Below the pieces are notes generated by a model. That model searched no databases and was not told where the DNA came from. It saw only the letters and a list, made by a program, of their open reading frames with translations. A DNA stretch of 64,000 nt from Candidatus Eiseniibacteriota bacterium (GTDB taxonomy: Bacteria > Eisenbacteria > RBG-16-71-46). How positions within the stretch are numbered: the first letter of the stretch is position 1; every line of letters begins with the position of its first letter. The stretch lies in assembly GCA_046327815.1 (NCBI GenBank), contig JAXLXR010000014.1, forward strand, positions 3,706-67,705, written 5' to 3'. The position numbers were made by a program, and so were the translations under genes. Positions 1-64,000 of this stretch are shown here, piece after piece.

Positions 1-731
1 TCCATGCGGGCCTGGAAGAAGCCACCCGCCGTCGCGTCCTTCAGGATGCCCCAGTTGCCCCACGTCGGGCCTTCGGACACGTTGCCCTCGTCCATGCTCA
101 GGACGCCCGAGGTGTACGGCACGCCGAGCCACACGAGGTCGTACTTCACCGTGCCGGGGCTCACCGAGCTGAGACCGTTCGAGTGGTAGGTCATCGTGAT
201 CGAGATCGGGGTGTTCATCGCGAAGTGGATGCCTTCGGCCGCGGTGAAGTTGTAGAACGGCATGCGGCCACCGAAGCAGGCGATTTCGCCGTCGGGCACG
301 CGGCAGTTCACACGACCACCGTCGAACGGATAGGCGCCGCCCCACGGACGCGTCGGGCCATCCCACCAGGGCGCGATGTTGATGCCGGTCTCGCCGCCGT
401 TGGCGTTCGAGCCCGTCAGCGTCACGGTCGAGGAGAAGCTGAAGTCGGAGTTGTTCGGGAAGTACGCGGGATTGACGCCACCGTCATCCGAGAAGCGCCA
501 CGTGTGCAGCTCCGCCCAACCGTTGCAGATCAGGAAGCTGTGCTCGATGGCGACCGAGCTCGGGTAGTTGTTGGTCACCGTGACGGGCGAGCCCGGGCAC
601 GTGCCCCACGTGTTCAGGTTGAAGTAGGCGCCGTTCGGGATGGGCGTCACGGCCGAGGCGGCCGAGGCGAGTCCCATCGCGAGGACGGCCGTCGCGAGAA
701 ACGCCAGGCTGGGGTAACCGATCCGCTTCAT
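1..731 (-). CDS. secreted hypothetical protein (C-terminus lies outside the window)
   Basis: Absent from the ORF track because it has no in-window stop. Hand translation of the minus strand from ATG 731..729 gives MKRIGYPSLAFLATAVLAMGLASAASAVTPIPNGAYFNLNTWGTCPGSPVTVTNNYPSSVAIEHSFLICNGWAELHTWRFSDDG..., and the stretches I translated by hand (about 481-731 and 1-60) contain no stop. AAGGAGG Shine-Dalgarno at 741-747, 9 nt upstream. Clear signal peptide. Confidence 0.6.
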   Translation of the reverse strand, partial: MKRIGYPSLAFLATAVLAMGLASAASAVTPIPNGAYFNLNTWGTCPGSPVTVTNNYPSSVAIEHSFLICNGWAELHTWRFSDDGGVNPAYFPNNSDFSFSSTVTLTGSNANGGETGINIAPWWDGPTRPWGGAYPFDGGRVNCRVPDGEIACFGGRMPFYNFTAAEGIHFAMNTPISITMTYHSNGLSSVSPGTVKYDLVWLGVPYTSGVLSMDEGNVSEGPTWGNWGILKDATAGGFFQARM

Positions 732-944
732 GTTGGACTTCCTCCTTGCTGATGTGTGACTGGGGACGACACTGCGGATCCTGCTGTCGAGAGTGCTGCT
801 GGCTTCGCCGACTCCCCACCGACACTCGAGGCGACCTGCTCGGAACTCGCGTTCGCGACGGCGAACCGTGAGCTGCTCGGATGTCCGTGGGAGTCTCGAG
901 TCGGGGCTGTGGAGGCCACGTCGGCCCCTTCCTCGGCTCACGGT

Positions 945-959
945 TGAAAACGATTACAT
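945..959. promoter_or_regulatory. LacI-family operator candidate (TGAAAACGATTACAT)
   Basis: The 15-mer is identical to the one at 17075-17089 and closely resembles the reverse complement of 27576-27590. It is an AT-rich pseudo-palindrome in a GC-rich intergenic region, 214 nt upstream of the ATG at 731. Confidence 0.5.
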
Positions 960-1072
960 GGGCCTTTCCAACGCGTCAACGAAAAGCCCGATGAAACTGC
1001 AATGACAAGTGTTACATGAACGCGGGCGCGAGAATCGAGCTCCCTCACGAGGGGCCTGTTCGTGCCTGCGCG

Positions 1073-4000
1073 TCATGCTCCTCGCCGCGCTCCCAGCACC
1101 AGGTCCAGCCGGTGCCTGCCGGCCCCGCGGGAGGCCGGCACTTCGACCGCGCCGTCGCACACCGCCACTGCCTGGCCGTCGAACGTCGCCGAGACGACCG
1201 CCTCGGAACAGCCCGACGGGTTCTGCACCCGGAGCTCGAGCACCGCCGAGCCACCGGGAATCCGGTAGTCCATTTCGAAGCCCGGCCAGTCGTCGGGCAC
1301 GCAGGGCTTCACCCGTACCGTGCGGCCGCCCACGAGCGTCACGCCGAGCACGGATTCGACCGCGATCCGGAACATCCAGCCGGCCGAGCCCGTGTACCAG
1401 GTCCAGCCGCCGCGCCCGACGTGCGGCGCCTCGCCGTACACGTCGGCGACGATCACGTAGGGCTCGGTCTGGTAGCGCGCCACGCGCTGCGGGTTCGCCG
1501 TGTGCCGCACCGGGCTCAGCATGGCGAGCAGCGCCGCCGCACGGTCGCGGCGGCCGAGTTCGGCCATCGCCCGCACCACCCAGAGCACGCCGTGGGTGTA
1601 CTGGCCGCCGTTCTCCCGCACACCCGCGACGTAGCCCTTGATGTAGCCCGGGTCGTGCGGCGTGTCGCGGAATGCCGGGGTGAGCAGCCGGATCAGCCCG
1701 TCCTGCTCCGACACCAGGTGGCGTTCGACCGCGTCCATCGCCTGCGCCGCGCGCTCGGGCGGCGCCGCGCCGGACAGCACCGACCACGCCTGCGCAAGCC
1801 CGTCGATCCGGCACTCGTCGGACTCCTTCGAGCCCAGCGGCGCGCCGTCGTCGTAGTAGGCGCGGCGGTACCACTCGCCGTCCCAGCCGCCGTCGTTGAG
1901 CGCAACGCGCAGCGCGTCGCGGTGCCGGCGGTAGCGTTCGGCACGGGTGTGGTCGCCGCGACGCTCGCACACCGGTGCGAAGTCGCCGAGGATCGCGTAC
2001 AGGAAGAAGCCCATCCACACGCTCTCGCCCCGGCCCAGCCGGCCGACGCGATTCATGCCGTCGTTCCAGTCGCCGGTGCCGAACAGCGGCAGGCCGTGCG
2101 CCCCCACTTCGAGCGAGCGGTCGAGCGCGCGGCAGCAGTGCTCGTACACGTCGGCCGCGGTGCCGGAATCGCCCGGCACGAGGTACACCTCGTCTTCGCC
2201 CGCGCGCAACGCCGGTGCGTCGAGGAACCGTGCACGTTCGTCGAACACACCCCAGTCCCCGGTGGACTGCACGTAGTAGGTCGCGAGCAGCGGCAGCCAC
2301 AGCAGGTCGTCCGCGAACCGCGTGCGCATGCCCTTCGAGAGCGGCGGGTGCCACCAGTGCAGCACGTCGCCCTCGGCGAACTGGTGCCGGGCGTGCAGCA
2401 CGATCTGCGCACGCAGCAGCTCCGGCCGCAGGTGCAGCAGCGAAGCGGCGTCCTGCAGCTGGTCGCGGAACCCGAACGCGCCGCCGGACTGGTAGTACGC
2501 CGTCCGCCCCCAGATGCGGCAGCTGAGCGTCTGGTACGCGAGCCAGCCGTTCACCATCAGGTCGAGCTCGGCGCTCGGCGTGCGCACCTGCACGCCGGAC
2601 ACCAGCGCGTCCCAGCGCGCGCGCACTTCGGCGCGCGCGGCGTCCACGCCCCCGTCGGCGGCGAGCGCGGCGACCATGGCGGCGACGTGCGCGTCCGACG
2701 TGCCTTCGCCGAACAGGAACGACGCGTCGAACGCCGCGCCGGGCGCGAGCTCGAACACGAGCTGTTCACCGAAGCAGGGATCGAGCCCGGCGCCGGTCGC
2801 GCCCGAAAGCACGCCGCCCGCGAGCACCGCCTGCGGCGCGGCCAGGCTGCCGCCCACGCCGACGAACTCCTCGCGGTCGGCGCTCGAGTGGCGCACCGCG
2901 CCGGCCGCGCCGGCGATCGCGCTGAACGCCACGCCGTGCGCGAACTCGCCCGCGGTGACGTTGGTCGCCACGATCGCACCGGCGCCGTCGAGCCGGCGAG
3001 TGACCACGTGGCGCGAGCTGAGCTCGGGCAGCACGCCCTGCACGAGGCGCGCGTACGACCACAACGACAGCCGCCGCGCGCGCCCCGACCGGTTCTCGAG
3101 CCGCACGCGCGTGACGCGCACCGGCTCGTCGGCGTGCGCGAACCAGCAGACTTCCTGCGCGAGCCCGTGACTCTCGTGGCGCACGCGCGTGTAGCCGAAG
3201 CCGTGGCGCACTTCGTAGTCGGCGGCCGCGGGCGCGGGCCCCGCGCACGGCGACCACCATTCGCCCGTAACCTCGTCGCGCACCCACAGCGCCTCGCCGT
3301 GCGGGTCGAGCACGGGATCGTTGTGCCACGGCGTCAGGCGGTGCTCGCGGCTGTTCGCGCTCCACGTGCTGGCCGCACCGGTCTCGCTGACGAAGAAGCC
3401 GAAGCGCTCGTTCGCCATGATGTTCACCCACGGCAACGGCGGCAGCTGGTGGCCGGCTCCCGGCGCGTACGGCAGCCGGATCACGTACTCGCGGCCGTCG
3501 GCCGAGAAGCCGCCGAAGCCGTTCCACTCGCGCAGCGGTTCGGTGGCGGGCGCCGCTCGTTCGAGCGCCATGGCCCGCGCCGCACGAGGCCGGCGCGCGG
3601 TCTCGAGCGCGAGCACCTCGCGCGCGATCTCGTGCAGCGGTGCGGCGAAGTAGGCCGCCGCATGCGAGAGCAGCGCGTCGGAATCGGCCGGATCGAGCGC
3701 GGACCACGCGAACACGCGCGCCTGCGCCGCGGGCGGCACCGGCGAGTTCGGGGCGAGCAGCGCGAGCGGCTCGCACGCGAACCCGAGCGCGTTCCAGTAG
3801 CGGCACGCACGTTCGAGTTCGGCGACGCGTGCGGCCGCCGAACCGTTCTCGCACCATGCGGCGATCGCGGCGCGGTCGGGCCGCAGCTGGTGGCGGGCGA
3901 ACAGTCCCTCGCGCGGCAGCTGCCGCGCCTGCGCCGCGCGGGCGCGCGCAGCCCGGAGTAGCCGTACGCCGCCGCCGCGGCCAGCGCCTGCAGGCCGTCG

Positions 4001-4935
4001 GCCTCGTGATCGGCGATCCCGCACTCGGCACGCCGGGCGCGCTCGGCGGCCGCGGCGCCCGCGAACGCGCGCTCGACCGCCTCCGCGGCGCGCACGTCGC
4101 GCACGAGCGCGAGCGCCGCGTCGCGATCCGCGGCCAGGCCCAGCACGAACGTGAACGTCGCGCTCCGGCCCGGTGGCAGGTGCACCTCGCGGCGCAGCGC
4201 CACGACCGGGTCCAGCACGTTGCCGCACGAGCCGCCGAGCGGCCCCGGCGTGCGCAGCGCCCGTGGCGCGGCGGGCGAGCCCTCCCGGCCCAGGAAGCGC
4301 ACGCGGTCGCTCTCGCACGACACGAAGCCGCGCTCGACCAGTGCGTGCACGAGCCACGGATGGCTCTCGTCGTTGCCGCGCGGCCGCCGGCGGGCGAGCA
4401 GCACCTCGTCGTCCGCCGCCCATTCGGTCTGCACGAACAGCTTCGAGAACGCCGGATGCGACGCGTCGGCCGCGGGGTGGTTGAGCACCACGTCGGCCCA
4501 CGACGTCACGTCGAGCACGCGTGGCGCGTCGCCCGTGTTGGTCAGTTCGAGCCGGCGGAGTTCACCGTCGGCGCCCTCGAGCACGCACACGTCGAGCCGC
4601 GCCTCGAGTCCGTCGCCGCGGCGCACGATCGTGACCCGGCCGGGCGCCGTCGCGAACTCGCGCGAGTCCGCCGAGCCGCCGGCGGGTTCTTCCCCGACCG
4701 AGAACCACGTGCGCGCCTCGACGTCGCGCACGAAGAAGAAGAGTCCCGTGCGGTCCTCGATCCGGTCGGCGTTCCAGCGCGTGAGCGCGCAACCCGGCGT
4801 GCGCGAGCAGCCTGTCCCCGCGCGTGTGAGCAGCACGGAGTAGCGGCCGTTCGACAGCCAACGTCCACCGGGGGTGGGCGAAGTCAGCCGTTCGGGTGTG
4901 GACAGTGCGGCCAGTGGTGTGCTCAGCGTGCTCAT
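1073..4935 (-). pseudogene. GH94 glycoside phosphorylase (1,2-beta-oligoglucan phosphorylase-like), reading frame broken near 3900-3970
   Basis: The N-terminal part reads in ORF 3481..4935 (MSTLSTPLAAL...RWNADRIEDRTGLFFFVRD...) up to ...AAAAAYGYSG. The C-terminal part continues in ORF 1073..4501 from ...QARQLPREGLFARHQL. GH94 hallmarks: LFGTGDWNDGMN (catalytic Asp region), ENGGQYTHG, and YYQSGGAFGFRDQLQD. No signal peptide. Confidence 0.75.
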
Positions 4936-4963
4936 CGTGCTCCGTCGAGGGCTGCGGCGCCCG

Positions 4964-6580
4964 TCACTTGAGGATCACGGCTCGCGACGTCCAGCGCGCG
5001 CCGGGGATTTCGAATCGGTAGAGGTAGATGCCGGGCGTGAGGTGCGACGCGTCCATGGTGATCGCGTGTTCACCCGCGGCGCGTTCGTCGTCGGCGAGAA
5101 GCGCGACTTCGCGGCCCTGCACGTCGTACATCGCCAGTCGCACGTGCGCGGGCGCGCTCAGGCGGAAGCGCACGGACGTCTGCCCGCGGAACGGGTTCGG
5201 GCCCGCCCCGAAGAAGGCGTCGGCGCGCGGCCGCGGCGGCCCGTCGGCGGCGTCGGTCGTCACCGGCAGGAAGCCCGCCAGGCTGAGGCCGCGCTGGATG
5301 TCGGCGTTCTTCATGAAGCGCGCCCAGATCATGTTGTTCCGGTAGTTCTCGATCATCATCACGATCGGGCCCTGGTCGATGCCCAGCACGTCGAGGCCGA
5401 GCCAGGGGTTCTTCACCGGGTTGAACGCGTCGGTGAAGCCGTACTTGGTCCACATCGGGTAGACCTTGTACGTGCGGTAGAGGTTGCGGATGCAGGGCCA
5501 CACCGAATCGGGCGCGAACGGGATCGAACTGATCGGCGCCGTCGGGGTGATCGTGCCGTTGTCGTAGCCGGCCGGCGCGCCGTGCGCCGCGTAGCCGTTC
5601 GGGTCGTCGCTCGCCGTGAATCCCCACAGGCTGTCGCTCTCACCCAGCTGGTAGGCCGGGTTCGTCGGGAAGTACTGCGCGAGGATGCCGTTGAAGCGCG
5701 CGTACGTGATCTGCGACAGCGTCGCACGACGGGAGTTCTCGAAGTACGTGATGCCCTTGGTGCGCATGTAGGCGTCGTTCACCTGCCGGAAGTCCACCCA
5801 GCAGTGCGAATACTGGTGCCCGAAGAGCGGCGCGAAGTTCACGTAGGGGCCCACGGCCGCGTACTGCGTCTGCCACGAGTAGCCGCTCGTCCACACGTTC
5901 CAGTCGGTCCCGGGAATCGGGTGACGCGGCGAGCCGATCGCGAGCAGGTACATGATCATGGCCTCGTTGTAGCCGATCCACCGACCGAAGCCGCTGAACC
6001 CCGAACTCGGGTTCCAGCCCATGTAGATCCCGCCGCTGGGATGGCGCACGAACGTCCAGTCGGCGCGCCACGTGATCGAATCCGCGAGCGCGCGGATCTG
6101 GTTCTCGCTCGCCTCGTTCTGCGAGAAGTACTCGCGCGCGTGCAGGATGCCGGCGAACAGCAGCGCGGTGTCGATCGTGCTGAGTTCGGAGTTCCAGTCC
6201 GCGCGGCGCAGGCCGGTGTTCATGTCGAGCCAGTGGTAGTAGAGGCCCTTGTAGCCGATCACGCCGGTGGTCCCGGCACCCTGCGGCCCGTTCCAGAAGG
6301 TGTTGAGCGTGGTGAGCACGCGCTGACGCGCCTGGGCGCGCGTGACCCAGCCGTGGTCCGACGCCACGCAGATCGCGCTGAGCCCGAATCCGGTCGAGGC
6401 GATGCTGCACACCGAGTTCGGCGTGCTGCGGTCCTTCACCAGGCCGTTCGCCGGGTTCGCCTCGTCCCAGAAGTAGCGGAAGCCCGTGTACTGGAGCGAG
6501 TCGAGGACCGCCTCGCGCGACTGGGCGGAGGCACTGGTCGCGAAGAGGAGCATGGCGAGGAGCAGGAGGACCCGTTTCAT
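4964..6580 (-). CDS. GH144-like endo-beta-1,2-glucanase (PF10091 putative glucoamylase fold) with T9SS C-terminal sorting domain
   Basis: Signal peptide MKRVLLLLAMLLFATSASAQ. Core FRYFWDEANPANGLVKDRS...IGYKGLYYHWLD...PLFGHQYSHCWVDFR...YFENSRRAT...GIDQGPIVMMIENY. The last ~80 aa (PNPFRGQTSVRFRL...GIYLYRFEI...AVILK) look like a Por_Secre_tail / FlgD-Ig CTD. Confidence 0.65.
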   Translation of the reverse strand: MKRVLLLLAMLLFATSASAQSREAVLDSLQYTGFRYFWDEANPANGLVKDRSTPNSVCSIASTGFGLSAICVASDHGWVTRAQARQRVLTTLNTFWNGPQGAGTTGVIGYKGLYYHWLDMNTGLRRADWNSELSTIDTALLFAGILHAREYFSQNEASENQIRALADSITWRADWTFVRHPSGGIYMGWNPSSGFSGFGRWIGYNEAMIMYLLAIGSPRHPIPGTDWNVWTSGYSWQTQYAAVGPYVNFAPLFGHQYSHCWVDFRQVNDAYMRTKGITYFENSRRATLSQITYARFNGILAQYFPTNPAYQLGESDSLWGFTASDDPNGYAAHGAPAGYDNGTITPTAPISSIPFAPDSVWPCIRNLYRTYKVYPMWTKYGFTDAFNPVKNPWLGLDVLGIDQGPIVMMIENYRNNMIWARFMKNADIQRGLSLAGFLPVTTDAADGPPRPRADAFFGAGPNPFRGQTSVRFRLSAPAHVRLAMYDVQGREVALLADDERAAGEHAITMDASHLTPGIYLYRFEIPGARWTSRAVILK

Positions 6581-6684
6581 GTCGTGCCTTTCGCGCCGAA
6601 CGGCGTGGGGCCGCGGCGGTGTCGCGTGTCGTCGTCACGGGCGCCCCGCCGCACGGCGGTGGGGCACCCAATTGTATACGTCGT

Positions 6685-7704
6685 CTAGAAGCCGATGCCC
6701 ACCGAAACGCGGTGGGCGCCGCCGAGGCGACCCTGGTCCGTCCAGCCGTAGTCGCACTGGTAGCGCATGGAATCGTAACGCCCGCGGATGCCGGCGCCGA
6801 GCGTGAGCCCGATTTCGGAGTCCTCGAGGAACAGCCCCTGCCAGCCCGCACGCACCGCGACCACCTCGCGCATGGCGTACTCCGCCCCGATGTTGACGCT
6901 CTCGGAGTTGTCGTTCGGATGGAACGCGTCGGCGACGAGCAGGAGCCGGCCGTCGTTCCCCACCTTGTAGGGCATGCCGACGCCCACCCGGAACAGGACC
7001 GGCACCGAGAACGCATCCGTGTAGCGCACGCCCGGCAGGCTGCTGTTGTCGCCGTTCTGTCCCGGAATGTTGTCGTACGTGAAGCGCAGGTCGCGACCGT
7101 CGAAGGCGGCGCGCGTGCCGAAGTTCGAGAGGCTCGAGCCGATGCGAAGCCCGTTCTCGGACACGCGGTACAGCGTGCCGATGCTCAGCGTCATCGCGCT
7201 CGCCGACGTGTGCCAGATCGTCTCCTGCAGCCAGTGCACCTGCATGCCCGCCGAGAACCGCGGCGAGATCTGGCGGCCGTAGCCGATCGCGAGATCGAGG
7301 TCCGAAACGTGGAACAGTTCGCCGGTGCCGTGCGGCTGCTCCACCGTGCGCACCTCGAGGTCACCCGAGTTGAGCGAAGTGACGCTCGCGAACGCCGTGC
7401 CCCACCCGCCCATCGGGAGTGCGGTCGCGACGTAGTCGTGGCGGATGTCGGCGATCCACGCGTTGTGCGCGAACACGGCCTGCGTCGAGCGCACGCCGCC
7501 GATCGCCGCGGGGTTGTACCACGCCGAGCCGAGCCCCTCGTACATCGAGACGCCGGCGTTGCCCATGGCGGCGATGCGCGCGTGGGGCTCGATCATGCTG
7601 AACGCGCCGAACGTGGTGCCCGTGTTCGTCTGGGCGAATCCCGTGAGCGGCACGGCGAGGAGGCACGCGCCGAGCACGGCACTCCGGATGAAGTTCGAGT
7701 TCAT
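6685..7704 (-). CDS. PorV/PorQ-family outer-membrane beta-barrel protein
   Basis: Only the last 339 codons of ORF 6685..10998 are coding. Start is ATG 7704..7702 (MNSNFIRSAVLGACLLAVPLTGFAQT). N-terminal motif FGAFSMIEPHARIAAMGNAGVS...AWYNPAAIGG. Alternating beta-strand pattern, ending in ...VSVGIGF. Confidence 0.6.
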   Translation of the reverse strand: MNSNFIRSAVLGACLLAVPLTGFAQTNTGTTFGAFSMIEPHARIAAMGNAGVSMYEGLGSAWYNPAAIGGVRSTQAVFAHNAWIADIRHDYVATALPMGGWGTAFASVTSLNSGDLEVRTVEQPHGTGELFHVSDLDLAIGYGRQISPRFSAGMQVHWLQETIWHTSASAMTLSIGTLYRVSENGLRIGSSLSNFGTRAAFDGRDLRFTYDNIPGQNGDNSSLPGVRYTDAFSVPVLFRVGVGMPYKVGNDGRLLLVADAFHPNDNSESVNIGAEYAMREVVAVRAGWQGLFLEDSEIGLTLGAGIRGRYDSMRYQCDYGWTDQGRLGGAHRVSVGIGF

Positions 7705-7718
7705 GGCGTCCTCCCTTC

Positions 7719-10700
7719 TCACTTGATGATGGCGAACTTGCCGACGTACTTGCCCACTCCCGGCGCGTCCACGTGGAACACGTAGAGCCCGGGCGCGACG
7801 TCGAGGTTGTCCTTGGTGCGCAGGTCCCACGGCACGTAGCCGTTCACGGAACCGTCCTGCCGCAGCGTGCGCACGAGGTCGCCGTGCACGGTGTAGATGC
7901 GCACGACGGCGTCCTGCGGGATCGCACGGAACTCCATGCGCCGGTCGCCGCGCCCCGAGACGTTGAACCGCTGCGGCTCGAAGCTCGCGGCGGCGACGTA
8001 GGGATTCGGCACCACGTAGGGCTTCTGCGACCACGCGGCCTGCGCGCCGGCCGCGCTCACGCCCTGCGCGCCGGTGACGAACGTGAACGTGTCGGCCACG
8101 CCGAGCGTCGTGGCGAGCCGCAGCGTCCACACGTCGCCCAGGTTCGGCCGGGCCAGCGTGTCGGGTGCCACCACGGCGGCGGGATCGAGCGTGATGCGCC
8201 ACGTCGGCTGGTGCGCGGCGGGCGCCCACGGCGCGTTCGTCTCCACCTCGATGTAGTCCTGCGCCGCGTTGATCGTGCCGTCGCGGCCCACGTCGCGGAA
8301 CCGGAACTTCATGCGCCGGTCGCCCGACGGCGTGTGCGCGATCACCACGAACTTCGCGGGATTCGCGCGATCGCCGGTCGAGATGATCACGCCCGTGTCG
8401 CGCACCACGTTGTCGAACACGATCGAGATGTCGTCCGGGTAGCCGGTGCGCCGCAGGTTCGGCGACAGCGTCGGCGCGAAGCTGTTGTTCACGAGGAAGC
8501 GCGCGTTCGTGGTGGACCCGGCGCTCCAGCCGGTGCTGTCCGTGCGCACCATGACCGGCGCCGCGGCCTTGCGGACGTACGGCAGCAGTCCCGCACCGAT
8601 CGGACCGACACCCGCCGAGTCGAAGTCGGCGCCGCTCTTGAACCAGGTGAAGTGATCGGTCGAGTCGCGCAGCTCGTACTTCATGGCCGCGATCGAGTCC
8701 GGCGAATCGGTCGTGAACGTGAGCGCCATGAGGTGGCCGTCCTGCACGATGTCCGAGTTCACCACCTCGATGCCCACGCCACCGCGTCCGCGTCCGGTCG
8801 CGTGCGCCGCCGGCGTCACGGTCGCCGCCGTCCAGCCGCCGACGCGCGGGTTCGCGCGCACGGCGACCACGTTCGACGGCAGGATCAGTCCGCCGCGCGC
8901 GGTGCGCGACACCGGGATCGAGTTCTCGGACGGGTAGAACGACGTCGAGTCCGCGCCGGTGTCGAAGCCGCGGTCGTAGGCGCAGACCGCGTAGTAGTAC
9001 TGCTGGCCGTTCACGGCGGTCGTGTCCGTCCAGGTGTGGCGGATGCCGTTGTTCTCGCCGAGCCAGTACTGCACGCCGCTCACCGCCATGCGCGAGTAGC
9101 CGGCGTAGGAATCGTCGAGATCCATCTGGTGGATCGGCTGGCCGTTGCCGACGGGCTGCGTGCCCTGGCCGTTGTACACCTTCTGCACGTCGCGGAAGTC
9201 GGGATCGGTCGCGCGGTAGATGCGGTAGCCCTCGAAGTCGAAGTCGTGCGTGACCGGATCGATCGAACGCTCGGCGACGTCGTCCCACGACAGCCGTACG
9301 TAGCCGTCTCCCGATTCGGCGGTGACCGTCGGGCGCGTCGGCGGCACCGCGAACTGGTAGTTCGCGTTGTAGATCTGCTGCACCGTCTGCACGGACGCGC
9401 GCAGCTCGCTGAGCGTGCTGCCGTACGCGAGCGCCAGGCTGAAGCGCTCGCGCTGCCCGGCCTTGAGCGTGAACGGGCCGGACGCGAACAGGAACCCGAT
9501 GTTGAAGTTCGCGACGATCGTCGAGTCGAAGCGCGCCTGCGTCACGGGGTTCGTGAACGTGTCGTAGAGGATCAACGGCCAGTTCTTGCCGTCGAAGTCG
9601 CAGAACAGCACGTTGTGCAGGTACTCGGGATGGTCGGTGGTGTTCGTGATGAGGTTGTACTTGAAGCCGGTGAGCCCGATCTGGTCGGACTCGCTCACGT
9701 CGGTCTTGTCGAAGTTCGGCTCGCCGAGCGTCGGGATGCCGTCGAGCTCGCCGGTGTCGAACGTCTCGGGCACGCCGTCGGCGCCGACGTCGTCGAGCTC
9801 GGCGTTCCAGTCCATGTCCTCGTCGCCCGTGTACCAGCGGCCGAGCCGGTAGGCCGCGTGCTTCTCGAGCCGGCCGTAGGCGCGGTACCACTTGGTCGTG
9901 TCGTAGTGCGACTCGACCCACGCTCGGATCGCGTCCTGCCCCACGACCAGCGCGCCCACGCCGCCGTCGCGCAGTTCGTTGAGCATGCCGTCGTTGTCGT
10001 TGTCGAGCGCGTCGAGCGCGTTGCCCGGCGTCTCGAGGTAGGCGTAGCCCATGTAGCCCGTGCGCGCGCACGCGCCGTCGAGGCTCTTGCCGTGGCCGTT
10101 CATGTCCCACGTGTACGTGAGGTTCAGGCCGAACGACTTGTCGAAGAACGCGTTGTCGTCGTCGGATTCGGCCACGCCGTCGCAGGAGATCGCCGAGCCG
10201 CCCACGCCGGAATCCATGTAGATCCCGAAGATGATGTTGTCGTCGTAGTCGGTCGTGCCTTCGTTCGCGATGTCGTAGTGCCAGAAGATGACGTTGCCGG
10301 CCTGCGGATTGGCCCACTGGAAGCCGCGCGTCTCGACGCGCAGCCCGAGCCCGCGCCGCGTGAGGTCGCGCGAGTCCGGATTGAAGCGCCACGTGCTGTA
10401 GAAGTCGTCGTCCATCACCGTGAACGACTCCTGGTCGGCGGCGGGACGCTTGCCGAAGTAGCCGTTCCACGCGCCCGGCCAGCCCGGATCGTCGCCGTCG
10501 GTCTGCTTGTCCGGCCACGCGTCGGGCCATGTGCGGGGATCGTGGCTGATCGCGGGCGAGCGCGCCTTGTTGATCGTCGGGTCGGGCTGGAAGAACCCGG
10601 GCCGGGGTTCGAACCGCATGGTGCGGTTGAGCGGGTCGTTGCACTGCCGTTCCCGGTAGCCCGTCTCCATGATGTAGGAGTCGGTACCGTCGGTCTGGCG

Positions 10701-11048
10701 GATCTTCGCGAGCACGAACGGCGTGATGCCGTCCGAGTAGTTCATGCCCGAGCCCTTCGGCGCTTCGACCGAATGGAACACCGACAGGTCCACGTTGATC
10801 GGGTCCGCGGGGTAGCCGCCGACCATGCCCCAGTTGTGGAACATGGTGCGGATGTTGTTCGCGTCGTGCAGTCCCTGGCGCTCGGCGTCGATGCGTCCGC
10901 GCAGTTCCTGCGGGATCACCGGCTCGAGCAGCCCGTCCGCGAATGCCGCGACCGCGCCGCATGCGATCATCATCGCGGCGGCCAGCACGGCGGTACACGT
11001 CCTGCGCAGAGTCATGTCACCGTCCTCGTGACGAAGGTTCGCGTTCAT
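7719..11048 (-). CDS. 1109-aa surface protein of unknown function with Ca-binding-type Asp repeats, an FN3-like module and a T9SS C-terminal sorting domain
   Basis: ORF 7719..11048. Its start overlaps the TBDR stop (TGATG at 11046-11050); an alternative start is 11015 (MTLRRTCTAVLAAAMMIACGAVAAFA signal peptide). Motifs: DNDNDGMLNE and DDVGADGVPE repeats, GYVRLSWDD...GYRIYRA (FN3-like), and a C-terminal VVPNPYV...GLYVFHVDA...GKFAIIK. Confidence 0.7.
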   Translation of the reverse strand: MNANLRHEDGDMTLRRTCTAVLAAAMMIACGAVAAFADGLLEPVIPQELRGRIDAERQGLHDANNIRTMFHNWGMVGGYPADPINVDLSVFHSVEAPKGSGMNYSDGITPFVLAKIRQTDGTDSYIMETGYRERQCNDPLNRTMRFEPRPGFFQPDPTINKARSPAISHDPRTWPDAWPDKQTDGDDPGWPGAWNGYFGKRPAADQESFTVMDDDFYSTWRFNPDSRDLTRRGLGLRVETRGFQWANPQAGNVIFWHYDIANEGTTDYDDNIIFGIYMDSGVGGSAISCDGVAESDDDNAFFDKSFGLNLTYTWDMNGHGKSLDGACARTGYMGYAYLETPGNALDALDNDNDGMLNELRDGGVGALVVGQDAIRAWVESHYDTTKWYRAYGRLEKHAAYRLGRWYTGDEDMDWNAELDDVGADGVPETFDTGELDGIPTLGEPNFDKTDVSESDQIGLTGFKYNLITNTTDHPEYLHNVLFCDFDGKNWPLILYDTFTNPVTQARFDSTIVANFNIGFLFASGPFTLKAGQRERFSLALAYGSTLSELRASVQTVQQIYNANYQFAVPPTRPTVTAESGDGYVRLSWDDVAERSIDPVTHDFDFEGYRIYRATDPDFRDVQKVYNGQGTQPVGNGQPIHQMDLDDSYAGYSRMAVSGVQYWLGENNGIRHTWTDTTAVNGQQYYYAVCAYDRGFDTGADSTSFYPSENSIPVSRTARGGLILPSNVVAVRANPRVGGWTAATVTPAAHATGRGRGGVGIEVVNSDIVQDGHLMALTFTTDSPDSIAAMKYELRDSTDHFTWFKSGADFDSAGVGPIGAGLLPYVRKAAAPVMVRTDSTGWSAGSTTNARFLVNNSFAPTLSPNLRRTGYPDDISIVFDNVVRDTGVIISTGDRANPAKFVVIAHTPSGDRRMKFRFRDVGRDGTINAAQDYIEVETNAPWAPAAHQPTWRITLDPAAVVAPDTLARPNLGDVWTLRLATTLGVADTFTFVTGAQGVSAAGAQAAWSQKPYVVPNPYVAAASFEPQRFNVSGRGDRRMEFRAIPQDAVVRIYTVHGDLVRTLRQDGSVNGYVPWDLRTKDNLDVAPGLYVFHVDAPGVGKYVGKFAIIK

Positions 11049-13723
11049 CAGTTCGACACGTTCAGCGAGAGTCCGAGTTCGATTCGGCGGGGCCCGTAGT
11101 AGCGCGTCGGGTCGGCGAGCGTGGCGGCGTCGCGGACCGGGAAGCGCGAGTAGTACGGGCTGCCCGAGTTGGCGAAGACGAAGCCGTTGAAGGCGCGGGT
11201 GTCCCCCACGTTGAAGACGCGGGCGAACACCGACGAGCCGAGGCCGAACAGCTTCACTTCACGCGAAGCGCGCAGGTCCATCATGATGCCGGCCGGCTTG
11301 CGTCCCGAGTTCGCCTCGAGTCCGCCGCCGAACCCCGTCTCGATCTCCGGCGTGTACGGCTGGCCGCTCGCGACGCGGATCGCGGTGCCGACGTTCCAGG
11401 CCTGCGCGCGGGCGAGCGTGAGCGTGAGGTTGAGCGCGTGGCGCTGGTCCCAGGCGAACGGCACCGAACGCGGGCGCGGATCTTCCCCCGCGGCGGCGCG
11501 CGACGCCGTCTCGCGCGGATCGCTCGAGTTGCCCTGGGCGGACTGCCACGTGTAGTCCAGGGTCGTGCTGAGCAGGTTCTTCGGACCCTGCGCGCGCTGG
11601 TTCACCGAGAAGGTGAAGCCGATCACGTTGCCGAAGTCCACGTTCGTCAGCCGCGCGTACTGCGCGCCGTTGTAGGTCTCGACGAACTCGACGCCGAGCA
11701 GGTCGCGGATGTCCTTGAAGAACGCGGTCACGTCCACGCCCAGCCACTCGTTCAGCGCGTGCTTGTAGCCGAACTGGTACTGCACCGTGCGCTCGGGCTT
11801 GATGTCCGGGTTGCCCATCGTGGGCGCCGATTCGCCCGCCTGCAGGTCCTTGAGCTCGTCGTAGTCGGCGTGCTCGAAGATCTGGCCGAGGCCGGGGAAC
11901 TGGTAGAAGTGCCCGTAGGCGAAGAACAGCGCCGCGTTCGCGTTGATCGGGTACGACACGCCGATGCGCGGCGCGAGCGAGAACTTCGCGCTGGTGCGCA
12001 CGTCGTGCGACTGCGGCACGCCGCTGATCGAGTTCGCGGGGTTCGCGAGGTCGCTCGGCAGGTACGCGCGCGCGTCGAAGTACTCGAGCCGGGCGCCCGC
12101 GCGCAGCGTGAGGTCGTTCCACTCGAGTTCCTCCTGCGCGAACGCGGCACCGAGGAACGGGCGGTATTCCTGCACGCCGGGGAACTCCGGCGAGTAGTTC
12201 ACCACGCGCATGAGCGTCTGCGCACCGCCCTGCGAGGTGTCGGCGCCGTAGCGCAGGTAGCCGGGCACGCCGAACGACACGTGGGGCGCCTGGAACTCGG
12301 CGCCCAGCTTGATCTGGCTCTCCTTGGTGCGCTGGTTCACGAACGAGCCCTTCAGCACGGCGCCGTTCGTCTTCTGGCGGAAGCGCGTGAAGTCGGCGCC
12401 CTGCACGATCGCGCCGTTCTCGTACTGCCCGCTGCTCGTGGTCGGTCCGTAGGCGTCGTAGCGCGGATCGAAGACGTCCTCGAACAGGAAGTCGCGATAG
12501 TTGAAGTAGTTCTGCCGCGCGCTCAGCGTGTAGTACGTGGTCGTCGAGAGCGTGTGCGTGAGGTCCATGCCCTGCACGAGCGAGATCGTGCGCTGCTCGC
12601 TCGCGCCGTCGGGATTCAGGCGGTACGCCCACTTCAGGTTCTGGCGGTCCGTCACGTTCAGGATGCCCTGCCAGCTCAGCTCGACGTTGGGGATCGAACG
12701 GTTCGTCAGCTTCGTGATGCCCGACCATTCGTGCGACCAGCCGAGCGGCACCGTTTCGCCGTCACCGGTCGGGTGGAACGCCAGGTTCGCGACGTCCGAG
12801 CGATCCGTCGGGCGGAACCGGCGCTCGCCCCACACCCAGTCCTCGTTGCGGTAGTGACGCCCGCTCACGAGGTACGTGGTCTTCGGCAGCTTCGTCGGGC
12901 CGTGCAGGGTGACCTGCCAGTTCTGCTGCGAGAACGGACGGTCCTTGTATTCGAGGATGCGGCCGGTGTTGCCGGGGTACACGGGACCGCCGCTGAAGAG
13001 CTCGGCGTCCCAGTGGAACTTGTCGGTGCCGCGCTTGAGGACGGCGTTCACGACGCCGCTCATCGCCTGGCCGTACTCGGCGTCGAACGTGCCGGAGATG
13101 ACCTGCACCTCCTCGAGCAGCGAACGGTCGAGCTTGAGCGTGGACGAGTTGTCGTAGGCGTTGTTCACGCTCACGCCGTCCACCTGGTACTGCACTTCAC
13201 CGGTGCGACCGCCGCGGAAGTGGCCGTCCACGACGCCGGCCTGCAGGTTCACGATGTCCTGCAGCTCCTGCACGGGCAGCGCCTGCAGCTGTTCGCGGTT
13301 CACGGTGGCGATGTTCGACGTGCGGTGCACCTCGACCACCGGGCGGCGCGCGCTCACGATGGTCTCCTGCATCTCGACCGCCGACTCCTTCATGGCGATG
13401 TCGAGCCGGGTGGTGTTGTCCGCGGTCACCTCGACGTTCTGGACGGCCACGGGGCCGTAGCCGATCAGCCCCGCCTTCACCTCGTACTTGCCGGCGGGCA
13501 CGTTGAGGATCATGAAGCGGCCCTGCTCGTCGCTGATGCCTCCGAGCGGAAGTCCCGCGATCCGGACGGTGACTCCGGCGAGCGGCTCCTTGCGCTGGCC
13601 CGAGACCTTGCCGGTGAGCTTCCCCGTGGTGCCCGCGAACGCCGCACCCACGCACGCCACGGCGAGCAGCACCGCCGTGACGACGAGGCGCGCGCACGCG
13701 CGAACGAACCCTCCGCGATCCAT
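11048..13723 (-). CDS. TonB-dependent receptor with N-terminal carboxypeptidase-regulatory-like domain
   Basis: ORF 891 aa. Signal peptide, then GKLTGKVSG...GVTVRIAG...GRFMILNVPAGKYEVKA (CarbopepD_reg), the plug region ETIVSARRP...LQALPVQELQDIVNLQAGV, a long beta-barrel, and a C-terminal ...RRIELGLSLNVSN. Confidence 0.85.
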   Translation of the reverse strand: MDRGGFVRACARLVVTAVLLAVACVGAAFAGTTGKLTGKVSGQRKEPLAGVTVRIAGLPLGGISDEQGRFMILNVPAGKYEVKAGLIGYGPVAVQNVEVTADNTTRLDIAMKESAVEMQETIVSARRPVVEVHRTSNIATVNREQLQALPVQELQDIVNLQAGVVDGHFRGGRTGEVQYQVDGVSVNNAYDNSSTLKLDRSLLEEVQVISGTFDAEYGQAMSGVVNAVLKRGTDKFHWDAELFSGGPVYPGNTGRILEYKDRPFSQQNWQVTLHGPTKLPKTTYLVSGRHYRNEDWVWGERRFRPTDRSDVANLAFHPTGDGETVPLGWSHEWSGITKLTNRSIPNVELSWQGILNVTDRQNLKWAYRLNPDGASEQRTISLVQGMDLTHTLSTTTYYTLSARQNYFNYRDFLFEDVFDPRYDAYGPTTSSGQYENGAIVQGADFTRFRQKTNGAVLKGSFVNQRTKESQIKLGAEFQAPHVSFGVPGYLRYGADTSQGGAQTLMRVVNYSPEFPGVQEYRPFLGAAFAQEELEWNDLTLRAGARLEYFDARAYLPSDLANPANSISGVPQSHDVRTSAKFSLAPRIGVSYPINANAALFFAYGHFYQFPGLGQIFEHADYDELKDLQAGESAPTMGNPDIKPERTVQYQFGYKHALNEWLGVDVTAFFKDIRDLLGVEFVETYNGAQYARLTNVDFGNVIGFTFSVNQRAQGPKNLLSTTLDYTWQSAQGNSSDPRETASRAAAGEDPRPRSVPFAWDQRHALNLTLTLARAQAWNVGTAIRVASGQPYTPEIETGFGGGLEANSGRKPAGIMMDLRASREVKLFGLGSSVFARVFNVGDTRAFNGFVFANSGSPYYSRFPVRDAATLADPTRYYGPRRIELGLSLNVSN

Positions 13724-13762
13724 GCCCGATTCCCTCTCCTGAGGCCGCGGCCGGCGGGCCGT

Positions 13763-13790
13763 CCGGGGCGGGCCCGCGGGCCCGCCCCGG
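13763..13790. other. 28-bp perfect GC palindrome (CCGGGGCGGGCCCG/CGGGCCCGCCCCGG) between the CBM9-like gene and the TBDR gene
   Basis: Read directly from the sequence. The second half is the exact reverse complement of the first. It lies inside the 92-nt spacer of a co-directional gene pair, upstream of the GGAGAGGGAA ribosome-binding site of the TBDR. Confidence 0.5.
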
Positions 13791-13815
13791 CGGCGTTCGC
13801 CGGAACCGAACGTGA

Positions 13816-15735
13816 CTACCGAAGCACCATCATCTTTCCGGACAGCGTCGCGCGCTTGGCGCCGGCGGAGTTCCGGATGTTCACGCGATACAGGTACACA
13901 CCCGCGCCCGGGGCGAACTGCGGCATGCGGATCTCGCGCTGGCCGGCGCCCTGCAGGCCGACGGCGCGCGACGCGACGACGCGGCCCTGGAGGTCGAACA
14001 CCTCGAGGTCCACGAGCGACGCTTCCGGCAGCGTGTAGCGCACGATCGCGCCCTCGCGCACCGGGTTCGGATAGCTTCCGAGCAGCGCGTAGGCGGAGGG
14101 CGAGCCGTCGCCGTCACCCACGCCCGCAAGCGACTGGGCCGGGTTCATGAACGCGACGCAGGCGCCGTCGTTGTTCTCCCATTCGCGGAAGAACCAGCGG
14201 CGGGTGCCGTAGCTGTCGGTGACCGGCGAGAACGAATCGCCGTCCATGAGGTCGCACGACCAGTACAGCGCGTGGTCGCCGAGACCCGCGGGATAGCCGA
14301 ACTGGCGCAGGTTGATCGCCATCTCGGCGGTCCAGCCCGCGTCGGTGTCCACGCCGAGCGTGTCCACGGTCGTGCCGGGCTTGAGCGCGATCTTGCAGCG
14401 CACCACGCCGAGCGTGTCGCGCAGGTACGTGAGTTCGTCGGCCGTCTTGGTGGCACCGCCGGCACCCACGTAGAACGTCATCTTGTGGCCTTTCATGTTG
14501 CGATCGTCACCGCGCGTCGCGCGGTCGTTGATCGCCACCACGAAGCCGTCCCAACGGTCGCTGAGCGTGTGCGTCTGCACGACCTGGTCGTTCACGTCGA
14601 AGCCCAGGAACAACGTGTCGCCCTTGAAGAAGTACTTCACGAACGCGTCGCCCGGATCGGCGATGAACGCCGTACCGCCGTTGCCGTTCACGGGTGCCTG
14701 GTACTGGCCCGAACGGTAAGGACCCACGCCGGGATACGCCGCGAGCTGCGCGTTGTCGTCGTAGGTGAGCCGGATGCTCGGAGCCTGCGACCAGACCGAC
14801 TCGCTCAGCGAGCCGTCGATGGCCGGCGTCGCATAGGAGCCCGCCTCCGGGATCGTCATGTCGGCGGCGAAGACGGGCGTCGGGCCCGACGTCACGTTGA
14901 CCGACGGACGGCCGAGCACGTGCACGTTGTGGAACCACGCGGCGTTGCCCCACGGCCCCTGCACCCACGTGCGGTTGACCGCGAAGCGGAAGAAGTTCGC
15001 GAGCGGCCAGAAGTTGTCGATGTCGTACAGCGAGCAGTTCCACTCGATGATGTCGCCGTCGGCGTCCGTCACGTCGTAGCCGTTCAGGCCGAGGTCGAAG
15101 CGCATCTCGACCGTGTAGCCCTGGTCCATGAGCGTGTCCGAGTTCACCGTGCCGTTCACGACGTAGCGCGCGTCCCACGCTTGAAGCTGCTGCGTGGTCG
15201 GGGGCACCGAGTTCGGCGGCCACGTGCGCCAGTAGCCGACCATGCTCATCGGCTTGTTGATCGCCTTGGGATTCAGGTCGCCGCTCTCCGGCGGCCACCA
15301 CCACGACATGAAGTGCTCGCGCGGCGGCGACGGATGGCCGGGATCGTTGTGGCCCTTGAGCGACATGAGCAGGCCGTCGAAGCGGTTGAACTGGTCGCTG
15401 CCGCCGATCGAGCTGTCACGCACGGTGACCGCGAGCCAGAGCTGGTTGTCCACGGTGAGGAAGCGGAACACCGCGCGGTTCGGATCCGACGAGATGAAGC
15501 CGCCCTCGTCCTTCCAACCGGAGCCCGGGATGGGCCCGTCCTGCCGGGTCGTGATGATGAGCGATTCGGCCTGCGCCCACTGCGGCTCGTTCAGCTGGCC
15601 GTCGAGGGTGAGCGCGGCGCCGTTGGTCGAGCGGGCCCAGATGTAGTCGTAGCGCTGGAACTGTGCCCACGCCGGTAGCGAGGCGCACAGCAACGCGCCC
15701 GTCATCAGGGCGGTCACCAATCCTGCCTTCTTCAT
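13816..15735 (-). CDS. tandem CBM9/DOMON-like carbohydrate-binding surface protein with T9SS C-terminal sorting domain
   Basis: ORF 639 aa. Signal peptide MKKAGLVTALMTGALLCASLPAWAQ. Two LDGxLxExxW modules (LTLDGQLNEPQWAQAE and PAIDGSLSESVWSQAP). C-terminal SYPNPVREGAIVRYTL...GVYLYRVNI...GKMMVLR. Confidence 0.65.
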   Translation of the reverse strand: MKKAGLVTALMTGALLCASLPAWAQFQRYDYIWARSTNGAALTLDGQLNEPQWAQAESLIITTRQDGPIPGSGWKDEGGFISSDPNRAVFRFLTVDNQLWLAVTVRDSSIGGSDQFNRFDGLLMSLKGHNDPGHPSPPREHFMSWWWPPESGDLNPKAINKPMSMVGYWRTWPPNSVPPTTQQLQAWDARYVVNGTVNSDTLMDQGYTVEMRFDLGLNGYDVTDADGDIIEWNCSLYDIDNFWPLANFFRFAVNRTWVQGPWGNAAWFHNVHVLGRPSVNVTSGPTPVFAADMTIPEAGSYATPAIDGSLSESVWSQAPSIRLTYDDNAQLAAYPGVGPYRSGQYQAPVNGNGGTAFIADPGDAFVKYFFKGDTLFLGFDVNDQVVQTHTLSDRWDGFVVAINDRATRGDDRNMKGHKMTFYVGAGGATKTADELTYLRDTLGVVRCKIALKPGTTVDTLGVDTDAGWTAEMAINLRQFGYPAGLGDHALYWSCDLMDGDSFSPVTDSYGTRRWFFREWENNDGACVAFMNPAQSLAGVGDGDGSPSAYALLGSYPNPVREGAIVRYTLPEASLVDLEVFDLQGRVVASRAVGLQGAGQREIRMPQFAPGAGVYLYRVNIRNSAGAKRATLSGKMMVLR

Positions 15736-15769
15736 GATGGGAACCTCCTCCGCGGTGATGGTGCTGCGA

Positions 15770-15783
15770 CGAAAACCTTTTCA
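15770..15783. promoter_or_regulatory. LacI-family operator candidate (CGAAAACCTTTTCA), upstream of the CBM9-TBDR operon
   Basis: Palindromic GAAAAC/CTTTTC core, 35 nt upstream of the ATG at 15735. It matches the TGxAAAC-N2-TTxCA pattern of the sites at 945, 17075 and 27576 at 10 of 15 positions. Confidence 0.4.
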
Positions 15784-15880
15784 GTGGCGAGGATCACTTT
15801 TCGGAATGACGAACTGCGGGTTTCTTGGCGCCCGGTTGCGGGCGGATGCGTGTGGCGTGCGCGGGCGCGCCGGGGAGCGT

Positions 15881-16984
15881 TCAGGCCGTCGCGCTGTCCC
15901 CCCGTGACGAAAGCCGCTCGTCGCGATGGTGCGCGTGACCGGCGGGCGAACGGCGGCGGGCTCGCACCGCGGGCCCTTCGGAAACCGAGGGCGCGCCGCA
16001 CGACTGCCGCACGACCAGGGACGTTTCGAGTTCCTCGCGCTGGCCGTCGGCCGGACGCCGTGCGCGGGCGAACGGCAGCAGCTGGCGCAGCGCGCGCTCG
16101 CCGAGTTCGCACGCGTTCACGCGCACCGTGGTGAGCGTCGGCGTGAGGTAGCGCGCGATGGCGATGTCGTCGAAGCCGACGATCGCCATGTCCTGCGGCA
16201 CGCGCACGCCTTCGTCGCGCAGCGCGCTCAGCAGGCCGATCGCCATGTAGTCGTTGGCGCAGAACACGGCGCTCGGACGCTGGCTCGCGGCGAGGAAATC
16301 CTGCGCCGCGCGGAAGCCGGCGGACTCGCTGAAGTCGCCGGCCACCTCGAGCGCGGGGTTCCACTCGAGCCCGGCGTCGCGCAGCGATTCACGATAGCCG
16401 CGCGCGCGCTCGTCGGCGTCGAGGTTGCCCTGCGGGCCGCGCACCATGCCGATCCGGCGATGGCCGAGCTGCGCGAGGTGCTTGACCGCGGCGTACGCAC
16501 CGTCGTAGTTCGTGATCGCGATGCTGCCGCACTCGGGCGCCGAGGCGCCGGGGTTCAGCAGCACGACCGGGAAGCGCGACGCGAACTCCTCGATCGCCAT
16601 GTGCGCTTCGGCGTCCGGCACCATCACGACCAGCCCGTCGATGCGCCCGCGCAAGGCGCGGATCGCGGAGACGATCGTCTCGGTGCTGTCGTGGAAGCTG
16701 GAGACGAGCACCTGGTACTTCTCGGCACGCGCCGCGAGGTCGATGCCGCGGATCACTTCGGAGAAGAACTCGCCGTACAGGTCGGGCAGCAGCACGCCGA
16801 TCGCATGCGTGCGGTGCGTGATCAGGCTGCGCGCCGCGCTGTTCGGCCAGTAGTCGAGACGAGCCGCGATGCCGCGCACGTGCGTCGCGGTCGCTTCGCT
16901 CACGAGCGCGGTCTGGTTGAAGACGCGCGACACCGTCGCGATGGAGACACCTGCTTCGCGGGCCACGTCACGGATGGTCGCCAC
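15881..16984 (-). CDS. LacI-family transcriptional regulator (copy 1)
   Basis: ORF 367 aa. HTH MATIRDVAREAGVSIATVSRVFN followed by a periplasmic-binding-protein-like sugar-binding core. Confidence 0.9.
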   Translation of the reverse strand: MATIRDVAREAGVSIATVSRVFNQTALVSEATATHVRGIAARLDYWPNSAARSLITHRTHAIGVLLPDLYGEFFSEVIRGIDLAARAEKYQVLVSSFHDSTETIVSAIRALRGRIDGLVVMVPDAEAHMAIEEFASRFPVVLLNPGASAPECGSIAITNYDGAYAAVKHLAQLGHRRIGMVRGPQGNLDADERARGYRESLRDAGLEWNPALEVAGDFSESAGFRAAQDFLAASQRPSAVFCANDYMAIGLLSALRDEGVRVPQDMAIVGFDDIAIARYLTPTLTTVRVNACELGERALRQLLPFARARRPADGQREELETSLVVRQSCGAPSVSEGPAVRARRRSPAGHAHHRDERLSSRGDSATA

Positions 16985-17074
16985 TGCCGGCTCCGATGCG
17001 GTTGTGGATGGAACTGGGTCCTGGCCTGAGAGCGCGGTGGAGGCACGATCGAGGGGCCCCGAAGCCGCGAGCGA

Positions 17075-17089
17075 TGAAAACGATTACAT
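17075..17089. promoter_or_regulatory. LacI-family operator candidate (TGAAAACGATTACAT) in the divergent lacI-1 / GH1 intergenic region
   Basis: Identical to 945-959. Lies 91 nt upstream of the lacI-1 ATG and 219 nt upstream of the GH1 ATG. Confidence 0.55.
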
Positions 17090-17307
17090 CGCGATTGGGA
17101 CTTTGTAAAGCGGGTCTTTCGGAGCAGCCTCCCCCGCGAGGGACCACTCGTACCCCGGCCGGCGGGGCCACACCTAAGGGTCGCACTCACTTATCGTTGG
17201 ATGATTTCGCCATGACCGGCCCCGGGCCGGCGTTGGACGAGCCGTCCGGCGCTCCCTATCCTGCGCCGACTTTCTCCGAACCCGCTGGCCATGCGAGGAC
17301 ACGACTC

Positions 17308-18654
17308 ATGATGAAAACGTTTCCGGCGAACTTCCTCTGGGGCGCCGCGACGAGCGCCTACCAGGTCGAGGGCTCCCCGCTCGCCGACGGCGCGGGCGCA
17401 AGCATCTGGCACCGCTTCGCGCACGAGAGCGGCCGCATCCGTGCCGGCGACACCGGCGACGTGGCGTGCGATCACTACCGGCGCTGGGAGTCCGACGTCG
17501 AGCTCATGAAGCAGCTCCAGCTGAACGCGTACCGCTTCTCGCTGTCGTGGAGCCGCATCCTGCCCGAGGGCACGGGGCGCGTGAACGAGAAGGGCCTCGA
17601 CTTCTATCGCCGACTCGTCGACCGCCTGCTCGCGCGCGGCATCACGCCGAACGTGACGCTGTACCACTGGGACCTGCCGGCCGCGCTCGAGGATCGCGGC
17701 GGCTGGACGAATCGCGACGTCGCCGAGTGGTTCGCGGACTACGCGCAGGTCGTGTTCGAGGCCTTCGGTGACCGCGTGCCGATGTGGGCGACGCTCAACG
17801 AACCGTGGGTCGTGGTGGACGGCGGTCACCTGCACGGCGCGCACGCGCCCGGCCGAAAGGGCGTCACGAACGCCGCGGCCGCCGCGCATCACCTGCTGCT
17901 CGCGCACGGCGCCGCGGTGGAACGCTACCGCGCGCTCGGACTGCCGCACGCGATCGGCGTGGTCGTGAACCTCGAGCCCAAGGACCCGGCGTCCGATTCG
18001 CCCGAAGACCTCGCGGCCACGGCGCGGGCGCACACCTACTTCAACGAGCAGTACTGCGACGCGCTGTTCCTCGGGCGCTACCCCGAAGGCCTGCGCGAGA
18101 TCTACGGCGAGGGCTGGCGCGAGCCGTCGGCCGAGGACATGAAACGCATCTCGGTGCCGGTGGATTTCCTCGGCGTGAACTACTACACGCGTGCGCTCAC
18201 GCGGCACGCCCCGGACGAGCCGCCGGTGTGCGACGCGCGCGTGCTGCCCGCGGGCGCCGTCCCCATGACCACGGGCTGGGAGTTCTTTCCCGAAGGGCTG
18301 ACGCGCACGCTGTGCTGGGTGAAGGAGCGATACGGCGACGTGCCGCTGTACGTGACCGAGAACGGCGGCGCGTACGCCGACCCCGCGCCCGACGCGCAGG
18401 GCCGCGTGCACGACCCGCTGCGCGTGACGTGCTACCGCGAAAACCTCAAGGCCTGCCTCACGGCGATCGAGCGTGGCGTGGACCTGCGCGGGTACTTCGC
18501 GTGGTCGCTCATGGACAACCTCGAGTGGGCGGCGGGCTTCTCGCAGCGCTTCGGGCTCGTGCACGTGGACTTCGCGACGCAGGTGCGCACGATCAAGTCG
18601 AGCGGCGAGTTCTACCGCGACGTGATCCGCACGAACGGCGCGGCGCTGGACTGA
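17308..18654 (+). CDS. GH1 beta-glucosidase
   Basis: Within ORF 16996..18654. Start at the ATGATG at 17308 (MMKTFPANFLWGAATSAYQVEG) with GAGGA upstream. Acid/base motif TLNEPW and nucleophile motif VTENGGAY. No signal peptide. Confidence 0.9.
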   Translation: MMKTFPANFLWGAATSAYQVEGSPLADGAGASIWHRFAHESGRIRAGDTGDVACDHYRRWESDVELMKQLQLNAYRFSLSWSRILPEGTGRVNEKGLDFYRRLVDRLLARGITPNVTLYHWDLPAALEDRGGWTNRDVAEWFADYAQVVFEAFGDRVPMWATLNEPWVVVDGGHLHGAHAPGRKGVTNAAAAAHHLLLAHGAAVERYRALGLPHAIGVVVNLEPKDPASDSPEDLAATARAHTYFNEQYCDALFLGRYPEGLREIYGEGWREPSAEDMKRISVPVDFLGVNYYTRALTRHAPDEPPVCDARVLPAGAVPMTTGWEFFPEGLTRTLCWVKERYGDVPLYVTENGGAYADPAPDAQGRVHDPLRVTCYRENLKACLTAIERGVDLRGYFAWSLMDNLEWAAGFSQRFGLVHVDFATQVRTIKSSGEFYRDVIRTNGAALD

Positions 18655-18669
18655 ATCCGTACGCACCGC

Positions 18670-18707
18670 GAAGAAGCCCCGCACGGTCCGCCGCGCGGGG
18701 CTTCTTC
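18670..18707. terminator. bidirectional stem-loop between convergent genes
   Basis: GAAGAAGCCCCGC ... GCGGGGCTTCTTC forms a 13-bp stem between the GH1 stop (18654) and the stop of the large secreted protein (18718). Confidence 0.5.
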
Positions 18708-18717
18708 GTGGAGGCGC

Positions 18718-21700
18718 TCAGCGACGCGTGCGCCCGGGGGCGCGGGCCGGAGGCTTCTCGGGCGCCGGTGCGTCCGGCCACCACGACACGTCCGCGGGCA
18801 GCGCATGCAGCACCACGGTGCCGCCTGCCGGCGCGGGCCGGCGCACGCCGTCCACCTGCAGCGTGCGCGCCCACGCGGCGGGCAGGTCGAGCACGATGCC
18901 GCCCCGGGGCACACGCATGTCGCGCGACTCGAGCGACGCGAACATGCGCGTGGCGCCGCCGGGCCCCTTCTGGCGCCGCAGCGTGAAGCTGATCCCGCCC
19001 CACCGCGTGCGCAGGTCGCGCACCACCACGCCGGCGTCGAGCCACGCCTCGGTGACGCCCGCCCCGACGACGAGCGCCGAATCGGCTTCGCGCTCGTACG
19101 CGAGCATGTCGAGGATCGAACGCACGTAGTCGGTGCCGCACCACGTGTGCGGCATGTCGCCGAGGAAGCGCGACGCGCGCTCGTCGTACGTCACGACCTC
19201 GGCCCAGTGCTGGAAGCCCTTCGGTCGCCGGTTGCCGAGGAACCAGCGCGTCGCTTCCTGCGCGCGGTCGCGCCAGCCGAGCCGCACCATGGCGCCGACG
19301 TTGCGCCACTCGTACGGCGTGTAGGCGTCCCACGGCTCGACCCCGTCGCGGCGCTTCACGAAGAAGTCCCAGTAGCGCTCGTAGGTGCGCACGAGCGCGC
19401 CGGCGGGCAGCAGCGCCTCGGCGTCTCCCGGCGTCAGCCCGATGGACGTGCTGGTCGGGTCGAAGTCGCCCAGATCGGCGCAGCCCGGCACGTAATCCAC
19501 GTGCAGCTCGCGCATCGTGGCCGGGATCGAGGCGGCCAGGTCGCCCGCGAACTCGTCGCGCGAACGCTCGATCGCCGCACGCTCGGGCTTGCGCAGTTCG
19601 GCGGCGAGGAACGCGGCGTCCTTGTAGCCGCGCAGCGCCGAAGTCGTCCCAGTACGAGTGCATGGGTTTCGCCGAATAGCCCTCGTGGCTGATGGACGGG
19701 GGCAGCAGGCCGTGGAAGCGCCCACCGCCGGCCGTACGCCAGTCGTCGGTCCGGCGCTGCGCACGCAGCGTGTCGAGGTAGCCCGCCGCCGCCGCGACGC
19801 GCGGCCACAACGAGTCGGCGAACGCGCGGTCGCCCGTGTAGCGGTAGTACTCGGTGACCAGGTAGATCAGTTCCCCGCTGCTGTCGTGCTCGGGCACCGG
19901 GTCGGCGCCGCGCGCGTCCACGCAGCAAGGCGCCTTGCCGTTCGCGTACTGGTACGGCGCGAACCAGCGGATGAAGTCGCGCACGGCCTGGGTTTCACCG
20001 AGCCGCAACAGCGCGCTCGAGGTGAGCGAGCCGTCGCGGATCCACGAGCGCGCGTACGCGCGCGTGCCGGGCTGGATCGCGGGGCCGTTGCGGTTGACCA
20101 GCACGTAGGCGAGCTGCGCCTTGAGCGCGTTCACGACGTCGGAATCCGGCAGCTGCACCGTGACGCGATCCTGCCGCGCGCGCCAGGCGTTCTCGGCCGA
20201 CCGCTGCATGGCGTCGGCGTAGTTCGCGATCTTCGTCGAGTCCGGCGGCAGTCCGGGCGCCGCGGGCGGTTCGTGCAGCGGCAGCACGAGCACGGCCTCC
20301 GCCGATCCCCCGGCGGCGAGATCGAACGCGTAGCCGATCGCGCCCGAGACGAGCCCGTCGCGATCCGTCATGCGCACGGGCCGCGGCAGCGCGCCCTCGC
20401 GCAGGAAGTCCACCACGTCGCCCTGCGCGAACGCGACGGTGCCGCCGCCGAAGGGCGCGGTGAGGCTCGCGAACCCGCGGTCGCCGTTCACGCGCACGAT
20501 GCGGTCGTCCATCGCGATCTCGCGCACCGGCGTGAACCCGCCCGGCGTGTTGAGGAACTGCACGGGAGGATTGACCTGGAACGGGCGCACCGCGAGGAAC
20601 AGCGTGTCGCGCCGCGGTTCGGCGGCGGTGTTCGTGAGCCGGTAGCGTGCGAGCAGTGCCGCACGCCCCGGGTTGCCGATCGGCACGACCGTGATGCGCA
20701 GCCGCAGGTCTTCGTACGCCCATTCGACCGACGGAATCGGCAGCCGCCCTTCGGCCAACGACTGGCTCGTGCGCACGTCCGCCCAGGTGACCAGCCGCCC
20801 GCGATCGCGCAGGAACGGCTCGATCGCGTACTCGCCGCGCCACGGTTCGATGCGGCCGTACTCGTCGACCAGCGCCTCGCGCGGATCCGCGTCCGGCCCG
20901 ACGACGGTCCAGAACGTGTTTTCGCCGAGCGTCCCGCGCGGGTACGCGCCGCGCGGTGCACGCCGCGCGATCTCCGCGAAGAACGCGTTGCGGCTCGCCG
21001 ACGCCTCGAGCGGCAGCACCACGACCTCGGCGAGCGCCGCGCCGGCCGCCGCTGCGGCACGCTCGATCCGCACGCGCACGAAGCGCGCCTCGCATTCCGG
21101 CGCCCACACCCAGCTCGCTCCGCCGTGGGCGCCACGCACGTCGTGCAGCACGCGCCACGATTTCGCGTCGTCCGAGACCTCCACCGCGAAGTCGGCGGCG
21201 TGCCGTCCCGGTGCCCACTCGAGCCGCAGCCCGCCGAACTCGCGGGGCACGCCGAAGTCGAGCCGCCACCACGCGCTGCCGCCCGCGGGGCACGTCCACG
21301 CCGTGGTCGTGTCGCGGTCGAACGCACGCGCCGCCGCACCGGCGCCGCTCGAGGCGCCCGCGACCGGCGCCGGCGCCACCGCCGGTGCCGCGGGCAGGCG
21401 CTCGAAGCGCAGGTCGTCCAGCCACACCGAGCCGCGCCCGCCCTGTCCGGCGGTCACCGCGAACTCGAGCGCGGCCACGTGGCCGGGCTCGCCGCCGCCC
21501 AGCGGGCCCCACGCGAAGCTCACGTGGCGCTTCTTGATCGTGACCGTGCTCCAGTCCTTCGAGAACTCGACGTCGCGCCGGTTCACCCACCAGACGTTCT
21601 CGCCGCTCGCGTCCACGAGCTTGAACTCGAGGTTGTTCGGCCGGCAGGCGCCGCGCATCCGGAACGTGAAGCGCCAGTCGCCGGACAGGTCGAGCGACAC

Positions 21701-21940
21701 CGCCCGCCGGGCGACGGCGTACCCGCCGCCGCCGTGGAAGTCGAAGTCGAGCCGCATGGCCCGGCCGTCGGCGCCGGTGTCGCTCGCCAGCACGAGCGAC
21801 ACGCCGTCGGCGGGATTCGCGGTCCACGGAGCGAGGGTTTCGAAGCCGTCCACGACGACGGCGCGCGGCGCGGCGGCGAGCGCGGCCGGCGCCAAGGCGA
21901 GCACGAGCGACGCGGCGAACGGGAGCAACGACGGACGCAT
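18718..21940 (-). pseudogene. large secreted protein: N-terminal discoidin/F5-8-type-C-like modules plus (alpha/alpha)6-like glycosidase region; frame broken near 19630-19645
   Basis: Start is ATG 21940 (MRPSLLPFAASLVLALAPAALAAAPRA), inside ORF 18593..22357. It reads to ...SAKPMHSYWDDF, then continues in ORF 18718..19764 from ALRGYKDAAFLAAEL... to the stop at 18718. Motifs: SWIRDGSLTSSALLRLG, YWDDF, PHTWCGTDYVRS. Confidence 0.6.
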
Positions 21941-21945
21941 GCGGA

Positions 21946-22767
21946 TCAACCCTTCACGGAACCCATGAGCACGCCCTGGATGTACGAGCGCTGCATCACG
22001 AGGAACACGACGAGCACGGGCAGCACGGTCAGCACCGAGCCCGCCATCATGAGCTCGGTGTCCTGCACGTGCTCGCCCACGAGGTTCGCGAGCGCGACGG
22101 GCAGCGTGTACTTCGCGTCGTCGCTCAGCATGATGAGCGGCCACATGAAGTCGTTCCACGCCGACAGGAAGCTGAACGTGGCCATGGTGACGAGGATCGG
22201 CTTGAGCACCGGCATCACGATCGTCCAGTAGATGCGCCACTCGCTCGCGCCGTCGATCCGCGCCGCGTCCAGCAGGTCGTCGGGAATGCTCTGCGCGAAC
22301 TGGCGGATCATGAAGATGCCGAACACGCCGGCCAGCCCGGGCACCATCACGCCCCACGGCGTATTCACGAGCCCGAGCCCCTTGACCATGAGGAACAGCG
22401 GCATCATGCCGACCTGCGCCGGGATCACCATGGCCGCCACCAGCACACGGAACACGGCCTCACGCCCGCGGAAGCGCAGCTTCGCGAACGCGTAGCCCGC
22501 CATCGAGTTCACCACGAGCGAGCACAGCGTCACGCTCACGGTCACGAACAGCGAGTTCGCGAACGTGCGCGCGAGGTTCAACCGCGTGAACAGGTCCACG
22601 TAGTGTTCGAACGTCGGGTGCGACGGCAGCAGCGGCGGCGGGAACGAACTCGCCTGCCCCGTGGGCATGAACGACGCGGACACCATCCAGAGCAGCGGCG
22701 TGAGGGTGACGAGCGCGCCCAGCACGAGCAGCGCGTGCACGAGGGCGGACGGCAGCAGCTTCTTCAC
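21946..22767 (-). CDS. carbohydrate ABC transporter permease (MalG-like)
   Basis: C-terminal 273 codons of ORF 21946..23622. GTG start at 22767 overlaps the upstream stop (GTGA). EAA loop IDGASEWRIYWTIVMPVLKP. Confidence 0.85.
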   Translation of the reverse strand: MKKLLPSALVHALLVLGALVTLTPLLWMVSASFMPTGQASSFPPPLLPSHPTFEHYVDLFTRLNLARTFANSLFVTVSVTLCSLVVNSMAGYAFAKLRFRGREAVFRVLVAAMVIPAQVGMMPLFLMVKGLGLVNTPWGVMVPGLAGVFGIFMIRQFAQSIPDDLLDAARIDGASEWRIYWTIVMPVLKPILVTMATFSFLSAWNDFMWPLIMLSDDAKYTLPVALANLVGEHVQDTELMMAGSVLTVLPVLVVFLVMQRSYIQGVLMGSVKG

Positions 22768-23663
22768 GCGCCCCTCCTGTCGCCCTGCAGCCGCATCTGG
22801 ATCAGCGTCGCCACGAGCATGATCACGAACAGCACGAACGCGATCGCGGTCGCGTAGCCCATGCGCCACCAGCGGAAGCCCTGCTCGTACATGAGCATCA
22901 CCACGCTCACGGTGGAGCGCAGCGGCCCGCCCTGCGTCATCACGTACGGCTCGGCGAAGATCTGGAACTGCCCGATCATGGTCATGACGCCGACGAACAG
23001 GAACGTCGGCGCGAGGCCCGGCAGCGTCACGTGCCGGAACCGCTCGCGCGCCGTGGCGCCGTCGAGCTCGGCGGCTTCGTAGAGCTCCTCGGGGATCGCC
23101 TGCAGGCCGGCGATGAAGATGAGCATGTTGTAGCCGAAGTTCTTCCACACCGCGAGCAGCACGATCGCGGGCATCGACCAGTGCGGATCGCCGAGCCAGT
23201 CCACCGGTCCCACGTGCAGCAGGCCGAGCGCCTGGTTCACGAGCCCGTACTTCGGGTGCAGCAGGTAGCGGAACACGATCGCGACCGCGACCATGGTGGT
23301 GACCACCGGCAGGAAGTAGATGGTGCGGAACAGTCCCTTGAACCGCGTCACCTTCGCGTTCACGAGCAGCGCGGCCGCGAGCGACGCGAGCACCGACAGC
23401 GGACCGCCCACCACGACGAAGTAGAACGTGTTCCGGAGCGCGCGCCAGAACTCGGGATCGCCGAGCACCTGGCGGTAGTTCTCGAGCCCCATGAACCGGA
23501 TCGTGTCCGGCGAGCCGATCGCGTAGATGTCGAAGTCGGTGAAGCTCATCACGAACCCGGCGAGCACCGGGACGAAGAAGAACACGCCGATGAGCGTGAG
23601 CGCCGGCGCGAGGAATCCCCACGCGGCGCGCTGCTGGCGGCCCTCACCCGTGACGCGGCTCAT
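22764..23663 (-). CDS. carbohydrate ABC transporter permease (MalF-like)
   Basis: C-terminal 299 codons of ORF 22764..24908. ATG 23663 overlaps the SBP stop (ATGA). EAA loop LDGATARERFRHVTLPGLAP. Confidence 0.85.
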   Translation of the reverse strand: MSRVTGEGRQQRAAWGFLAPALTLIGVFFFVPVLAGFVMSFTDFDIYAIGSPDTIRFMGLENYRQVLGDPEFWRALRNTFYFVVVGGPLSVLASLAAALLVNAKVTRFKGLFRTIYFLPVVTTMVAVAIVFRYLLHPKYGLVNQALGLLHVGPVDWLGDPHWSMPAIVLLAVWKNFGYNMLIFIAGLQAIPEELYEAAELDGATARERFRHVTLPGLAPTFLFVGVMTMIGQFQIFAEPYVMTQGGPLRSTVSVVMLMYEQGFRWWRMGYATAIAFVLFVIMLVATLIQMRLQGDRRGA

Positions 23664-24955
23664 CGCACCACCCCCGCCCGTTTCGCGTGCAGCCAGCGGC
23701 GCTTCTCGAGCATGCGGTCCACCTGTACGGAGAGGTTCGACAGCACGGAGTCCGGCGACGCCGCACGGCGCACCGCGCGCTCGACCTGTTCCTGCACCTT
23801 GATCGCGATCTGTTCCCACTCCGGCACCTTCGGCGTGGCCACCACGCGCTCGAGCTGCTCGCCGAACGCCTGCATGTTCGGGTCCGCGAGCAGCGCGGGA
23901 TCGCGCCACGCTTCGACGCGCCCGGGAAGGTCGCCCGAGAGCTTCCAGAACTCGAGCTGCACGTCCGGCCGCGACAGGTACTCGATCAGCGCCCAGGCTT
24001 CCGCCTTGTGGCGCGACGCGCGCCAGAGCACGAGGCTCGAACCGCCCGCGAGCGACACGCCCGAGGCGGGTCCGGCCGGTCCGGGCAGCGGCGCCGTGCC
24101 CCACGCGTCCTGCAGTTCGGCCGGCAGCCGGTTGCGGAACTCGCCGAGCTGCCAGGGGCCGCTGATGTACATGCTGAAGTAGCCGCGCGCGAACTCCTGG
24201 TACAGGTTCGCGACTTCGTTGCCCGAGATGCTGGGCGCGAGGTCCTCCTCGTACAGGCTCATGTACCAGTCGAAGCCGCGACGGAACGCCGAGTCGCGGA
24301 ACGCGGCGCGCGTGCCGTCGTCGGCGAGAAGCGGCGAACCGGCCTGCAGGCCGAAGATCACGGGCGGGTTCCACTCGTTCGTCGGCAGGAAGATCGCGAA
24401 CCGGTCCTTGCCGACCCGGCGCTTCACCGCGTGCAGCGCGCGCTTGAAGCCCTCCCAGTCGCCGGGCATCGCGTCGTAGCCGGCCTGCTTCAGCAGGTCC
24501 TTGCGGTAGAACAGCAGCCGCGTGTCTACGTACCACGGCACGCCGTAGACCGTGCCGTCGATCACGTTCGTGTCCCAGATGCCGGGAAAGAACCCGGACG
24601 GCTCGAGTGGCGAGCCGGGCGCGACGCGCGCGTTCAGGGGCTCGATCGCGTTCAGCGCGGCGAACTCCGGGATCCACGTGTTGCCGAGCTGGCTCACGTC
24701 GGGCGTGGACCGGCCCACGTACGACGTGATCAGCTTCTCGTGCGCCGCGGACCACGGCACCTGCTGCACGATCACGTGCACGCCGGGATGTTCGCGCTCG
24801 AACGCCGGCAGCAGCTGCTGCACGACCTCGCCCTCGCGCCCCATCGCCCAGAGGCGGAGCGTGGTGCGCGAGTCCTTGGGCGCGCAGCCCGCGACGCAGG
24901 CGAGCCACGCCAGGGTCACGGCCGCGAGGGCGGCGTGCGAGCGGGTTCGCGTCAC
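23660..24955 (-). CDS. ABC transporter extracellular sugar-binding lipoprotein (CUT1 family)
   Basis: C-terminal 431 codons of ORF 23660..26644. GTG 24955 overlaps the upstream stop (GTGA). Lipobox LACVAGC. Typical family-1 SBP sequence (LRLWAMGREGEV...VPWYVDTRLLFYRKDLL). Confidence 0.8.
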   Translation of the reverse strand: MTRTRSHAALAAVTLAWLACVAGCAPKDSRTTLRLWAMGREGEVVQQLLPAFEREHPGVHVIVQQVPWSAAHEKLITSYVGRSTPDVSQLGNTWIPEFAALNAIEPLNARVAPGSPLEPSGFFPGIWDTNVIDGTVYGVPWYVDTRLLFYRKDLLKQAGYDAMPGDWEGFKRALHAVKRRVGKDRFAIFLPTNEWNPPVIFGLQAGSPLLADDGTRAAFRDSAFRRGFDWYMSLYEEDLAPSISGNEVANLYQEFARGYFSMYISGPWQLGEFRNRLPAELQDAWGTAPLPGPAGPASGVSLAGGSSLVLWRASRHKAEAWALIEYLSRPDVQLEFWKLSGDLPGRVEAWRDPALLADPNMQAFGEQLERVVATPKVPEWEQIAIKVQEQVERAVRRAASPDSVLSNLSVQVDRMLEKRRWLHAKRAGVVR

Positions 24956-26442
24956 CGCGGCGGGTCCGGCGTCCCGAGCCAGCCGCCGGTGAAACCGGCG
25001 CGCTCGAGTCCGCGCAGCAGGTACGGATTCTTCTTCATGCGCTCCCAGAGCAGCCCGCTGCGCCAGTTCTCGATCGCGAGCACGATCAGCCCCTGGTCGA
25101 TGCCGAGGTAGTCGCGGTCGTACCAGCCGTGCACGGGATCGATGCCGTCGGCTTCGCGGCCCGCCACGCGGAACGTGGGGTTGTACGCGTCGAGGAAGCC
25201 GTAGCGTGCGTACAACCGCTCGCCGTGGCGGTTCGCCATGTGCATGAGCGTCGGAACGACGATCTCGGGCGCGAACATGATGGACCCGCCCGCGGCGTTC
25301 GGCGTCAGGGTGCCGTCGTCGAGCACCTCGGTGTGCGAGGCGCCGCGCGCCCAGTAGCCCTCGAACTTGATGCTGCGGCCGTCCACGACGAACGTGCCGT
25401 ACGGGCCGCCGTCGCAGGCCGACAGTCCCCACTCGAGCGGACCGTACGCGTCCCACCTGCCGGGATTGTCGATCGCGTACTGGCGCTGCGCGTAGGTGGC
25501 GCGGCGCGAGTTCTCGTAGTAGTCGCAGCCCTTCTCGCGCATGTACGCGTCCCGGATGCCGCGGTAGTCCACGAACAGGTGCGACGACTGGTGCCCGAAC
25601 AGCGGCGCGAACCCGAGGTGGTCCTGGCCGTGGAAGCGGCCCCAGCGGTAGCCCTGCGTGTAACGCCGCCACGTGTCCGGGTGCGCCGGGTGCGTCGGCG
25701 AGCCCATCGCCAGCAGCAGCATGACCGTGGTCTCGTTGTAGTGCGCGGTGTCGTACGGCAGGTGGCCTTCTTCCGGCGTCCAGCCGAGCGACATGAGCGG
25801 CGCGCGCGGCTGCATCCACGCCCAGTCGATACGGCGGTAGATGGAGTCCGCGTAGGCACGGATCCCCGCTTCCTCGGGCGTGCCGCGGTCGAAGTACTCC
25901 GCACAGAACAACGCACCGGCCACGAGCAGCCCGGTGTCGATGAACGACAGCTCCAGCTTCTCGAAGCGCGTACCGTCGGACGGGTTCAGGAAGTGGTAGT
26001 AGAAGCCGCGGTAGCCGATGCTGTGCGTGGACGCCGAGTCCTGGGGCGCGAGCCACAGGAAGCGCAGCGTTTCGAACGTGCGCTTCGCCGCCGCCTCGCG
26101 CGTCACCCAGCCGTGCTCCACGCCCACCGGGTAGGACGCGAGCCCGAAGCCCATCGCGGCGACGCTCGCGAACGACTTCGTCGGCCAGCGGTCGGGCGTG
26201 AGCCCCGTGACCGGGTCGGCCGTGTCCCAGAACCACTGGAACGTCCGGTGCTGGAGCGTGTCCACGAACGCGCGCGACTCCGGCGGGAAATCCTCGAACC
26301 GGGGCGCGAGCACGCCGGCTGCGCCCTTCGGAAGACGCGGCGCGGGCGAGCGCTGGCTGGCGCACGCCACACCGCCGGCGAGCGCGGCGGCGAGTACGAC
26401 GGTGAGCAGGAGGCGCGGCGCGAAACGCGGAGTCGGCGTCAT
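24952..26442 (-). CDS. GH144-like endo-beta-1,2-glucanase paralog (signal peptide/lipoprotein, no T9SS CTD)
   Basis: ORF 24952..26544, with the likely start at ATG 26442 (MTPTPRFAPRLLLTVVLAAALAGGVACAS). Core FQWFWDTADPVTGLTPDRW...IGYRGFYYHFLN...PLFGHQSSHLFVDYR...YYENSRRAT...GIDQGLIVLAIENW is colinear with the 4964..6580 protein. Confidence 0.65.
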   Translation of the reverse strand: MTPTPRFAPRLLLTVVLAAALAGGVACASQRSPAPRLPKGAAGVLAPRFEDFPPESRAFVDTLQHRTFQWFWDTADPVTGLTPDRWPTKSFASVAAMGFGLASYPVGVEHGWVTREAAAKRTFETLRFLWLAPQDSASTHSIGYRGFYYHFLNPSDGTRFEKLELSFIDTGLLVAGALFCAEYFDRGTPEEAGIRAYADSIYRRIDWAWMQPRAPLMSLGWTPEEGHLPYDTAHYNETTVMLLLAMGSPTHPAHPDTWRRYTQGYRWGRFHGQDHLGFAPLFGHQSSHLFVDYRGIRDAYMREKGCDYYENSRRATYAQRQYAIDNPGRWDAYGPLEWGLSACDGGPYGTFVVDGRSIKFEGYWARGASHTEVLDDGTLTPNAAGGSIMFAPEIVVPTLMHMANRHGERLYARYGFLDAYNPTFRVAGREADGIDPVHGWYDRDYLGIDQGLIVLAIENWRSGLLWERMKKNPYLLRGLERAGFTGGWLGTPDPPR

Positions 26443-26465
26443 GTCGGGGCTCCGAAGGTGGGGCT

Positions 26466-27527
26466 TCAGTCCAGCGCGGCCGTGGTTTTCCGGTCCTTGC
26501 GCCAGCGCAGCGGGTCCGTACCCGCGCGCGGCTTCGCACCGCACGACTGCCGTACCGCGAGCGACGTGGGCAGCACTTCGTGCTGCTTGACGCTCGGGTT
26601 CGACGAGCGCCGTGCGCGCATGAGCAGTTCGACCGCCCGCTCACCGAGCAGCGTGGTGTTCACGCGCACCGTCGTGAGCGGCGGCGACGTGTAGCGCGCC
26701 ATCGCGATGTCGTCGAAGCCCGCCACCGCGACGTGACCGGGCACCGAAAGCCCGGCGTCGCGCAGGCCGCTCAGCACGCCGACCGCCATGTGGTCGTTCG
26801 CGACGAACACGGCGTCGGGGCGATCGCCGCGCTGCGCGAGTTCGAGCGCGGCCTCGTAGCCCGAGGGCTCGGTGAAGTCGCCCTGGAACTCCAGCGTGAG
26901 ATCCGGCGCCAGACCCGCTTCGCGCAGCGCGGCGCGGTAGCCCTGCACACGCTGCTCCGCATCGATGTTGTGTTCCGGCCCGCGCACGATCGCGATGCGG
27001 CGGTGCCCCAGCGACAGCAGGTGGCGCACCATTTCGGCGGCACCGTCGGCGTTCGCGATCGCGAGCGTGTCGCACTCGTCCACCTCGCGGCCGGGGTTCA
27101 GCAGCACGACCGGGCAGTGCGACGAGAAACCCTTCACCGCGAGCGGTGCGTCCACGTCGGGCGCCATCACCACGAGGCCGTCCACCCGCCCGCTCATCGA
27201 GCGCAGCGCATCGGCCAGTGCTTCGGAGTCGGCGTGCGAGCTCGAGACCAGCAGGTGGAACCCGTGCTGGCGCGCCGCATTGTCGAGCCCGCGGATCACG
27301 TCCGAGAAGAACTCGCCGTACATGTCGGGCAGCAGCACGCCCAGTGCATGCGTGCGGCTGGTGATCAGGCTGCGCGCGACGCCGTTCGGCCAGTAGTTCA
27401 GGCGAGCCGCCACCTCGCGCACGTTGCGCACCGTGGCCTCGCTCACGAGCGAGCTGTCGTTGAAGACACGCGACACGGTCGCGATCGACACTCCGGCTTC
27501 GCGTGCGACATCGCGAATCGTGGCCAC
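26466..27527 (-). CDS. LacI-family transcriptional regulator (copy 2)
   Basis: ORF 353 aa with a GTG start. The first 23 residues are identical to copy 1 (MATIRDVAREAGVSIATVSRVFN). It is first in line with the GH144-2 / ABC / large-protein genes. Confidence 0.9.
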   Translation of the reverse strand: MATIRDVAREAGVSIATVSRVFNDSSLVSEATVRNVREVAARLNYWPNGVARSLITSRTHALGVLLPDMYGEFFSDVIRGLDNAARQHGFHLLVSSSHADSEALADALRSMSGRVDGLVVMAPDVDAPLAVKGFSSHCPVVLLNPGREVDECDTLAIANADGAAEMVRHLLSLGHRRIAIVRGPEHNIDAEQRVQGYRAALREAGLAPDLTLEFQGDFTEPSGYEAALELAQRGDRPDAVFVANDHMAVGVLSGLRDAGLSVPGHVAVAGFDDIAMARYTSPPLTTVRVNTTLLGERAVELLMRARRSSNPSVKQHEVLPTSLAVRQSCGAKPRAGTDPLRWRKDRKTTAALD

Positions 27528-27575
27528 GACGGCTGCCCTTTCCGTGGGTGGGAACCGGCCTCTGCGAAGAACGAG

Positions 27576-27590
27576 ATGTAACCGTTTACA
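27576..27590. promoter_or_regulatory. LacI-family operator candidate (ATGTAACCGTTTACA)
   Basis: Lies 49 nt upstream of the lacI-2 GTG. It differs at 2 of 15 positions from the reverse complement of the 945/17075 site (ATGTAATCGTTTTCA). Confidence 0.5.
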
Positions 27591-27693
27591 GCGCGGGCCC
27601 CACGGGTGTCAAGAACTGGTGCGGCGACGAACGCCCGCCGGGTAGCGACCGGCGTCGCTCGCCGCCGAGTCCGCGCGTGCTACGTTCCGCCGC

Positions 27694-28989
27694 ATGACCA
27701 CACCCACCCGCTTCCTCGAGCAGCGCCGCGCTCGCGCGGCGGCCGCATTCGCGACCACCTCGGACGTCGTCCTGGTCTCCGCCGGTGAACCCATCGGCGT
27801 GCCCGGCGGCGCCGACCAGACCTACCCGTTCCTCGCCCACGCGGAATACGTGTGGCTGACCGACCACGAGCATCCCGGGGCCGTGCTCGCCTACGACCCG
27901 GCCGAAGGCTGGACCGACTTCATTCCCGAAACCACCGTGGCCGAACGCGTGTGGGAAGGCCGCGGCGACGCCCCCGGCACGCCCTTCTCGAAGTTCGGCG
28001 CGTGGCTCGAGGCCCGCAAGGGCCGCCGCATCGTGCAGCTGGGCTGCGCGCTGGCGGGCGTGGCCGACGATCCCGCGCGGGCCGCGGAACTGCGCGAAGC
28101 GCTCACCCACGCACGCCGCCCGAAGGACGAAGCCGAGCTCGACCGCCTGCGCGCGGCCTGCGCGGCGAGCGCCACGGCGTACGCGCGCCTGCGCGGCCAC
28201 GTGAAGCCCGGCGTGAGCGAGCGCGAGCTGCAGGTCGAGCTCGAGGCCGACTTCTTCCGCGCGGGCGGCGACCGCACCGGCTACGGCAGCATCGTGGCCG
28301 CCGGCTCGAACTCCGCGGTGCTGCACTTCGCGCCCGGCGAACGCCGGCTGAAGGCCGGCGACACGCTGCTGATCGACGCGGGCGCCGAGATCCGGCGCTA
28401 CACATCGGACGTCACCCGCACCTGGCGGGTGCCGGGCGGCGATGCCGGCTTCTTCCGCGAGCTGTACTCGGTCGTGCTCGGCATCGAGGAGCGCGGCGTG
28501 GCGGGCTGCGTGAAGGGCGCCGAGTGGCGCGACCTGCACTGCGACGCCGGGCGCGGCGTGCTCGCGGGGCTGATCGGCATGGGCCTGCTCAAGGGCGAGG
28601 TCGATGCGCTGTTCGAGCGCGACGTGCACGCCCTGTTCTTCCCGCACGGCCTCGGCCACCTGGTCGGGCTCGGCGTGCGCGACGCGAGCGGCTACCTGCC
28701 GGGGCGCACGCGCAGCACGCGGCCCGGGCTGAACATGCTGCGCACCGACCTGCCGCTGCAGCCGGACTACGTCATCACGGTCGAGCCGGGCATCTACTTC
28801 ATCCCGGCGCTGCTCCACGACCCCGACACGCGCGCGAAGTACGCCGACTGCGTCGCGTGGTCGAAGGTGGACGCGCACATGGAGTTCGGCGGCATCCGCA
28901 TCGAGGACAACGTCCGGATCACCGAGGGCGCGCCCGAGAACCTCACGGTCGCGATCCCGAAGACGCTCGAGTCGGCACTGCTCGGTTGA
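27694..28989 (+). CDS. pepP: Xaa-Pro aminopeptidase (peptidase M24B)
   Basis: ORF 431 aa. Motifs: IDAGAEIRRYTSDVTRT, HGLGHLVGLGVRD, VEPGIY, GGIRIEDNV (pita-bread metal ligands). Confidence 0.85.
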   Translation: MTTPTRFLEQRRARAAAAFATTSDVVLVSAGEPIGVPGGADQTYPFLAHAEYVWLTDHEHPGAVLAYDPAEGWTDFIPETTVAERVWEGRGDAPGTPFSKFGAWLEARKGRRIVQLGCALAGVADDPARAAELREALTHARRPKDEAELDRLRAACAASATAYARLRGHVKPGVSERELQVELEADFFRAGGDRTGYGSIVAAGSNSAVLHFAPGERRLKAGDTLLIDAGAEIRRYTSDVTRTWRVPGGDAGFFRELYSVVLGIEERGVAGCVKGAEWRDLHCDAGRGVLAGLIGMGLLKGEVDALFERDVHALFFPHGLGHLVGLGVRDASGYLPGRTRSTRPGLNMLRTDLPLQPDYVITVEPGIYFIPALLHDPDTRAKYADCVAWSKVDAHMEFGGIRIEDNVRITEGAPENLTVAIPKTLESALLG

Positions 28990-29003
28990 CGCCGCGCACG
29001 CAC

Positions 29004-29033
29004 GAACGGCCACCGCGCTCGCGGTGGCCGTTC
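29004..29033. terminator. bidirectional stem-loop between convergent genes
   Basis: GAACGGCCACCGC-GCTC-GCGGTGGCCGTTC, a 13-bp perfect stem between the pepP stop (28989) and the GIY-YIG gene stop (29054). Confidence 0.55.
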
Positions 29034-29053
29034 GCGTTCCGCGCGTCGCGCCG

Positions 29054-29431
29054 TCAGATGCCGGTCGACTTCTCGACGTGGTAGCCCGCGCCGTAGAGCT
29101 GCTTCAGCCGCTCGTGCCACATCGTCTCGAGCGCCTGCAGCTCCTTGCGCGGATCCCACGACGCCGCACTCTCGGGCGGCGACAACGTGTCGAGCGTCTC
29201 GAACACGAACGCCTCGGCGCCGAAGCGCCGCCAGTCGCGCTGCAGGTTCGGGTTCGGGTGCGAGCCCATGTCGAGCTGGAAGCGCTGGCGGTTCAGCATC
29301 GCCGGGACGTCGGCGCTGCTGCCGATGTACCAGCGGCCGCTTTCGCGATGGCAGACGCGGAACAGCCCCACGGTGCGCGGCGTCTCGAGGTACTCGCGCT
29401 TCTTCGCCTTGCGGTCGTCGTGCGTGCTCAC
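29054..29431 (-). CDS. GIY-YIG nuclease-family protein
   Basis: Last 125 codons of ORF 29054..30217. GTG 29431 overlaps the beta-lactamase stop (GTGA), with GGAGGA just upstream. Motifs: GLFRV...WYIGSS...NRQRFQL...FVFETL. Confidence 0.6.
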   Translation of the reverse strand: MSTHDDRKAKKREYLETPRTVGLFRVCHRESGRWYIGSSADVPAMLNRQRFQLDMGSHPNPNLQRDWRRFGAEAFVFETLDTLSPPESAASWDPRKELQALETMWHERLKQLYGAGYHVEKSTGI

Positions 29432-30267
29432 CGGTCCTCCGGCAGCGCATCCAGCACCCGCAGCGCGGCGCGCGCGATGCGCTCGCGCTTCGGCAGGTCC
29501 TCGGCGCCTCGGGCGAGATCGACGTTCACCGCGAAGTACACCGTGCCCTCCGCCCGTTCGAGCCAGCCGACGAACCAGCCGAGATTGCCGTTGCGGCTCC
29601 CCGACCAGCCGGTCTTGCCGCGCAGCACCCACTCGCGCGTCGCGTCCACGATCATCGCGTCCTTCACGAGCCGCTGGTGCTCGGGCGAGAACGGCAGCGC
29701 GTTGTGGCGCAGCCGGCGCAGGAACTCGACCTGCTCGACCGCCGAAATGCGCAGGTCTCCGTCGATCCAGAAGCGGTCGATCGCGCCGCCGGGATCGGCG
29801 TTGCCGTAGCCGGCGCGCACGAGGTACGCGCGTTCGCGGTTCGCGCCCAGCGCGCGCGCGAACCGCTGGTACACCCAGAGCACCGAGCGGCTCATCGACG
29901 TGCGCAGCGTCTGGTCGGCATCCCAGCCGTCGAACTCGCCGGGGATCGAGTCCCACGGGAACACCGTGAACTCGTCCTTCACGAGCCCGGCGTCGAGCGC
30001 GAACAGCGCGTGCGGAATCTTGAACGTGGACGCAGGCACGTAGCGCCGGCTCGCGCGCGCGAGATCGTACGCGCCGCGCAGCCCGGTGCGCTCGTCGTAC
30101 ACCGCGATCGTGCCGGCGAGGCTCTCGGCCGCGAAGCACGCGCCCCATTCCGGATGCTCCGTCCAGCCGGCCGCGGCCGGCGGCGCGGCCGCCTGCGCGG
30201 TGCGACCGGCGGCGCACGCGAGCGCCACGGCGCAGACCAGCAGGAGGCGGCGAAGCGGTCCCCTCAC
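29428..30267 (-). CDS. class D (OXA-type) beta-lactamase
   Basis: Last 279 codons of ORF 29428..30588. GTG 30267 overlaps the upstream stop (GTGA). Signal/lipobox LLLVCAVALACAAG. Motifs: STFK, YGN, FWIDGDLRISAVEQVEFL, KTGWS. Confidence 0.8.
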   Translation of the reverse strand: MRGPLRRLLLVCAVALACAAGRTAQAAAPPAAAGWTEHPEWGACFAAESLAGTIAVYDERTGLRGAYDLARASRRYVPASTFKIPHALFALDAGLVKDEFTVFPWDSIPGEFDGWDADQTLRTSMSRSVLWVYQRFARALGANRERAYLVRAGYGNADPGGAIDRFWIDGDLRISAVEQVEFLRRLRHNALPFSPEHQRLVKDAMIVDATREWVLRGKTGWSGSRNGNLGWFVGWLERAEGTVYFAVNVDLARGAEDLPKRERIARAALRVLDALPEDR

Positions 30268-30956
30268 GCGGCGTACTTCCACACGGCCACGAAATGACAC
30301 GCGGTGCCGGCCATCACCGCGAGGTGCCACACGAAGTGCGCGTACTTCACGCGCGGCAGCACGTACGGCACCACGCCCGCCGTGTACGCGAGCCCGCCGG
30401 CGAGCAGCCACGCGATGCCGGCCGGCTCCATGCGCTCGACGAGCGGCTTCGCGGCGATCACGACCATCCAGCCCATCGCGAGGTAGAGCGCGACCGACAG
30501 CTTCGGCCAGCGGAAGCCCGCCGCGGACTTGAGCACGATGCCCGCGATCGCGAGCGTCCACAGCACGCCGAACAGCGACCAGCCCCACGGTCCGCGCAGC
30601 ACCCCGATCGTGAACGGCGTGTAGGTGCCGGCGATGAGCAGGTAGATCGCGGCGTGATCGAGCACGCGCAGCACGCGCTTCGCGCGCGGGTTCGGGATCG
30701 CGTGATACAGGGTCGAAGCCAGGTACAGCAGCGCGAGCGTGGTGGCGAACACGGCGGCGCCGGTCACGGCGAACGCGCCGCGCGGCAGCACGTGAGCGAC
30801 GAGGAACGGCAGCGCGACGAGCGTCGCCAGCAGGCCGACGCCGTGGCTGACGCTGTTCGCGATCTCCTCGCCCGTGGTCTGCGGGCGGGACGTGCGGGCT
30901 GCGGTGTTCACGGACGGGACTCCGAGGGAGCGGGTGGGATCGCGCGGCGCGGACAA
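30264..30956 (-). CDS. hemolysin III / PAQR family membrane protein
   Basis: ORF 230 aa. Seven hydrophobic segments. Motifs: SHGVG, LYLASTLYH, DHAAIYLLIAGTYTP, FVWHL. Confidence 0.8.
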   Translation of the reverse strand: MSAPRDPTRSLGVPSVNTAARTSRPQTTGEEIANSVSHGVGLLATLVALPFLVAHVLPRGAFAVTGAAVFATTLALLYLASTLYHAIPNPRAKRVLRVLDHAAIYLLIAGTYTPFTIGVLRGPWGWSLFGVLWTLAIAGIVLKSAAGFRWPKLSVALYLAMGWMVVIAAKPLVERMEPAGIAWLLAGGLAYTAGVVPYVLPRVKYAHFVWHLAVMAGTACHFVAVWKYAA

Positions 30957-30980
30957 ACTAGCACCCGGCGGTTCAGGCGT

Positions 30981-31021
30981 GAAAAGAGTCCGGCCCCGGC
31001 CGCACGAGGCGACCGGGGCCG
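30981..31021 (-). terminator. intrinsic terminator after pckG
   Basis: On the minus strand: CGGCCCCGG - 13-nt loop - CCGGGGCCG followed by GACTCTTTTCA. Begins 20 nt past the pckG stop. Confidence 0.55.
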
Positions 31022-31040
31022 AACGTGCTGCGATCGGGCG

Positions 31041-32837
31041 TCAGACCTTCGCGCCCGCGCCCTGCAGGCGCTTCTCGAGCGAGGCGAGCTCGTCCTTGAG
31101 GCCCTGCGGCATCTTGTCGCCGAACTTCTCGTAGTGCTTCTTGAACTCGGCGAGCTGGGCCGTCCAGCCTTCGACGTCCACCTTCGTGAGCTCGTCCATG
31201 GCGGCCGCGTCCACCTTGAGGCCGTTCGTGTCGAGCGCACCCGGCGCCGGCAGGCGGCCGATCGGCGTGTCCACCGCCGTCGCCGTGCCCGTCACGCGCT
31301 CGAACACCCACTTGAGCACGCGGCTGTTCTCGCCGTAACCCGGCCACAGGAATTTGCCTTCCGCGCTCTTGCGGAACCAGTTCACGTAGAAGATGCGCGG
31401 CAGCTTCGCACCGTCGGCCTTGGCGCCCACCTTGAGCCAGTGACCGAAGTAGTCACCCATGTGGTAGCCGCAGAACGGCAGCATCGCGAACGGGTCGAAC
31501 CGCAGCGCGCCCACGGCGCCCGCGGCGGCGGCGGTCGTCTCGGAGCTCATGATCGAGCCGAGGAACGTGCCGTGCTGCCACGAGAGCGCTTCGTTGACGA
31601 GCGGCATGACGGTCGCGCGGCGGCCGCCGAACAGGATCGCCGAGATCGGCACGCCGGCGGGGTTCTGCCACTCCGACGAGATCACCGGGCACTGGCTCGC
31701 GGGAACGCAGAAGCGCGCGTTCGGGTGCGACGCCTTGCGGCCGCTGGTGGGCGTCCACGGACGGCGGAGCCAGTCGGTCAGTTCGGCCGGCGGCACGTCG
31801 GACATCTCTTCCCACCAGATGTCCTTGTCGGGCGTGAGACCGCAGTTCGTGAAGATCGCGTTCTTCTCGATGGACTTCATCGCGTTGAGGTTGCTCTTGT
31901 CGCTCGTGCCCGGGGCGACGCCGAAGAAGCCGGCCTCGGGGTTGATCGCGTAGAGCCGGCCGTCCGGGCCGAACTTCATCCAGGCGATGTCGTCGCCGAC
32001 CGTCTCGACCTTCCAGCCCGGGATCGTGGGCTGCAGCATGGCGAGGTTGGTCTTGCCGCAGGCCGACGGGAACGCCGCGGCGACGTAGATCTTCTCGCCC
32101 TTCGGGTTCGTGATGCCGAGGATCAGCATGTGCTCGGCAAGCCAGCCCTCGTCGCGCGCCTGCACCGACGCGATGCGGAGCGCGTGGCACTTCTTGCCCA
32201 GAAGGGCGTTGCCGCCGTAGCCCGAGCCGTACGACCAGATCTCGCGCGTCTCCGGGAAGTGGCAGATGTACTTGGTCTTCGCGTTGCAGGGCCACGGCGT
32301 GTCCTGCTGCGCCGGGTTCTCGAGCGGAGCGCCGACCGAGTGCAGGCCGCGCACGAACTCGCCGTCACCCAGCGCCTCGAGCACCTTCGTGCCCACGCGC
32401 GCCATGATGTGCATGCTCGCGACGACGTACGCGGAGTCCGTCAGCTCGACGCCGATCTTCGCGATCGGCGAGCCGATCGGGCCCATGCTGTACGGGATCA
32501 CGTACATCGTGCGGCCCTTCATGGAGCCGGTGAAGAGCGGCTTCAGGAGCGCCTTGGTCTCCTCGGGGTCCTTCCAGTTGTTCGTCGGGCCGGCGTCGTC
32601 CTTGGACTTCGAGCAGATGAACGTGAACTCCTCGACGCGCGCCACGTCGGCGGGATCGGAACGCACGTAGATGCTGTGCGGGCGCTTCGCCTCGTTCAGG
32701 CGAATGGCCGTGCCGCTCTGTTCCATCAGGTGCAGCATGCGGTCGTACTCGGCCGGCGATCCGTCGCACCACACGACGGCATCGGGCTGGGTCATGGCCG
32801 CGACTTCCTTCACCCACGTTTCGAGCTGCTTATTCAT
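31041..32837 (-). CDS. pckG: phosphoenolpyruvate carboxykinase (GTP)
   Basis: Last 598 codons of ORF 31041..33125. Start at ATG 32837 ([12 protein letters not shown]). Motifs: [10 protein letters not shown]-loop, [17 protein letters not shown]. Confidence 0.9.
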
Positions 32838-33172
32838 GGCGTGAACCGCCTTTCGTTCGGAAGAGGTCGGTGTCGCTGGAACGTCCGTTTCACGATTTTC
32901 GCCCGCGCTCGGCGCGGGCACCGGTCGCGCACCCCACGGGCGCGCACATGGCTCGGACTGCGGCAGTCTAGCCCCGGACCGGGGCCGGATGCCACGCGCG
33001 AGAACCGGATTTCGGGCCCGCCCGGGGCCGCGCGACATTCGTGACAAGGTTCGGACCCGCGAAAACGAATCGTCAGGCGGCCGCCCGGGCGGGGCGAGTT
33101 TCGCGCCGCGGCGGCCGTGGTCCATACTGCGCGGCCCGCGTTGCTCGACGACGACTCCGGAGCCTCCGACGC

Positions 33173-34501
33173 ATGTCCGCCGACTGGCTGAAGCTGCTGT
33201 CCACCGCGCGTTTCGGCGCCCCCGAAGACCAGGCCCCCGCGCGCTCGCCGTTCCAGCGCGACTACGACCGCGTGCTGTTCAGTGGTGCGTTCCGGCGGCT
33301 CGCCGACAAGACCCAGGTCTTCCCGCTGCCCTACGACGACCACGTGCACTCGCGGCTGACCCACAGCCTCGAGGTCGCGAGCATCGGCCGGTCGCTCGGC
33401 ACGCTGGTGGGCACGCGGGTGCTCGAGCGGCAGCCGTCGCTCGCCGAGAAGCTCGACGCCCGCGACTTCGGCGACTGCGTGGCAGCGGCCTGTCTCGCGC
33501 ACGACCTCGGCAATCCCCCGTTCGGGCACGTCGGCGAGGACGCGATCAAGGAGTTCTTCGCGCGCGAGAAGCCGATCTGGGACCGCCTCGACGAGCGCCA
33601 GCGCGGCGACCTGCTGGCGTTCGAGGGCAACGCCCAGACGCTGCGGATCGTCACGCGGCTCGAGCGCCCTTCGCGCCACGGCGGCCTGCAGCTCACGCTG
33701 GCGACGCTCGGCGCGCTCGTGAAGTACCCGTGCAGTTCGCTCGCGGCGTCCAAGGACGCGCCCGCGAAGGGCCGCAAGAAACCCGGCCTGTTCGACGCCG
33801 ACGTCGCGGTCTGGGACGAAGTGGCGCTGGGCCTCGGCCTCGCCCGCACCGGCGACGAGCACTGGCAGCGCCACCCGCTGGCGTTCCTCGCCGAAGCCGC
33901 GGACGACATCGCGTACCTGCTGCTCGACCTCGAGGACGGGCTGCGGCTCAAGCACGTGAGCGAGGAGGTGTTCCTCGACTGCCTGCGCCCGTTGTGCGAA
34001 GCGAGCGACCGCTGCCCCGATCTCACGCCCGGCGCCGGCGACTACAACGCGCGCATGGACCGCGCCGACCTGCTGCGCGCGATCGCGGTCAACACGCTCG
34101 TGCACGACGCGGCCGACGCCTTCGACCGCGCGCACGACGCGCTGCTCGGGGGTACGCACACCGACGAGCTCAAGACTTCCATGCGGCACCGCGACGCGAT
34201 GAAGCGCATCTCGAAGGTCTGCCTCGAGCGCTGCTACCGCGCGCGCGACGTGCTCAAGATGGAACTGGCCGGCGCCGAGGCGATCCAGGGCCTGCTCGCG
34301 ATCTTCGTGGGCGCGCTCGAGGACGAAGGCTCGCTGCGCGGCGGGCACCTGCGGCGGCTCTACCCGCGACTGTTCGCGCCCGCCACGGCGTACGAACAGC
34401 TGCAGCGGCTCACCGACCACATCTCCGGCATGACCGATCACTACGCGGTGCGGCTCTACCGCGAGCTGCGCGGCATGCGCTACCCCGGCGGGCGCGACTA
34501 G
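33173..34501 (+). CDS. dgt: dGTP triphosphohydrolase-like HD-domain protein
   Basis: Within ORF 33041..34501. Start at ATG 33173 ([14 protein letters not shown]). Motifs: [40 protein letters not shown]. Confidence 0.85.
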
Positions 34502-34505
34502 GCCG

Positions 34506-35708
34506 CTACCGCGGCTTCGCGCCCTGCGCGATCCACGCGCCGAGCGTGTCGCGCTCGGCATCGGTGATGCCGGTCAGGTTGCCGAGCGGCATGGTCTTCG
34601 TCTCGACCGCGCGCACGCGAATACGTTCGGCCAGCGCCACGATGCGTTCGGGATCGTCGAAGCGCACGCCCGCGGGCGGTTCGGTGAACGACGGATTCGT
34701 CGGGTGCGTGGCGTGGCAGGTGACGCAGCGCCGTTCGATCACGCCGCGCGCCGTGGCGAAGCTGACCGCACCGATGCCGCGCGCGCCCGCGGACTCGACG
34801 GCCGCGTGCCGGCGCGGCGCGGTGAGCCCCGCGAGCGCGAGCAGCGACACCACGCCCGCTCCGAGCGCCCAGAGCGGCGTGCGCCCGCGCAGGTTCATCC
34901 ACAACTTGAACGACGCGCCGAACACCACGAACAGCGTGAGCACCACCGCGGGCTGCGTGTTGCCGTACATCCCCGGGAAGTGGTTGCTGAGCATGCAGAA
35001 CACGACCGGGAACGTCATGTAGTGGTTGTGCGTACTGCGCTGCTTGGCGCGCGCGCCGAGCGAAGTGTCCACCGCCGTGCCCGCGCGGGTCGCGGCGAGC
35101 ATCTGCGTCTGCGCGGGAATGATCCGGCGCCACACGTTCGCGGCCATGATCGTGGCCATGAGCGCGCCGGTCTGCAGGTACGCGGCGCGGGCCGAGAACG
35201 CGTGCGTGAAGCCCACGATCGCCACCACGAGCAACGCGAACGACACGAGCCCCGCGACGGCCGGCCGCTTCGCGAGCGGCGACATCCAGAGCGCGTCGTA
35301 CAGGAGCCAGCCGGCGACGAGGCTGCCGCCCGACAGCGCGATCGCCTGCCCCACCGACAGCGACGAGACCGCGTTGTCGAGCAGGAACGCGTGGCCGCCG
35401 ATCCAGTACACCACGACGAGAAGCGCGAAACCGGAAAGCCAGGTCGTGTACGACTGCCACTTGAACCAGTGGAGGTTTTCGGGCAACTCTCCGGGCGCGA
35501 GCGTGCGCCGCTTCACCATCTCGTAGAAGCCGCCGCTGTGCACCATCCACAGCTCACCCGCGACGTCGCCGTCGCGCGGCCGGGACGGCTTCTCGAGGTG
35601 GCTGTCCATCCACATGAACAGGAACGAGTCGCCGACCCACATGATCGCGGCGATCAGGTGGGTCCAGCGCAGCAGGATGTTCAGCCACTCCGAAAGCATC
35701 GCGGGCAT
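34506..35708 (-). CDS. polytopic membrane protein with C-terminal cytochrome c domain (urate hydroxylase PuuD-like)
   Basis: Last 400 codons of ORF 34506..36101. Start at ATG 35708 (MPAMLSEWLNILLRWTHLIAAIMWVGDSFLFMW). C-terminal CVTCHA heme-binding motif. Confidence 0.55.
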   Translation of the reverse strand: MPAMLSEWLNILLRWTHLIAAIMWVGDSFLFMWMDSHLEKPSRPRDGDVAGELWMVHSGGFYEMVKRRTLAPGELPENLHWFKWQSYTTWLSGFALLVVVYWIGGHAFLLDNAVSSLSVGQAIALSGGSLVAGWLLYDALWMSPLAKRPAVAGLVSFALLVVAIVGFTHAFSARAAYLQTGALMATIMAANVWRRIIPAQTQMLAATRAGTAVDTSLGARAKQRSTHNHYMTFPVVFCMLSNHFPGMYGNTQPAVVLTLFVVFGASFKLWMNLRGRTPLWALGAGVVSLLALAGLTAPRRHAAVESAGARGIGAVSFATARGVIERRCVTCHATHPTNPSFTEPPAGVRFDDPERIVALAERIRVRAVETKTMPLGNLTGITDAERDTLGAWIAQGAKPR

Positions 35709-35764
35709 GCGGGGGACTCCGAGCGGGGACGACGAAGGATGGGCCGGAGAGGATAAGCCAGGGG

Positions 35765-36184
35765 ATGCGTGAGGCTCCACGGAATACTTCGGCGGCGACC
35801 CGCGAAGTCGCCGCCACGCTGGCGTATCACGGCCACGCCGACGCGGCCGCCGCGCTGAGCGTGCGCGACTGGTCGCGTCCCGAGCGCACCGCGCGCGCGG
35901 TGCGGGCGCTCGCCACCTGCTGGGGACTCGCCGTGCTCGCGGTGTTCCTGCCGGTGCTGCACTTCGTGCTCGTGCCCTCGCTGCTGGTCGCCGGGCCGAT
36001 CGCCGCACTCGCCCGCCTGGGTGAGCACTGCAGCGTGCTCGCCGCGAGCGGCACGTGCCCGGCCTGCGGGACCGCACAGCATTTCGCGGTGAGCGGCGCA
36101 CTGCGCGAACGCACGCCGCTGCGCTGCGAAAGCTGCGGGCGCGCGGTGGAACTCCGCGCGCCCGCCGTCACCCCGCTCGACTGA
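35765..36184 (+). CDS. hypothetical membrane protein with C-terminal zinc-ribbon (CPAC...CESC)
   Basis: ORF 139 aa with GGAGAGG upstream. Two hydrophobic helices, then CPACGTAQHF...LRCESCGR. Confidence 0.4.
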   Translation: MREAPRNTSAATREVAATLAYHGHADAAAALSVRDWSRPERTARAVRALATCWGLAVLAVFLPVLHFVLVPSLLVAGPIAALARLGEHCSVLAASGTCPACGTAQHFAVSGALRERTPLRCESCGRAVELRAPAVTPLD

Positions 36185-36188
36185 GCGG

Positions 36189-37502
36189 CTACATGCGCCG
36201 GCGATCGCGCCGGTCGGTGCCGCGCGACGGCCGGCGGCCGTGCACCGGGCCCGCGGGCGCCGCCGGGGCGGCGGGACGCGGCGCTTCGGAACGCGAGCTG
36301 CGGCCGCCGTCGCGGCCACCGTCGCGGCCGTGACCGCCGTGACCACCGTGGCCCGCGGGCTCGGGCGAGGCCTGGCGGCGCGCGTAGTCGAAGTCCGGGA
36401 CCTGCACGCGCAGGATCGAACGGCCGAGGAACTTCTCGATCGCGTCCACATCGCGACGTTCTTCGGGGCTCATGAGCGTGAACGCGTCGCCGGTCGCCTC
36501 GGCGCGGCCGGTGCGGCCGATGCGGTGCACGTAGTCCTCGGGCGTGTGCGGCACGTCGAAGTTGATCACGTGCGTGATGTCGTCCACGTCGATGCCGCGC
36601 GAGGCGATGTCGGTCGCGACCAGCACCTGCACGCGGCCGCGCTTGAGGTCGCGCAGCGCGCGTTCGCGCTGGCTCTGCGTGCGGTTGCCGTGCAGCGCCG
36701 CGACCGAGTGCCCGCGGCGGTCGAGCTGGCGCGCGAGCCGGTCGGCGCCGTGCTTCGTGCGCACGAACACGATCACGCCGCCCATGGACTCACGCTGCAG
36801 GATCTCGTGCAGCAGGTCGGTCTTGAGGTGCTTCGGGCACGGGTAGATCGCCTGCGTGATGCCGGCGACCGTGCGCGTCGTCGGCGCGAGGTCGATGCGC
36901 ACCGGCTCGACGAGCGCCTGCGCGGCGACCTTGTTCAGGTCGGGCGGCATCGTGGCGGAGAACATGAGCGTCTGCCGCTTCTTCGGCAGCAGGCGCAGGA
37001 TGCGCTGCAGGTCGGGCGCGAAGCCCATGTCCACCATGCGGTCGGCCTCGTCGAGCACGAGCACTTCGATGTCCTCGAACGCGACGCTCTGCCGGCCGTG
37101 CAGGTCGAGCAGGCGTCCCGGCGTGGCGACGAGCAGGTCCACGCCCTCACCGCGGAGCATGCGCTCCTGCGGCTCGATGCGGACGCCGCCGTAGGCGACG
37201 CCCACGCGGATGCGCGTGTAGCGCGCGTAGTCGCGCGCGGCCGTCTCGACCTGTGCGGCGAGTTCGCGCGTGGGCACGAGCACGAGCCCGCGCAGCGCGT
37301 GGAAGCCCTCGAGCAGCCGGGCGAGGATGGGCAGCACGAACGCGGCCGTCTTGCCGCTGCCGGTCTGGGCGGCGCCGACCAGGTCATTCCCTTCGAGGAT
37401 CACGGGAATGGCCTTCTGCTGGATCGGGGTCGGGTTCTGGTAGCCGGCGGCGCGGACTCCGCGCAGGAGCGGCGCGGGCAGGCCGAGAGATGCGAAAGGC
37501 AC
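36189..37502 (-). CDS. rhlE: DEAD-box ATP-dependent RNA helicase with R/G-rich C-terminal tail
   Basis: ORF 437 aa. GTG start with GGAGG 5 nt upstream. Motifs: AQTGSGKT, DEAD, SAT, HGNRTQSQR, HRIGRTGR. Confidence 0.9.
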   Translation of the reverse strand: MPFASLGLPAPLLRGVRAAGYQNPTPIQQKAIPVILEGNDLVGAAQTGSGKTAAFVLPILARLLEGFHALRGLVLVPTRELAAQVETAARDYARYTRIRVGVAYGGVRIEPQERMLRGEGVDLLVATPGRLLDLHGRQSVAFEDIEVLVLDEADRMVDMGFAPDLQRILRLLPKKRQTLMFSATMPPDLNKVAAQALVEPVRIDLAPTTRTVAGITQAIYPCPKHLKTDLLHEILQRESMGGVIVFVRTKHGADRLARQLDRRGHSVAALHGNRTQSQRERALRDLKRGRVQVLVATDIASRGIDVDDITHVINFDVPHTPEDYVHRIGRTGRAEATGDAFTLMSPEERRDVDAIEKFLGRSILRVQVPDFDYARRQASPEPAGHGGHGGHGRDGGRDGGRSSRSEAPRPAAPAAPAGPVHGRRPSRGTDRRDRRRM

Positions 37503-37756
37503 GAAACCTCCGGTGGCTGCGGCGCGACGCGCGCCGCGGGGAGCCTGCCGTCCCGGACGACCTCGTGCGGGCGCAAGCGGGCCGCATCGTACGCGAAACC
37601 GGCCGGGCGCGCGCGGGGCTGGTCGGGGCGAACCGCCCCGCGGGGGCCGCGCCCGCCGCTCGGCGCCCCCCGGCAGGGCGCCGGATGGGTCAAGAAACCC
37701 GCCCGGAAGGCCGAAACCGGCCCCGTGAACCTCCTCTTCTTATAGAGCCCCTGGTG

Positions 37757-39543
37757 ATGCACAGCCGGCCGTTCCACTACTGGGACTGGCTGGACCGGGG
37801 TTCGGGGATGGGTCGCGCACTGTCCGGGACGGGCGAGTGGAACGTGCGCTGGGCCATGAACCACGCGCTCGCCACCCGGGCCGTGTCGCCGCGGCGCCCC
37901 GGCGAGCACGCGAACCCGCGTCGCACCCACGGGCTGCCGCGCGAGCAGGTCGTGCTGTTCACGCAGGAGGAGATCCGCGAGATCTACGACGCGCCGAACT
38001 CGGCGATCGTGGAAGGCCTGCACCACGGGCGCTGGCCGGCGGACCGGATCGCGCGCCATGCGCGGTTGCTGCGCGAGCGGCTGGGCGGCTTCGTGCCCGA
38101 CGTGGTGATCACGTGGACCGCATCCGCCGCGCTTCGCGAGGCGTTTCCCGACGCGCTCGTGCTGCACGCCGAAGTCGGCGCATTCTCGCGCCCGCCCTAC
38201 CCCGCGCAGGTCGTGCTCGACCCGGCGGGCTGCTTCGGGCGATCGTTGCTCGGCACCGAGGCCGCCGCGATCCGCGCGATGTCGCCGCTGCCGAGGACGT
38301 TGCGGCGTTCCGGCGCATGCGCGACGCGCTCGCGCGGCACCACGCGGCGACCACGGTGTTCGCGGGCACGGAACGGCGGCTGCGCGAGCGCTTCCGCACG
38401 CTCGCGCTGCTGCCGCTGCAGTTCGGCGGCGAGTTCGGCTTCGACTCGAACGGCCCGTTCCGCAACCAGGGCGAGTACCTGTTCCACGTGCTCGAGCGCA
38501 TCCCGGCCGACGTCGGGCTGCTCGTGTCGCACCATCCGACCTCGCTCTGGGTCGGCGATCGCATCGACGAGGAAACGCAGGAGTACCTCGCCCACGCCTG
38601 CCCGCAGGCGATCTTCGTGCCGCCGGGCGCGGCGGCGAACGCCGGGCAGATGCTGGTGCCGCACGTGGATTCGGTGATCAGCGTGAGCTCGTCGCTCGGG
38701 CTGCAGGCGGCGTTCTGGGGCAAGCGCCTGATCGCGCCGGGCTGGAGCCACCTGCGCGAGTGGGCGGATTCCGGCCGCGTCGAGGACCTCGCCGAAGGCG
38801 CGCTGTCGCCGCCAACGAACCACGACGCCGCGTTCGCGTGGCTCATGCGCCACTACTGGATGGACCTCCACGGCGCGCTCGACGGCCCGACGCTGCACGC
38901 GCACATCGCCGGCATGCTCGCCCGTCACCGCGACGGCGCGCGCGGGCTCGCACTGCTCGCCGACAGTGGCGCGCTCGAGCGCTACGAGGCCGCGGTGCTG
39001 CGCGCGCTGCCCGAACTGCCCGAACCGATCGAGGTGTCGGGCGAATGGCTCGACAACGGCCGGCTCGAAGGCCGCCCGAACGGCACGCCCGACGGCTGGC
39101 GCTGGCTGTCCGGGGCGGGCGCCGACCAGTCCCCCGGCAGCGTGGCCGGACCGAACGACGGCCCGGCGTTCCGGCTCGAGCGCCGCGATCCGGGCACGAG
39201 CGGCACCGTGCTGTACCAGCGCCTCGCCGACCTGCGGAAGCTGGCGGGTGCGTTCGTCACGGTGCGCTTCCTCGCCCGCGGCTCCGACGGCGAGGCGGTG
39301 AGCGTGTACTTCTACCAGCAGTTCGGCGCGCAGGGTTCGCCGGCACGCGGCACCGATCCGGGCAGCTTCGCGGTCGGGCCCGAGTGGCAGGAGTTCCGCT
39401 ACACGGTGACCATTCCCGCCGTGGGCGACGCGACGCTGGGCGAGGGACACCACACCGAACTCGCGTTCCTGTTCCCGCCGTCGCTGCCGAACGCGTGGAT
39501 CGAGCTGGCGTGCGTCACCCTGGAGAGCGGCTCGCTCGTCTGA
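37757..39543 (+). pseudogene. capsule-polysaccharide-biosynthesis-like protein (KpsC/KpsS-type N-terminal part) with CBM4_9-like C-terminal domain; frame broken near 38270-38300
   Basis: ATG 37757 (MHSRPFHYWDW) in ORF 37253..38677 reads to ...GTEAAAIRA. It then continues in ORF 37837..39543 from ...EDVAAFRRMRDALARHH. Motifs: LALLPLQFGGEFGFDSNGPF...LLVSHHP. C-terminal WLDNGRLEG...GWRW...FLARGSDG... Confidence 0.45.
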
Positions 39544-39555
39544 AGCGGCGCCGCG

Positions 39556-40185
39556 TCAGATGACGCCGTGCGCGTGCGTGGCCGGCGCGCTCTCGGCGAT
39601 CTCGATCAGGCGCCACGTCCCGTCCGGCGACACTTCGAGCGCCTGCGCCGCCGACTGCGCACCTTCGAGCGCCCGCTCCGGCGGGCAGCCAGTGAGCACG
39701 TGCAGGAGCGCACGATTGAGCGCCTGGTGCGCGACGACCGCGACGCCCTCGCCGGCGAGCACGTCCGGCTGCGCCCCGAGCCACGCGCGCAACCGCGCGA
39801 TGGCGTCGTGGTAGCACTCGCCGCCCGGCCAGCGATGGCCCCAGCGATCCTTCGCGCGCTCCGCGCGAATGCCCGGGAACTTCTGCTCGCACTGGTCCAG
39901 CGTCAGTCCCGCGCAATCGCCGAACGCCATCTCGGCGAGCGCGTCGGCCGTCACGACCGGGCCGCCGCACGCGGCCGCGATGCACGCCGCGGTCGCCTGC
40001 GCGCGCCCGAGCGGGCTCGCGACGATCCGCCGCACGCCGCGACGGGCGGCCCACGCGGCGAGCACCTCGGCCTGCGCGATTCCGCGCGCCGTGAGCGGCG
40101 AGTCGTCCCGCCCCTGCAGGCGGCCGACCGCGTTCCACTCCGTCTCGCCGTGCCTAAGCAGCAGTACGTTGTGCGTCAGCGGCAT
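39556..40185 (-). CDS. histidine phosphatase family protein (phosphoglycerate-mutase-like)
   Basis: ORF 209 aa. LLLRHGETEWN catalytic RHG motif, and a later VVAHQALNRAL. Confidence 0.8.
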   Translation of the reverse strand: MPLTHNVLLLRHGETEWNAVGRLQGRDDSPLTARGIAQAEVLAAWAARRGVRRIVASPLGRAQATAACIAAACGGPVVTADALAEMAFGDCAGLTLDQCEQKFPGIRAERAKDRWGHRWPGGECYHDAIARLRAWLGAQPDVLAGEGVAVVAHQALNRALLHVLTGCPPERALEGAQSAAQALEVSPDGTWRLIEIAESAPATHAHGVI

Positions 40186-40846
40186 GGAGTCCCCGCCACA
40201 CGAGTTCCGCGAACTCGAAGTCCTCGGGCGTGTTCACGTCGAGCGCCTCGAGCTTCGAGAGCACCAGGCCGTGCACGCGCGTCACGTCCATGCGCCGGCG
40301 ATGCTCGCGCACGAAGGCGGCGCGATTCGCGTACAGCCCCGTCGTCTCCCACACGTACGGACGCATCGAGCTGCTGTTGGGGATGCGGCCGTCCGGCAGA
40401 AAGTAGGCGGGCCGGCCGTCTTCCCACAAGTACAGCGGCTCGCCGGTCACTCCGGCGACGCTGTTCAGCGACGCGTCGTTCGCGAGCAACTCGAGCGCCG
40501 CGTCCACGCTGCGGGGCGAGAGGAACGGCGCGGTCGGGATCACCTGCACGACGAAGTCGGCTTCGGGCCGTGCACTCGCCTGCCACCACGCGAGGTCGTC
40601 ACCCGTGGTGGCGTTCGTCGCGAGCGAGGCCGGCCGGCGCAGCGGCGTGGCGCCGTGCTCCGCCCCGAGGCGCAGGATCTCGTCCGAGTCCGAGTCCACG
40701 ACGACCTCGTCCACGAGCGTCGACGCGCGCGCGATCGCGATCGCGTGACAGAACAGCGGCCGGTCGCCGAGCCTGCGCAGGTTCTTTCCGGGCACGCGTT
40801 CGCTCGTGCCTTTCGCGTGCACGAAGGCGACGCGGCGCGCGCTCAC
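40154..40846 (-). CDS. neuA: acylneuraminate/nonulosonate cytidylyltransferase-like protein
   Basis: Last 230 codons of ORF 40154..41962. GTG 40846 overlaps the NeuB-like stop (GTGA). Motifs: VAFVHAKGTSERVPGKNLRRLGDRPL, VVVDSDSDEI. Confidence 0.6.
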   Translation of the reverse strand: MSARRVAFVHAKGTSERVPGKNLRRLGDRPLFCHAIAIARASTLVDEVVVDSDSDEILRLGAEHGATPLRRPASLATNATTGDDLAWWQASARPEADFVVQVIPTAPFLSPRSVDAALELLANDASLNSVAGVTGEPLYLWEDGRPAYFLPDGRIPNSSSMRPYVWETTGLYANRAAFVREHRRRMDVTRVHGLVLSKLEALDVNTPEDFEFAELVWRGLHAADAQRTAA

Positions 40847-41820
40847 GCCGCACGCCCCCACGACAGCGCCGCCCGGCGCCGGGCACCTTCCTGCGCGAGG
40901 CCGGCCCCGTCGTGATGGAATTCCGATTCGGCACCCACGTGACGGCGGCTGTACGTCTGCTCGACGAGGAACTCGCGTTCCTCGGGCGTCATGCCGAACG
41001 ACGACGCGAACGCCTCGTCGGGGAGCTGGGCGAAATGCGAGTCGAGCCGCTCCCCGGCGTGCACGGTTTCGACCAGCTCCCGGAACTCCGCCGGCTCCAG
41101 GCTGCATTCGATGTGGTGCACGAACGAATGCCGCGACAGGCAGAAGTGCCGCTCGACCATTTCGGCGCCGAGCGCGACCGCCGCGAAACTGCCGGGCAGC
41201 CCGATCTCGTGGCCCGAATAGCCGATGTGCACGCGTTCGCCCCCGAACCGCCGGCGCATGACTTCGATGTTCCCGAGCCGCAGCTCGTGCGACGGGCAGG
41301 GATAACGCGCCACGCAGTGCAGCAGCGTCACGGTGTGGTGCGGGAAGTGCGCGAGCGTCTGCTCGATCTCCTGAAGCGTCGAGCCGGCCACGGACACCAC
41401 GATCTCGCGATCGTGCGGAATCTGCCGCGCGACTTCGGACAGGATCTGGTGGTTGCGCGCGTTGCTCGACGCGACCTTGTACACGGGCAGGTCGAAGCGC
41501 GCCATGAACTCGAGCGACGGGATGTCCTGCACCGTCGTGAACCAGCTCACGCCGAGTTCGCGACAGCGGCGGTCGAAGCGATGGAAGTCCTCGACGTCGA
41601 ACTCGAAGATCGTGCGGTAGTCGCGGTACGTGTGCCCGTACGGGCTTTCGTACGGCGCGTCCAGCTTCGCCGCCGAGTAGAAGCTCTCCACGTCCTTCTT
41701 CTGCATCTTGATCAGGTCGCAGCCCGCGGCCGCCGCGCGCTCGGCCATGCGCAGCAGGACGTTCAGGTTGCCCATGTGGTTCGTCGTGAACTCGGCGACG
41801 AATCGAGTGCGGTTCACCAT
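40843..41820 (-). CDS. neuB: NeuB-family PEP-dependent sugar condensing enzyme (sialic-acid-synthase-like, no SAF domain)
   Basis: ORF 40843..41919, with the likely start at ATG 41820 (MVNRTRFVAEFTTNHMGNLN). Motifs: DLIKMQKK, YKVASSN, LLHCVARYPCP, GYSGHEIG, VERHF. Confidence 0.65.
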   Translation of the reverse strand: MVNRTRFVAEFTTNHMGNLNVLLRMAERAAAAGCDLIKMQKKDVESFYSAAKLDAPYESPYGHTYRDYRTIFEFDVEDFHRFDRRCRELGVSWFTTVQDIPSLEFMARFDLPVYKVASSNARNHQILSEVARQIPHDREIVVSVAGSTLQEIEQTLAHFPHHTVTLLHCVARYPCPSHELRLGNIEVMRRRFGGERVHIGYSGHEIGLPGSFAAVALGAEMVERHFCLSRHSFVHHIECSLEPAEFRELVETVHAGERLDSHFAQLPDEAFASSFGMTPEEREFLVEQTYSRRHVGAESEFHHDGAGLAQEGARRRAALSWGRAA

Positions 41821-42482
41821 CGGCCCACCTCGTGATAGAGCGCGACCGGGTCGCGCGATTGGAGAAGACGCCTGCGCACTTCGTCCTCCTGCTCGCCGCG
41901 GCGTTCGGCCAGTTCGCACACGCGCTCGGCGAGTGCGGCGGGAATGGCCATGACGCCGTCACCGTCGGCGAAGATCCAGTCGCCCGGCTCGACGCGGACG
42001 CGGCCGTCCACGCCCGGCATCCACACGGGCTTCTGGTACTCGACGATCTGCCAGCGGCCGAACGCGTCGATCGGCTGCGCGCCGCGGCAGAAGACCGGGA
42101 AGTCGTCCTTCTCGAGAATGCGCAGGTCGCGCGTGAACCCGTCGATCACGGCGCCGACCGCGCCGTGCTGGCGCGCGAGCTTGCCGCTGATGTCGCCGAA
42201 GTGCGCGACGGACTCGTCGCCGCCGGTGTCGATCACCTGCACGCAGCCGGGCGTGAACGAGTCGAACATCTCGATCCGCACCATGTCGCGCACGTGAGCT
42301 TCCTCGCGCACGCGTTCGCCACGGCAGGTGAACGCGGGTCCGCAGACCGCGCGATCGCCGATCGGCCACGCGGCGCGCACGGCGTGATGGACGACGAACG
42401 GGTGCGGATGCCGCACGTCGAACGTCATCGCGTCGTAGACGAGCCCGGCGTACAGCCGCTCGTACCGCTGCTTCAGCGTCAT
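41814..42482 (-). CDS. RraA-family protein (class II aldolase / HMG-CHA aldolase-like)
   Basis: Last 222 codons of ORF 41814..42944. Start at ATG 42482 (MTLKQRYERLY). Motifs: VIDTGGDESVAHFGDISGKLARQHGAVGAVIDGFTRD, FADGDGVMAIP. Confidence 0.6.
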   Translation of the reverse strand: MTLKQRYERLYAGLVYDAMTFDVRHPHPFVVHHAVRAAWPIGDRAVCGPAFTCRGERVREEAHVRDMVRIEMFDSFTPGCVQVIDTGGDESVAHFGDISGKLARQHGAVGAVIDGFTRDLRILEKDDFPVFCRGAQPIDAFGRWQIVEYQKPVWMPGVDGRVRVEPGDWIFADGDGVMAIPAALAERVCELAERRGEQEDEVRRRLLQSRDPVALYHEVGRW

Positions 42483-42650
42483 CGCACCTCCGTCGGGATG
42501 GGAGTCCGAACGGAGTAAGGCAATCCCGGTGCCAGCGGCGTACGACGCGGGCCGCGCGGGCCAAGCGCCCTGTTGACCGGGTCTTCGCCCGTTCGCCCCG
42601 GCCGCACGCCGGCGCGAACGGAGCGATGCCGGGTCGGGTTCTTCCGGCGC

Positions 42651-42716
42651 GGGCGGCAGGCCCTGCCGCCCACCGGAAACACCCGAGGGGCGCTCCCCGG
42701 CGGGGAACGCCCCTCG
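42651..42716 (-). terminator. two tandem GC-rich stem-loops after the porin gene
   Basis: 42684-42716: CGAGGGGCG-c-TCCCCG-g-CGGGGA-a-CGCCCCTCG. 42651-42671: GGGCGGCAG-gcc-CTGCCGCCC. Both lie just downstream (minus strand) of the stop at 42733. Confidence 0.45.
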
Positions 42717-42732
42717 ATCGGCCGGATCGGCG

Positions 42733-44037
42733 CTACTCGAACGACACGCGCAGCGACGGCACCCAGGCGTTCGGCGTCTCGGCGCTGAGCCCCGGATGCT
42801 GCACCCACTGCACACCGGGCGCCACGATCCAGCGCTCGCCCAGCTGCCACTGGTACGTGGCTTCGACGACACGCTCGAAGTCCGGCAGCACGCCGCTCTC
42901 GCCGTCGCGGCTCCACGCGTCGAGCTGCGAGCGCTGCGCCGCACGGCTCACGTAGGCGGTCGCGACGCCGACGCCGAACGCATCGTCGTCACGTCCCGGG
43001 ATCAACCCCGCCCAGCGGACGCCGGCATCGGTGCTCCACTCGACGGCGCTGCGCTCGGCCGGCGCACCGGCGACGCGCAACCAGCCCGTCAGCCCCTGCG
43101 ACTCCGAACCACGCTCCGTCCACACGCGCTGCTCGAGCGCGCCGTACCAGCCGCGATTGCCCCGGTGCACCGCCGGCGCCTCGCCGCTGAGCGCGAACGA
43201 CGCGCCGTTCGCGTCCGCCCACTGGTCCTCGAAGTCGGCACTGTGGCGCCACAGGCCGAACCGCGCGCTGCCCGGCAGCGGCGCGTTCGGATCGGCCTGC
43301 CAGTCGTGCGACAGCTCGGCGATCGCGAACGAACCCTGCGCCGAGTTCATCGCGAAGTGCAGGCCGTGGGAGTTGACCTCGGGATCGCCACCGGGGCTGT
43401 CGAACGAATCCCCGTCGTAGATCGCGGCCTGCACGGTCCACGACTCCGCCGGCTTCACCGCCAGCCGGGCGCCCGGCGCGGGTGCGTAGTAGATCGGCCC
43501 GCCGTTGACGATGTTCGCGCCGATGCCCGCGATCCAGCCGAACGCGCCGTTCGAGAACATGCCGCCACTCTCGGTCCCGGCGAACTCCTCGTCGGCGGCG
43601 AGACTGCCGGCGCGCAGCGAGACGCGTCCCTCGGCCCACTCCTGCTGCAGCCACACCTGGTAGAGCCGGATGCTGTCGAAGCCGTCGAGGTTGCTGACGG
43701 TGAGGGCATCACCGACGAAGTACCAGCTCGCGCTCTTGCCGCGGATCCAGTACAGGTCGACCCCGGCCGACGCGCCGTGCCACCCACCGGTCAGCTTCTC
43801 GAGGTCGGCCTCGAACGTCGCGGTGCCGAGCGTGTTGTACACGCCGCCCTGCTTCAGTCCGCCGGCCACGTCGCCGATCCAGAGTCCGCTCGCGGACACG
43901 CTGCTCGTGAGCCCGCGTGCCGCCCACTCTTCGGTCCAGCGTGGCAGGGCACGGCCCTGCGCCTGCACGACGCCGGGCACGACGCACGCAGCGGCGAGCA
44001 GCGCGACGGCCAGCGCGTTCTTCTGACGCTCGAACAT
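42733..44037 (-). CDS. oprB: carbohydrate-selective porin, OprB family
   Basis: ORF 434 aa with a signal peptide. Motifs: GLWIGDVAGGLKQGGVY, DSIRLYQVWLQQEW, and a C-terminal ...VPSLRVSFE. Confidence 0.7.
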   Translation of the reverse strand: MFERQKNALAVALLAAACVVPGVVQAQGRALPRWTEEWAARGLTSSVSASGLWIGDVAGGLKQGGVYNTLGTATFEADLEKLTGGWHGASAGVDLYWIRGKSASWYFVGDALTVSNLDGFDSIRLYQVWLQQEWAEGRVSLRAGSLAADEEFAGTESGGMFSNGAFGWIAGIGANIVNGGPIYYAPAPGARLAVKPAESWTVQAAIYDGDSFDSPGGDPEVNSHGLHFAMNSAQGSFAIAELSHDWQADPNAPLPGSARFGLWRHSADFEDQWADANGASFALSGEAPAVHRGNRGWYGALEQRVWTERGSESQGLTGWLRVAGAPAERSAVEWSTDAGVRWAGLIPGRDDDAFGVGVATAYVSRAAQRSQLDAWSRDGESGVLPDFERVVEATYQWQLGERWIVAPGVQWVQHPGLSAETPNAWVPSLRVSFE

Positions 44038-44096
44038 GACGCCTCCTCCCTCTTCCGTGAGCCGGGGCGCGCGACGAGCGCGTCCCGGGCCTGGGC

Positions 44097-45818
44097 TCAG
44101 AACTCCTCGAAACCGTCGGTCGCGTTCGTGCCGGTGCGTGCGGCCGTCGCGAGTGGCGGAGTGGCAGCCGCCGATGCCGCGCGGTCGAACTTCGGGTGCG
44201 ACGCGATCGAGGTCGGGGCGCGCTTCACCGTCGGCCTCGGGCCCGCGACCGTCGGCTTCGGCCGCACGTTCGCGCCCGGTCCGCCCTGCACGCGGAACCG
44301 GAGCACCTGCCCCTGCACCTCGGCCGCCTGTTCGGAAAGGTGCCCGGCGGTCGCCGAGAGCTCCTCCGTCTGCGCCGCGTTCGACTGCGTGAGCTGGTCC
44401 ATCTGCGTCACCGCGCGGTTCACCTGTTCGATGCCGACCGACTGTTCCCGCGACGCCGCCGCGATCTCCGACACCACGTCCGTCACGCGCTTCACCGCGG
44501 TCACGATCTCGTCCAGCGTCGCGCCCGAGCGATTCACCAGCGCCGCACCGGACTCCACCTTGTGCACGGAGTCCTCGATCAACCCCTTGATCTCGCGCGC
44601 CGCCGTGGCCGAACGCTGCGCCAGCGAGCGCACTTCCGCCGCGACCACCGCGAATCCGCGGCCCTGCTCGCCCGCACGCGCGGCCTCGACCGCCGCGTTC
44701 AGCGCCAGCAGGTTCGTCTGGAACGCGATCTCGTCGATCGTCGTGATGATGTCCGCGATGCGCCGGCTCGACGCGTTGATCTCGCCCATCGCCGACACCG
44801 CGCTCGACACCACCGAGCCGCCCTTCTCCGCCACCTCACGCGCGTTGTTCGCGAGCTGGTTCGCCGTCTGCGCGTTGTCCGCGTTCTGGCGCACGGTGCT
44901 CGTGATCTCCTCCAGGCTCGCCGCCGTCTCCTCGAGACTCGAGGCCTGCTCCTGCGCGCCCGCGCTGATCGTGTCGGAGGCCGCCGTGAGTTCCTTCGAC
45001 GCCTGCGCGACCGCGGATGCGGACTCGCGGACGTGCGCGATCACGTCGTGGATCTTCTCCACGAATTCGTTGAACGCGCGGGCGATCGAGCCGAGCTCGT
45101 CGCGCGAGGACGCGTCGAGGCGCTGCGTGAGATCGCCGTCGCCCGTCGCGATGTCGTGCATCGCGCGTTCGAATCGCGCGAGCGGTTCGACGACGCTGCG
45201 GACGATCGCGATCGCGGCGAACGCGAACAGCACCGAGCCGGCGATCACGAATCCGAGCATGAGCAGCATGTACCGGCGTTGTTCCGCGTCCGCCGCGGCC
45301 TCGGCCTTTCCGCTCGCATCGGTGATCGCGACGCTCAGGTCCTCCATCTCGGCCTCGAGCGCCGTGAACTTCTCCATGAACGCCGGGAACTCCGAACGCG
45401 CCGCATTCGGGTCCCGCGACGCGAGCTCCACCATCTCGGTCGCGGCGGTGATGTACTCCTCCATGCGGGGCTTCGCCCCGGCGAGCGCCTTGCGGACCTC
45501 CGCGTTCAGCTCGAGCTTCTCGTTCTCCGCCAGCTGCGCACGGAAGTTGTCGGCATGCGCCGCGACGTCGGTCGCGGCTGCCGCCCGCTCGTCGTCGGTA
45601 CGGGCGAGCATGGCGGCGAGCACGTCACCACGCAGCGCGTCGTGCATCATGTCGGCGTCGTCGTGGTTCGACAGCGCGTGCCCCGTGACGTTGATCTCGT
45701 GGATCGCGGAACCGAGCATGCGGAACCCGGCCACGCCCGTGATGCCGAGCACCACGGCCACCAGGATGCCCGCAACACCCAGGCTCACCAGCTTCCTTCG
45801 GATCGTCCAGTTCATCAT
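44097..45818 (-). CDS. methyl-accepting chemotaxis protein with C-terminal GFEEF pentapeptide
   Basis: ORF 44097..45980, with the start at the ATGATG at 45818 preceded by GGAAGGGAG. Two TM segments and a HAMP domain. Highly conserved signalling hairpin [40 protein letters not shown]. Ends in DGFEEF. Confidence 0.9.
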
Positions 45819-46001
45819 CGCTCCCTTCCGTTGCGAGCGCCCGAGGGTCGGGCGACTCCGACTCGACAGCCCCAACCTGTCCGGATCGCCCGACGCGTGA
45901 AGCCTGCGCCATGGGTTCCCCACCACCCATTCACGGAACACGAGCCACACCGCACGCGGGGGCTCGTGACCGATCGACAACAGCTCCGTGTGAACGCCGC
46001 T

Positions 46002-46493
46002 TCAGGCGGCCATTTCGGCGGCGACTCGCGACTCACCGACCACGCGATCGATGTCGAGCAGCGTGATGAGGCGGTCGTTGTTCCGTGCGATGCCCTGCAG
46101 GATGCTCGTGTCCACGGATGCACCGAGGTCGGGGGACGTCTCGATGGCGTCGCGCTCCACGTCGAGCACGTCGGAGACCGAATCCACGATCAGCCCCACG
46201 ACGCGGGCGCCGACGTTCACCACGACGATGACCGTGAACCGGTCGTAGTCCTTGCGGTCCATCCCGAACTTGAGGCGAAGATCGAACACGGGCACGACCG
46301 TGCCGCGCAGGTTCATCACGCCCTTCACGTAGTCCGGGGCATTCGGGATCGGCGTCACCGCCGAGAAGCCCTTGATTTCCTGCACGCGCAGGATCTCGAC
46401 GCCGTACTCCTCGCCGCCGAGGGTGAACGTCAGGAACTGCTGGCTGCCTTCGGCGCCCTCGGTGCGGACGTCCTGAACGGGAATGTCGTTCAT
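46002..46493 (-). CDS. cheW: chemotaxis coupling protein CheW
   Basis: Last 163 codons of ORF 46002..47918. ATG 46493 overlaps the cheA stop (ATGA). Sequence: FLTFTLGGEEYGVEILRVQEI...GVMNLRGTVVPVFDLR. Confidence 0.9.
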   Translation of the reverse strand: MNDIPVQDVRTEGAEGSQQFLTFTLGGEEYGVEILRVQEIKGFSAVTPIPNAPDYVKGVMNLRGTVVPVFDLRLKFGMDRKDYDRFTVIVVVNVGARVVGLIVDSVSDVLDVERDAIETSPDLGASVDTSILQGIARNNDRLITLLDIDRVVGESRVAAEMAA

Positions 46494-48535
46494 GCCACTT
46501 CCTCCTGTGCGGGTGCGGCGGCGCCGCACTCTGCGGACCGTCCATCCTCTTCGGGCGCGCGCCGGCGCATCGCGATGCGGTGCAGTTCGGCCACGTCCAC
46601 GATGAATGCCACGCGGCCATCCCCGAGAATGGTGGCCCCCATGACGGCTTCGACCTTGCGGTAGTTCTTCTCGATGCTCTTGACGACGACCTGCCGTTGC
46701 CCCAGCACGTCGTCCACCAGCACGCCGAAGCGATGTCCGTCGTTCTCGGTCACGACCACGATGCCCTGCTGTGGGTCCTCGACCGCGCCGGCCACGCCGA
46801 AGAGGCGCGACAGCCGGACCAGCGGCAGGTGCTCGCCGCGCAGCACGAACACTTCGCCGCGGCCGCCCAGCACCGTCTTGATGTCGTTCGCTTCCGGTCG
46901 CACCGACTGCCGGATGGCCAGGAGCGGCACGATGAACGTGTCGCGCCCGAGCTGTACCGAGAGCCCGTCGAGGATCGCGAGCGTGAGCGGCAGCCGGATG
47001 CGGATGCGACTGCCCTTGCCGGGCGTGCTCTGGACCGAAATCGCGCCGTTCAGCGATTCGACGTTCCGCTTGACCACGTCCATGCCGACGCCACGCCCGG
47101 ACACGTCGCTGACGACCGCGGCGGTCGAGAAACCGGCCGCGAAGATGAGGGCGTTCACTTCCTCGTCCGTCATCGGCTGGTCCTCGCGGATCAGCCCCTG
47201 GGCGAGCGCCTTCGCGCGGATGCGGTCGCGATCGAGCCCCTTGCCGTCGTCGGCGACCTCGATGACGACCGTGCCGCCCTCGTGGTACGCGCGCAGCGTG
47301 ATGACGCCCTCTTCGGGCTTGCCCGCGAGCGAGCGCTGTTCGGGATCCTCGATGCCGTGGTCGATCGAGTTGCGGATCAGGTGCGTGAGCGGGTCGCCGA
47401 GCTGCTCGATCACGCTCTTGTCCAGCTCCGTCTCCGCGCCCTCGATGTCGAGGCGTGCGCGCTTGCCGAGCTTCACGGTGAGGTCGTGCACGAGCCGCGG
47501 GAAGCGGTTGAACACCGTCCCGATCGGCAGCATGCGGATCGCCATCACCTGTTCCTGCAGCTCGCGCGTGCTGCGCTGCACCACCATCAGTGCTTCTTCG
47601 AGCTCGGGCGTCATCGCCAGCGCGGACACGGCCTGGTTCACCATGGCCTGCGAGATCACGAGCTCGCCCACGAGATTGATGAGTCCGTCCACCTTCTCCG
47701 TGGACACACGGATGGACGTGGACTCGACGCGGCGATCCACTCCGCCGGAACGGCGTTCCACGCGCGCGGCTGCGGCTGGGCCGGCGGCGCCCGCCGGCGT
47801 ATCGGGAGCCGCGGCGATCGCCTCGGCGTGCACTTCGAGCCGGCACGATCCCTCGACGAACATGAACACGTCGCGGAGCTCGTGCGCGGCGCGGGCGGAT
47901 CGCACCCGAATCGTCCACGCGAGGAAACAGAGCTCAGGATCGAGTTCGTCCAGCGGCGGCAACGCGGCCGCGCGGCATTCGGACGAGAGCACTTCGCCGA
48001 GCTCGGCGAGTTCGCGCAGCAGCAGGACCAGGTCCTGCCCCTGCCGGAAAAACTCCCGTTCGGGCTCGAACGACACCGAGTAGACGACCTCGCCCCGCGG
48101 TTCACCCGACAGCGCGACGGCCGCCGCGACGCCGGCTTCCGACGGTTGCGCGCCGTGGAGCACGGCCTCGAGTTCGGGCACGACGTCGTCGATCGGCACG
48201 ACCGAAGGTTCGCCGCGCCGGGTCGCGTCCACGACCTCGCGCAGGCGATCGGAAGCACGCAGCAGGATCTGCGTGAGGTCGGCCGACGGCGCGAGGAGGT
48301 TCGACCGCAGGCGATCGAACACGTTTTCCATCACGTGGGTGAGCCGGACGATCTCCTTGAAGTCGAAGCTCCCGGCGGCGCCCTTGATCGAGTGGGCGGC
48401 ACGGAAGATCGTGTTCAGGAACTCGCGATCGGAGCTGCTCTCCTCGAGGTGCAGCAGTCCCGACTCCATCGTCGAGAGATGCTCCGCGGCCTCCTCGAAG
48501 AAGGTCTCCTGGAATTTCTTGAGATCAATCTGCAT
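46490..48535 (-). CDS. cheA: chemotaxis histidine kinase CheA
   Basis: Last 681 codons of ORF 46490..49054. Start at ATG 48535 (MQIDLKKFQETFFEEA). HPt motif AAHSIKGAAGSF; HATPase motifs HLIRNSIDHG, DDGKG, GRGVGMD; C-terminal CheW-like domain. Confidence 0.9.
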   Translation of the reverse strand: MQIDLKKFQETFFEEAAEHLSTMESGLLHLEESSSDREFLNTIFRAAHSIKGAAGSFDFKEIVRLTHVMENVFDRLRSNLLAPSADLTQILLRASDRLREVVDATRRGEPSVVPIDDVVPELEAVLHGAQPSEAGVAAAVALSGEPRGEVVYSVSFEPEREFFRQGQDLVLLLRELAELGEVLSSECRAAALPPLDELDPELCFLAWTIRVRSARAAHELRDVFMFVEGSCRLEVHAEAIAAAPDTPAGAAGPAAAARVERRSGGVDRRVESTSIRVSTEKVDGLINLVGELVISQAMVNQAVSALAMTPELEEALMVVQRSTRELQEQVMAIRMLPIGTVFNRFPRLVHDLTVKLGKRARLDIEGAETELDKSVIEQLGDPLTHLIRNSIDHGIEDPEQRSLAGKPEEGVITLRAYHEGGTVVIEVADDGKGLDRDRIRAKALAQGLIREDQPMTDEEVNALIFAAGFSTAAVVSDVSGRGVGMDVVKRNVESLNGAISVQSTPGKGSRIRIRLPLTLAILDGLSVQLGRDTFIVPLLAIRQSVRPEANDIKTVLGGRGEVFVLRGEHLPLVRLSRLFGVAGAVEDPQQGIVVVTENDGHRFGVLVDDVLGQRQVVVKSIEKNYRKVEAVMGATILGDGRVAFIVDVAELHRIAMRRRAPEEDGRSAECGAAAPAQEEVA

Positions 48536-48597
48536 GGACGGCCGCTCCCTCGGACCGGTTGCCGTGTGCGTGTCCCGGTCGGACGCGCCCGGCACAC

Positions 48598-48906
48598 TCA
48601 CCAGGCGTCGGCGAGACCCGCGACGCGCATCGTCTGCTGGACGGATTCCGGAAGGTTGCTGAGCGCGAGCCCCGCGCCCTGTCCCTTGAGAGTCTCGTTC
48701 AGGGCGAGCAGAACTTGAACGCCCGCACAGTCGAGGTGCGTCAGGTGTTCGCAGCGCACCGTCACGTGACGGCCTTCCTTGCCGAGCTTGCGGGCGATCT
48801 CGAGGAGCCGGCGCGACTGCGCGACGCCGACCTGGCCCTCGAGATGGAGGATGCGGACATCCCCGGCCGCTTCGGCCCGGATGGGTTCCTTCGTCGCTTC
48901 CGCCAT
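48598..48906 (-). CDS. STAS-domain protein (anti-sigma-factor-antagonist-like)
   Basis: Last 102 codons of ORF 48598..49977. Start at ATG 48906 (MAEATKEPIRAEAAGDVRILHLEGQVG...LTHLDCAGVQVLLAL). Confidence 0.65.
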   Translation of the reverse strand: MAEATKEPIRAEAAGDVRILHLEGQVGVAQSRRLLEIARKLGKEGRHVTVRCEHLTHLDCAGVQVLLALNETLKGQGAGLALSNLPESVQQTMRVAGLADAW

Positions 48907-48941
48907 TTGCGTCTCCTTCCGCGTGGCCGGCTGGGCCGCGC

Positions 48942-50345
48942 TCAGAACAGCACGTCGTCCACGCTCTGCTGGGTCTGCGCTTCGGAGGGCGAAGCCGCCG
49001 GGGCCGGCGCCGCCGGGGCCGCGGCACCCGCCTCGACCGCGGACGCCTCGGCACGGGCCTCGCCGCCCCCGACCACCCCGAGCCCGAGGCTCGTCTGCTT
49101 CACGTGCAGCGCCACCTGGAAGACCTCGCCGCTCGTGCAGCGGAACCCCGCGACCAGGTCGAAACCCGATTCGGGAACTTCGCCCTCGGCGAGCGTCCGG
49201 ATCTCCGGGAGGCCCATCTTGAGGTCGAAACCGCGCGACATCAGGCAGGCGCGCATGCGGCCGGCGATCGTGTTCGCGAGTTCGCCGACGACCTCGTTCG
49301 CGCCTTCCTCGAACGTGATCTGGCGGCGCACGATCTGGCTCGCCATGCGCTCGACCTCGCTGCGCCCGCTCATGATGATCGTGCGCAGCCCGACGCCGGA
49401 GCCGCTGTCCATCTGGCCCAGCTCGGCGACGATGCCCGCGGGCACCTCCACGCCGTCGCCTTCGGCCAGCTCGGCGATTTCGCTGCCGATCATCACGCCG
49501 ATCGTCTGCTGCGTCGCGGTCACGAGCTCGGAGCGGAGCCCCTCGCGCACGATGTGCCGGAGCCGCTCGTACGGGCTCTGTTCGCGCAGCACGATGCGCC
49601 GGAAGTCGTCCACGAACGTCTGCGGGATGAAGGTCTTCTTGACGACGCCCGCGTATCGCGCGGCCTTCTCCGCGGCGACTTCGCCCGTCTTGGCCAGCAG
49701 GAAGAACTGCGGCGGATTGCTGCCCGTCTCGATCGCCATCTTGCGGATGACGTCCACGAGCAGGTCCTCGTTCATGAGCGGCAGGCCTTCGGCGAGGCAC
49801 ACGACGGTCGGCTTCGGCGACGCGTCGCGATACGTGATCGCGGCGCTCGTGCTCGAGCCGGCCTCGAGGATCTCGAACGTCGAATCGAGCAACGGCTTCG
49901 CGAACGCGAGGAAGTTCGGGTCGTTGTCCACGACGAGCAGGCTGTTGATCGAGCGGTTCGACTGCCGCTGCCGCCACTGCGCCACGCGGATCAGCAGGTT
50001 CTTGATGCGCGGCAGCACTTCCACCGGGTTGATCGGCTTGAGCAGGAAGTCCGCGACCCCGAGCGCCACCATCCGGTGGACGTTCTCGCGGGTGCCGGAC
50101 GCCGAGATCACGATCACCGGGATGTCGGGGCGCACGGGCGACTGCCGGATCGCCGCCAGGCAGTCCGGGCCCGTCAGGATCGGCATGTCGATCTCGACCA
50201 CCACGAAGTCGGGATCGGTCTGCTCGAGCGCGTTGAGCGCGATCAGTCCGTTGTCCGCTTCGATCACGTCCACGTTGACGTGGCTCAGCAGGCGCTTGAC
50301 CACGGCCCGCGCGGACCGATCGGGATCGACGACGAGTGCTTTCAT
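48942..50345 (-). CDS. REC - pseudo-REC - CheX/CheC-like phosphatase fusion protein
   Basis: ORF 467 aa. REC1: KALVVDPD...FVVVEIDMP...LLKP. The second receiver-like module (LLVVDNDP...VVCLAEGLP) lacks the acceptor Asp. The C-terminal CheX-like domain carries the ExxN motif (VVGELANTIAG). Ends in DDVLF. Confidence 0.7.
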   Translation of the reverse strand: MKALVVDPDRSARAVVKRLLSHVNVDVIEADNGLIALNALEQTDPDFVVVEIDMPILTGPDCLAAIRQSPVRPDIPVIVISASGTRENVHRMVALGVADFLLKPINPVEVLPRIKNLLIRVAQWRQRQSNRSINSLLVVDNDPNFLAFAKPLLDSTFEILEAGSSTSAAITYRDASPKPTVVCLAEGLPLMNEDLLVDVIRKMAIETGSNPPQFFLLAKTGEVAAEKAARYAGVVKKTFIPQTFVDDFRRIVLREQSPYERLRHIVREGLRSELVTATQQTIGVMIGSEIAELAEGDGVEVPAGIVAELGQMDSGSGVGLRTIIMSGRSEVERMASQIVRRQITFEEGANEVVGELANTIAGRMRACLMSRGFDLKMGLPEIRTLAEGEVPESGFDLVAGFRCTSGEVFQVALHVKQTSLGLGVVGGGEARAEASAVEAGAAAPAAPAPAASPSEAQTQQSVDDVLF

Positions 50346-50376
50346 GGCCCCGGCCTGCGTGGGTGTGGACGTACGT

Positions 50377-50994
50377 TCAGAAGAGTTCGATGTCGCCGCT
50401 GTCGAGCGACTGCTGCTGGACCGCCTTGCGGACGTCGTTCTGCAGCAGGTTGCGGTGGCGCGCGAGGCTCTCGAACGCGCTGTCGAGCTCTTCCCGGGTC
50501 AGGAACGGCGGCAGGTGGTTGGTGCCGGCGTTGAGGATCGCCATCTCCTTCGAGAACTGCTGCAGCGCGTCCAGGCGGCGATTGACGTGCGCGAGCAGCT
50601 GCGTCGCCATGTCCTCGAACTGCAGGCTCTGGATCGTCGTTCCCGTGGTCGAAGTCATCTCCGTCGTGATCTCGCGGATACGTGCGAGGGCCGGCCCCGG
50701 ATCGGGGCAGGCGAGCGCGTCGAGCGTCGCGCCCATCTCGGTGGTTCCGGCGGTGATCACGCGGAACGTGCTCGACAGCTTGCCCGCGGCGTCGCCGAGC
50801 AGGCCGCGCAGCTGTTCGAGGTCGCACGTGACGATCTGGAACTGCTCGTTCAGCGTGTCGTGCACGCCCTCACGGAGCTGCTGCAGGCGTTCGACCATCT
50901 CGCGCGAGCTCTCGAGGTACTTCGCGAGCGATTCCACCTCGGCGGCATCCGCCATTTCCTGTTCCCGGCTCACCGGCTTGTCCGACATGGTCAT
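50377..50994 (-). CDS. CheZ-like CheY-P phosphatase candidate
   Basis: ORF 50377..51048; the start is uncertain (51048, 50994 or 50988). The predicted protein is a helical, acidic sequence. LQFEDMATQ aligns with E. coli CheZ QDFQDLTGQ (D143/Q147). The C-terminal LDSGDIELF resembles the CheZ LLDSLGF tail. Lies immediately downstream of cheY. Confidence 0.55.
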   Translation of the reverse strand: MTMSDKPVSREQEMADAAEVESLAKYLESSREMVERLQQLREGVHDTLNEQFQIVTCDLEQLRGLLGDAAGKLSSTFRVITAGTTEMGATLDALACPDPGPALARIREITTEMTSTTGTTIQSLQFEDMATQLLAHVNRRLDALQQFSKEMAILNAGTNHLPPFLTREELDSAFESLARHRNLLQNDVRKAVQQQSLDSGDIELF

Positions 50995-51067
50995 TTCCGA
51001 TCGTGAAGGTGGGGGGATCGTGGGCGACTGCACGGCGCCGCGCCGCATGGGGCGCGACCGGCCGTCG

Positions 51068-51436
51068 TCACTTCGGCACGACCTTCCCGATCACCTGGAG
51101 CAGCATTTCGGGGTTGAACGGCTTCACGAGCCAGCCCGTGGCTCCCGCGGCCTTGCCCTGCGCCTTCATGTCCGCCTGCGACTCGGTGGTGAGCATCAGG
51201 ATCGGCACGAACTTGTACTCGTCGCGGGCACGGACCGCCTTGATGAACGAAAGTCCGTCCATCACGGGCATGTTCAGGTCGGTGATGATGAGGTCCACGG
51301 TCTGGCCGGTGAGCTTGTCGAGCGCTTCCTGACCGTTGCCACCGGTCAGCGGCTCGAAGCCCGCCTGCTTCAGCGTGTACGACACCATCTCCCGCATCGT
51401 CGCGGAATCGTCGACTACCAGTGCGGTCTTGCTCAC
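51068..51436 (-). CDS. cheY: chemotaxis response regulator CheY
   Basis: ORF 122 aa. Motifs: VVDDS, IITDLNMP, LVKPF. Confidence 0.9.
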   Translation of the reverse strand: MSKTALVVDDSATMREMVSYTLKQAGFEPLTGGNGQEALDKLTGQTVDLIITDLNMPVMDGLSFIKAVRARDEYKFVPILMLTTESQADMKAQGKAAGATGWLVKPFNPEMLLQVIGKVVPK

Positions 51437-51529
51437 GGGACAACCTCACAATGCGGAGCCGGTGGGCCTGCTTCTGCGGACCGTTCGACGCGCTCCGGCC
51501 TGCCCGGGAACGCGTGGTTGCAGCTCGCA

Positions 51530-51556
51530 GTATCGAAGGGAACGGAGAATCCTTGA
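51530..51556 (-). promoter_or_regulatory. sigma-28 (FliA)-like promoter candidate upstream of cheY
   Basis: The minus strand reads TCAA-N15-TTCGATAC, versus the consensus TAAA-N15-GCCGATAA (CGATA core intact, correct spacing). Lies ~95 nt upstream of the cheY ATG in a 163-nt spacer. Confidence 0.25.
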
Positions 51557-51599
51557 GAGCCCGGAGCGGGCCGGGCGCGAACGGCGGCGTGGGATCGCG

Positions 51600-52667
51600 T
51601 CATCCGCGCTCCCCTTCCGCCAGCGCGCGCAGCACGGCCGCGGGCATGTCCTGGAGCGGCAGCGTCTGCTCGGCGCCGCCGGCGAGAATGGCCTCGCGCG
51701 GCATGCCGAACACGACGCAGGTGGCCTCGTCCTGGGCGAACGTGCGGGCGCCGGCCTTGCGCATGGCGAGCATGCCGCGGGCACCGTCGTTGCCCATGCC
51801 GGTCAGGATCACGCCGAGTGCATTCGCCCCGATCGTCTGCGCGCAGGAGTCGAACAGCACGTCCACCGACGGGCGGTGCCGGTTGACGGGGTCGGCCGAG
51901 TACACGCGCACCGAATAGGTCGCACCGCTGCGCTGGACGCCCATGTGGAAGTTGCCCGGAGCGATCAGCACGTGCCCGGGCAGGATGCGGTCGCCGTCCG
52001 CCGCTTCCTTCACGCGCATCTGGCACTGCGAGTCGAGCCGCTCGGCGAACGACTTGGTGAAGTTGGCGGGCATGTGCTGCACGATCACGATGCCGGGCGT
52101 GTCCGGCGGCAGCGGCACGAGGAACTCGCGCAGCGCCTCGGTGCCGCCGGTCGAAGCGCCGACGGCGATCACCTTGTGCGTGCTCTTGAGCAGCGCGCCC
52201 GCGGGTGCGTGCACGGCGGTCGCGGCCGGACGGGCGCCGACCTCGCCGAGGCGGCGCGTCCGGATGCGCGCCCGCGCGGCGGCGTTGAGCTTCTCGACGA
52301 TCTCGTCGGCGAGTTCGAGCGTCCCGGTGCGCACGTCGAGCTTCGGCTTCGTCACGAAGTCCACGGCGCCCAGTTCCATGGCGCGCAGCGTGGTCGCGGC
52401 TCCCTGCTCGGTGAGCGAGGACACCATCAGCACGGGCATGGGGTGCGCGCGCATCAGCTTCTCGAGGAACGAGAGGCCGTCCATGCGCGGCATTTCGACG
52501 TCGAGCGTCAGGACGTCCGGGTTCAGGGACTTGATCTTGTCACGAGCGACGAACGGATCCGACGCCGAACCGACGACTTCCAGGTTCGGATCCTGCGAGA
52601 TGATCTCCGTCAGGAGCTGCCGCATGATGGCGGAGTCGTCGACGATGAGGACGCGGGTCTTCGGCAT
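51600..52667 (-). CDS. cheB: chemotaxis methylesterase/deamidase CheB
   Basis: Last 355 codons of ORF 51600..53147. Start at ATG 52667 with AGGAGAGG upstream. REC motifs ([14 protein letters not shown]). Catalytic motifs GASTGG, VQHMP, GMGNDG. Confidence 0.9.
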
Positions 52668-52675
52668 GGCCTCTC

Positions 52676-54307
52676 CTAGAAGAGCTCCACCGAGCTCGGT
52701 TGCGGCAACGTCAGCTGCTTCTTGATCTCCAGGTCGTGGCTCTTCTCTTCCCGCGCGAGGTCGCGGGCGACCGCGTCGCCGAGGGCGCGCACCATGGCCT
52801 TGGCGGTGTCCGTCGTGAACACCACTTCGACCGGCGCACTCCCGCCGAGGCGCGAACTGACGAGCGGAATGCCTTCCGCCTGGAGGAACTCCTTGATGAA
52901 CTTCGCGTTCTTCCGGGGCACGTCCGGGCTGAGCCCGACGTCGGAAAGCACGTGTGCGGCGCCGAACGCCTTCGCCTGCAGCCGGCGGCGGTCGCCTCCC
53001 AGCTTGAGCACCTCGTTGATCAGCACTTCCATCGCGTTGACGCCGAAGCGGGTCGGCATGGCGCGTTCGTCGAGGCCGTCGGGCAGCATGAAGTGATTGA
53101 TCCCGCCGATCCGCGCGACCGGGTCGTAGACGCACGCGCAGATGCACGAGCCCAGCACGGTGCGCAGGATGATCGGATCACGGCTCGCGCGGACGCCGCC
53201 GATGATCACGTTCACGCGCGGCAGGCTGCGTACGTCGGGCTCGGCGGCCCGCGTGCGCGCCGCCGGTGCCGCCGGCGCCGCCGGAGCCGCGGCGCGCGGC
53301 GCCAACGAAGGCTGCGGGGGCGACGTTCGGGAAGCCGCGGCCGGACGCTCCGGCGCGACGCGCGGCTCGGCGCCGCGGGCCGCGGACGGGCGGGATTCCG
53401 ACTCGCCCGCGCCGCGGCGGCGGTAGATCGTTCCGCGCAGCGGCTCGAAGAGATGGTTCAACCCGCTGAGTGTTTCGGAGTGCCCGATGAACAGGTAGCC
53501 GTCGGGCCGCAGCCGCTGGCCGAAGTTCTCGACGATCGTGCGCTGCGTGTCCTGGTTGAAGTAGATCATCACGTTGCGGCACAGGATCAGGTCGAACGGA
53601 CCCTTCACCCACCACGGGTGCTCGACGAAGTTGAGCTGGCGGAACGTGATCATCTGCCGCAGCGCGTCCGACACGCGCACCTTGCCCGAGTTCGCGCCGG
53701 TGCCGCGCCGGAAGTAGCGCTTCTGCAGGTCGGCGGAAACCGGCGCGATGACCTCTTCGGAGTACACGCCGGCCTGCGCGCGTTCGAGCACCTGCGTGTC
53801 GAGATCGGTCGCGAGCAGTTCGAGCGACCACTGGCCGTTGTTCGGGAAGGCGTCGAGGAACGTCATGGCGAGCGTGTACGGCTCCTCGCCCGTCGAACAA
53901 CCGGCGCTCCAGATGCGCAGGCGCCGCTCGCCGGTCTGCTTCGCGCGCTCGATGCACTCGGGAAAGAACGTCGAGGCCATGAAGTCGAAGTGGTGTTTCT
54001 CGCGGAAGAAGTCGGTCTTGTTCGTCGTGATCGCGTTGAGCATCTCGCGCAGTTCGTCGCCCTGCGGATCGCGGCGCATGACGAACTCGTAGTAGTCGCG
54101 ATACGACGTGAGCCCGCGGGCGCGGAGCCGCCGCGCGAGGCGCGACGTGACGAGCTGCTTCTTCGAGTCGCTGAGCGTGATGCCCGACTTCTCGTAGATG
54201 AGGTCGCGCAGGACGCGAAAGTCGGCGTCGGAGAGCGTCTGGAGCCCGGCTGCGGCCACGACGTCCTGCGAACCGGGCGTGCCCGGACCAGCCATGAAAT
54301 CCGCCAT
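52676..54307 (-). CDS. CheR methyltransferase - CheD deamidase fusion protein
   Basis: Last 543 codons of ORF 52676..54529. Start at ATG 54307 with GGGAGAAGG upstream. CheR: [45 protein letters not shown] ~65-aa Pro/Ala linker follows. CheD, in the same frame with no stop: [32 protein letters not shown]...GINHFMLP. Ends in SSVELF. Confidence 0.75.
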
Positions 54308-54550
54308 GCTGACGACCTTCTCCCGCTCGATGGGTCCTTCCCGGCGTGCCGCACGCGCGGCCGCCTCGGAACGAGCCTGCCCGTGCAAGGTTCGGACGCT
54401 TCGCCCGGGCCTTGAGGGCACGCGGTGCGGCGGGATCACCCGAAATCGTGCAATCCGCGCGGGGGGTCGCGGTGCGAGGGGGACTTTGGCGCAGTTTCGT
54501 CTTGTCGCCGTGAAGCACCCTCCGCACACTCGATGTCACAGGAGGATTTC

Positions 54551-54838
54551 ATGACCCGACCCGATTTCGAACGCAGCATGGCCGAGATTCGCGCCCGCAT
54601 CGCCGAACTGCCGGAAACCGAACGTGCTGCCCTCGAGGAACTCGCCGAGGAGACCATCCGGCGACACGACGACATCGTGCGCAACTCGCTCCAGAGCACG
54701 CGCGCACTCGAGCGGCTGGAGCTCGCCTGGGAGCGCATGGACCAGGCGTGCCGGCGCCTGACGGTGCTGGCCGAAGAGGCGCGCGACGCGTTCCGGCGAT
54801 CGCAGGCGCTGCCGCCCCCGGCACCCGGCCTGAACTGA
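54551..54838 (+). CDS. small coiled-coil hypothetical protein
   Basis: Within ORF 54425..54838. ATG 54551 is preceded by AGGAGG (54540-54545). The 95-aa protein has helical, charged heptad-like sequence. Confidence 0.45.
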   Translation: MTRPDFERSMAEIRARIAELPETERAALEELAEETIRRHDDIVRNSLQSTRALERLELAWERMDQACRRLTVLAEEARDAFRRSQALPPPAPGLN

Positions 54839-54957
54839 TCGCGACGCGCGCAGGCGCCCCACGCCGGCGACCGCGGGGGCGCCTTCGTGCGTGAAGTCCG
54901 GCGCGGGAACGCCGATACCCGGCGGGCGAGATCTTCCCACTCCCACCACCGGACGCC

Positions 54958-56184
54958 ATGGACCGCCAGCCCGTCGAAGTCTTCGCCGCACGCCAGCCGC
55001 TGTTCGATCGCGAACGGCGTGTCGCAGGCTACGAACTGCTCTACCGCGCGAGCGAACGCAACCGCTTCGAAGGCGGGGACCCGGACGTCGTGTCCTCGAT
55101 GAGCCTCGAACGCACGCTGCTCGGCTTCGGCCTGAGCACGCTGACCGGCGAGCACGACGCGTGGATCAACGCCTCGCGCGGCATGCTCGTGCGCGGGCAC
55201 TGGGAACTGCTCCCGCCGGAATCCACCGTGATCGAGGTGCTCGAGACGATCGAGCCCGACGACGAGGTGGTCGCAGCCTGCCGCCGCCTGCGCGACGCGG
55301 GCTTCCGGTTGGCGCTCGACGACTACGTGCACTCCTCCGCGATGCGCCCACTGCTCGACCTGGCGCAGTGGGTGAAACTCGATTTCCGCGGCCAGCCGTC
55401 CGAGGCGCGCCGTGCGGTCGAGCGCGAGCTGCGGCGCCACCCGCTGAAGCTGCTCGCCGAGAAGATCGAGACGCACGAGGAGCACGTCGAAGCGATGCAC
55501 GCGGGCTACGAGCTCTTCCAGGGCTACTTCTTCTGCCGGCCCGAGATGATGCGCACCCGCGACGTGGCGCCGAACCGCATCGTGTACCTGCGCCTGCTCC
55601 GCGCGGTGCAGGCCCCGCCGTACGACCTCGCCCAGCTCGAGGAGCTGATCCAGCAGGACGTCGCGCTCTCGATCAAGCTGCTGCGCTTCCTTCACTCGGC
55701 CGCGAACGCGTGGGCCTCGCAGGTCACGAGCATCCGGCAGGCGCTCCTCATCATGGGCGAGCGCCAGATCCGGCAGTGGGTCTCGCTCGTCGCGGTGTTC
55801 GGGCTCGCGCAGGGCAAGCCGAACGAGCTGATCGTGGTGGCGTTGACGCGCGCACGGTTCGCCGAACAGCTCGCCCACCACACCACGCTGTCCGCGCGCG
55901 CCGACGACCTGTTCCTCGCCGGACTGCTCTCGGTCGCCGACGCGCTCACCGACCTGCCGCTCGAGGCCGCGCTCGGACCGCTCGGCCTCGCACCCGACGT
56001 GGCGGACGCGCTGCTGTGCGGCGCCATGCCGCTCGGGCCCGTGCTGGCGATGGTGCTCGCATGGGAACGCGGTGAGTGGGACGTCGTCGAACGCTGGCTC
56101 CACGAGCACTCGGCCGACGAAGCGCAGGTCGCGCGGGCATATGCGGAAGCCGTGCTCTGGGCGGAGGACCACGCCCAGCCCTGA
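54958..56184 (+). CDS. EAL-domain plus HDOD-domain signalling protein (YuxH/COG3434-like)
   Basis: ORF 408 aa. Motifs: QPLFDRERRVAGYELLYR, LALDDY, KLDF, AEKIET, QGYFFCRP. These are followed by an HDOD-like helical domain (LSIKLLRFLHSAANA...ALLIMGERQIRQW). Confidence 0.75.
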   Translation: MDRQPVEVFAARQPLFDRERRVAGYELLYRASERNRFEGGDPDVVSSMSLERTLLGFGLSTLTGEHDAWINASRGMLVRGHWELLPPESTVIEVLETIEPDDEVVAACRRLRDAGFRLALDDYVHSSAMRPLLDLAQWVKLDFRGQPSEARRAVERELRRHPLKLLAEKIETHEEHVEAMHAGYELFQGYFFCRPEMMRTRDVAPNRIVYLRLLRAVQAPPYDLAQLEELIQQDVALSIKLLRFLHSAANAWASQVTSIRQALLIMGERQIRQWVSLVAVFGLAQGKPNELIVVALTRARFAEQLAHHTTLSARADDLFLAGLLSVADALTDLPLEAALGPLGLAPDVADALLCGAMPLGPVLAMVLAWERGEWDVVERWLHEHSADEAQVARAYAEAVLWAEDHAQP

Positions 56185-56240
56185 CTCCGCGCGCATGCGG
56201 TGTTCAGGCCGCGTGGCACCGGCCGAGACTCCGTTCCGCC

Positions 56241-59726
<3,486 letters not shown>

Positions 59727-59844
59727 AGCCCGTGCGCCCGTCGGGGCTGGCCGCCGCGGTCCGCGAGGCATCGACTCGCGGCGGAACGGCCGCCGTCCGG
59801 CGCAGGCCGTCGCGCAGGCGGCGCCGGCCGCCGCCGCGACGCCC

Positions 59845-60258
<414 letters not shown>

Positions 60259-60377
60259 GCCCGATTCGCGCGATTTGCAAGGCCGCGCCCGCCTCAAGCG
60301 CCGGAACGGGGCTCCGATACTGGGGCTGACCGGGTGGAACACCCGGCCTCTTCCGCTCTCGTACGTGGAGAACAGGG

Positions 60378-61238
60378 ATGCTCACCATCGTCGGTCTCGT
60401 CGTCGTGATCGGGTCGGTCCTCGGTGGCTTCATGATCGCCGGCGGCAACCCGGCCGCGCTCGTGCAAATCTCGGAAATCATCTCGATCGTCGGCACGTCC
60501 GTCGGCACGGTGCTCATCTCCACGCCCGCCCCGGTGCTCAAGGCCACCTCGGGCAAGCTCCAGGCGGTCATCAAGCCGTCGCCGTTCACGAAGAAGCTCT
60601 ACCTGGACTCGCTCAAGCTGCTCTACGAGCTGTTCCAGATGGCGCGCAAGGACGGCCTGGTCGCGATCGAAGGCCACATCGAGAAGCCCAAGGAGAGCTC
60701 GCTGTTCAAGAAGTACCCGGCGGTGCTCCACGAGCACCACGCCGTGGACTTCCTGTGCGACTCGCTGCGGCTCGTGCTGGTCGGCAGCGTCCCGCCGCAC
60801 GACCTCGAAGGCCTCATGGACTCCGAGATCGACACGCACCACGAAGCCGAGGGCAAGACCGTCGGCGTGCTGCAGAAGGTCGGTGACGCGCTGCCCGGCA
60901 TCGGCATCGTGGCCGCCGTCGCCGGCATCATCGTGACGATGGGCGCGATCGCCGGCCCGATCGAGGAGATCGGCCACCACGTCGGCGCCGCCCTGACCGG
61001 TACGTTCATGGGCGTGCTCTTCGCGTACGGGTTCCTGAACCCGCTCGCGACCTCCATCGAGCACGTGAACTCGTCCGAGGCGCGTTACTACCACTTCCTG
61101 AAGGCCGCGGTCGTGTCGTTCGCGAAGGGCTTCTCGCCCATCGTGTCCGCCGAGTTCGCGCGCCGCGCCATCTTCGCCGACGACCGGCCCACCTTCGCCG
61201 AGATGGAGAGCGCGGTGAAGGGCCAGAAGGCCGCGTGA
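60378..61238 (+). CDS. motA: flagellar stator protein MotA
   Basis: ORF 286 aa with four TM segments. Motifs: LPGIGIVAAVAGIIVTMG, GAALTGTFMGVLFAYGF. Confidence 0.9.
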   Translation: MLTIVGLVVVIGSVLGGFMIAGGNPAALVQISEIISIVGTSVGTVLISTPAPVLKATSGKLQAVIKPSPFTKKLYLDSLKLLYELFQMARKDGLVAIEGHIEKPKESSLFKKYPAVLHEHHAVDFLCDSLRLVLVGSVPPHDLEGLMDSEIDTHHEAEGKTVGVLQKVGDALPGIGIVAAVAGIIVTMGAIAGPIEEIGHHVGAALTGTFMGVLFAYGFLNPLATSIEHVNSSEARYYHFLKAAVVSFAKGFSPIVSAEFARRAIFADDRPTFAEMESAVKGQKAA

Positions 61239-61251
61239 CGGGGCGCATGCC

Positions 61252-62106
61252 ATGAGCGCGAACAAGGAACGCGAAGTCCCCGTCCGGATCATCTACCGCA
61301 AGAAGGGGCACGGACACGGTCACCACGGTGGCGCGTGGAAGGTGGCGTTCGCCGACTTCATGACGGCCATGTTCGCCATGTTCCTCGTGCTCTGGCTGAT
61401 CAACCAGTCGTCCGACGTGAAGTCGGCGATCGCCGGCTACTTCCAGGACCCGCTCGGCCGGTCCGACGAGTTCGGCAGCTCGATCGTGCCGGGCGAAGGC
61501 GCGCAGGCATCGGTCGTGCGCCCGATGCGGCAGACCGACGTGACCGAACTCCGCATGAACAAGATGCAGGTCATGTCGCGCAAGCTCGAGGAACAGCTCG
61601 CCTCGGCGCCCGAACTCAAGGGCGTGATGGACAAGATCGAGATCAAGCTGACCGACGAAGGCCTGCAGATCCAGCTGCTCGAGGACTCGACCGGCGTGTT
61701 CTTCGAGAGCGGCAACGCGTCGCCGTCGTGGCGCGGGCGCGGCGTGCTGGCCATTCTCGGGCAGGAACTGGGGCAGCTCCCGAACCCGATCCTGATCGCC
61801 GGCTACACCGACGCGCAGCCCTACCGCCGCGCGGACGGCTACACGAACTGGGAACTGAGCACCGATCGCGCGAACACCGCGCGCCGCATCCTTGAGCTGA
61901 ACGGCGTCGGCGCGCACCAGGTCGCCGAGGTGCGCGGTTTCGCGGATCGCGACCTGCACGATCCCGACGACCCGTACGCCGCGAGCAATCGCCGCGTCTC
62001 GATCACCATGAAGTTCGACGAGGTGGCTGCAGCGGATTCGCTCGCGGCCGGGCCGGCCCCTGCGGCGACGGCCGTCCCCGCGGCGGCGGAAGGAGCGCAC
62101 CGATGA
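61252..62106 (+). CDS. motB: flagellar stator protein MotB (OmpA-like C-terminus)
   Basis: ORF 284 aa. GGAWKVAFADFMTAMFAMFLVLWL carries the conserved channel Asp. OmpA-like motifs GYTD...NWELSTDRANTARR...NRRVSI. Confidence 0.9.
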   Translation: MSANKEREVPVRIIYRKKGHGHGHHGGAWKVAFADFMTAMFAMFLVLWLINQSSDVKSAIAGYFQDPLGRSDEFGSSIVPGEGAQASVVRPMRQTDVTELRMNKMQVMSRKLEEQLASAPELKGVMDKIEIKLTDEGLQIQLLEDSTGVFFESGNASPSWRGRGVLAILGQELGQLPNPILIAGYTDAQPYRRADGYTNWELSTDRANTARRILELNGVGAHQVAEVRGFADRDLHDPDDPYAASNRRVSITMKFDEVAAADSLAAGPAPAATAVPAAAEGAHR

Positions 62107-63293
62107 GCGAGCAGGCCACGCTGCTGCTGGTGGACCGTGACCCCGCGCACGTCGAAACGTTCCGCCGCACGCTGGAACTCGAACGCCGCGTCCGGCTGGT
62201 GATCTCGCTGAACCCCGTCGAGGCGGTGAAGACCGCGCACGACCTTCGTCCCGACCTCGTCGTGGTCACGCACGACGTGCCGGGCATGAACGCCTTCTCG
62301 TTCTGCCAGGCGCTGCGGCAGGACCCGGCGCTGTCGGGCACGATGATCGTGCTCACGATTCCTCCGCACGCGAACGAGATGCGCTTCGCCGGGCTCACGC
62401 ACGGCGTGGACGAATACCTCGTGCACCCCATCGAGCCGGCCGAAGTGCTCACGAAGCTGCACTCGATGCTGCGCATGAAGGACGCGTACGACCAGATCCT
62501 GCGCGACAAGCTGGAGCTCGAGGAGCTGCACCAGCACCTGCGGTCGAGCTTCGACCAGATGCTGCAGCTGCTCACGCACATCCTCGACCTGCGCCTGCCC
62601 GGCGCGGGCGATCGCGGCAAGCGCATCGCCGACGTCGCGCTCCAGGTCGCCGCGCGGTTCGGCGTGCCGGAGACGCACCTGCGCGACATGGAGATCGCCG
62701 CGCGGCTGCACGAACTCGGCCGCGTCATCAACGCCGAGGCCGGCAAGACGTCCACGCAGTCGGCGCACGCGGTGGACGACTGGCAGTACATCCTGTCGAC
62801 GCGCGCGATCTTCTCGCGCGTGGACGGGCTCGAGGGCGCGACCGAAGTCGTCAGCGCGATCTACGAGAACTGGGACGGCACCGGGCATCCGGAGCACTGG
62901 GTACAGGGCCAGATCCCGCTCCGCAGCCGCATCCTGCGCGTGATCGTGGACCTGTTCGCCGCGCTCGCCGCTCCCGGGGCGCCGGATCGCGACACGGTGC
63001 TCGACGACATGCAGAACTTCGTCGGCACGCGCTACGACGCCATGGTGCTCGTGCACCTGCGCTCGGTGCTGCGCGGCGAAGGCGGCGACGTGCGCGGCGA
63101 CCGGATCGTCGTGCCGGTGCCCGAACTCAAGGTCGGCATGGTGCTCGCCGAGGACCTGTGCACGGACTCGGGGATCAAGCTGCTCGCCCGGAACACGCGC
63201 ATCTCGACCGAGACGCTGGAGACGATCCGCCGGCGGCATTCGCTCGAGCCGATCGTGTCCGGCGCGGCGGTGCTGCGGAAGAGCGCGGCGTAG
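62103..63293 (+). CDS. atypical receiver - degenerate HD-GYP domain protein
   Basis: ORF 396 aa; the ATG overlaps the motB stop (ATGA at 62103-62106). REC retains the acceptor Asp (LVVVTHDVPGM), but has DRD instead of DD and HP instead of KP. The HD-GYP region reads HELGRV ... ENWDGTGHPE (HD to HE, GYP to GHP). Confidence 0.7.
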   Translation: MSEQATLLLVDRDPAHVETFRRTLELERRVRLVISLNPVEAVKTAHDLRPDLVVVTHDVPGMNAFSFCQALRQDPALSGTMIVLTIPPHANEMRFAGLTHGVDEYLVHPIEPAEVLTKLHSMLRMKDAYDQILRDKLELEELHQHLRSSFDQMLQLLTHILDLRLPGAGDRGKRIADVALQVAARFGVPETHLRDMEIAARLHELGRVINAEAGKTSTQSAHAVDDWQYILSTRAIFSRVDGLEGATEVVSAIYENWDGTGHPEHWVQGQIPLRSRILRVIVDLFAALAAPGAPDRDTVLDDMQNFVGTRYDAMVLVHLRSVLRGEGGDVRGDRIVVPVPELKVGMVLAEDLCTDSGIKLLARNTRISTETLETIRRRHSLEPIVSGAAVLRKSAA

Positions 63294-63384
63294 GCCCGTC
63301 CGGCTTGCGGCCGGCGCGGTGCCGCGCGTAGCGTGACGGGACTCCCCATCGGAGTCCCGTTCCTCTTCGCCGCCGGAGCCGCGC

Positions 63385-63978
63385 GTGAACCCGTCGAACC
63401 CCGAGCACGAGAGCCTCGTCGCCGCCGACCGCTGGCGGCTCTGGAGTTCGCTGGTGCGTGGACTTTCCCACCAGCTCGCGAACGTCGCGCAGATGATGGC
63501 GCTGGACGACGTGCCGCCCGGAGCGCTGACGGAATCGCGGGAACGTCTCGCCGACACGACCGCGGCGCTGCAGGCGCTCCGCACGACTTCGGGGACCGCG
63601 CCGCTGCTGCTCACGCCGGTGTTCGACGATCTCGACCGGCTGCAGCGGCTCCAGATGGAGTTCCCGTCGGCGCCGCTCGACTGCACGCTCGAACCGGGGC
63701 TGCCGGCGCTCGCGATGCGGCCGGAGGACCTGATGCACCTGCTGCTCGCCTGCGTGACGGCGTCCAAGCGTGCCGCCGGCGACGAGCGTCTCGCGGTGCG
63801 AGTGGACGCCCGCGAGGAAGGGGACGGCGTCTGCGTCACGATCGCGTCGCCCCCGAGCATCGAAGCCGACCCGGGCGCGGCGGCGCGTGCGCTCGCCGAG
63901 CGCGCGCGCGGCAGCGTGACGACCGCACCCGGCGCGATGCAGGTGCGGCTTCCGGCCTGGCGTCGTCCGGGCGCCTAG
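63385..63978 (+). CDS. small soluble histidine-kinase-like protein (degenerate)
   Basis: ORF 197 aa. GTG start with GGAG 6 nt upstream. H-box-like LVRGLSHQLANV. A short ATPase-like C-terminal part (LLLACVTASKRA...VCVTIASPP). Confidence 0.4.
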   Translation: MNPSNPEHESLVAADRWRLWSSLVRGLSHQLANVAQMMALDDVPPGALTESRERLADTTAALQALRTTSGTAPLLLTPVFDDLDRLQRLQMEFPSAPLDCTLEPGLPALAMRPEDLMHLLLACVTASKRAAGDERLAVRVDAREEGDGVCVTIASPPSIEADPGAAARALAERARGSVTTAPGAMQVRLPAWRRPGA

Positions 63979-64000
63979 CCGAGCATCCCCAGCATCTCCT

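Follow-up and report, generated by a model that had tools for sequence, protein, structure and literature searches.

A conserved TonB-dependent receptor, large T9SS-type protein and PorV/PorQ-family barrel in a predicted beta-1,2-glucan utilization locus of a Candidatus Eisenbacteria relative

The SusC/SusD PULs and utilisomes of the Bacteroidota encode a TonB-dependent importer with a partner gene directly downstream, together with glycan-binding proteins and glycoside hydrolases of the cell surface, and they are rounded off by a regulator and by enzymes of the periplasm and the cytoplasm. The non-SusC TBDTs of Bacteroides have alternate lipoprotein 'lids' (Price et al., bioRxiv 10.1101/2023.03.17.533168), which are small, serve small substrates and are predicted to sit on the barrel's external side. 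Barrels also hold proteins at the surface in the T9SS of Porphyromonas gingivalis, where the CTDs of PorU and PorZ are not removed and serve to anchor the two proteins on PorV and PorQ, respectively (PMC5562754; PMC10202324), and a review has proposed that cognate PorV-like barrels shield CTDs from cleavage (PMC10202324). PorP/SprF-like barrels have in turn been proposed to anchor uncleaved type-B CTDs (PMC10202324), the CTD type of SprB-SprF in Flavobacterium johnsoniae, where a large surface protein is found beside a dedicated barrel. Finally, the endo-beta-1,2-glucanase (SGL) cluster of Ignavibacterium album, IALB_1177-1187, is described as containing two GH144 genes, a GH94 gene, a sophoro-oligosaccharide-binding ABC protein and a TonB-dependent transporter; what the main text says of this cluster concerns the enzymes, and the transporter is mentioned there as a possibility only (PMC8861115).

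The window analyzed here, by which we mean the whole 64-kb stretch of DNA, comes from a Candidatus Eisenbacteria relative. Its minus strand holds four tightly packed genes at 6685-15735, with the same coordinates as in the first-pass annotation that had been made from the sequence alone: p639 (13816..15735), a TonB-dependent receptor or TBDR (11048..13723), BIG (7719..11048) and PorVf (6685..7704). That annotation had described a tandem CBM9-like protein with a T9SS CTD, a CarbopepD_reg-type receptor and a barrel of PorV/PorQ rather than FadL/OmpP1 type, followed directly by a T9SS-sorted GH144 and with SusD absent, and all of these readings held up in the searches reported below. The GH144 gene after the barrel, GH144-CTD (4964..6580, minus strand; PF10091, 220 bits), encodes a surface or secreted enzyme of the endo-beta-1,2-glucanase family with a T9SS type-A CTD (PF18962 28.7, cutoff 27; TIGR04183 26.2, cutoff 23). 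It is followed on the same strand by a GH94 phosphorylase with a supersandwich and a catalytic domain (1073..4501; PF17167, 403.6 bits; PF06165, 226.1 bits), which is kept in related loci and which, judged by family and context, is probably a 1,2-beta-oligoglucan phosphorylase. On the other side of p639 are a LacI-family regulator (15881..16984, minus strand; PF00356 and PF13377), found upstream of p639 in 37 loci, and a GH1 beta-glucosidase (16996..18654, plus strand; PF00232, 526 bits). Because all coding stretches between 1073 and 18654 are thus accounted for, no SusD-like gene fits in that interval, and none was found there.

Farther along, the minus strand encodes an ABC sugar importer (21946..24904), whose genes were delimited by a frame and GC3 scan: a solute-binding protein (about 23660-24904; PF01547/PF13416) and two permeases (about 22764-23600 and 21946-22500; both PF00528), all with approximate start codons. 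Next come a second GH144 (24952..26544, minus strand; PF10091, 241.5 bits over residues 264-507 of 530) and a second LacI-family regulator (26466..27608, minus strand; PF00356 and PF13377). The second GH144, which gave no CTD match in the domain search and is 40% identical to the first, is likely a periplasmic endo-beta-1,2-glucanase. Judged by gene content, the wider locus (two GH144, GH94, GH1, ABC transporter, two LacI) appears to be a complete beta-1,2-glucan utilization system, the probable substrate being deduced from the GH families, and the four-gene region is its outer-membrane half. No T9SS core genes are present within the 64-kb window. The composition largely matches that of the I. 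album SGL cluster as described, although the latter has GH3 and GH35, unlike the window with its GH1; the main text on that cluster holds no mention that we could find of BIG or PorV-like genes (PMC8861115). An I. album MAG (L018) contains an orthologous locus with LacI, GH94, p639-like, TBDR, BIG, PorVf and GH144 genes, order kept, and its BIG is 55% identical to that of the window.

The receptor (891 aa) consists of an N-terminal CarboxypepD_reg domain, a plug and a 22-strand-type barrel, with matches to Pfam PF13715/PF13620 (CarboxypepD_reg), PF07715 (Plug) and PF00593 (TonB_dep_Rec_b-barrel). The N-terminal CarboxypepD_reg domain is NTE-like and is shared with SusC and RagA. We considered the receptor as a member of the SusC/RagA family and rejected this assignment, since model TIGR04056 aligns only with the N-terminal ~120 residues (35-158) and its 53.4 bits fall short of the cutoff of 368. 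A profile search of the PDB placed the barrel closest to generic TBDTs (PhuR) and found resemblance to SusC/RagA at the N-terminus only. The locus thus resembles SusC/SusD PULs in having an importer with its partner gene directly downstream, glycan-binding and hydrolytic surface proteins, inner enzymes and regulators, and it differs from them in that the receptor barrel is not of the SusC family and SusD is absent. It differs also in that loci of this type have an obligatory third gene, that of the PorV/PorQ-family barrel, and in that their surface proteins carry T9SS CTDs, unlike the surface lipoproteins of Bacteroides.

The protein encoded upstream of the receptor, p639 (639 aa), is predicted to be secreted and carries two CBM9-like modules followed by a type-A CTD at residues ~555-639 (TIGR04183 35.8 bits, cutoff 23; PF18962 22.6). 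The modules arose as a tandem duplication of ~255 aa (hhalign probability 99.8%, E=3.6e-30). Pfam CBM9 does not match p639 even at E<=10; the top PDB match of its family profile is the CBM9 structure 1i82 (E=2e-4), and proteins in the same position in paralogous loci match PF06452 CBM9_1. A p639 homolog lies upstream of the receptor in 47 orthologous loci, and we regard p639 as a putative surface glycan-binding protein.

The partner of the receptor, BIG, is a secreted multidomain protein of 1109 aa from a family without a name. The Pfam search gives no family for it, and yet it has more than 2445 close homologs and the family forms 3597 clusters at 50% identity. Unlike SusD, it is a non-lipoprotein of 1100 aa with a signal peptide, followed by an N-terminal beta-supersandwich, an Fn3-like domain, a variable beta-sandwich region and a PorU/PorZ-type CTD. 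The full-length protein was modelled with AF2, and a diverse alignment was the input for the model of the N-terminal domain (residues ~40-565; 9354..10931, minus strand), which reached pLDDT 85.3 and pTM 0.86. Foldseek relates this model, with probability 1.0, to the beta-supersandwich of dextran dextrinase, GH94, GH116, GH15 and GH149, at a TM of only ~0.33, with high rmsd and about one third of the domain covered, and we take these matches to show the fold class and not the function. Alignments show conserved DNDxDGxxDE and DDVGxDG motifs in this domain, Asp-rich loops that look like calcium-binding motifs. The Fn3-like domain (residues ~570-715) and the variable region (residues ~720-1000), together at 8049..9341 on the minus strand, were modelled with pLDDT 80-95; the Fn3-like protein 3mpc is a weak PDB profile match. 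Conservation within BIG is lowest at residues 720-1000 (24% mean pairwise identity), which are a candidate specificity region.

The CTD of BIG (residues ~1008-1109; 7722..8027, minus strand) is a seven-strand beta-sandwich of the PorU/PorZ CTD type. Its profile has as its two best PDB matches, both weak, the CTDs of PorU 6za2 (E=7e-4) and PorZ 5m11 (E=3e-3), and positions 692-757 of the PorZ model NF052228 align with residues 1032-1109, at 20 bits against a cutoff of 260. Outside its CTD the BIG of the window shows no PorZ similarity. When 27 members of the family were searched, the PorZ model matched 13 and the PorU model 5, while TIGR04183 matched just 4, Reg_prop propeller repeats were found in 3 and a weak CHU_C match in 3. 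The first-pass annotation had called BIG a 1109-aa CTD protein whose start overlaps the receptor stop; the overlap and the presence of a CTD stand, with the CTD being of PorU/PorZ type, while a generic type-A assignment does not. Of the three tails, those of p639 and GH144-CTD match the type-A models and that of BIG matches neither TIGR04183 nor PF18962 at E<=0.01, so by profile comparison the BIG CTD appears to be a distinct subtype and the other two ordinary type-A. It is also the most conserved of the BIG domains (50% mean pairwise identity versus 24-39% elsewhere), a pattern more in keeping with binding to a conserved partner protein than with a signal that is discarded. Across orthologous loci the median identity is 56% for BIG, 51% for the TBDR, 47% for PorVf and 39% for p639; that BIG is the best conserved suggests several constrained contacts. 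A surface glycan binder is usually less conserved than its transporter, and the higher conservation of BIG could reflect an enzymatic or mechanical role.

The third gene encodes PorVf, an outer-membrane beta-barrel of 339 aa that scores 155.1 bits (cutoff 90) on NF033709, 'PorV/PorQ family', a model that matches all 34 PorVf homologs searched from the loci. It stays far below the equivalog cutoffs for PorV (48.8 versus 250) and PorQ (77.9 versus 220) and in this differs from both. In the PDB, the family profile matches PorV 6h3i_F with E=1.9e-21, and its matches at E<=10 include no FadL chain. A few PorVf homologs carry a precomputed Pfam PF03349 match or, in one source, the name 'long-subunit fatty acid transport protein'.

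The three genes are closely spaced. The ATG of BIG and the TGA of the receptor share one base (TGATG, a 1-nt overlap), and 14 nt, including a GGGAGG Shine-Dalgarno sequence, separate the stop of BIG from the start of PorVf. The first-pass annotation had raised the possibility that the trio is syntenic in relatives, and the answer from 80 loci of GTDB species genomes was strongly positive. Counting only where the contig extends far enough, the genes are adjacent and the order TBDR-BIG-PorVf is kept in all testable related loci (about 70), with 71 TBDR-BIG and 73 BIG-PorVf junctions and with PorVf directly 3' of BIG in 73/73. Measured from a stop codon to where the alignment of the following gene begins, the median distances are 71 nt (TBDR-BIG) and 59 nt (BIG-PorVf), and allowing for unaligned N-termini the true intergenic gaps are about 0-20 nt. 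The trio occurs in at least eight FCB lineages: Eisenbacteria, Krumholzibacteriia, Ignavibacteria, Calditrichia, Kryptoniota, Rhodothermales, Marinimicrobia and Stahlbacteria. Distant paralogous loci, with BIG 32-37% identical, keep the trio layout and have different enzymes, with CBM9- or CBM4_9-CTD proteins upstream and GH16-malectin-CTD, GH9-CTD, GH2-CTD and GH3 downstream. Among 73 flanking ORFs of 14 paralogous loci, Por_Secre_tail was found in 21, GH16, GH3, CBM9, GH9 and GH2 were the commonest, and no SusD family was among the 25 commonest of 61 families. Our literature search found no paper describing a TBDR-BIG-PorVf trio.

The explanation that we consider best, with a probability of about 0.5, is that the region is a beta-1,2-glucan outer-membrane module whose core is the operon of TBDR, BIG and PorVf, and in which BIG sits on its own anchor, PorVf, beside the receptor and has a SusD-like role. 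The T9SS would export p639, GH144-CTD and BIG. The type-A CTDs of p639 and GH144-CTD would be processed and the proteins attached or released like normal cargo, after which the two would bind the glucan on the cell surface and cleave it there. The PorU/PorZ-type CTD of BIG would probably stay uncleaved and be captured by PorVf, as in the PorV-PorU and PorQ-PorZ pairs, placing the beta-supersandwich and the Ig-like domains beside or over the receptor. There BIG could act as an oligosaccharide-capturing platform or lid, analogous to SusD or to utilisome surface proteins, and pass sophoro-oligosaccharides to the TonB-driven receptor; the periplasmic GH144, the ABC importer, GH94 and GH1 would complete the pathway under the control of the LacI regulators. 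Export of BIG by the T9SS, retention of its CTD, binding to PorVf, contact with the receptor and binding of glycan are each steps that we infer, and the fold of the N-terminal domain (supersandwich of GH94, GH15, GH116 and GH149) was counted towards the glycan role. The pairing has parallels in PorU-PorV and PorZ-PorQ, where a PorV/PorQ-family barrel likewise goes with a protein having this kind of CTD; unlike these single housekeeping pairs, BIG-PorVf lies in catabolic loci beside a TBDR and exists in many paralogous versions, and except for its tail BIG has no relationship to PorU (a sortase) or to PorZ (two propellers). SprB-SprF offers a similar arrangement of large surface protein and dedicated barrel, but PorVf is of the PorV/PorQ and not the PorP/SprF family, the BIG CTD is of the type-A/PorU/PorZ kind and not type B, and the setting is receptor-linked nutrient uptake instead of gliding motility. 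The lids of Price et al. share with BIG the position of a conserved non-SusD partner beside a non-SusC receptor; unlike them, BIG is of 1100 aa, T9SS-type, provided with its own barrel anchor and found in polysaccharide loci of phyla other than that of Bacteroides.

The first-pass annotation had instead proposed that PorVf is a shared shuttle and anchor for p639, BIG and GH144-CTD, in a complex that replaces SusD/SGBPs. Three CTD proteins are indeed encoded around the barrel, PorV binds many CTD cargos as a shuttle (PMC5562754), and most paralogous loci also have CTD-bearing CBM and GH proteins flanking the trio. However, only BIG invariably adjoins the barrel while the CBM-CTD and GH-CTD genes vary in number and type from locus to locus, and its CTD is a distinct, most conserved subtype nearest to PorU/PorZ; for these two reasons the evidence favors one-to-one pairing of PorVf with BIG over one barrel for three cargos. 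Ordinary type-A cargo would be expected on the housekeeping PorV, and we find a shared anchor unlikely. Somewhat less likely still is that BIG-PorVf is a PorZ-PorQ-like accessory for secretion or attachment of the CTD cargo of the locus, for example a sub-complex presenting the anchor glycolipid, with no role in uptake. The PorZ-like CTD, the higher score of PorVf on the PorQ than on the PorV model and the PorZ-kind Reg_prop repeats in a few family members are what such an accessory would predict, but the PorZ match of the window BIG is far below cutoff and confined to the tail, and its N-terminal domain is a supersandwich and no propeller. Nor does an accessory account for the fact that the pair is invariably linked, with translational coupling, to a TonB-dependent receptor, or for its diversification into hundreds of paralog groups that go with different sets of GH genes.

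The three proteins could also be co-transcribed and act independently, with PorVf a FadL-like channel for a small or hydrophobic product, BIG an adhesin or unrecognized enzyme, and the receptor working alone as in proteobacterial CUT loci. Glycan receptors outside the Bacteroidota do operate without lids, the PorV family is structurally FadL-like, as the fatty-acid-transport labels of a few homologs recall, and the conservation of BIG is unusual for a glycan binder. This is nevertheless a doubtful explanation, to which we give a lower rank again: the PDB matches of the PorVf profile include PorV but no FadL chain, every homolog searched passes the PorV/PorQ family model, genes that stay strictly adjacent and almost without spacing in different phyla and paralog groups typically encode subunits of one complex, and the conserved PorU/PorZ-type CTD would be left unexplained. 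That the receptor exports, helping BIG or another protein across the outer membrane, is very improbable. The precedent is Oar of Myxococcus, a TonB-dependent transporter needed for secretion of the protease PopC (PMC6434023), which has an N-terminal CarboxypepD_reg domain as the window receptor does; the importers SusC and RagA, however, have the same domain, the neighboring genes form a complete catabolic import pathway (periplasmic GH144, ABC importer, cytoplasmic GH94 and GH1), and the T9SS-type tail of BIG already indicates a separate export route.

We therefore retain as our preferred explanation the module in which BIG is paired with PorVf, its putative cognate anchor, next to the receptor. 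Since the same trio stands beside other enzymes in paralogous loci, it is, as far as gene order and family membership indicate, a general glycan-locus module of FCB phyla beyond the classical Bacteroidia, where it may take the place of the SusC/SusD system and functionally replace SusD/SGBPs.

The minus strand of the window carries five closely packed genes between 4964 and 15735, in DNA of approximately 70% G+C, and the domain and family models applied to them show that the first-pass annotation had described this gene set accurately. They are p639 (13816-15735), a 639-aa tandem CBM9-like protein with a signal peptide and a T9SS type-A C-terminal domain (CTD); a TonB-dependent receptor of 891 aa (TBDR, 11048-13723) with CarboxypepD_reg, Plug and TonB-dependent barrel domains; BIG (7719-11048), a 1109-aa protein for which no Pfam family was found; PorVf (6685-7704), a 339-aa barrel that matches the PorV/PorQ family model; and a GH144 enzyme with a type-A CTD (4964-6580). 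The receptor TGA and the BIG ATG overlap by one base, the last of the TGA, and the 14 nt between the BIG stop and the PorVf start contain a GGGAGG ribosome-binding site. We refer to the receptor, BIG and PorVf genes as the trio. A GH94 phosphorylase (1073-4501) lies downstream of the GH144-CTD gene, a LacI regulator is found upstream in the locus beside a divergently transcribed GH1, and farther along come the solute-binding protein and the two permeases of an ABC importer, a second LacI and a second GH144, which has no CTD (24952-26544). Both GH144 copies pass the Pfam cutoff of PF10091: the CTD-bearing copy scores 220 bits and the copy that has no CTD scores 241.5 bits. The database proteins nearest to those of the window carry the name Candidatus Eisenbacteria.

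Because of the enzyme families present, the substrate of the locus is probably beta-1,2-glucan. The endo-beta-1,2-glucanase cluster of Ignavibacterium album, as the main text of its report describes it, closely resembles the locus in composition, with two GH144, a GH94, a sophoro-oligosaccharide-binding ABC protein and a TonB-dependent transporter, and differs in having GH3 and GH35 where the window has GH1; among the trio genes, that main text mentions the transporter alone (PMC8861115).

No T9SS core gene (SprA/Sov, PorK/L/M/N, PorU, PorV) was seen anywhere in the 64-kb window, and no trio paralogs were found elsewhere inside it. At 18593-21900 (minus strand) the counterparts of a 547-aa F5/8-type-C-domain protein and of a 463-aa hypothetical protein follow each other in one frame with no stop between them, and the second shifts frame at approximately 19630-19638; because the related locus L001 has both genes intact and apart, the stretch is a (pseudo)gene made by fusion and frameshift, or else the assembly is in error here. 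A chemotaxis cluster at 44097-54535 (minus strand) seems to have no connection with the glycan locus; its genes encode an MCP, a CheA-CheW fusion, a CheY-like receiver that has a CheX domain, and a fusion of CheR with CheD. The genes of 30264-43000 are of ordinary housekeeping or miscellaneous kinds and include those for a haemolysin-III family protein, a GTP-dependent PEP carboxykinase, an HD phosphohydrolase, a DEAD-box helicase, a protein that begins with a urate-oxidase N-terminal domain, a histidine phosphatase, NeuB and an RraA-like protein.

The receptor is not a SusC. It scores 53.4 bits against the SusC/RagA model TIGR04056, where 368 are needed, and the match covers model positions 2-118 only, which is the N-terminal extension; a profile search of the PDB agrees, placing the barrel nearest to generic receptors with likeness to SusC/RagA confined to the N-terminus, and the SusC assignment was dropped on these grounds. 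The arrangement of a canonical PUL, with a SusD/RagB-like lipoprotein gene adjoining the receptor, is also absent, since all the coding stretches in 1073-18654 belong to other families, and the claim that the locus lacks a SusD-like gene is thereby borne out. The SusD family does not appear either among the 25 commonest families listed for 73 flanking ORFs of 14 paralogous loci, a ranking that leaves room for rare cases.

The barrel had been called PorV/PorQ-like with a FadL/OmpP1-type transporter as the alternative, and it proves to be a PorV/PorQ-family protein. PorVf scores 155.1 bits over residues 35-339 with the PorV/PorQ family model NF033709 (curated cutoff 90), all 34 of its locus homologs match this model (best E=1.3e-75), and the family profile finds PorV (6h3i_F) among PDB sequences at E=1.9e-21 with no FadL chain at E<=10, so that the FadL-type reading was dropped. 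The two equivalog models align to the N-terminal half only and their cutoffs are missed, with 48.8 bits for PorV (NF033710, cutoff 250) and 77.9 bits for PorQ (NF033711, cutoff 220), and we therefore assign PorVf, from its sequence, to a subfamily separate from PorV and PorQ proper. Weak matches to the BamG NCBIfam family were observed in 10 of the 34 PorVf homologs (best E=1e-9). In the BAM complex of Bacteroidota, BamG is the FadL-like barrel on which the surface protein BamH is held (PMC12578637), and the BamG-BamH pair is thus another case of a FadL/PorV-like barrel that acts as the holder of a surface protein.

BIG belongs to a large family. A word-indexed search gave more than 2445 homologs, the best 120 of which are all full length, at least 60% identical and, wherever a source gives a name, called 'hypothetical protein', and an exhaustive search of representatives clustered at 50% identity gave 3597 clusters at E<=1e-3, of which 483 reach E<=1e-30, with many representatives of 1000-1600 aa that are 33-45% identical. 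Searching the PDB with the BIG sequence returned a marginal match only, to an Fn3-like protein. The full-length AF2 model, built with 44 close homologs, was poor in the N-terminal half (pLDDT <60) and good only in the C-terminal half, where it shows Fn3-like and beta-sandwich domains followed by a sandwich of seven strands at the end; Foldseek with this model was uninformative, returning generic Ig/Fn3 arrays and PorZ at a TM of 0.10-0.14. Residues 40-575 were re-modelled on a more diverse alignment, which replaces the full-length model for this region, and gave a predicted beta-supersandwich (pLDDT 85, pTM 0.86). The Foldseek matches of this N-domain have a probability of 1.0 and a TM of only approximately 0.33, so the likeness is restricted to one sub-domain, and there is no (alpha/alpha)6 catalytic domain in the model. 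The Asp-rich motifs DNDxDGxxDE and DDVGxDG, invariant in the BIG alignments, look like calcium-binding loops and are putatively assigned as such. The family contains architectural variants: in an alignment of 27 diverse members, Reg_prop 'two-component regulator propeller' repeats, of the kind that PorZ has, occur in three, for which the longer members (1300-1600 aa) are the obvious candidates, and three weakly match CHU_C, the type-B CTD.

The first-pass annotation counted three CTD cargos, and the type-A models bear this out for two of them. The C-terminal stretch of approximately 75 residues reaches a type-A model cutoff in both p639, with 35.8 bits for TIGR04183 (cutoff 23) and 22.6 bits for PF18962, which is under its cutoff of 27, and the GH144, with 26.2 and 28.7 bits for the same two models. 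The BIG tail, on the other hand, has no TIGR04183 or PF18962 match at E<=0.01 and resembles the PorZ and PorU CTDs: it aligns with the CTD section of the PorZ model at E=1.7e-4, and when a profile of the last 105 residues from 23 family members was compared with all PDB sequences, the top two were the PorU CTD (6za2, E=7e-4) and the PorZ CTD (5m11, E=3e-3). AF2 predicts a seven-strand beta-sandwich for this tail with a pLDDT of 84-90 in most of the domain. Among the 27 family members, NCBIfam matches are to PorZ in 13, PorU in 5 and TIGR04183 in 4; the three members with Reg_prop repeats may account for the highest of the PorZ-model scores. BIG itself is not a PorZ homolog, a possibility that was rejected because the tail alone matches (20.2 bits for NF052228, CTD only, where 260 are needed) and the N-domain is a predicted beta-supersandwich.

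The description of p639 as a tandem CBM9-like protein with a CTD also needs a refinement. The protein is clearly a tandem duplication, one module being homologous to the other (hhalign 99.8%), and the CTD is present, but no Pfam match to CBM9 (PF06452) was found even at E<=10. Profile methods were needed because Pfam found nothing and pairwise BLASTP against CBM9-bearing counterparts aligned mainly the CTD; the best PDB match of the family profile is the CBM9 structure 1i82 at E=2e-4, over part of the second module only. The positional counterparts of p639 in six paralogous loci match PF06452 directly.

To examine conservation, the GTDB species genomes were scanned with a diverse BIG alignment and the proteins of the window were then run by tblastn against the resulting 80 loci. 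These come from Eisenbacteria, Krumholzibacteriia, Ignavibacteria (including I. album), Calditrichia, Kryptoniota, Rhodothermales, Marinimicrobia and Stahlbacteria, and in part from bins labelled Bacteroidota, where the labels of metagenome-assembled genomes are as deposited. The order receptor-BIG-PorVf, whose synteny in relatives the first-pass annotation had put forward for checking, is kept wherever the contig reaches, all exceptions being contig ends, and the spacing from stop to next gene is approximately 0-20 nt at 71 TBDR-BIG and 73 BIG-PorVf junctions. In two Ignavibacteriales loci (L030 7244-9893 and L033 7246-9893) the receptor homolog lies in two overlapping pieces (approximately 7244-8512 and 8496-9893), which suggests a frameshift or a sequencing error.

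The orthologous group was defined by a BIG at least 49% identical, plus two farther loci at 37-39%, and usually also has a p639 homolog, LacI, GH144 and GH94. BIG is the best-conserved protein of this group with a median identity of 56%, followed by the receptor (51%), GH144 (49%), PorVf (47%), p639 (39%) and GH94 (36%). Across phyla (loci L001-L062) the outer-membrane genes BIG, receptor and PorVf stand above GH94 in identity, with GH144 within their range, and outside the core of p639, TBDR, BIG and PorVf the order varies, GH94 being upstream, downstream or on the opposite strand; a core that moves or is constrained as a unit would fit this pattern.

Where BIG is 32-37% identical, the trio is intact in most loci and its neighbors differ: upstream there is a CBM9 or CBM4_9 protein with a T9SS CTD, and downstream GH16-malectin-CTD, GH9-CTD, GH2-CTD and GH3. 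In the census of 73 flanking ORFs, given for the 25 commonest families, the counts were 21 for Por_Secre_tail, 8 for GH16, 6 each for GH3 and CBM9, 5 each for GH9, GH2 and sodium:solute symporters, and 4 each for GH144 and malectin. Because it is intact beside these other CBM and GH neighbors, the trio is not specific to beta-1,2-glucan; in the glycan loci of these phyla it is a general outer-membrane module, which usually has a CBM-CTD protein before it and CTD-bearing enzymes around it.

The first-pass annotation had proposed that one in-locus barrel anchors all three CTD cargos, and we disfavor this idea because the tails of p639 and GH144 are ordinary type-A tails and the number and kind of such genes depend on the locus. 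PorU and PorZ keep their CTDs, PorV being the surface anchor of PorU and PorQ that of PorZ (PMC5562754), and a review has proposed that CTDs of this kind are shielded from cleavage by cognate PorV-like barrels, with PorZ/PorQ as one case and type-B cargo with PorP/SprF-like barrels as another (PMC10202324). By analogy, the most economical reading of the sequences is that BIG and PorVf may form a one-to-one anchoring pair with the CTD retained, since the two genes are invariably adjacent, the BIG CTD is of a distinct subtype and it is the most conserved part of the protein (mean pairwise identity among the 27 diverse members of 50%, followed by 48% for the Fn3-like domain, 39% for the N-domain and 24% for residues 720-1000).

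Starting from what the analysis shows (the gene set, family memberships, synteny over phyla and paralog groups, near-zero spacing, CTD subtype and conservation, and predicted folds), we propose the following mechanism, to which we give a probability of roughly one half. BIG would be exported by the T9SS with its CTD kept, and PorVf would be its docking site. Placed beside or over the receptor, BIG would use the supersandwich and the variable Ig-like region to capture oligosaccharides, which the CTD-anchored GH144 would release from glucan held by p639 and the receptor would import; periplasmic GH144, the ABC importer, GH94 and GH1 would complete the catabolism. The contact between BIG and the receptor is the weakest step. 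The conservation of BIG might suggest a housekeeping gene unrelated to glycans, an explanation that was considered and dropped. The same conservation leads us to entertain another role for BIG, which may be mechanical or enzymatic and of a kind not yet recognised, because BIG is more conserved than its receptor and this is unusual for a glycan binder.

The module in which BIG captures oligosaccharides for the receptor would resemble the SusC/SusD utilisome in function, but it lacks SusD, lipoproteins and a barrel of the SusC type and falls outside that class. The BIG-PorVf pair is similar to PorZ-PorQ and PorU-PorV, and by analogy to SprB-SprF, but it lies outside the PorV and PorQ equivalogs and in a catabolic operon with a receptor. 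Non-SusD partners of non-SusC receptors have been reported as small lipoprotein lids in Bacteroides (bioRxiv 10.1101/2023.03.17.533168). No description of the trio was present in the literature found by searches on the phyla, PorV-like, T9SS, TonB and SusD-less, with subscription journals thinly covered. What we rate as new is the combination of a TBDR-centred glycan locus with the proposed T9SS barrel-CTD anchoring.

Outer-membrane glycan capture is understood almost wholly through SusC/SusD, and automated PUL detection relies on that pair. Should the trio work as a unit, it defines a type of locus independent of SusD that PUL tools overlook, in large and mostly uncultured soil and sediment phyla that take part in carbon turnover. 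PorV/PorQ-family barrels would then be permanent, paralog-specific anchors in nutrient uptake besides their part in secretion. A family of 1100-aa proteins with approximately 3600 clusters (at 50% identity), annotated 'hypothetical protein' in the sources consulted, gains a concrete, testable role, and experiments are within reach because the cultivable I. album has the orthologous cluster and its enzymes have already been studied. More tentatively, and with the odds slightly against it, the non-Bacteroidia FCB phyla (Eisenbacteria, Ignavibacteria, Calditrichia, Kryptoniota, Rhodothermales and others) may build their polysaccharide importers on the T9SS instead of on surface lipoproteins, with a TBDR, a dedicated PorQ-like barrel and a BIG lid or capture arm attached by its uncleaved CTD, ringed by CTD-anchored CBM proteins and enzymes. 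If true, this would be a second, independent and hitherto unrecognised answer to the SusC/SusD problem, in hundreds of paralog groups, and PorV-family barrels would gain a role outside secretion.
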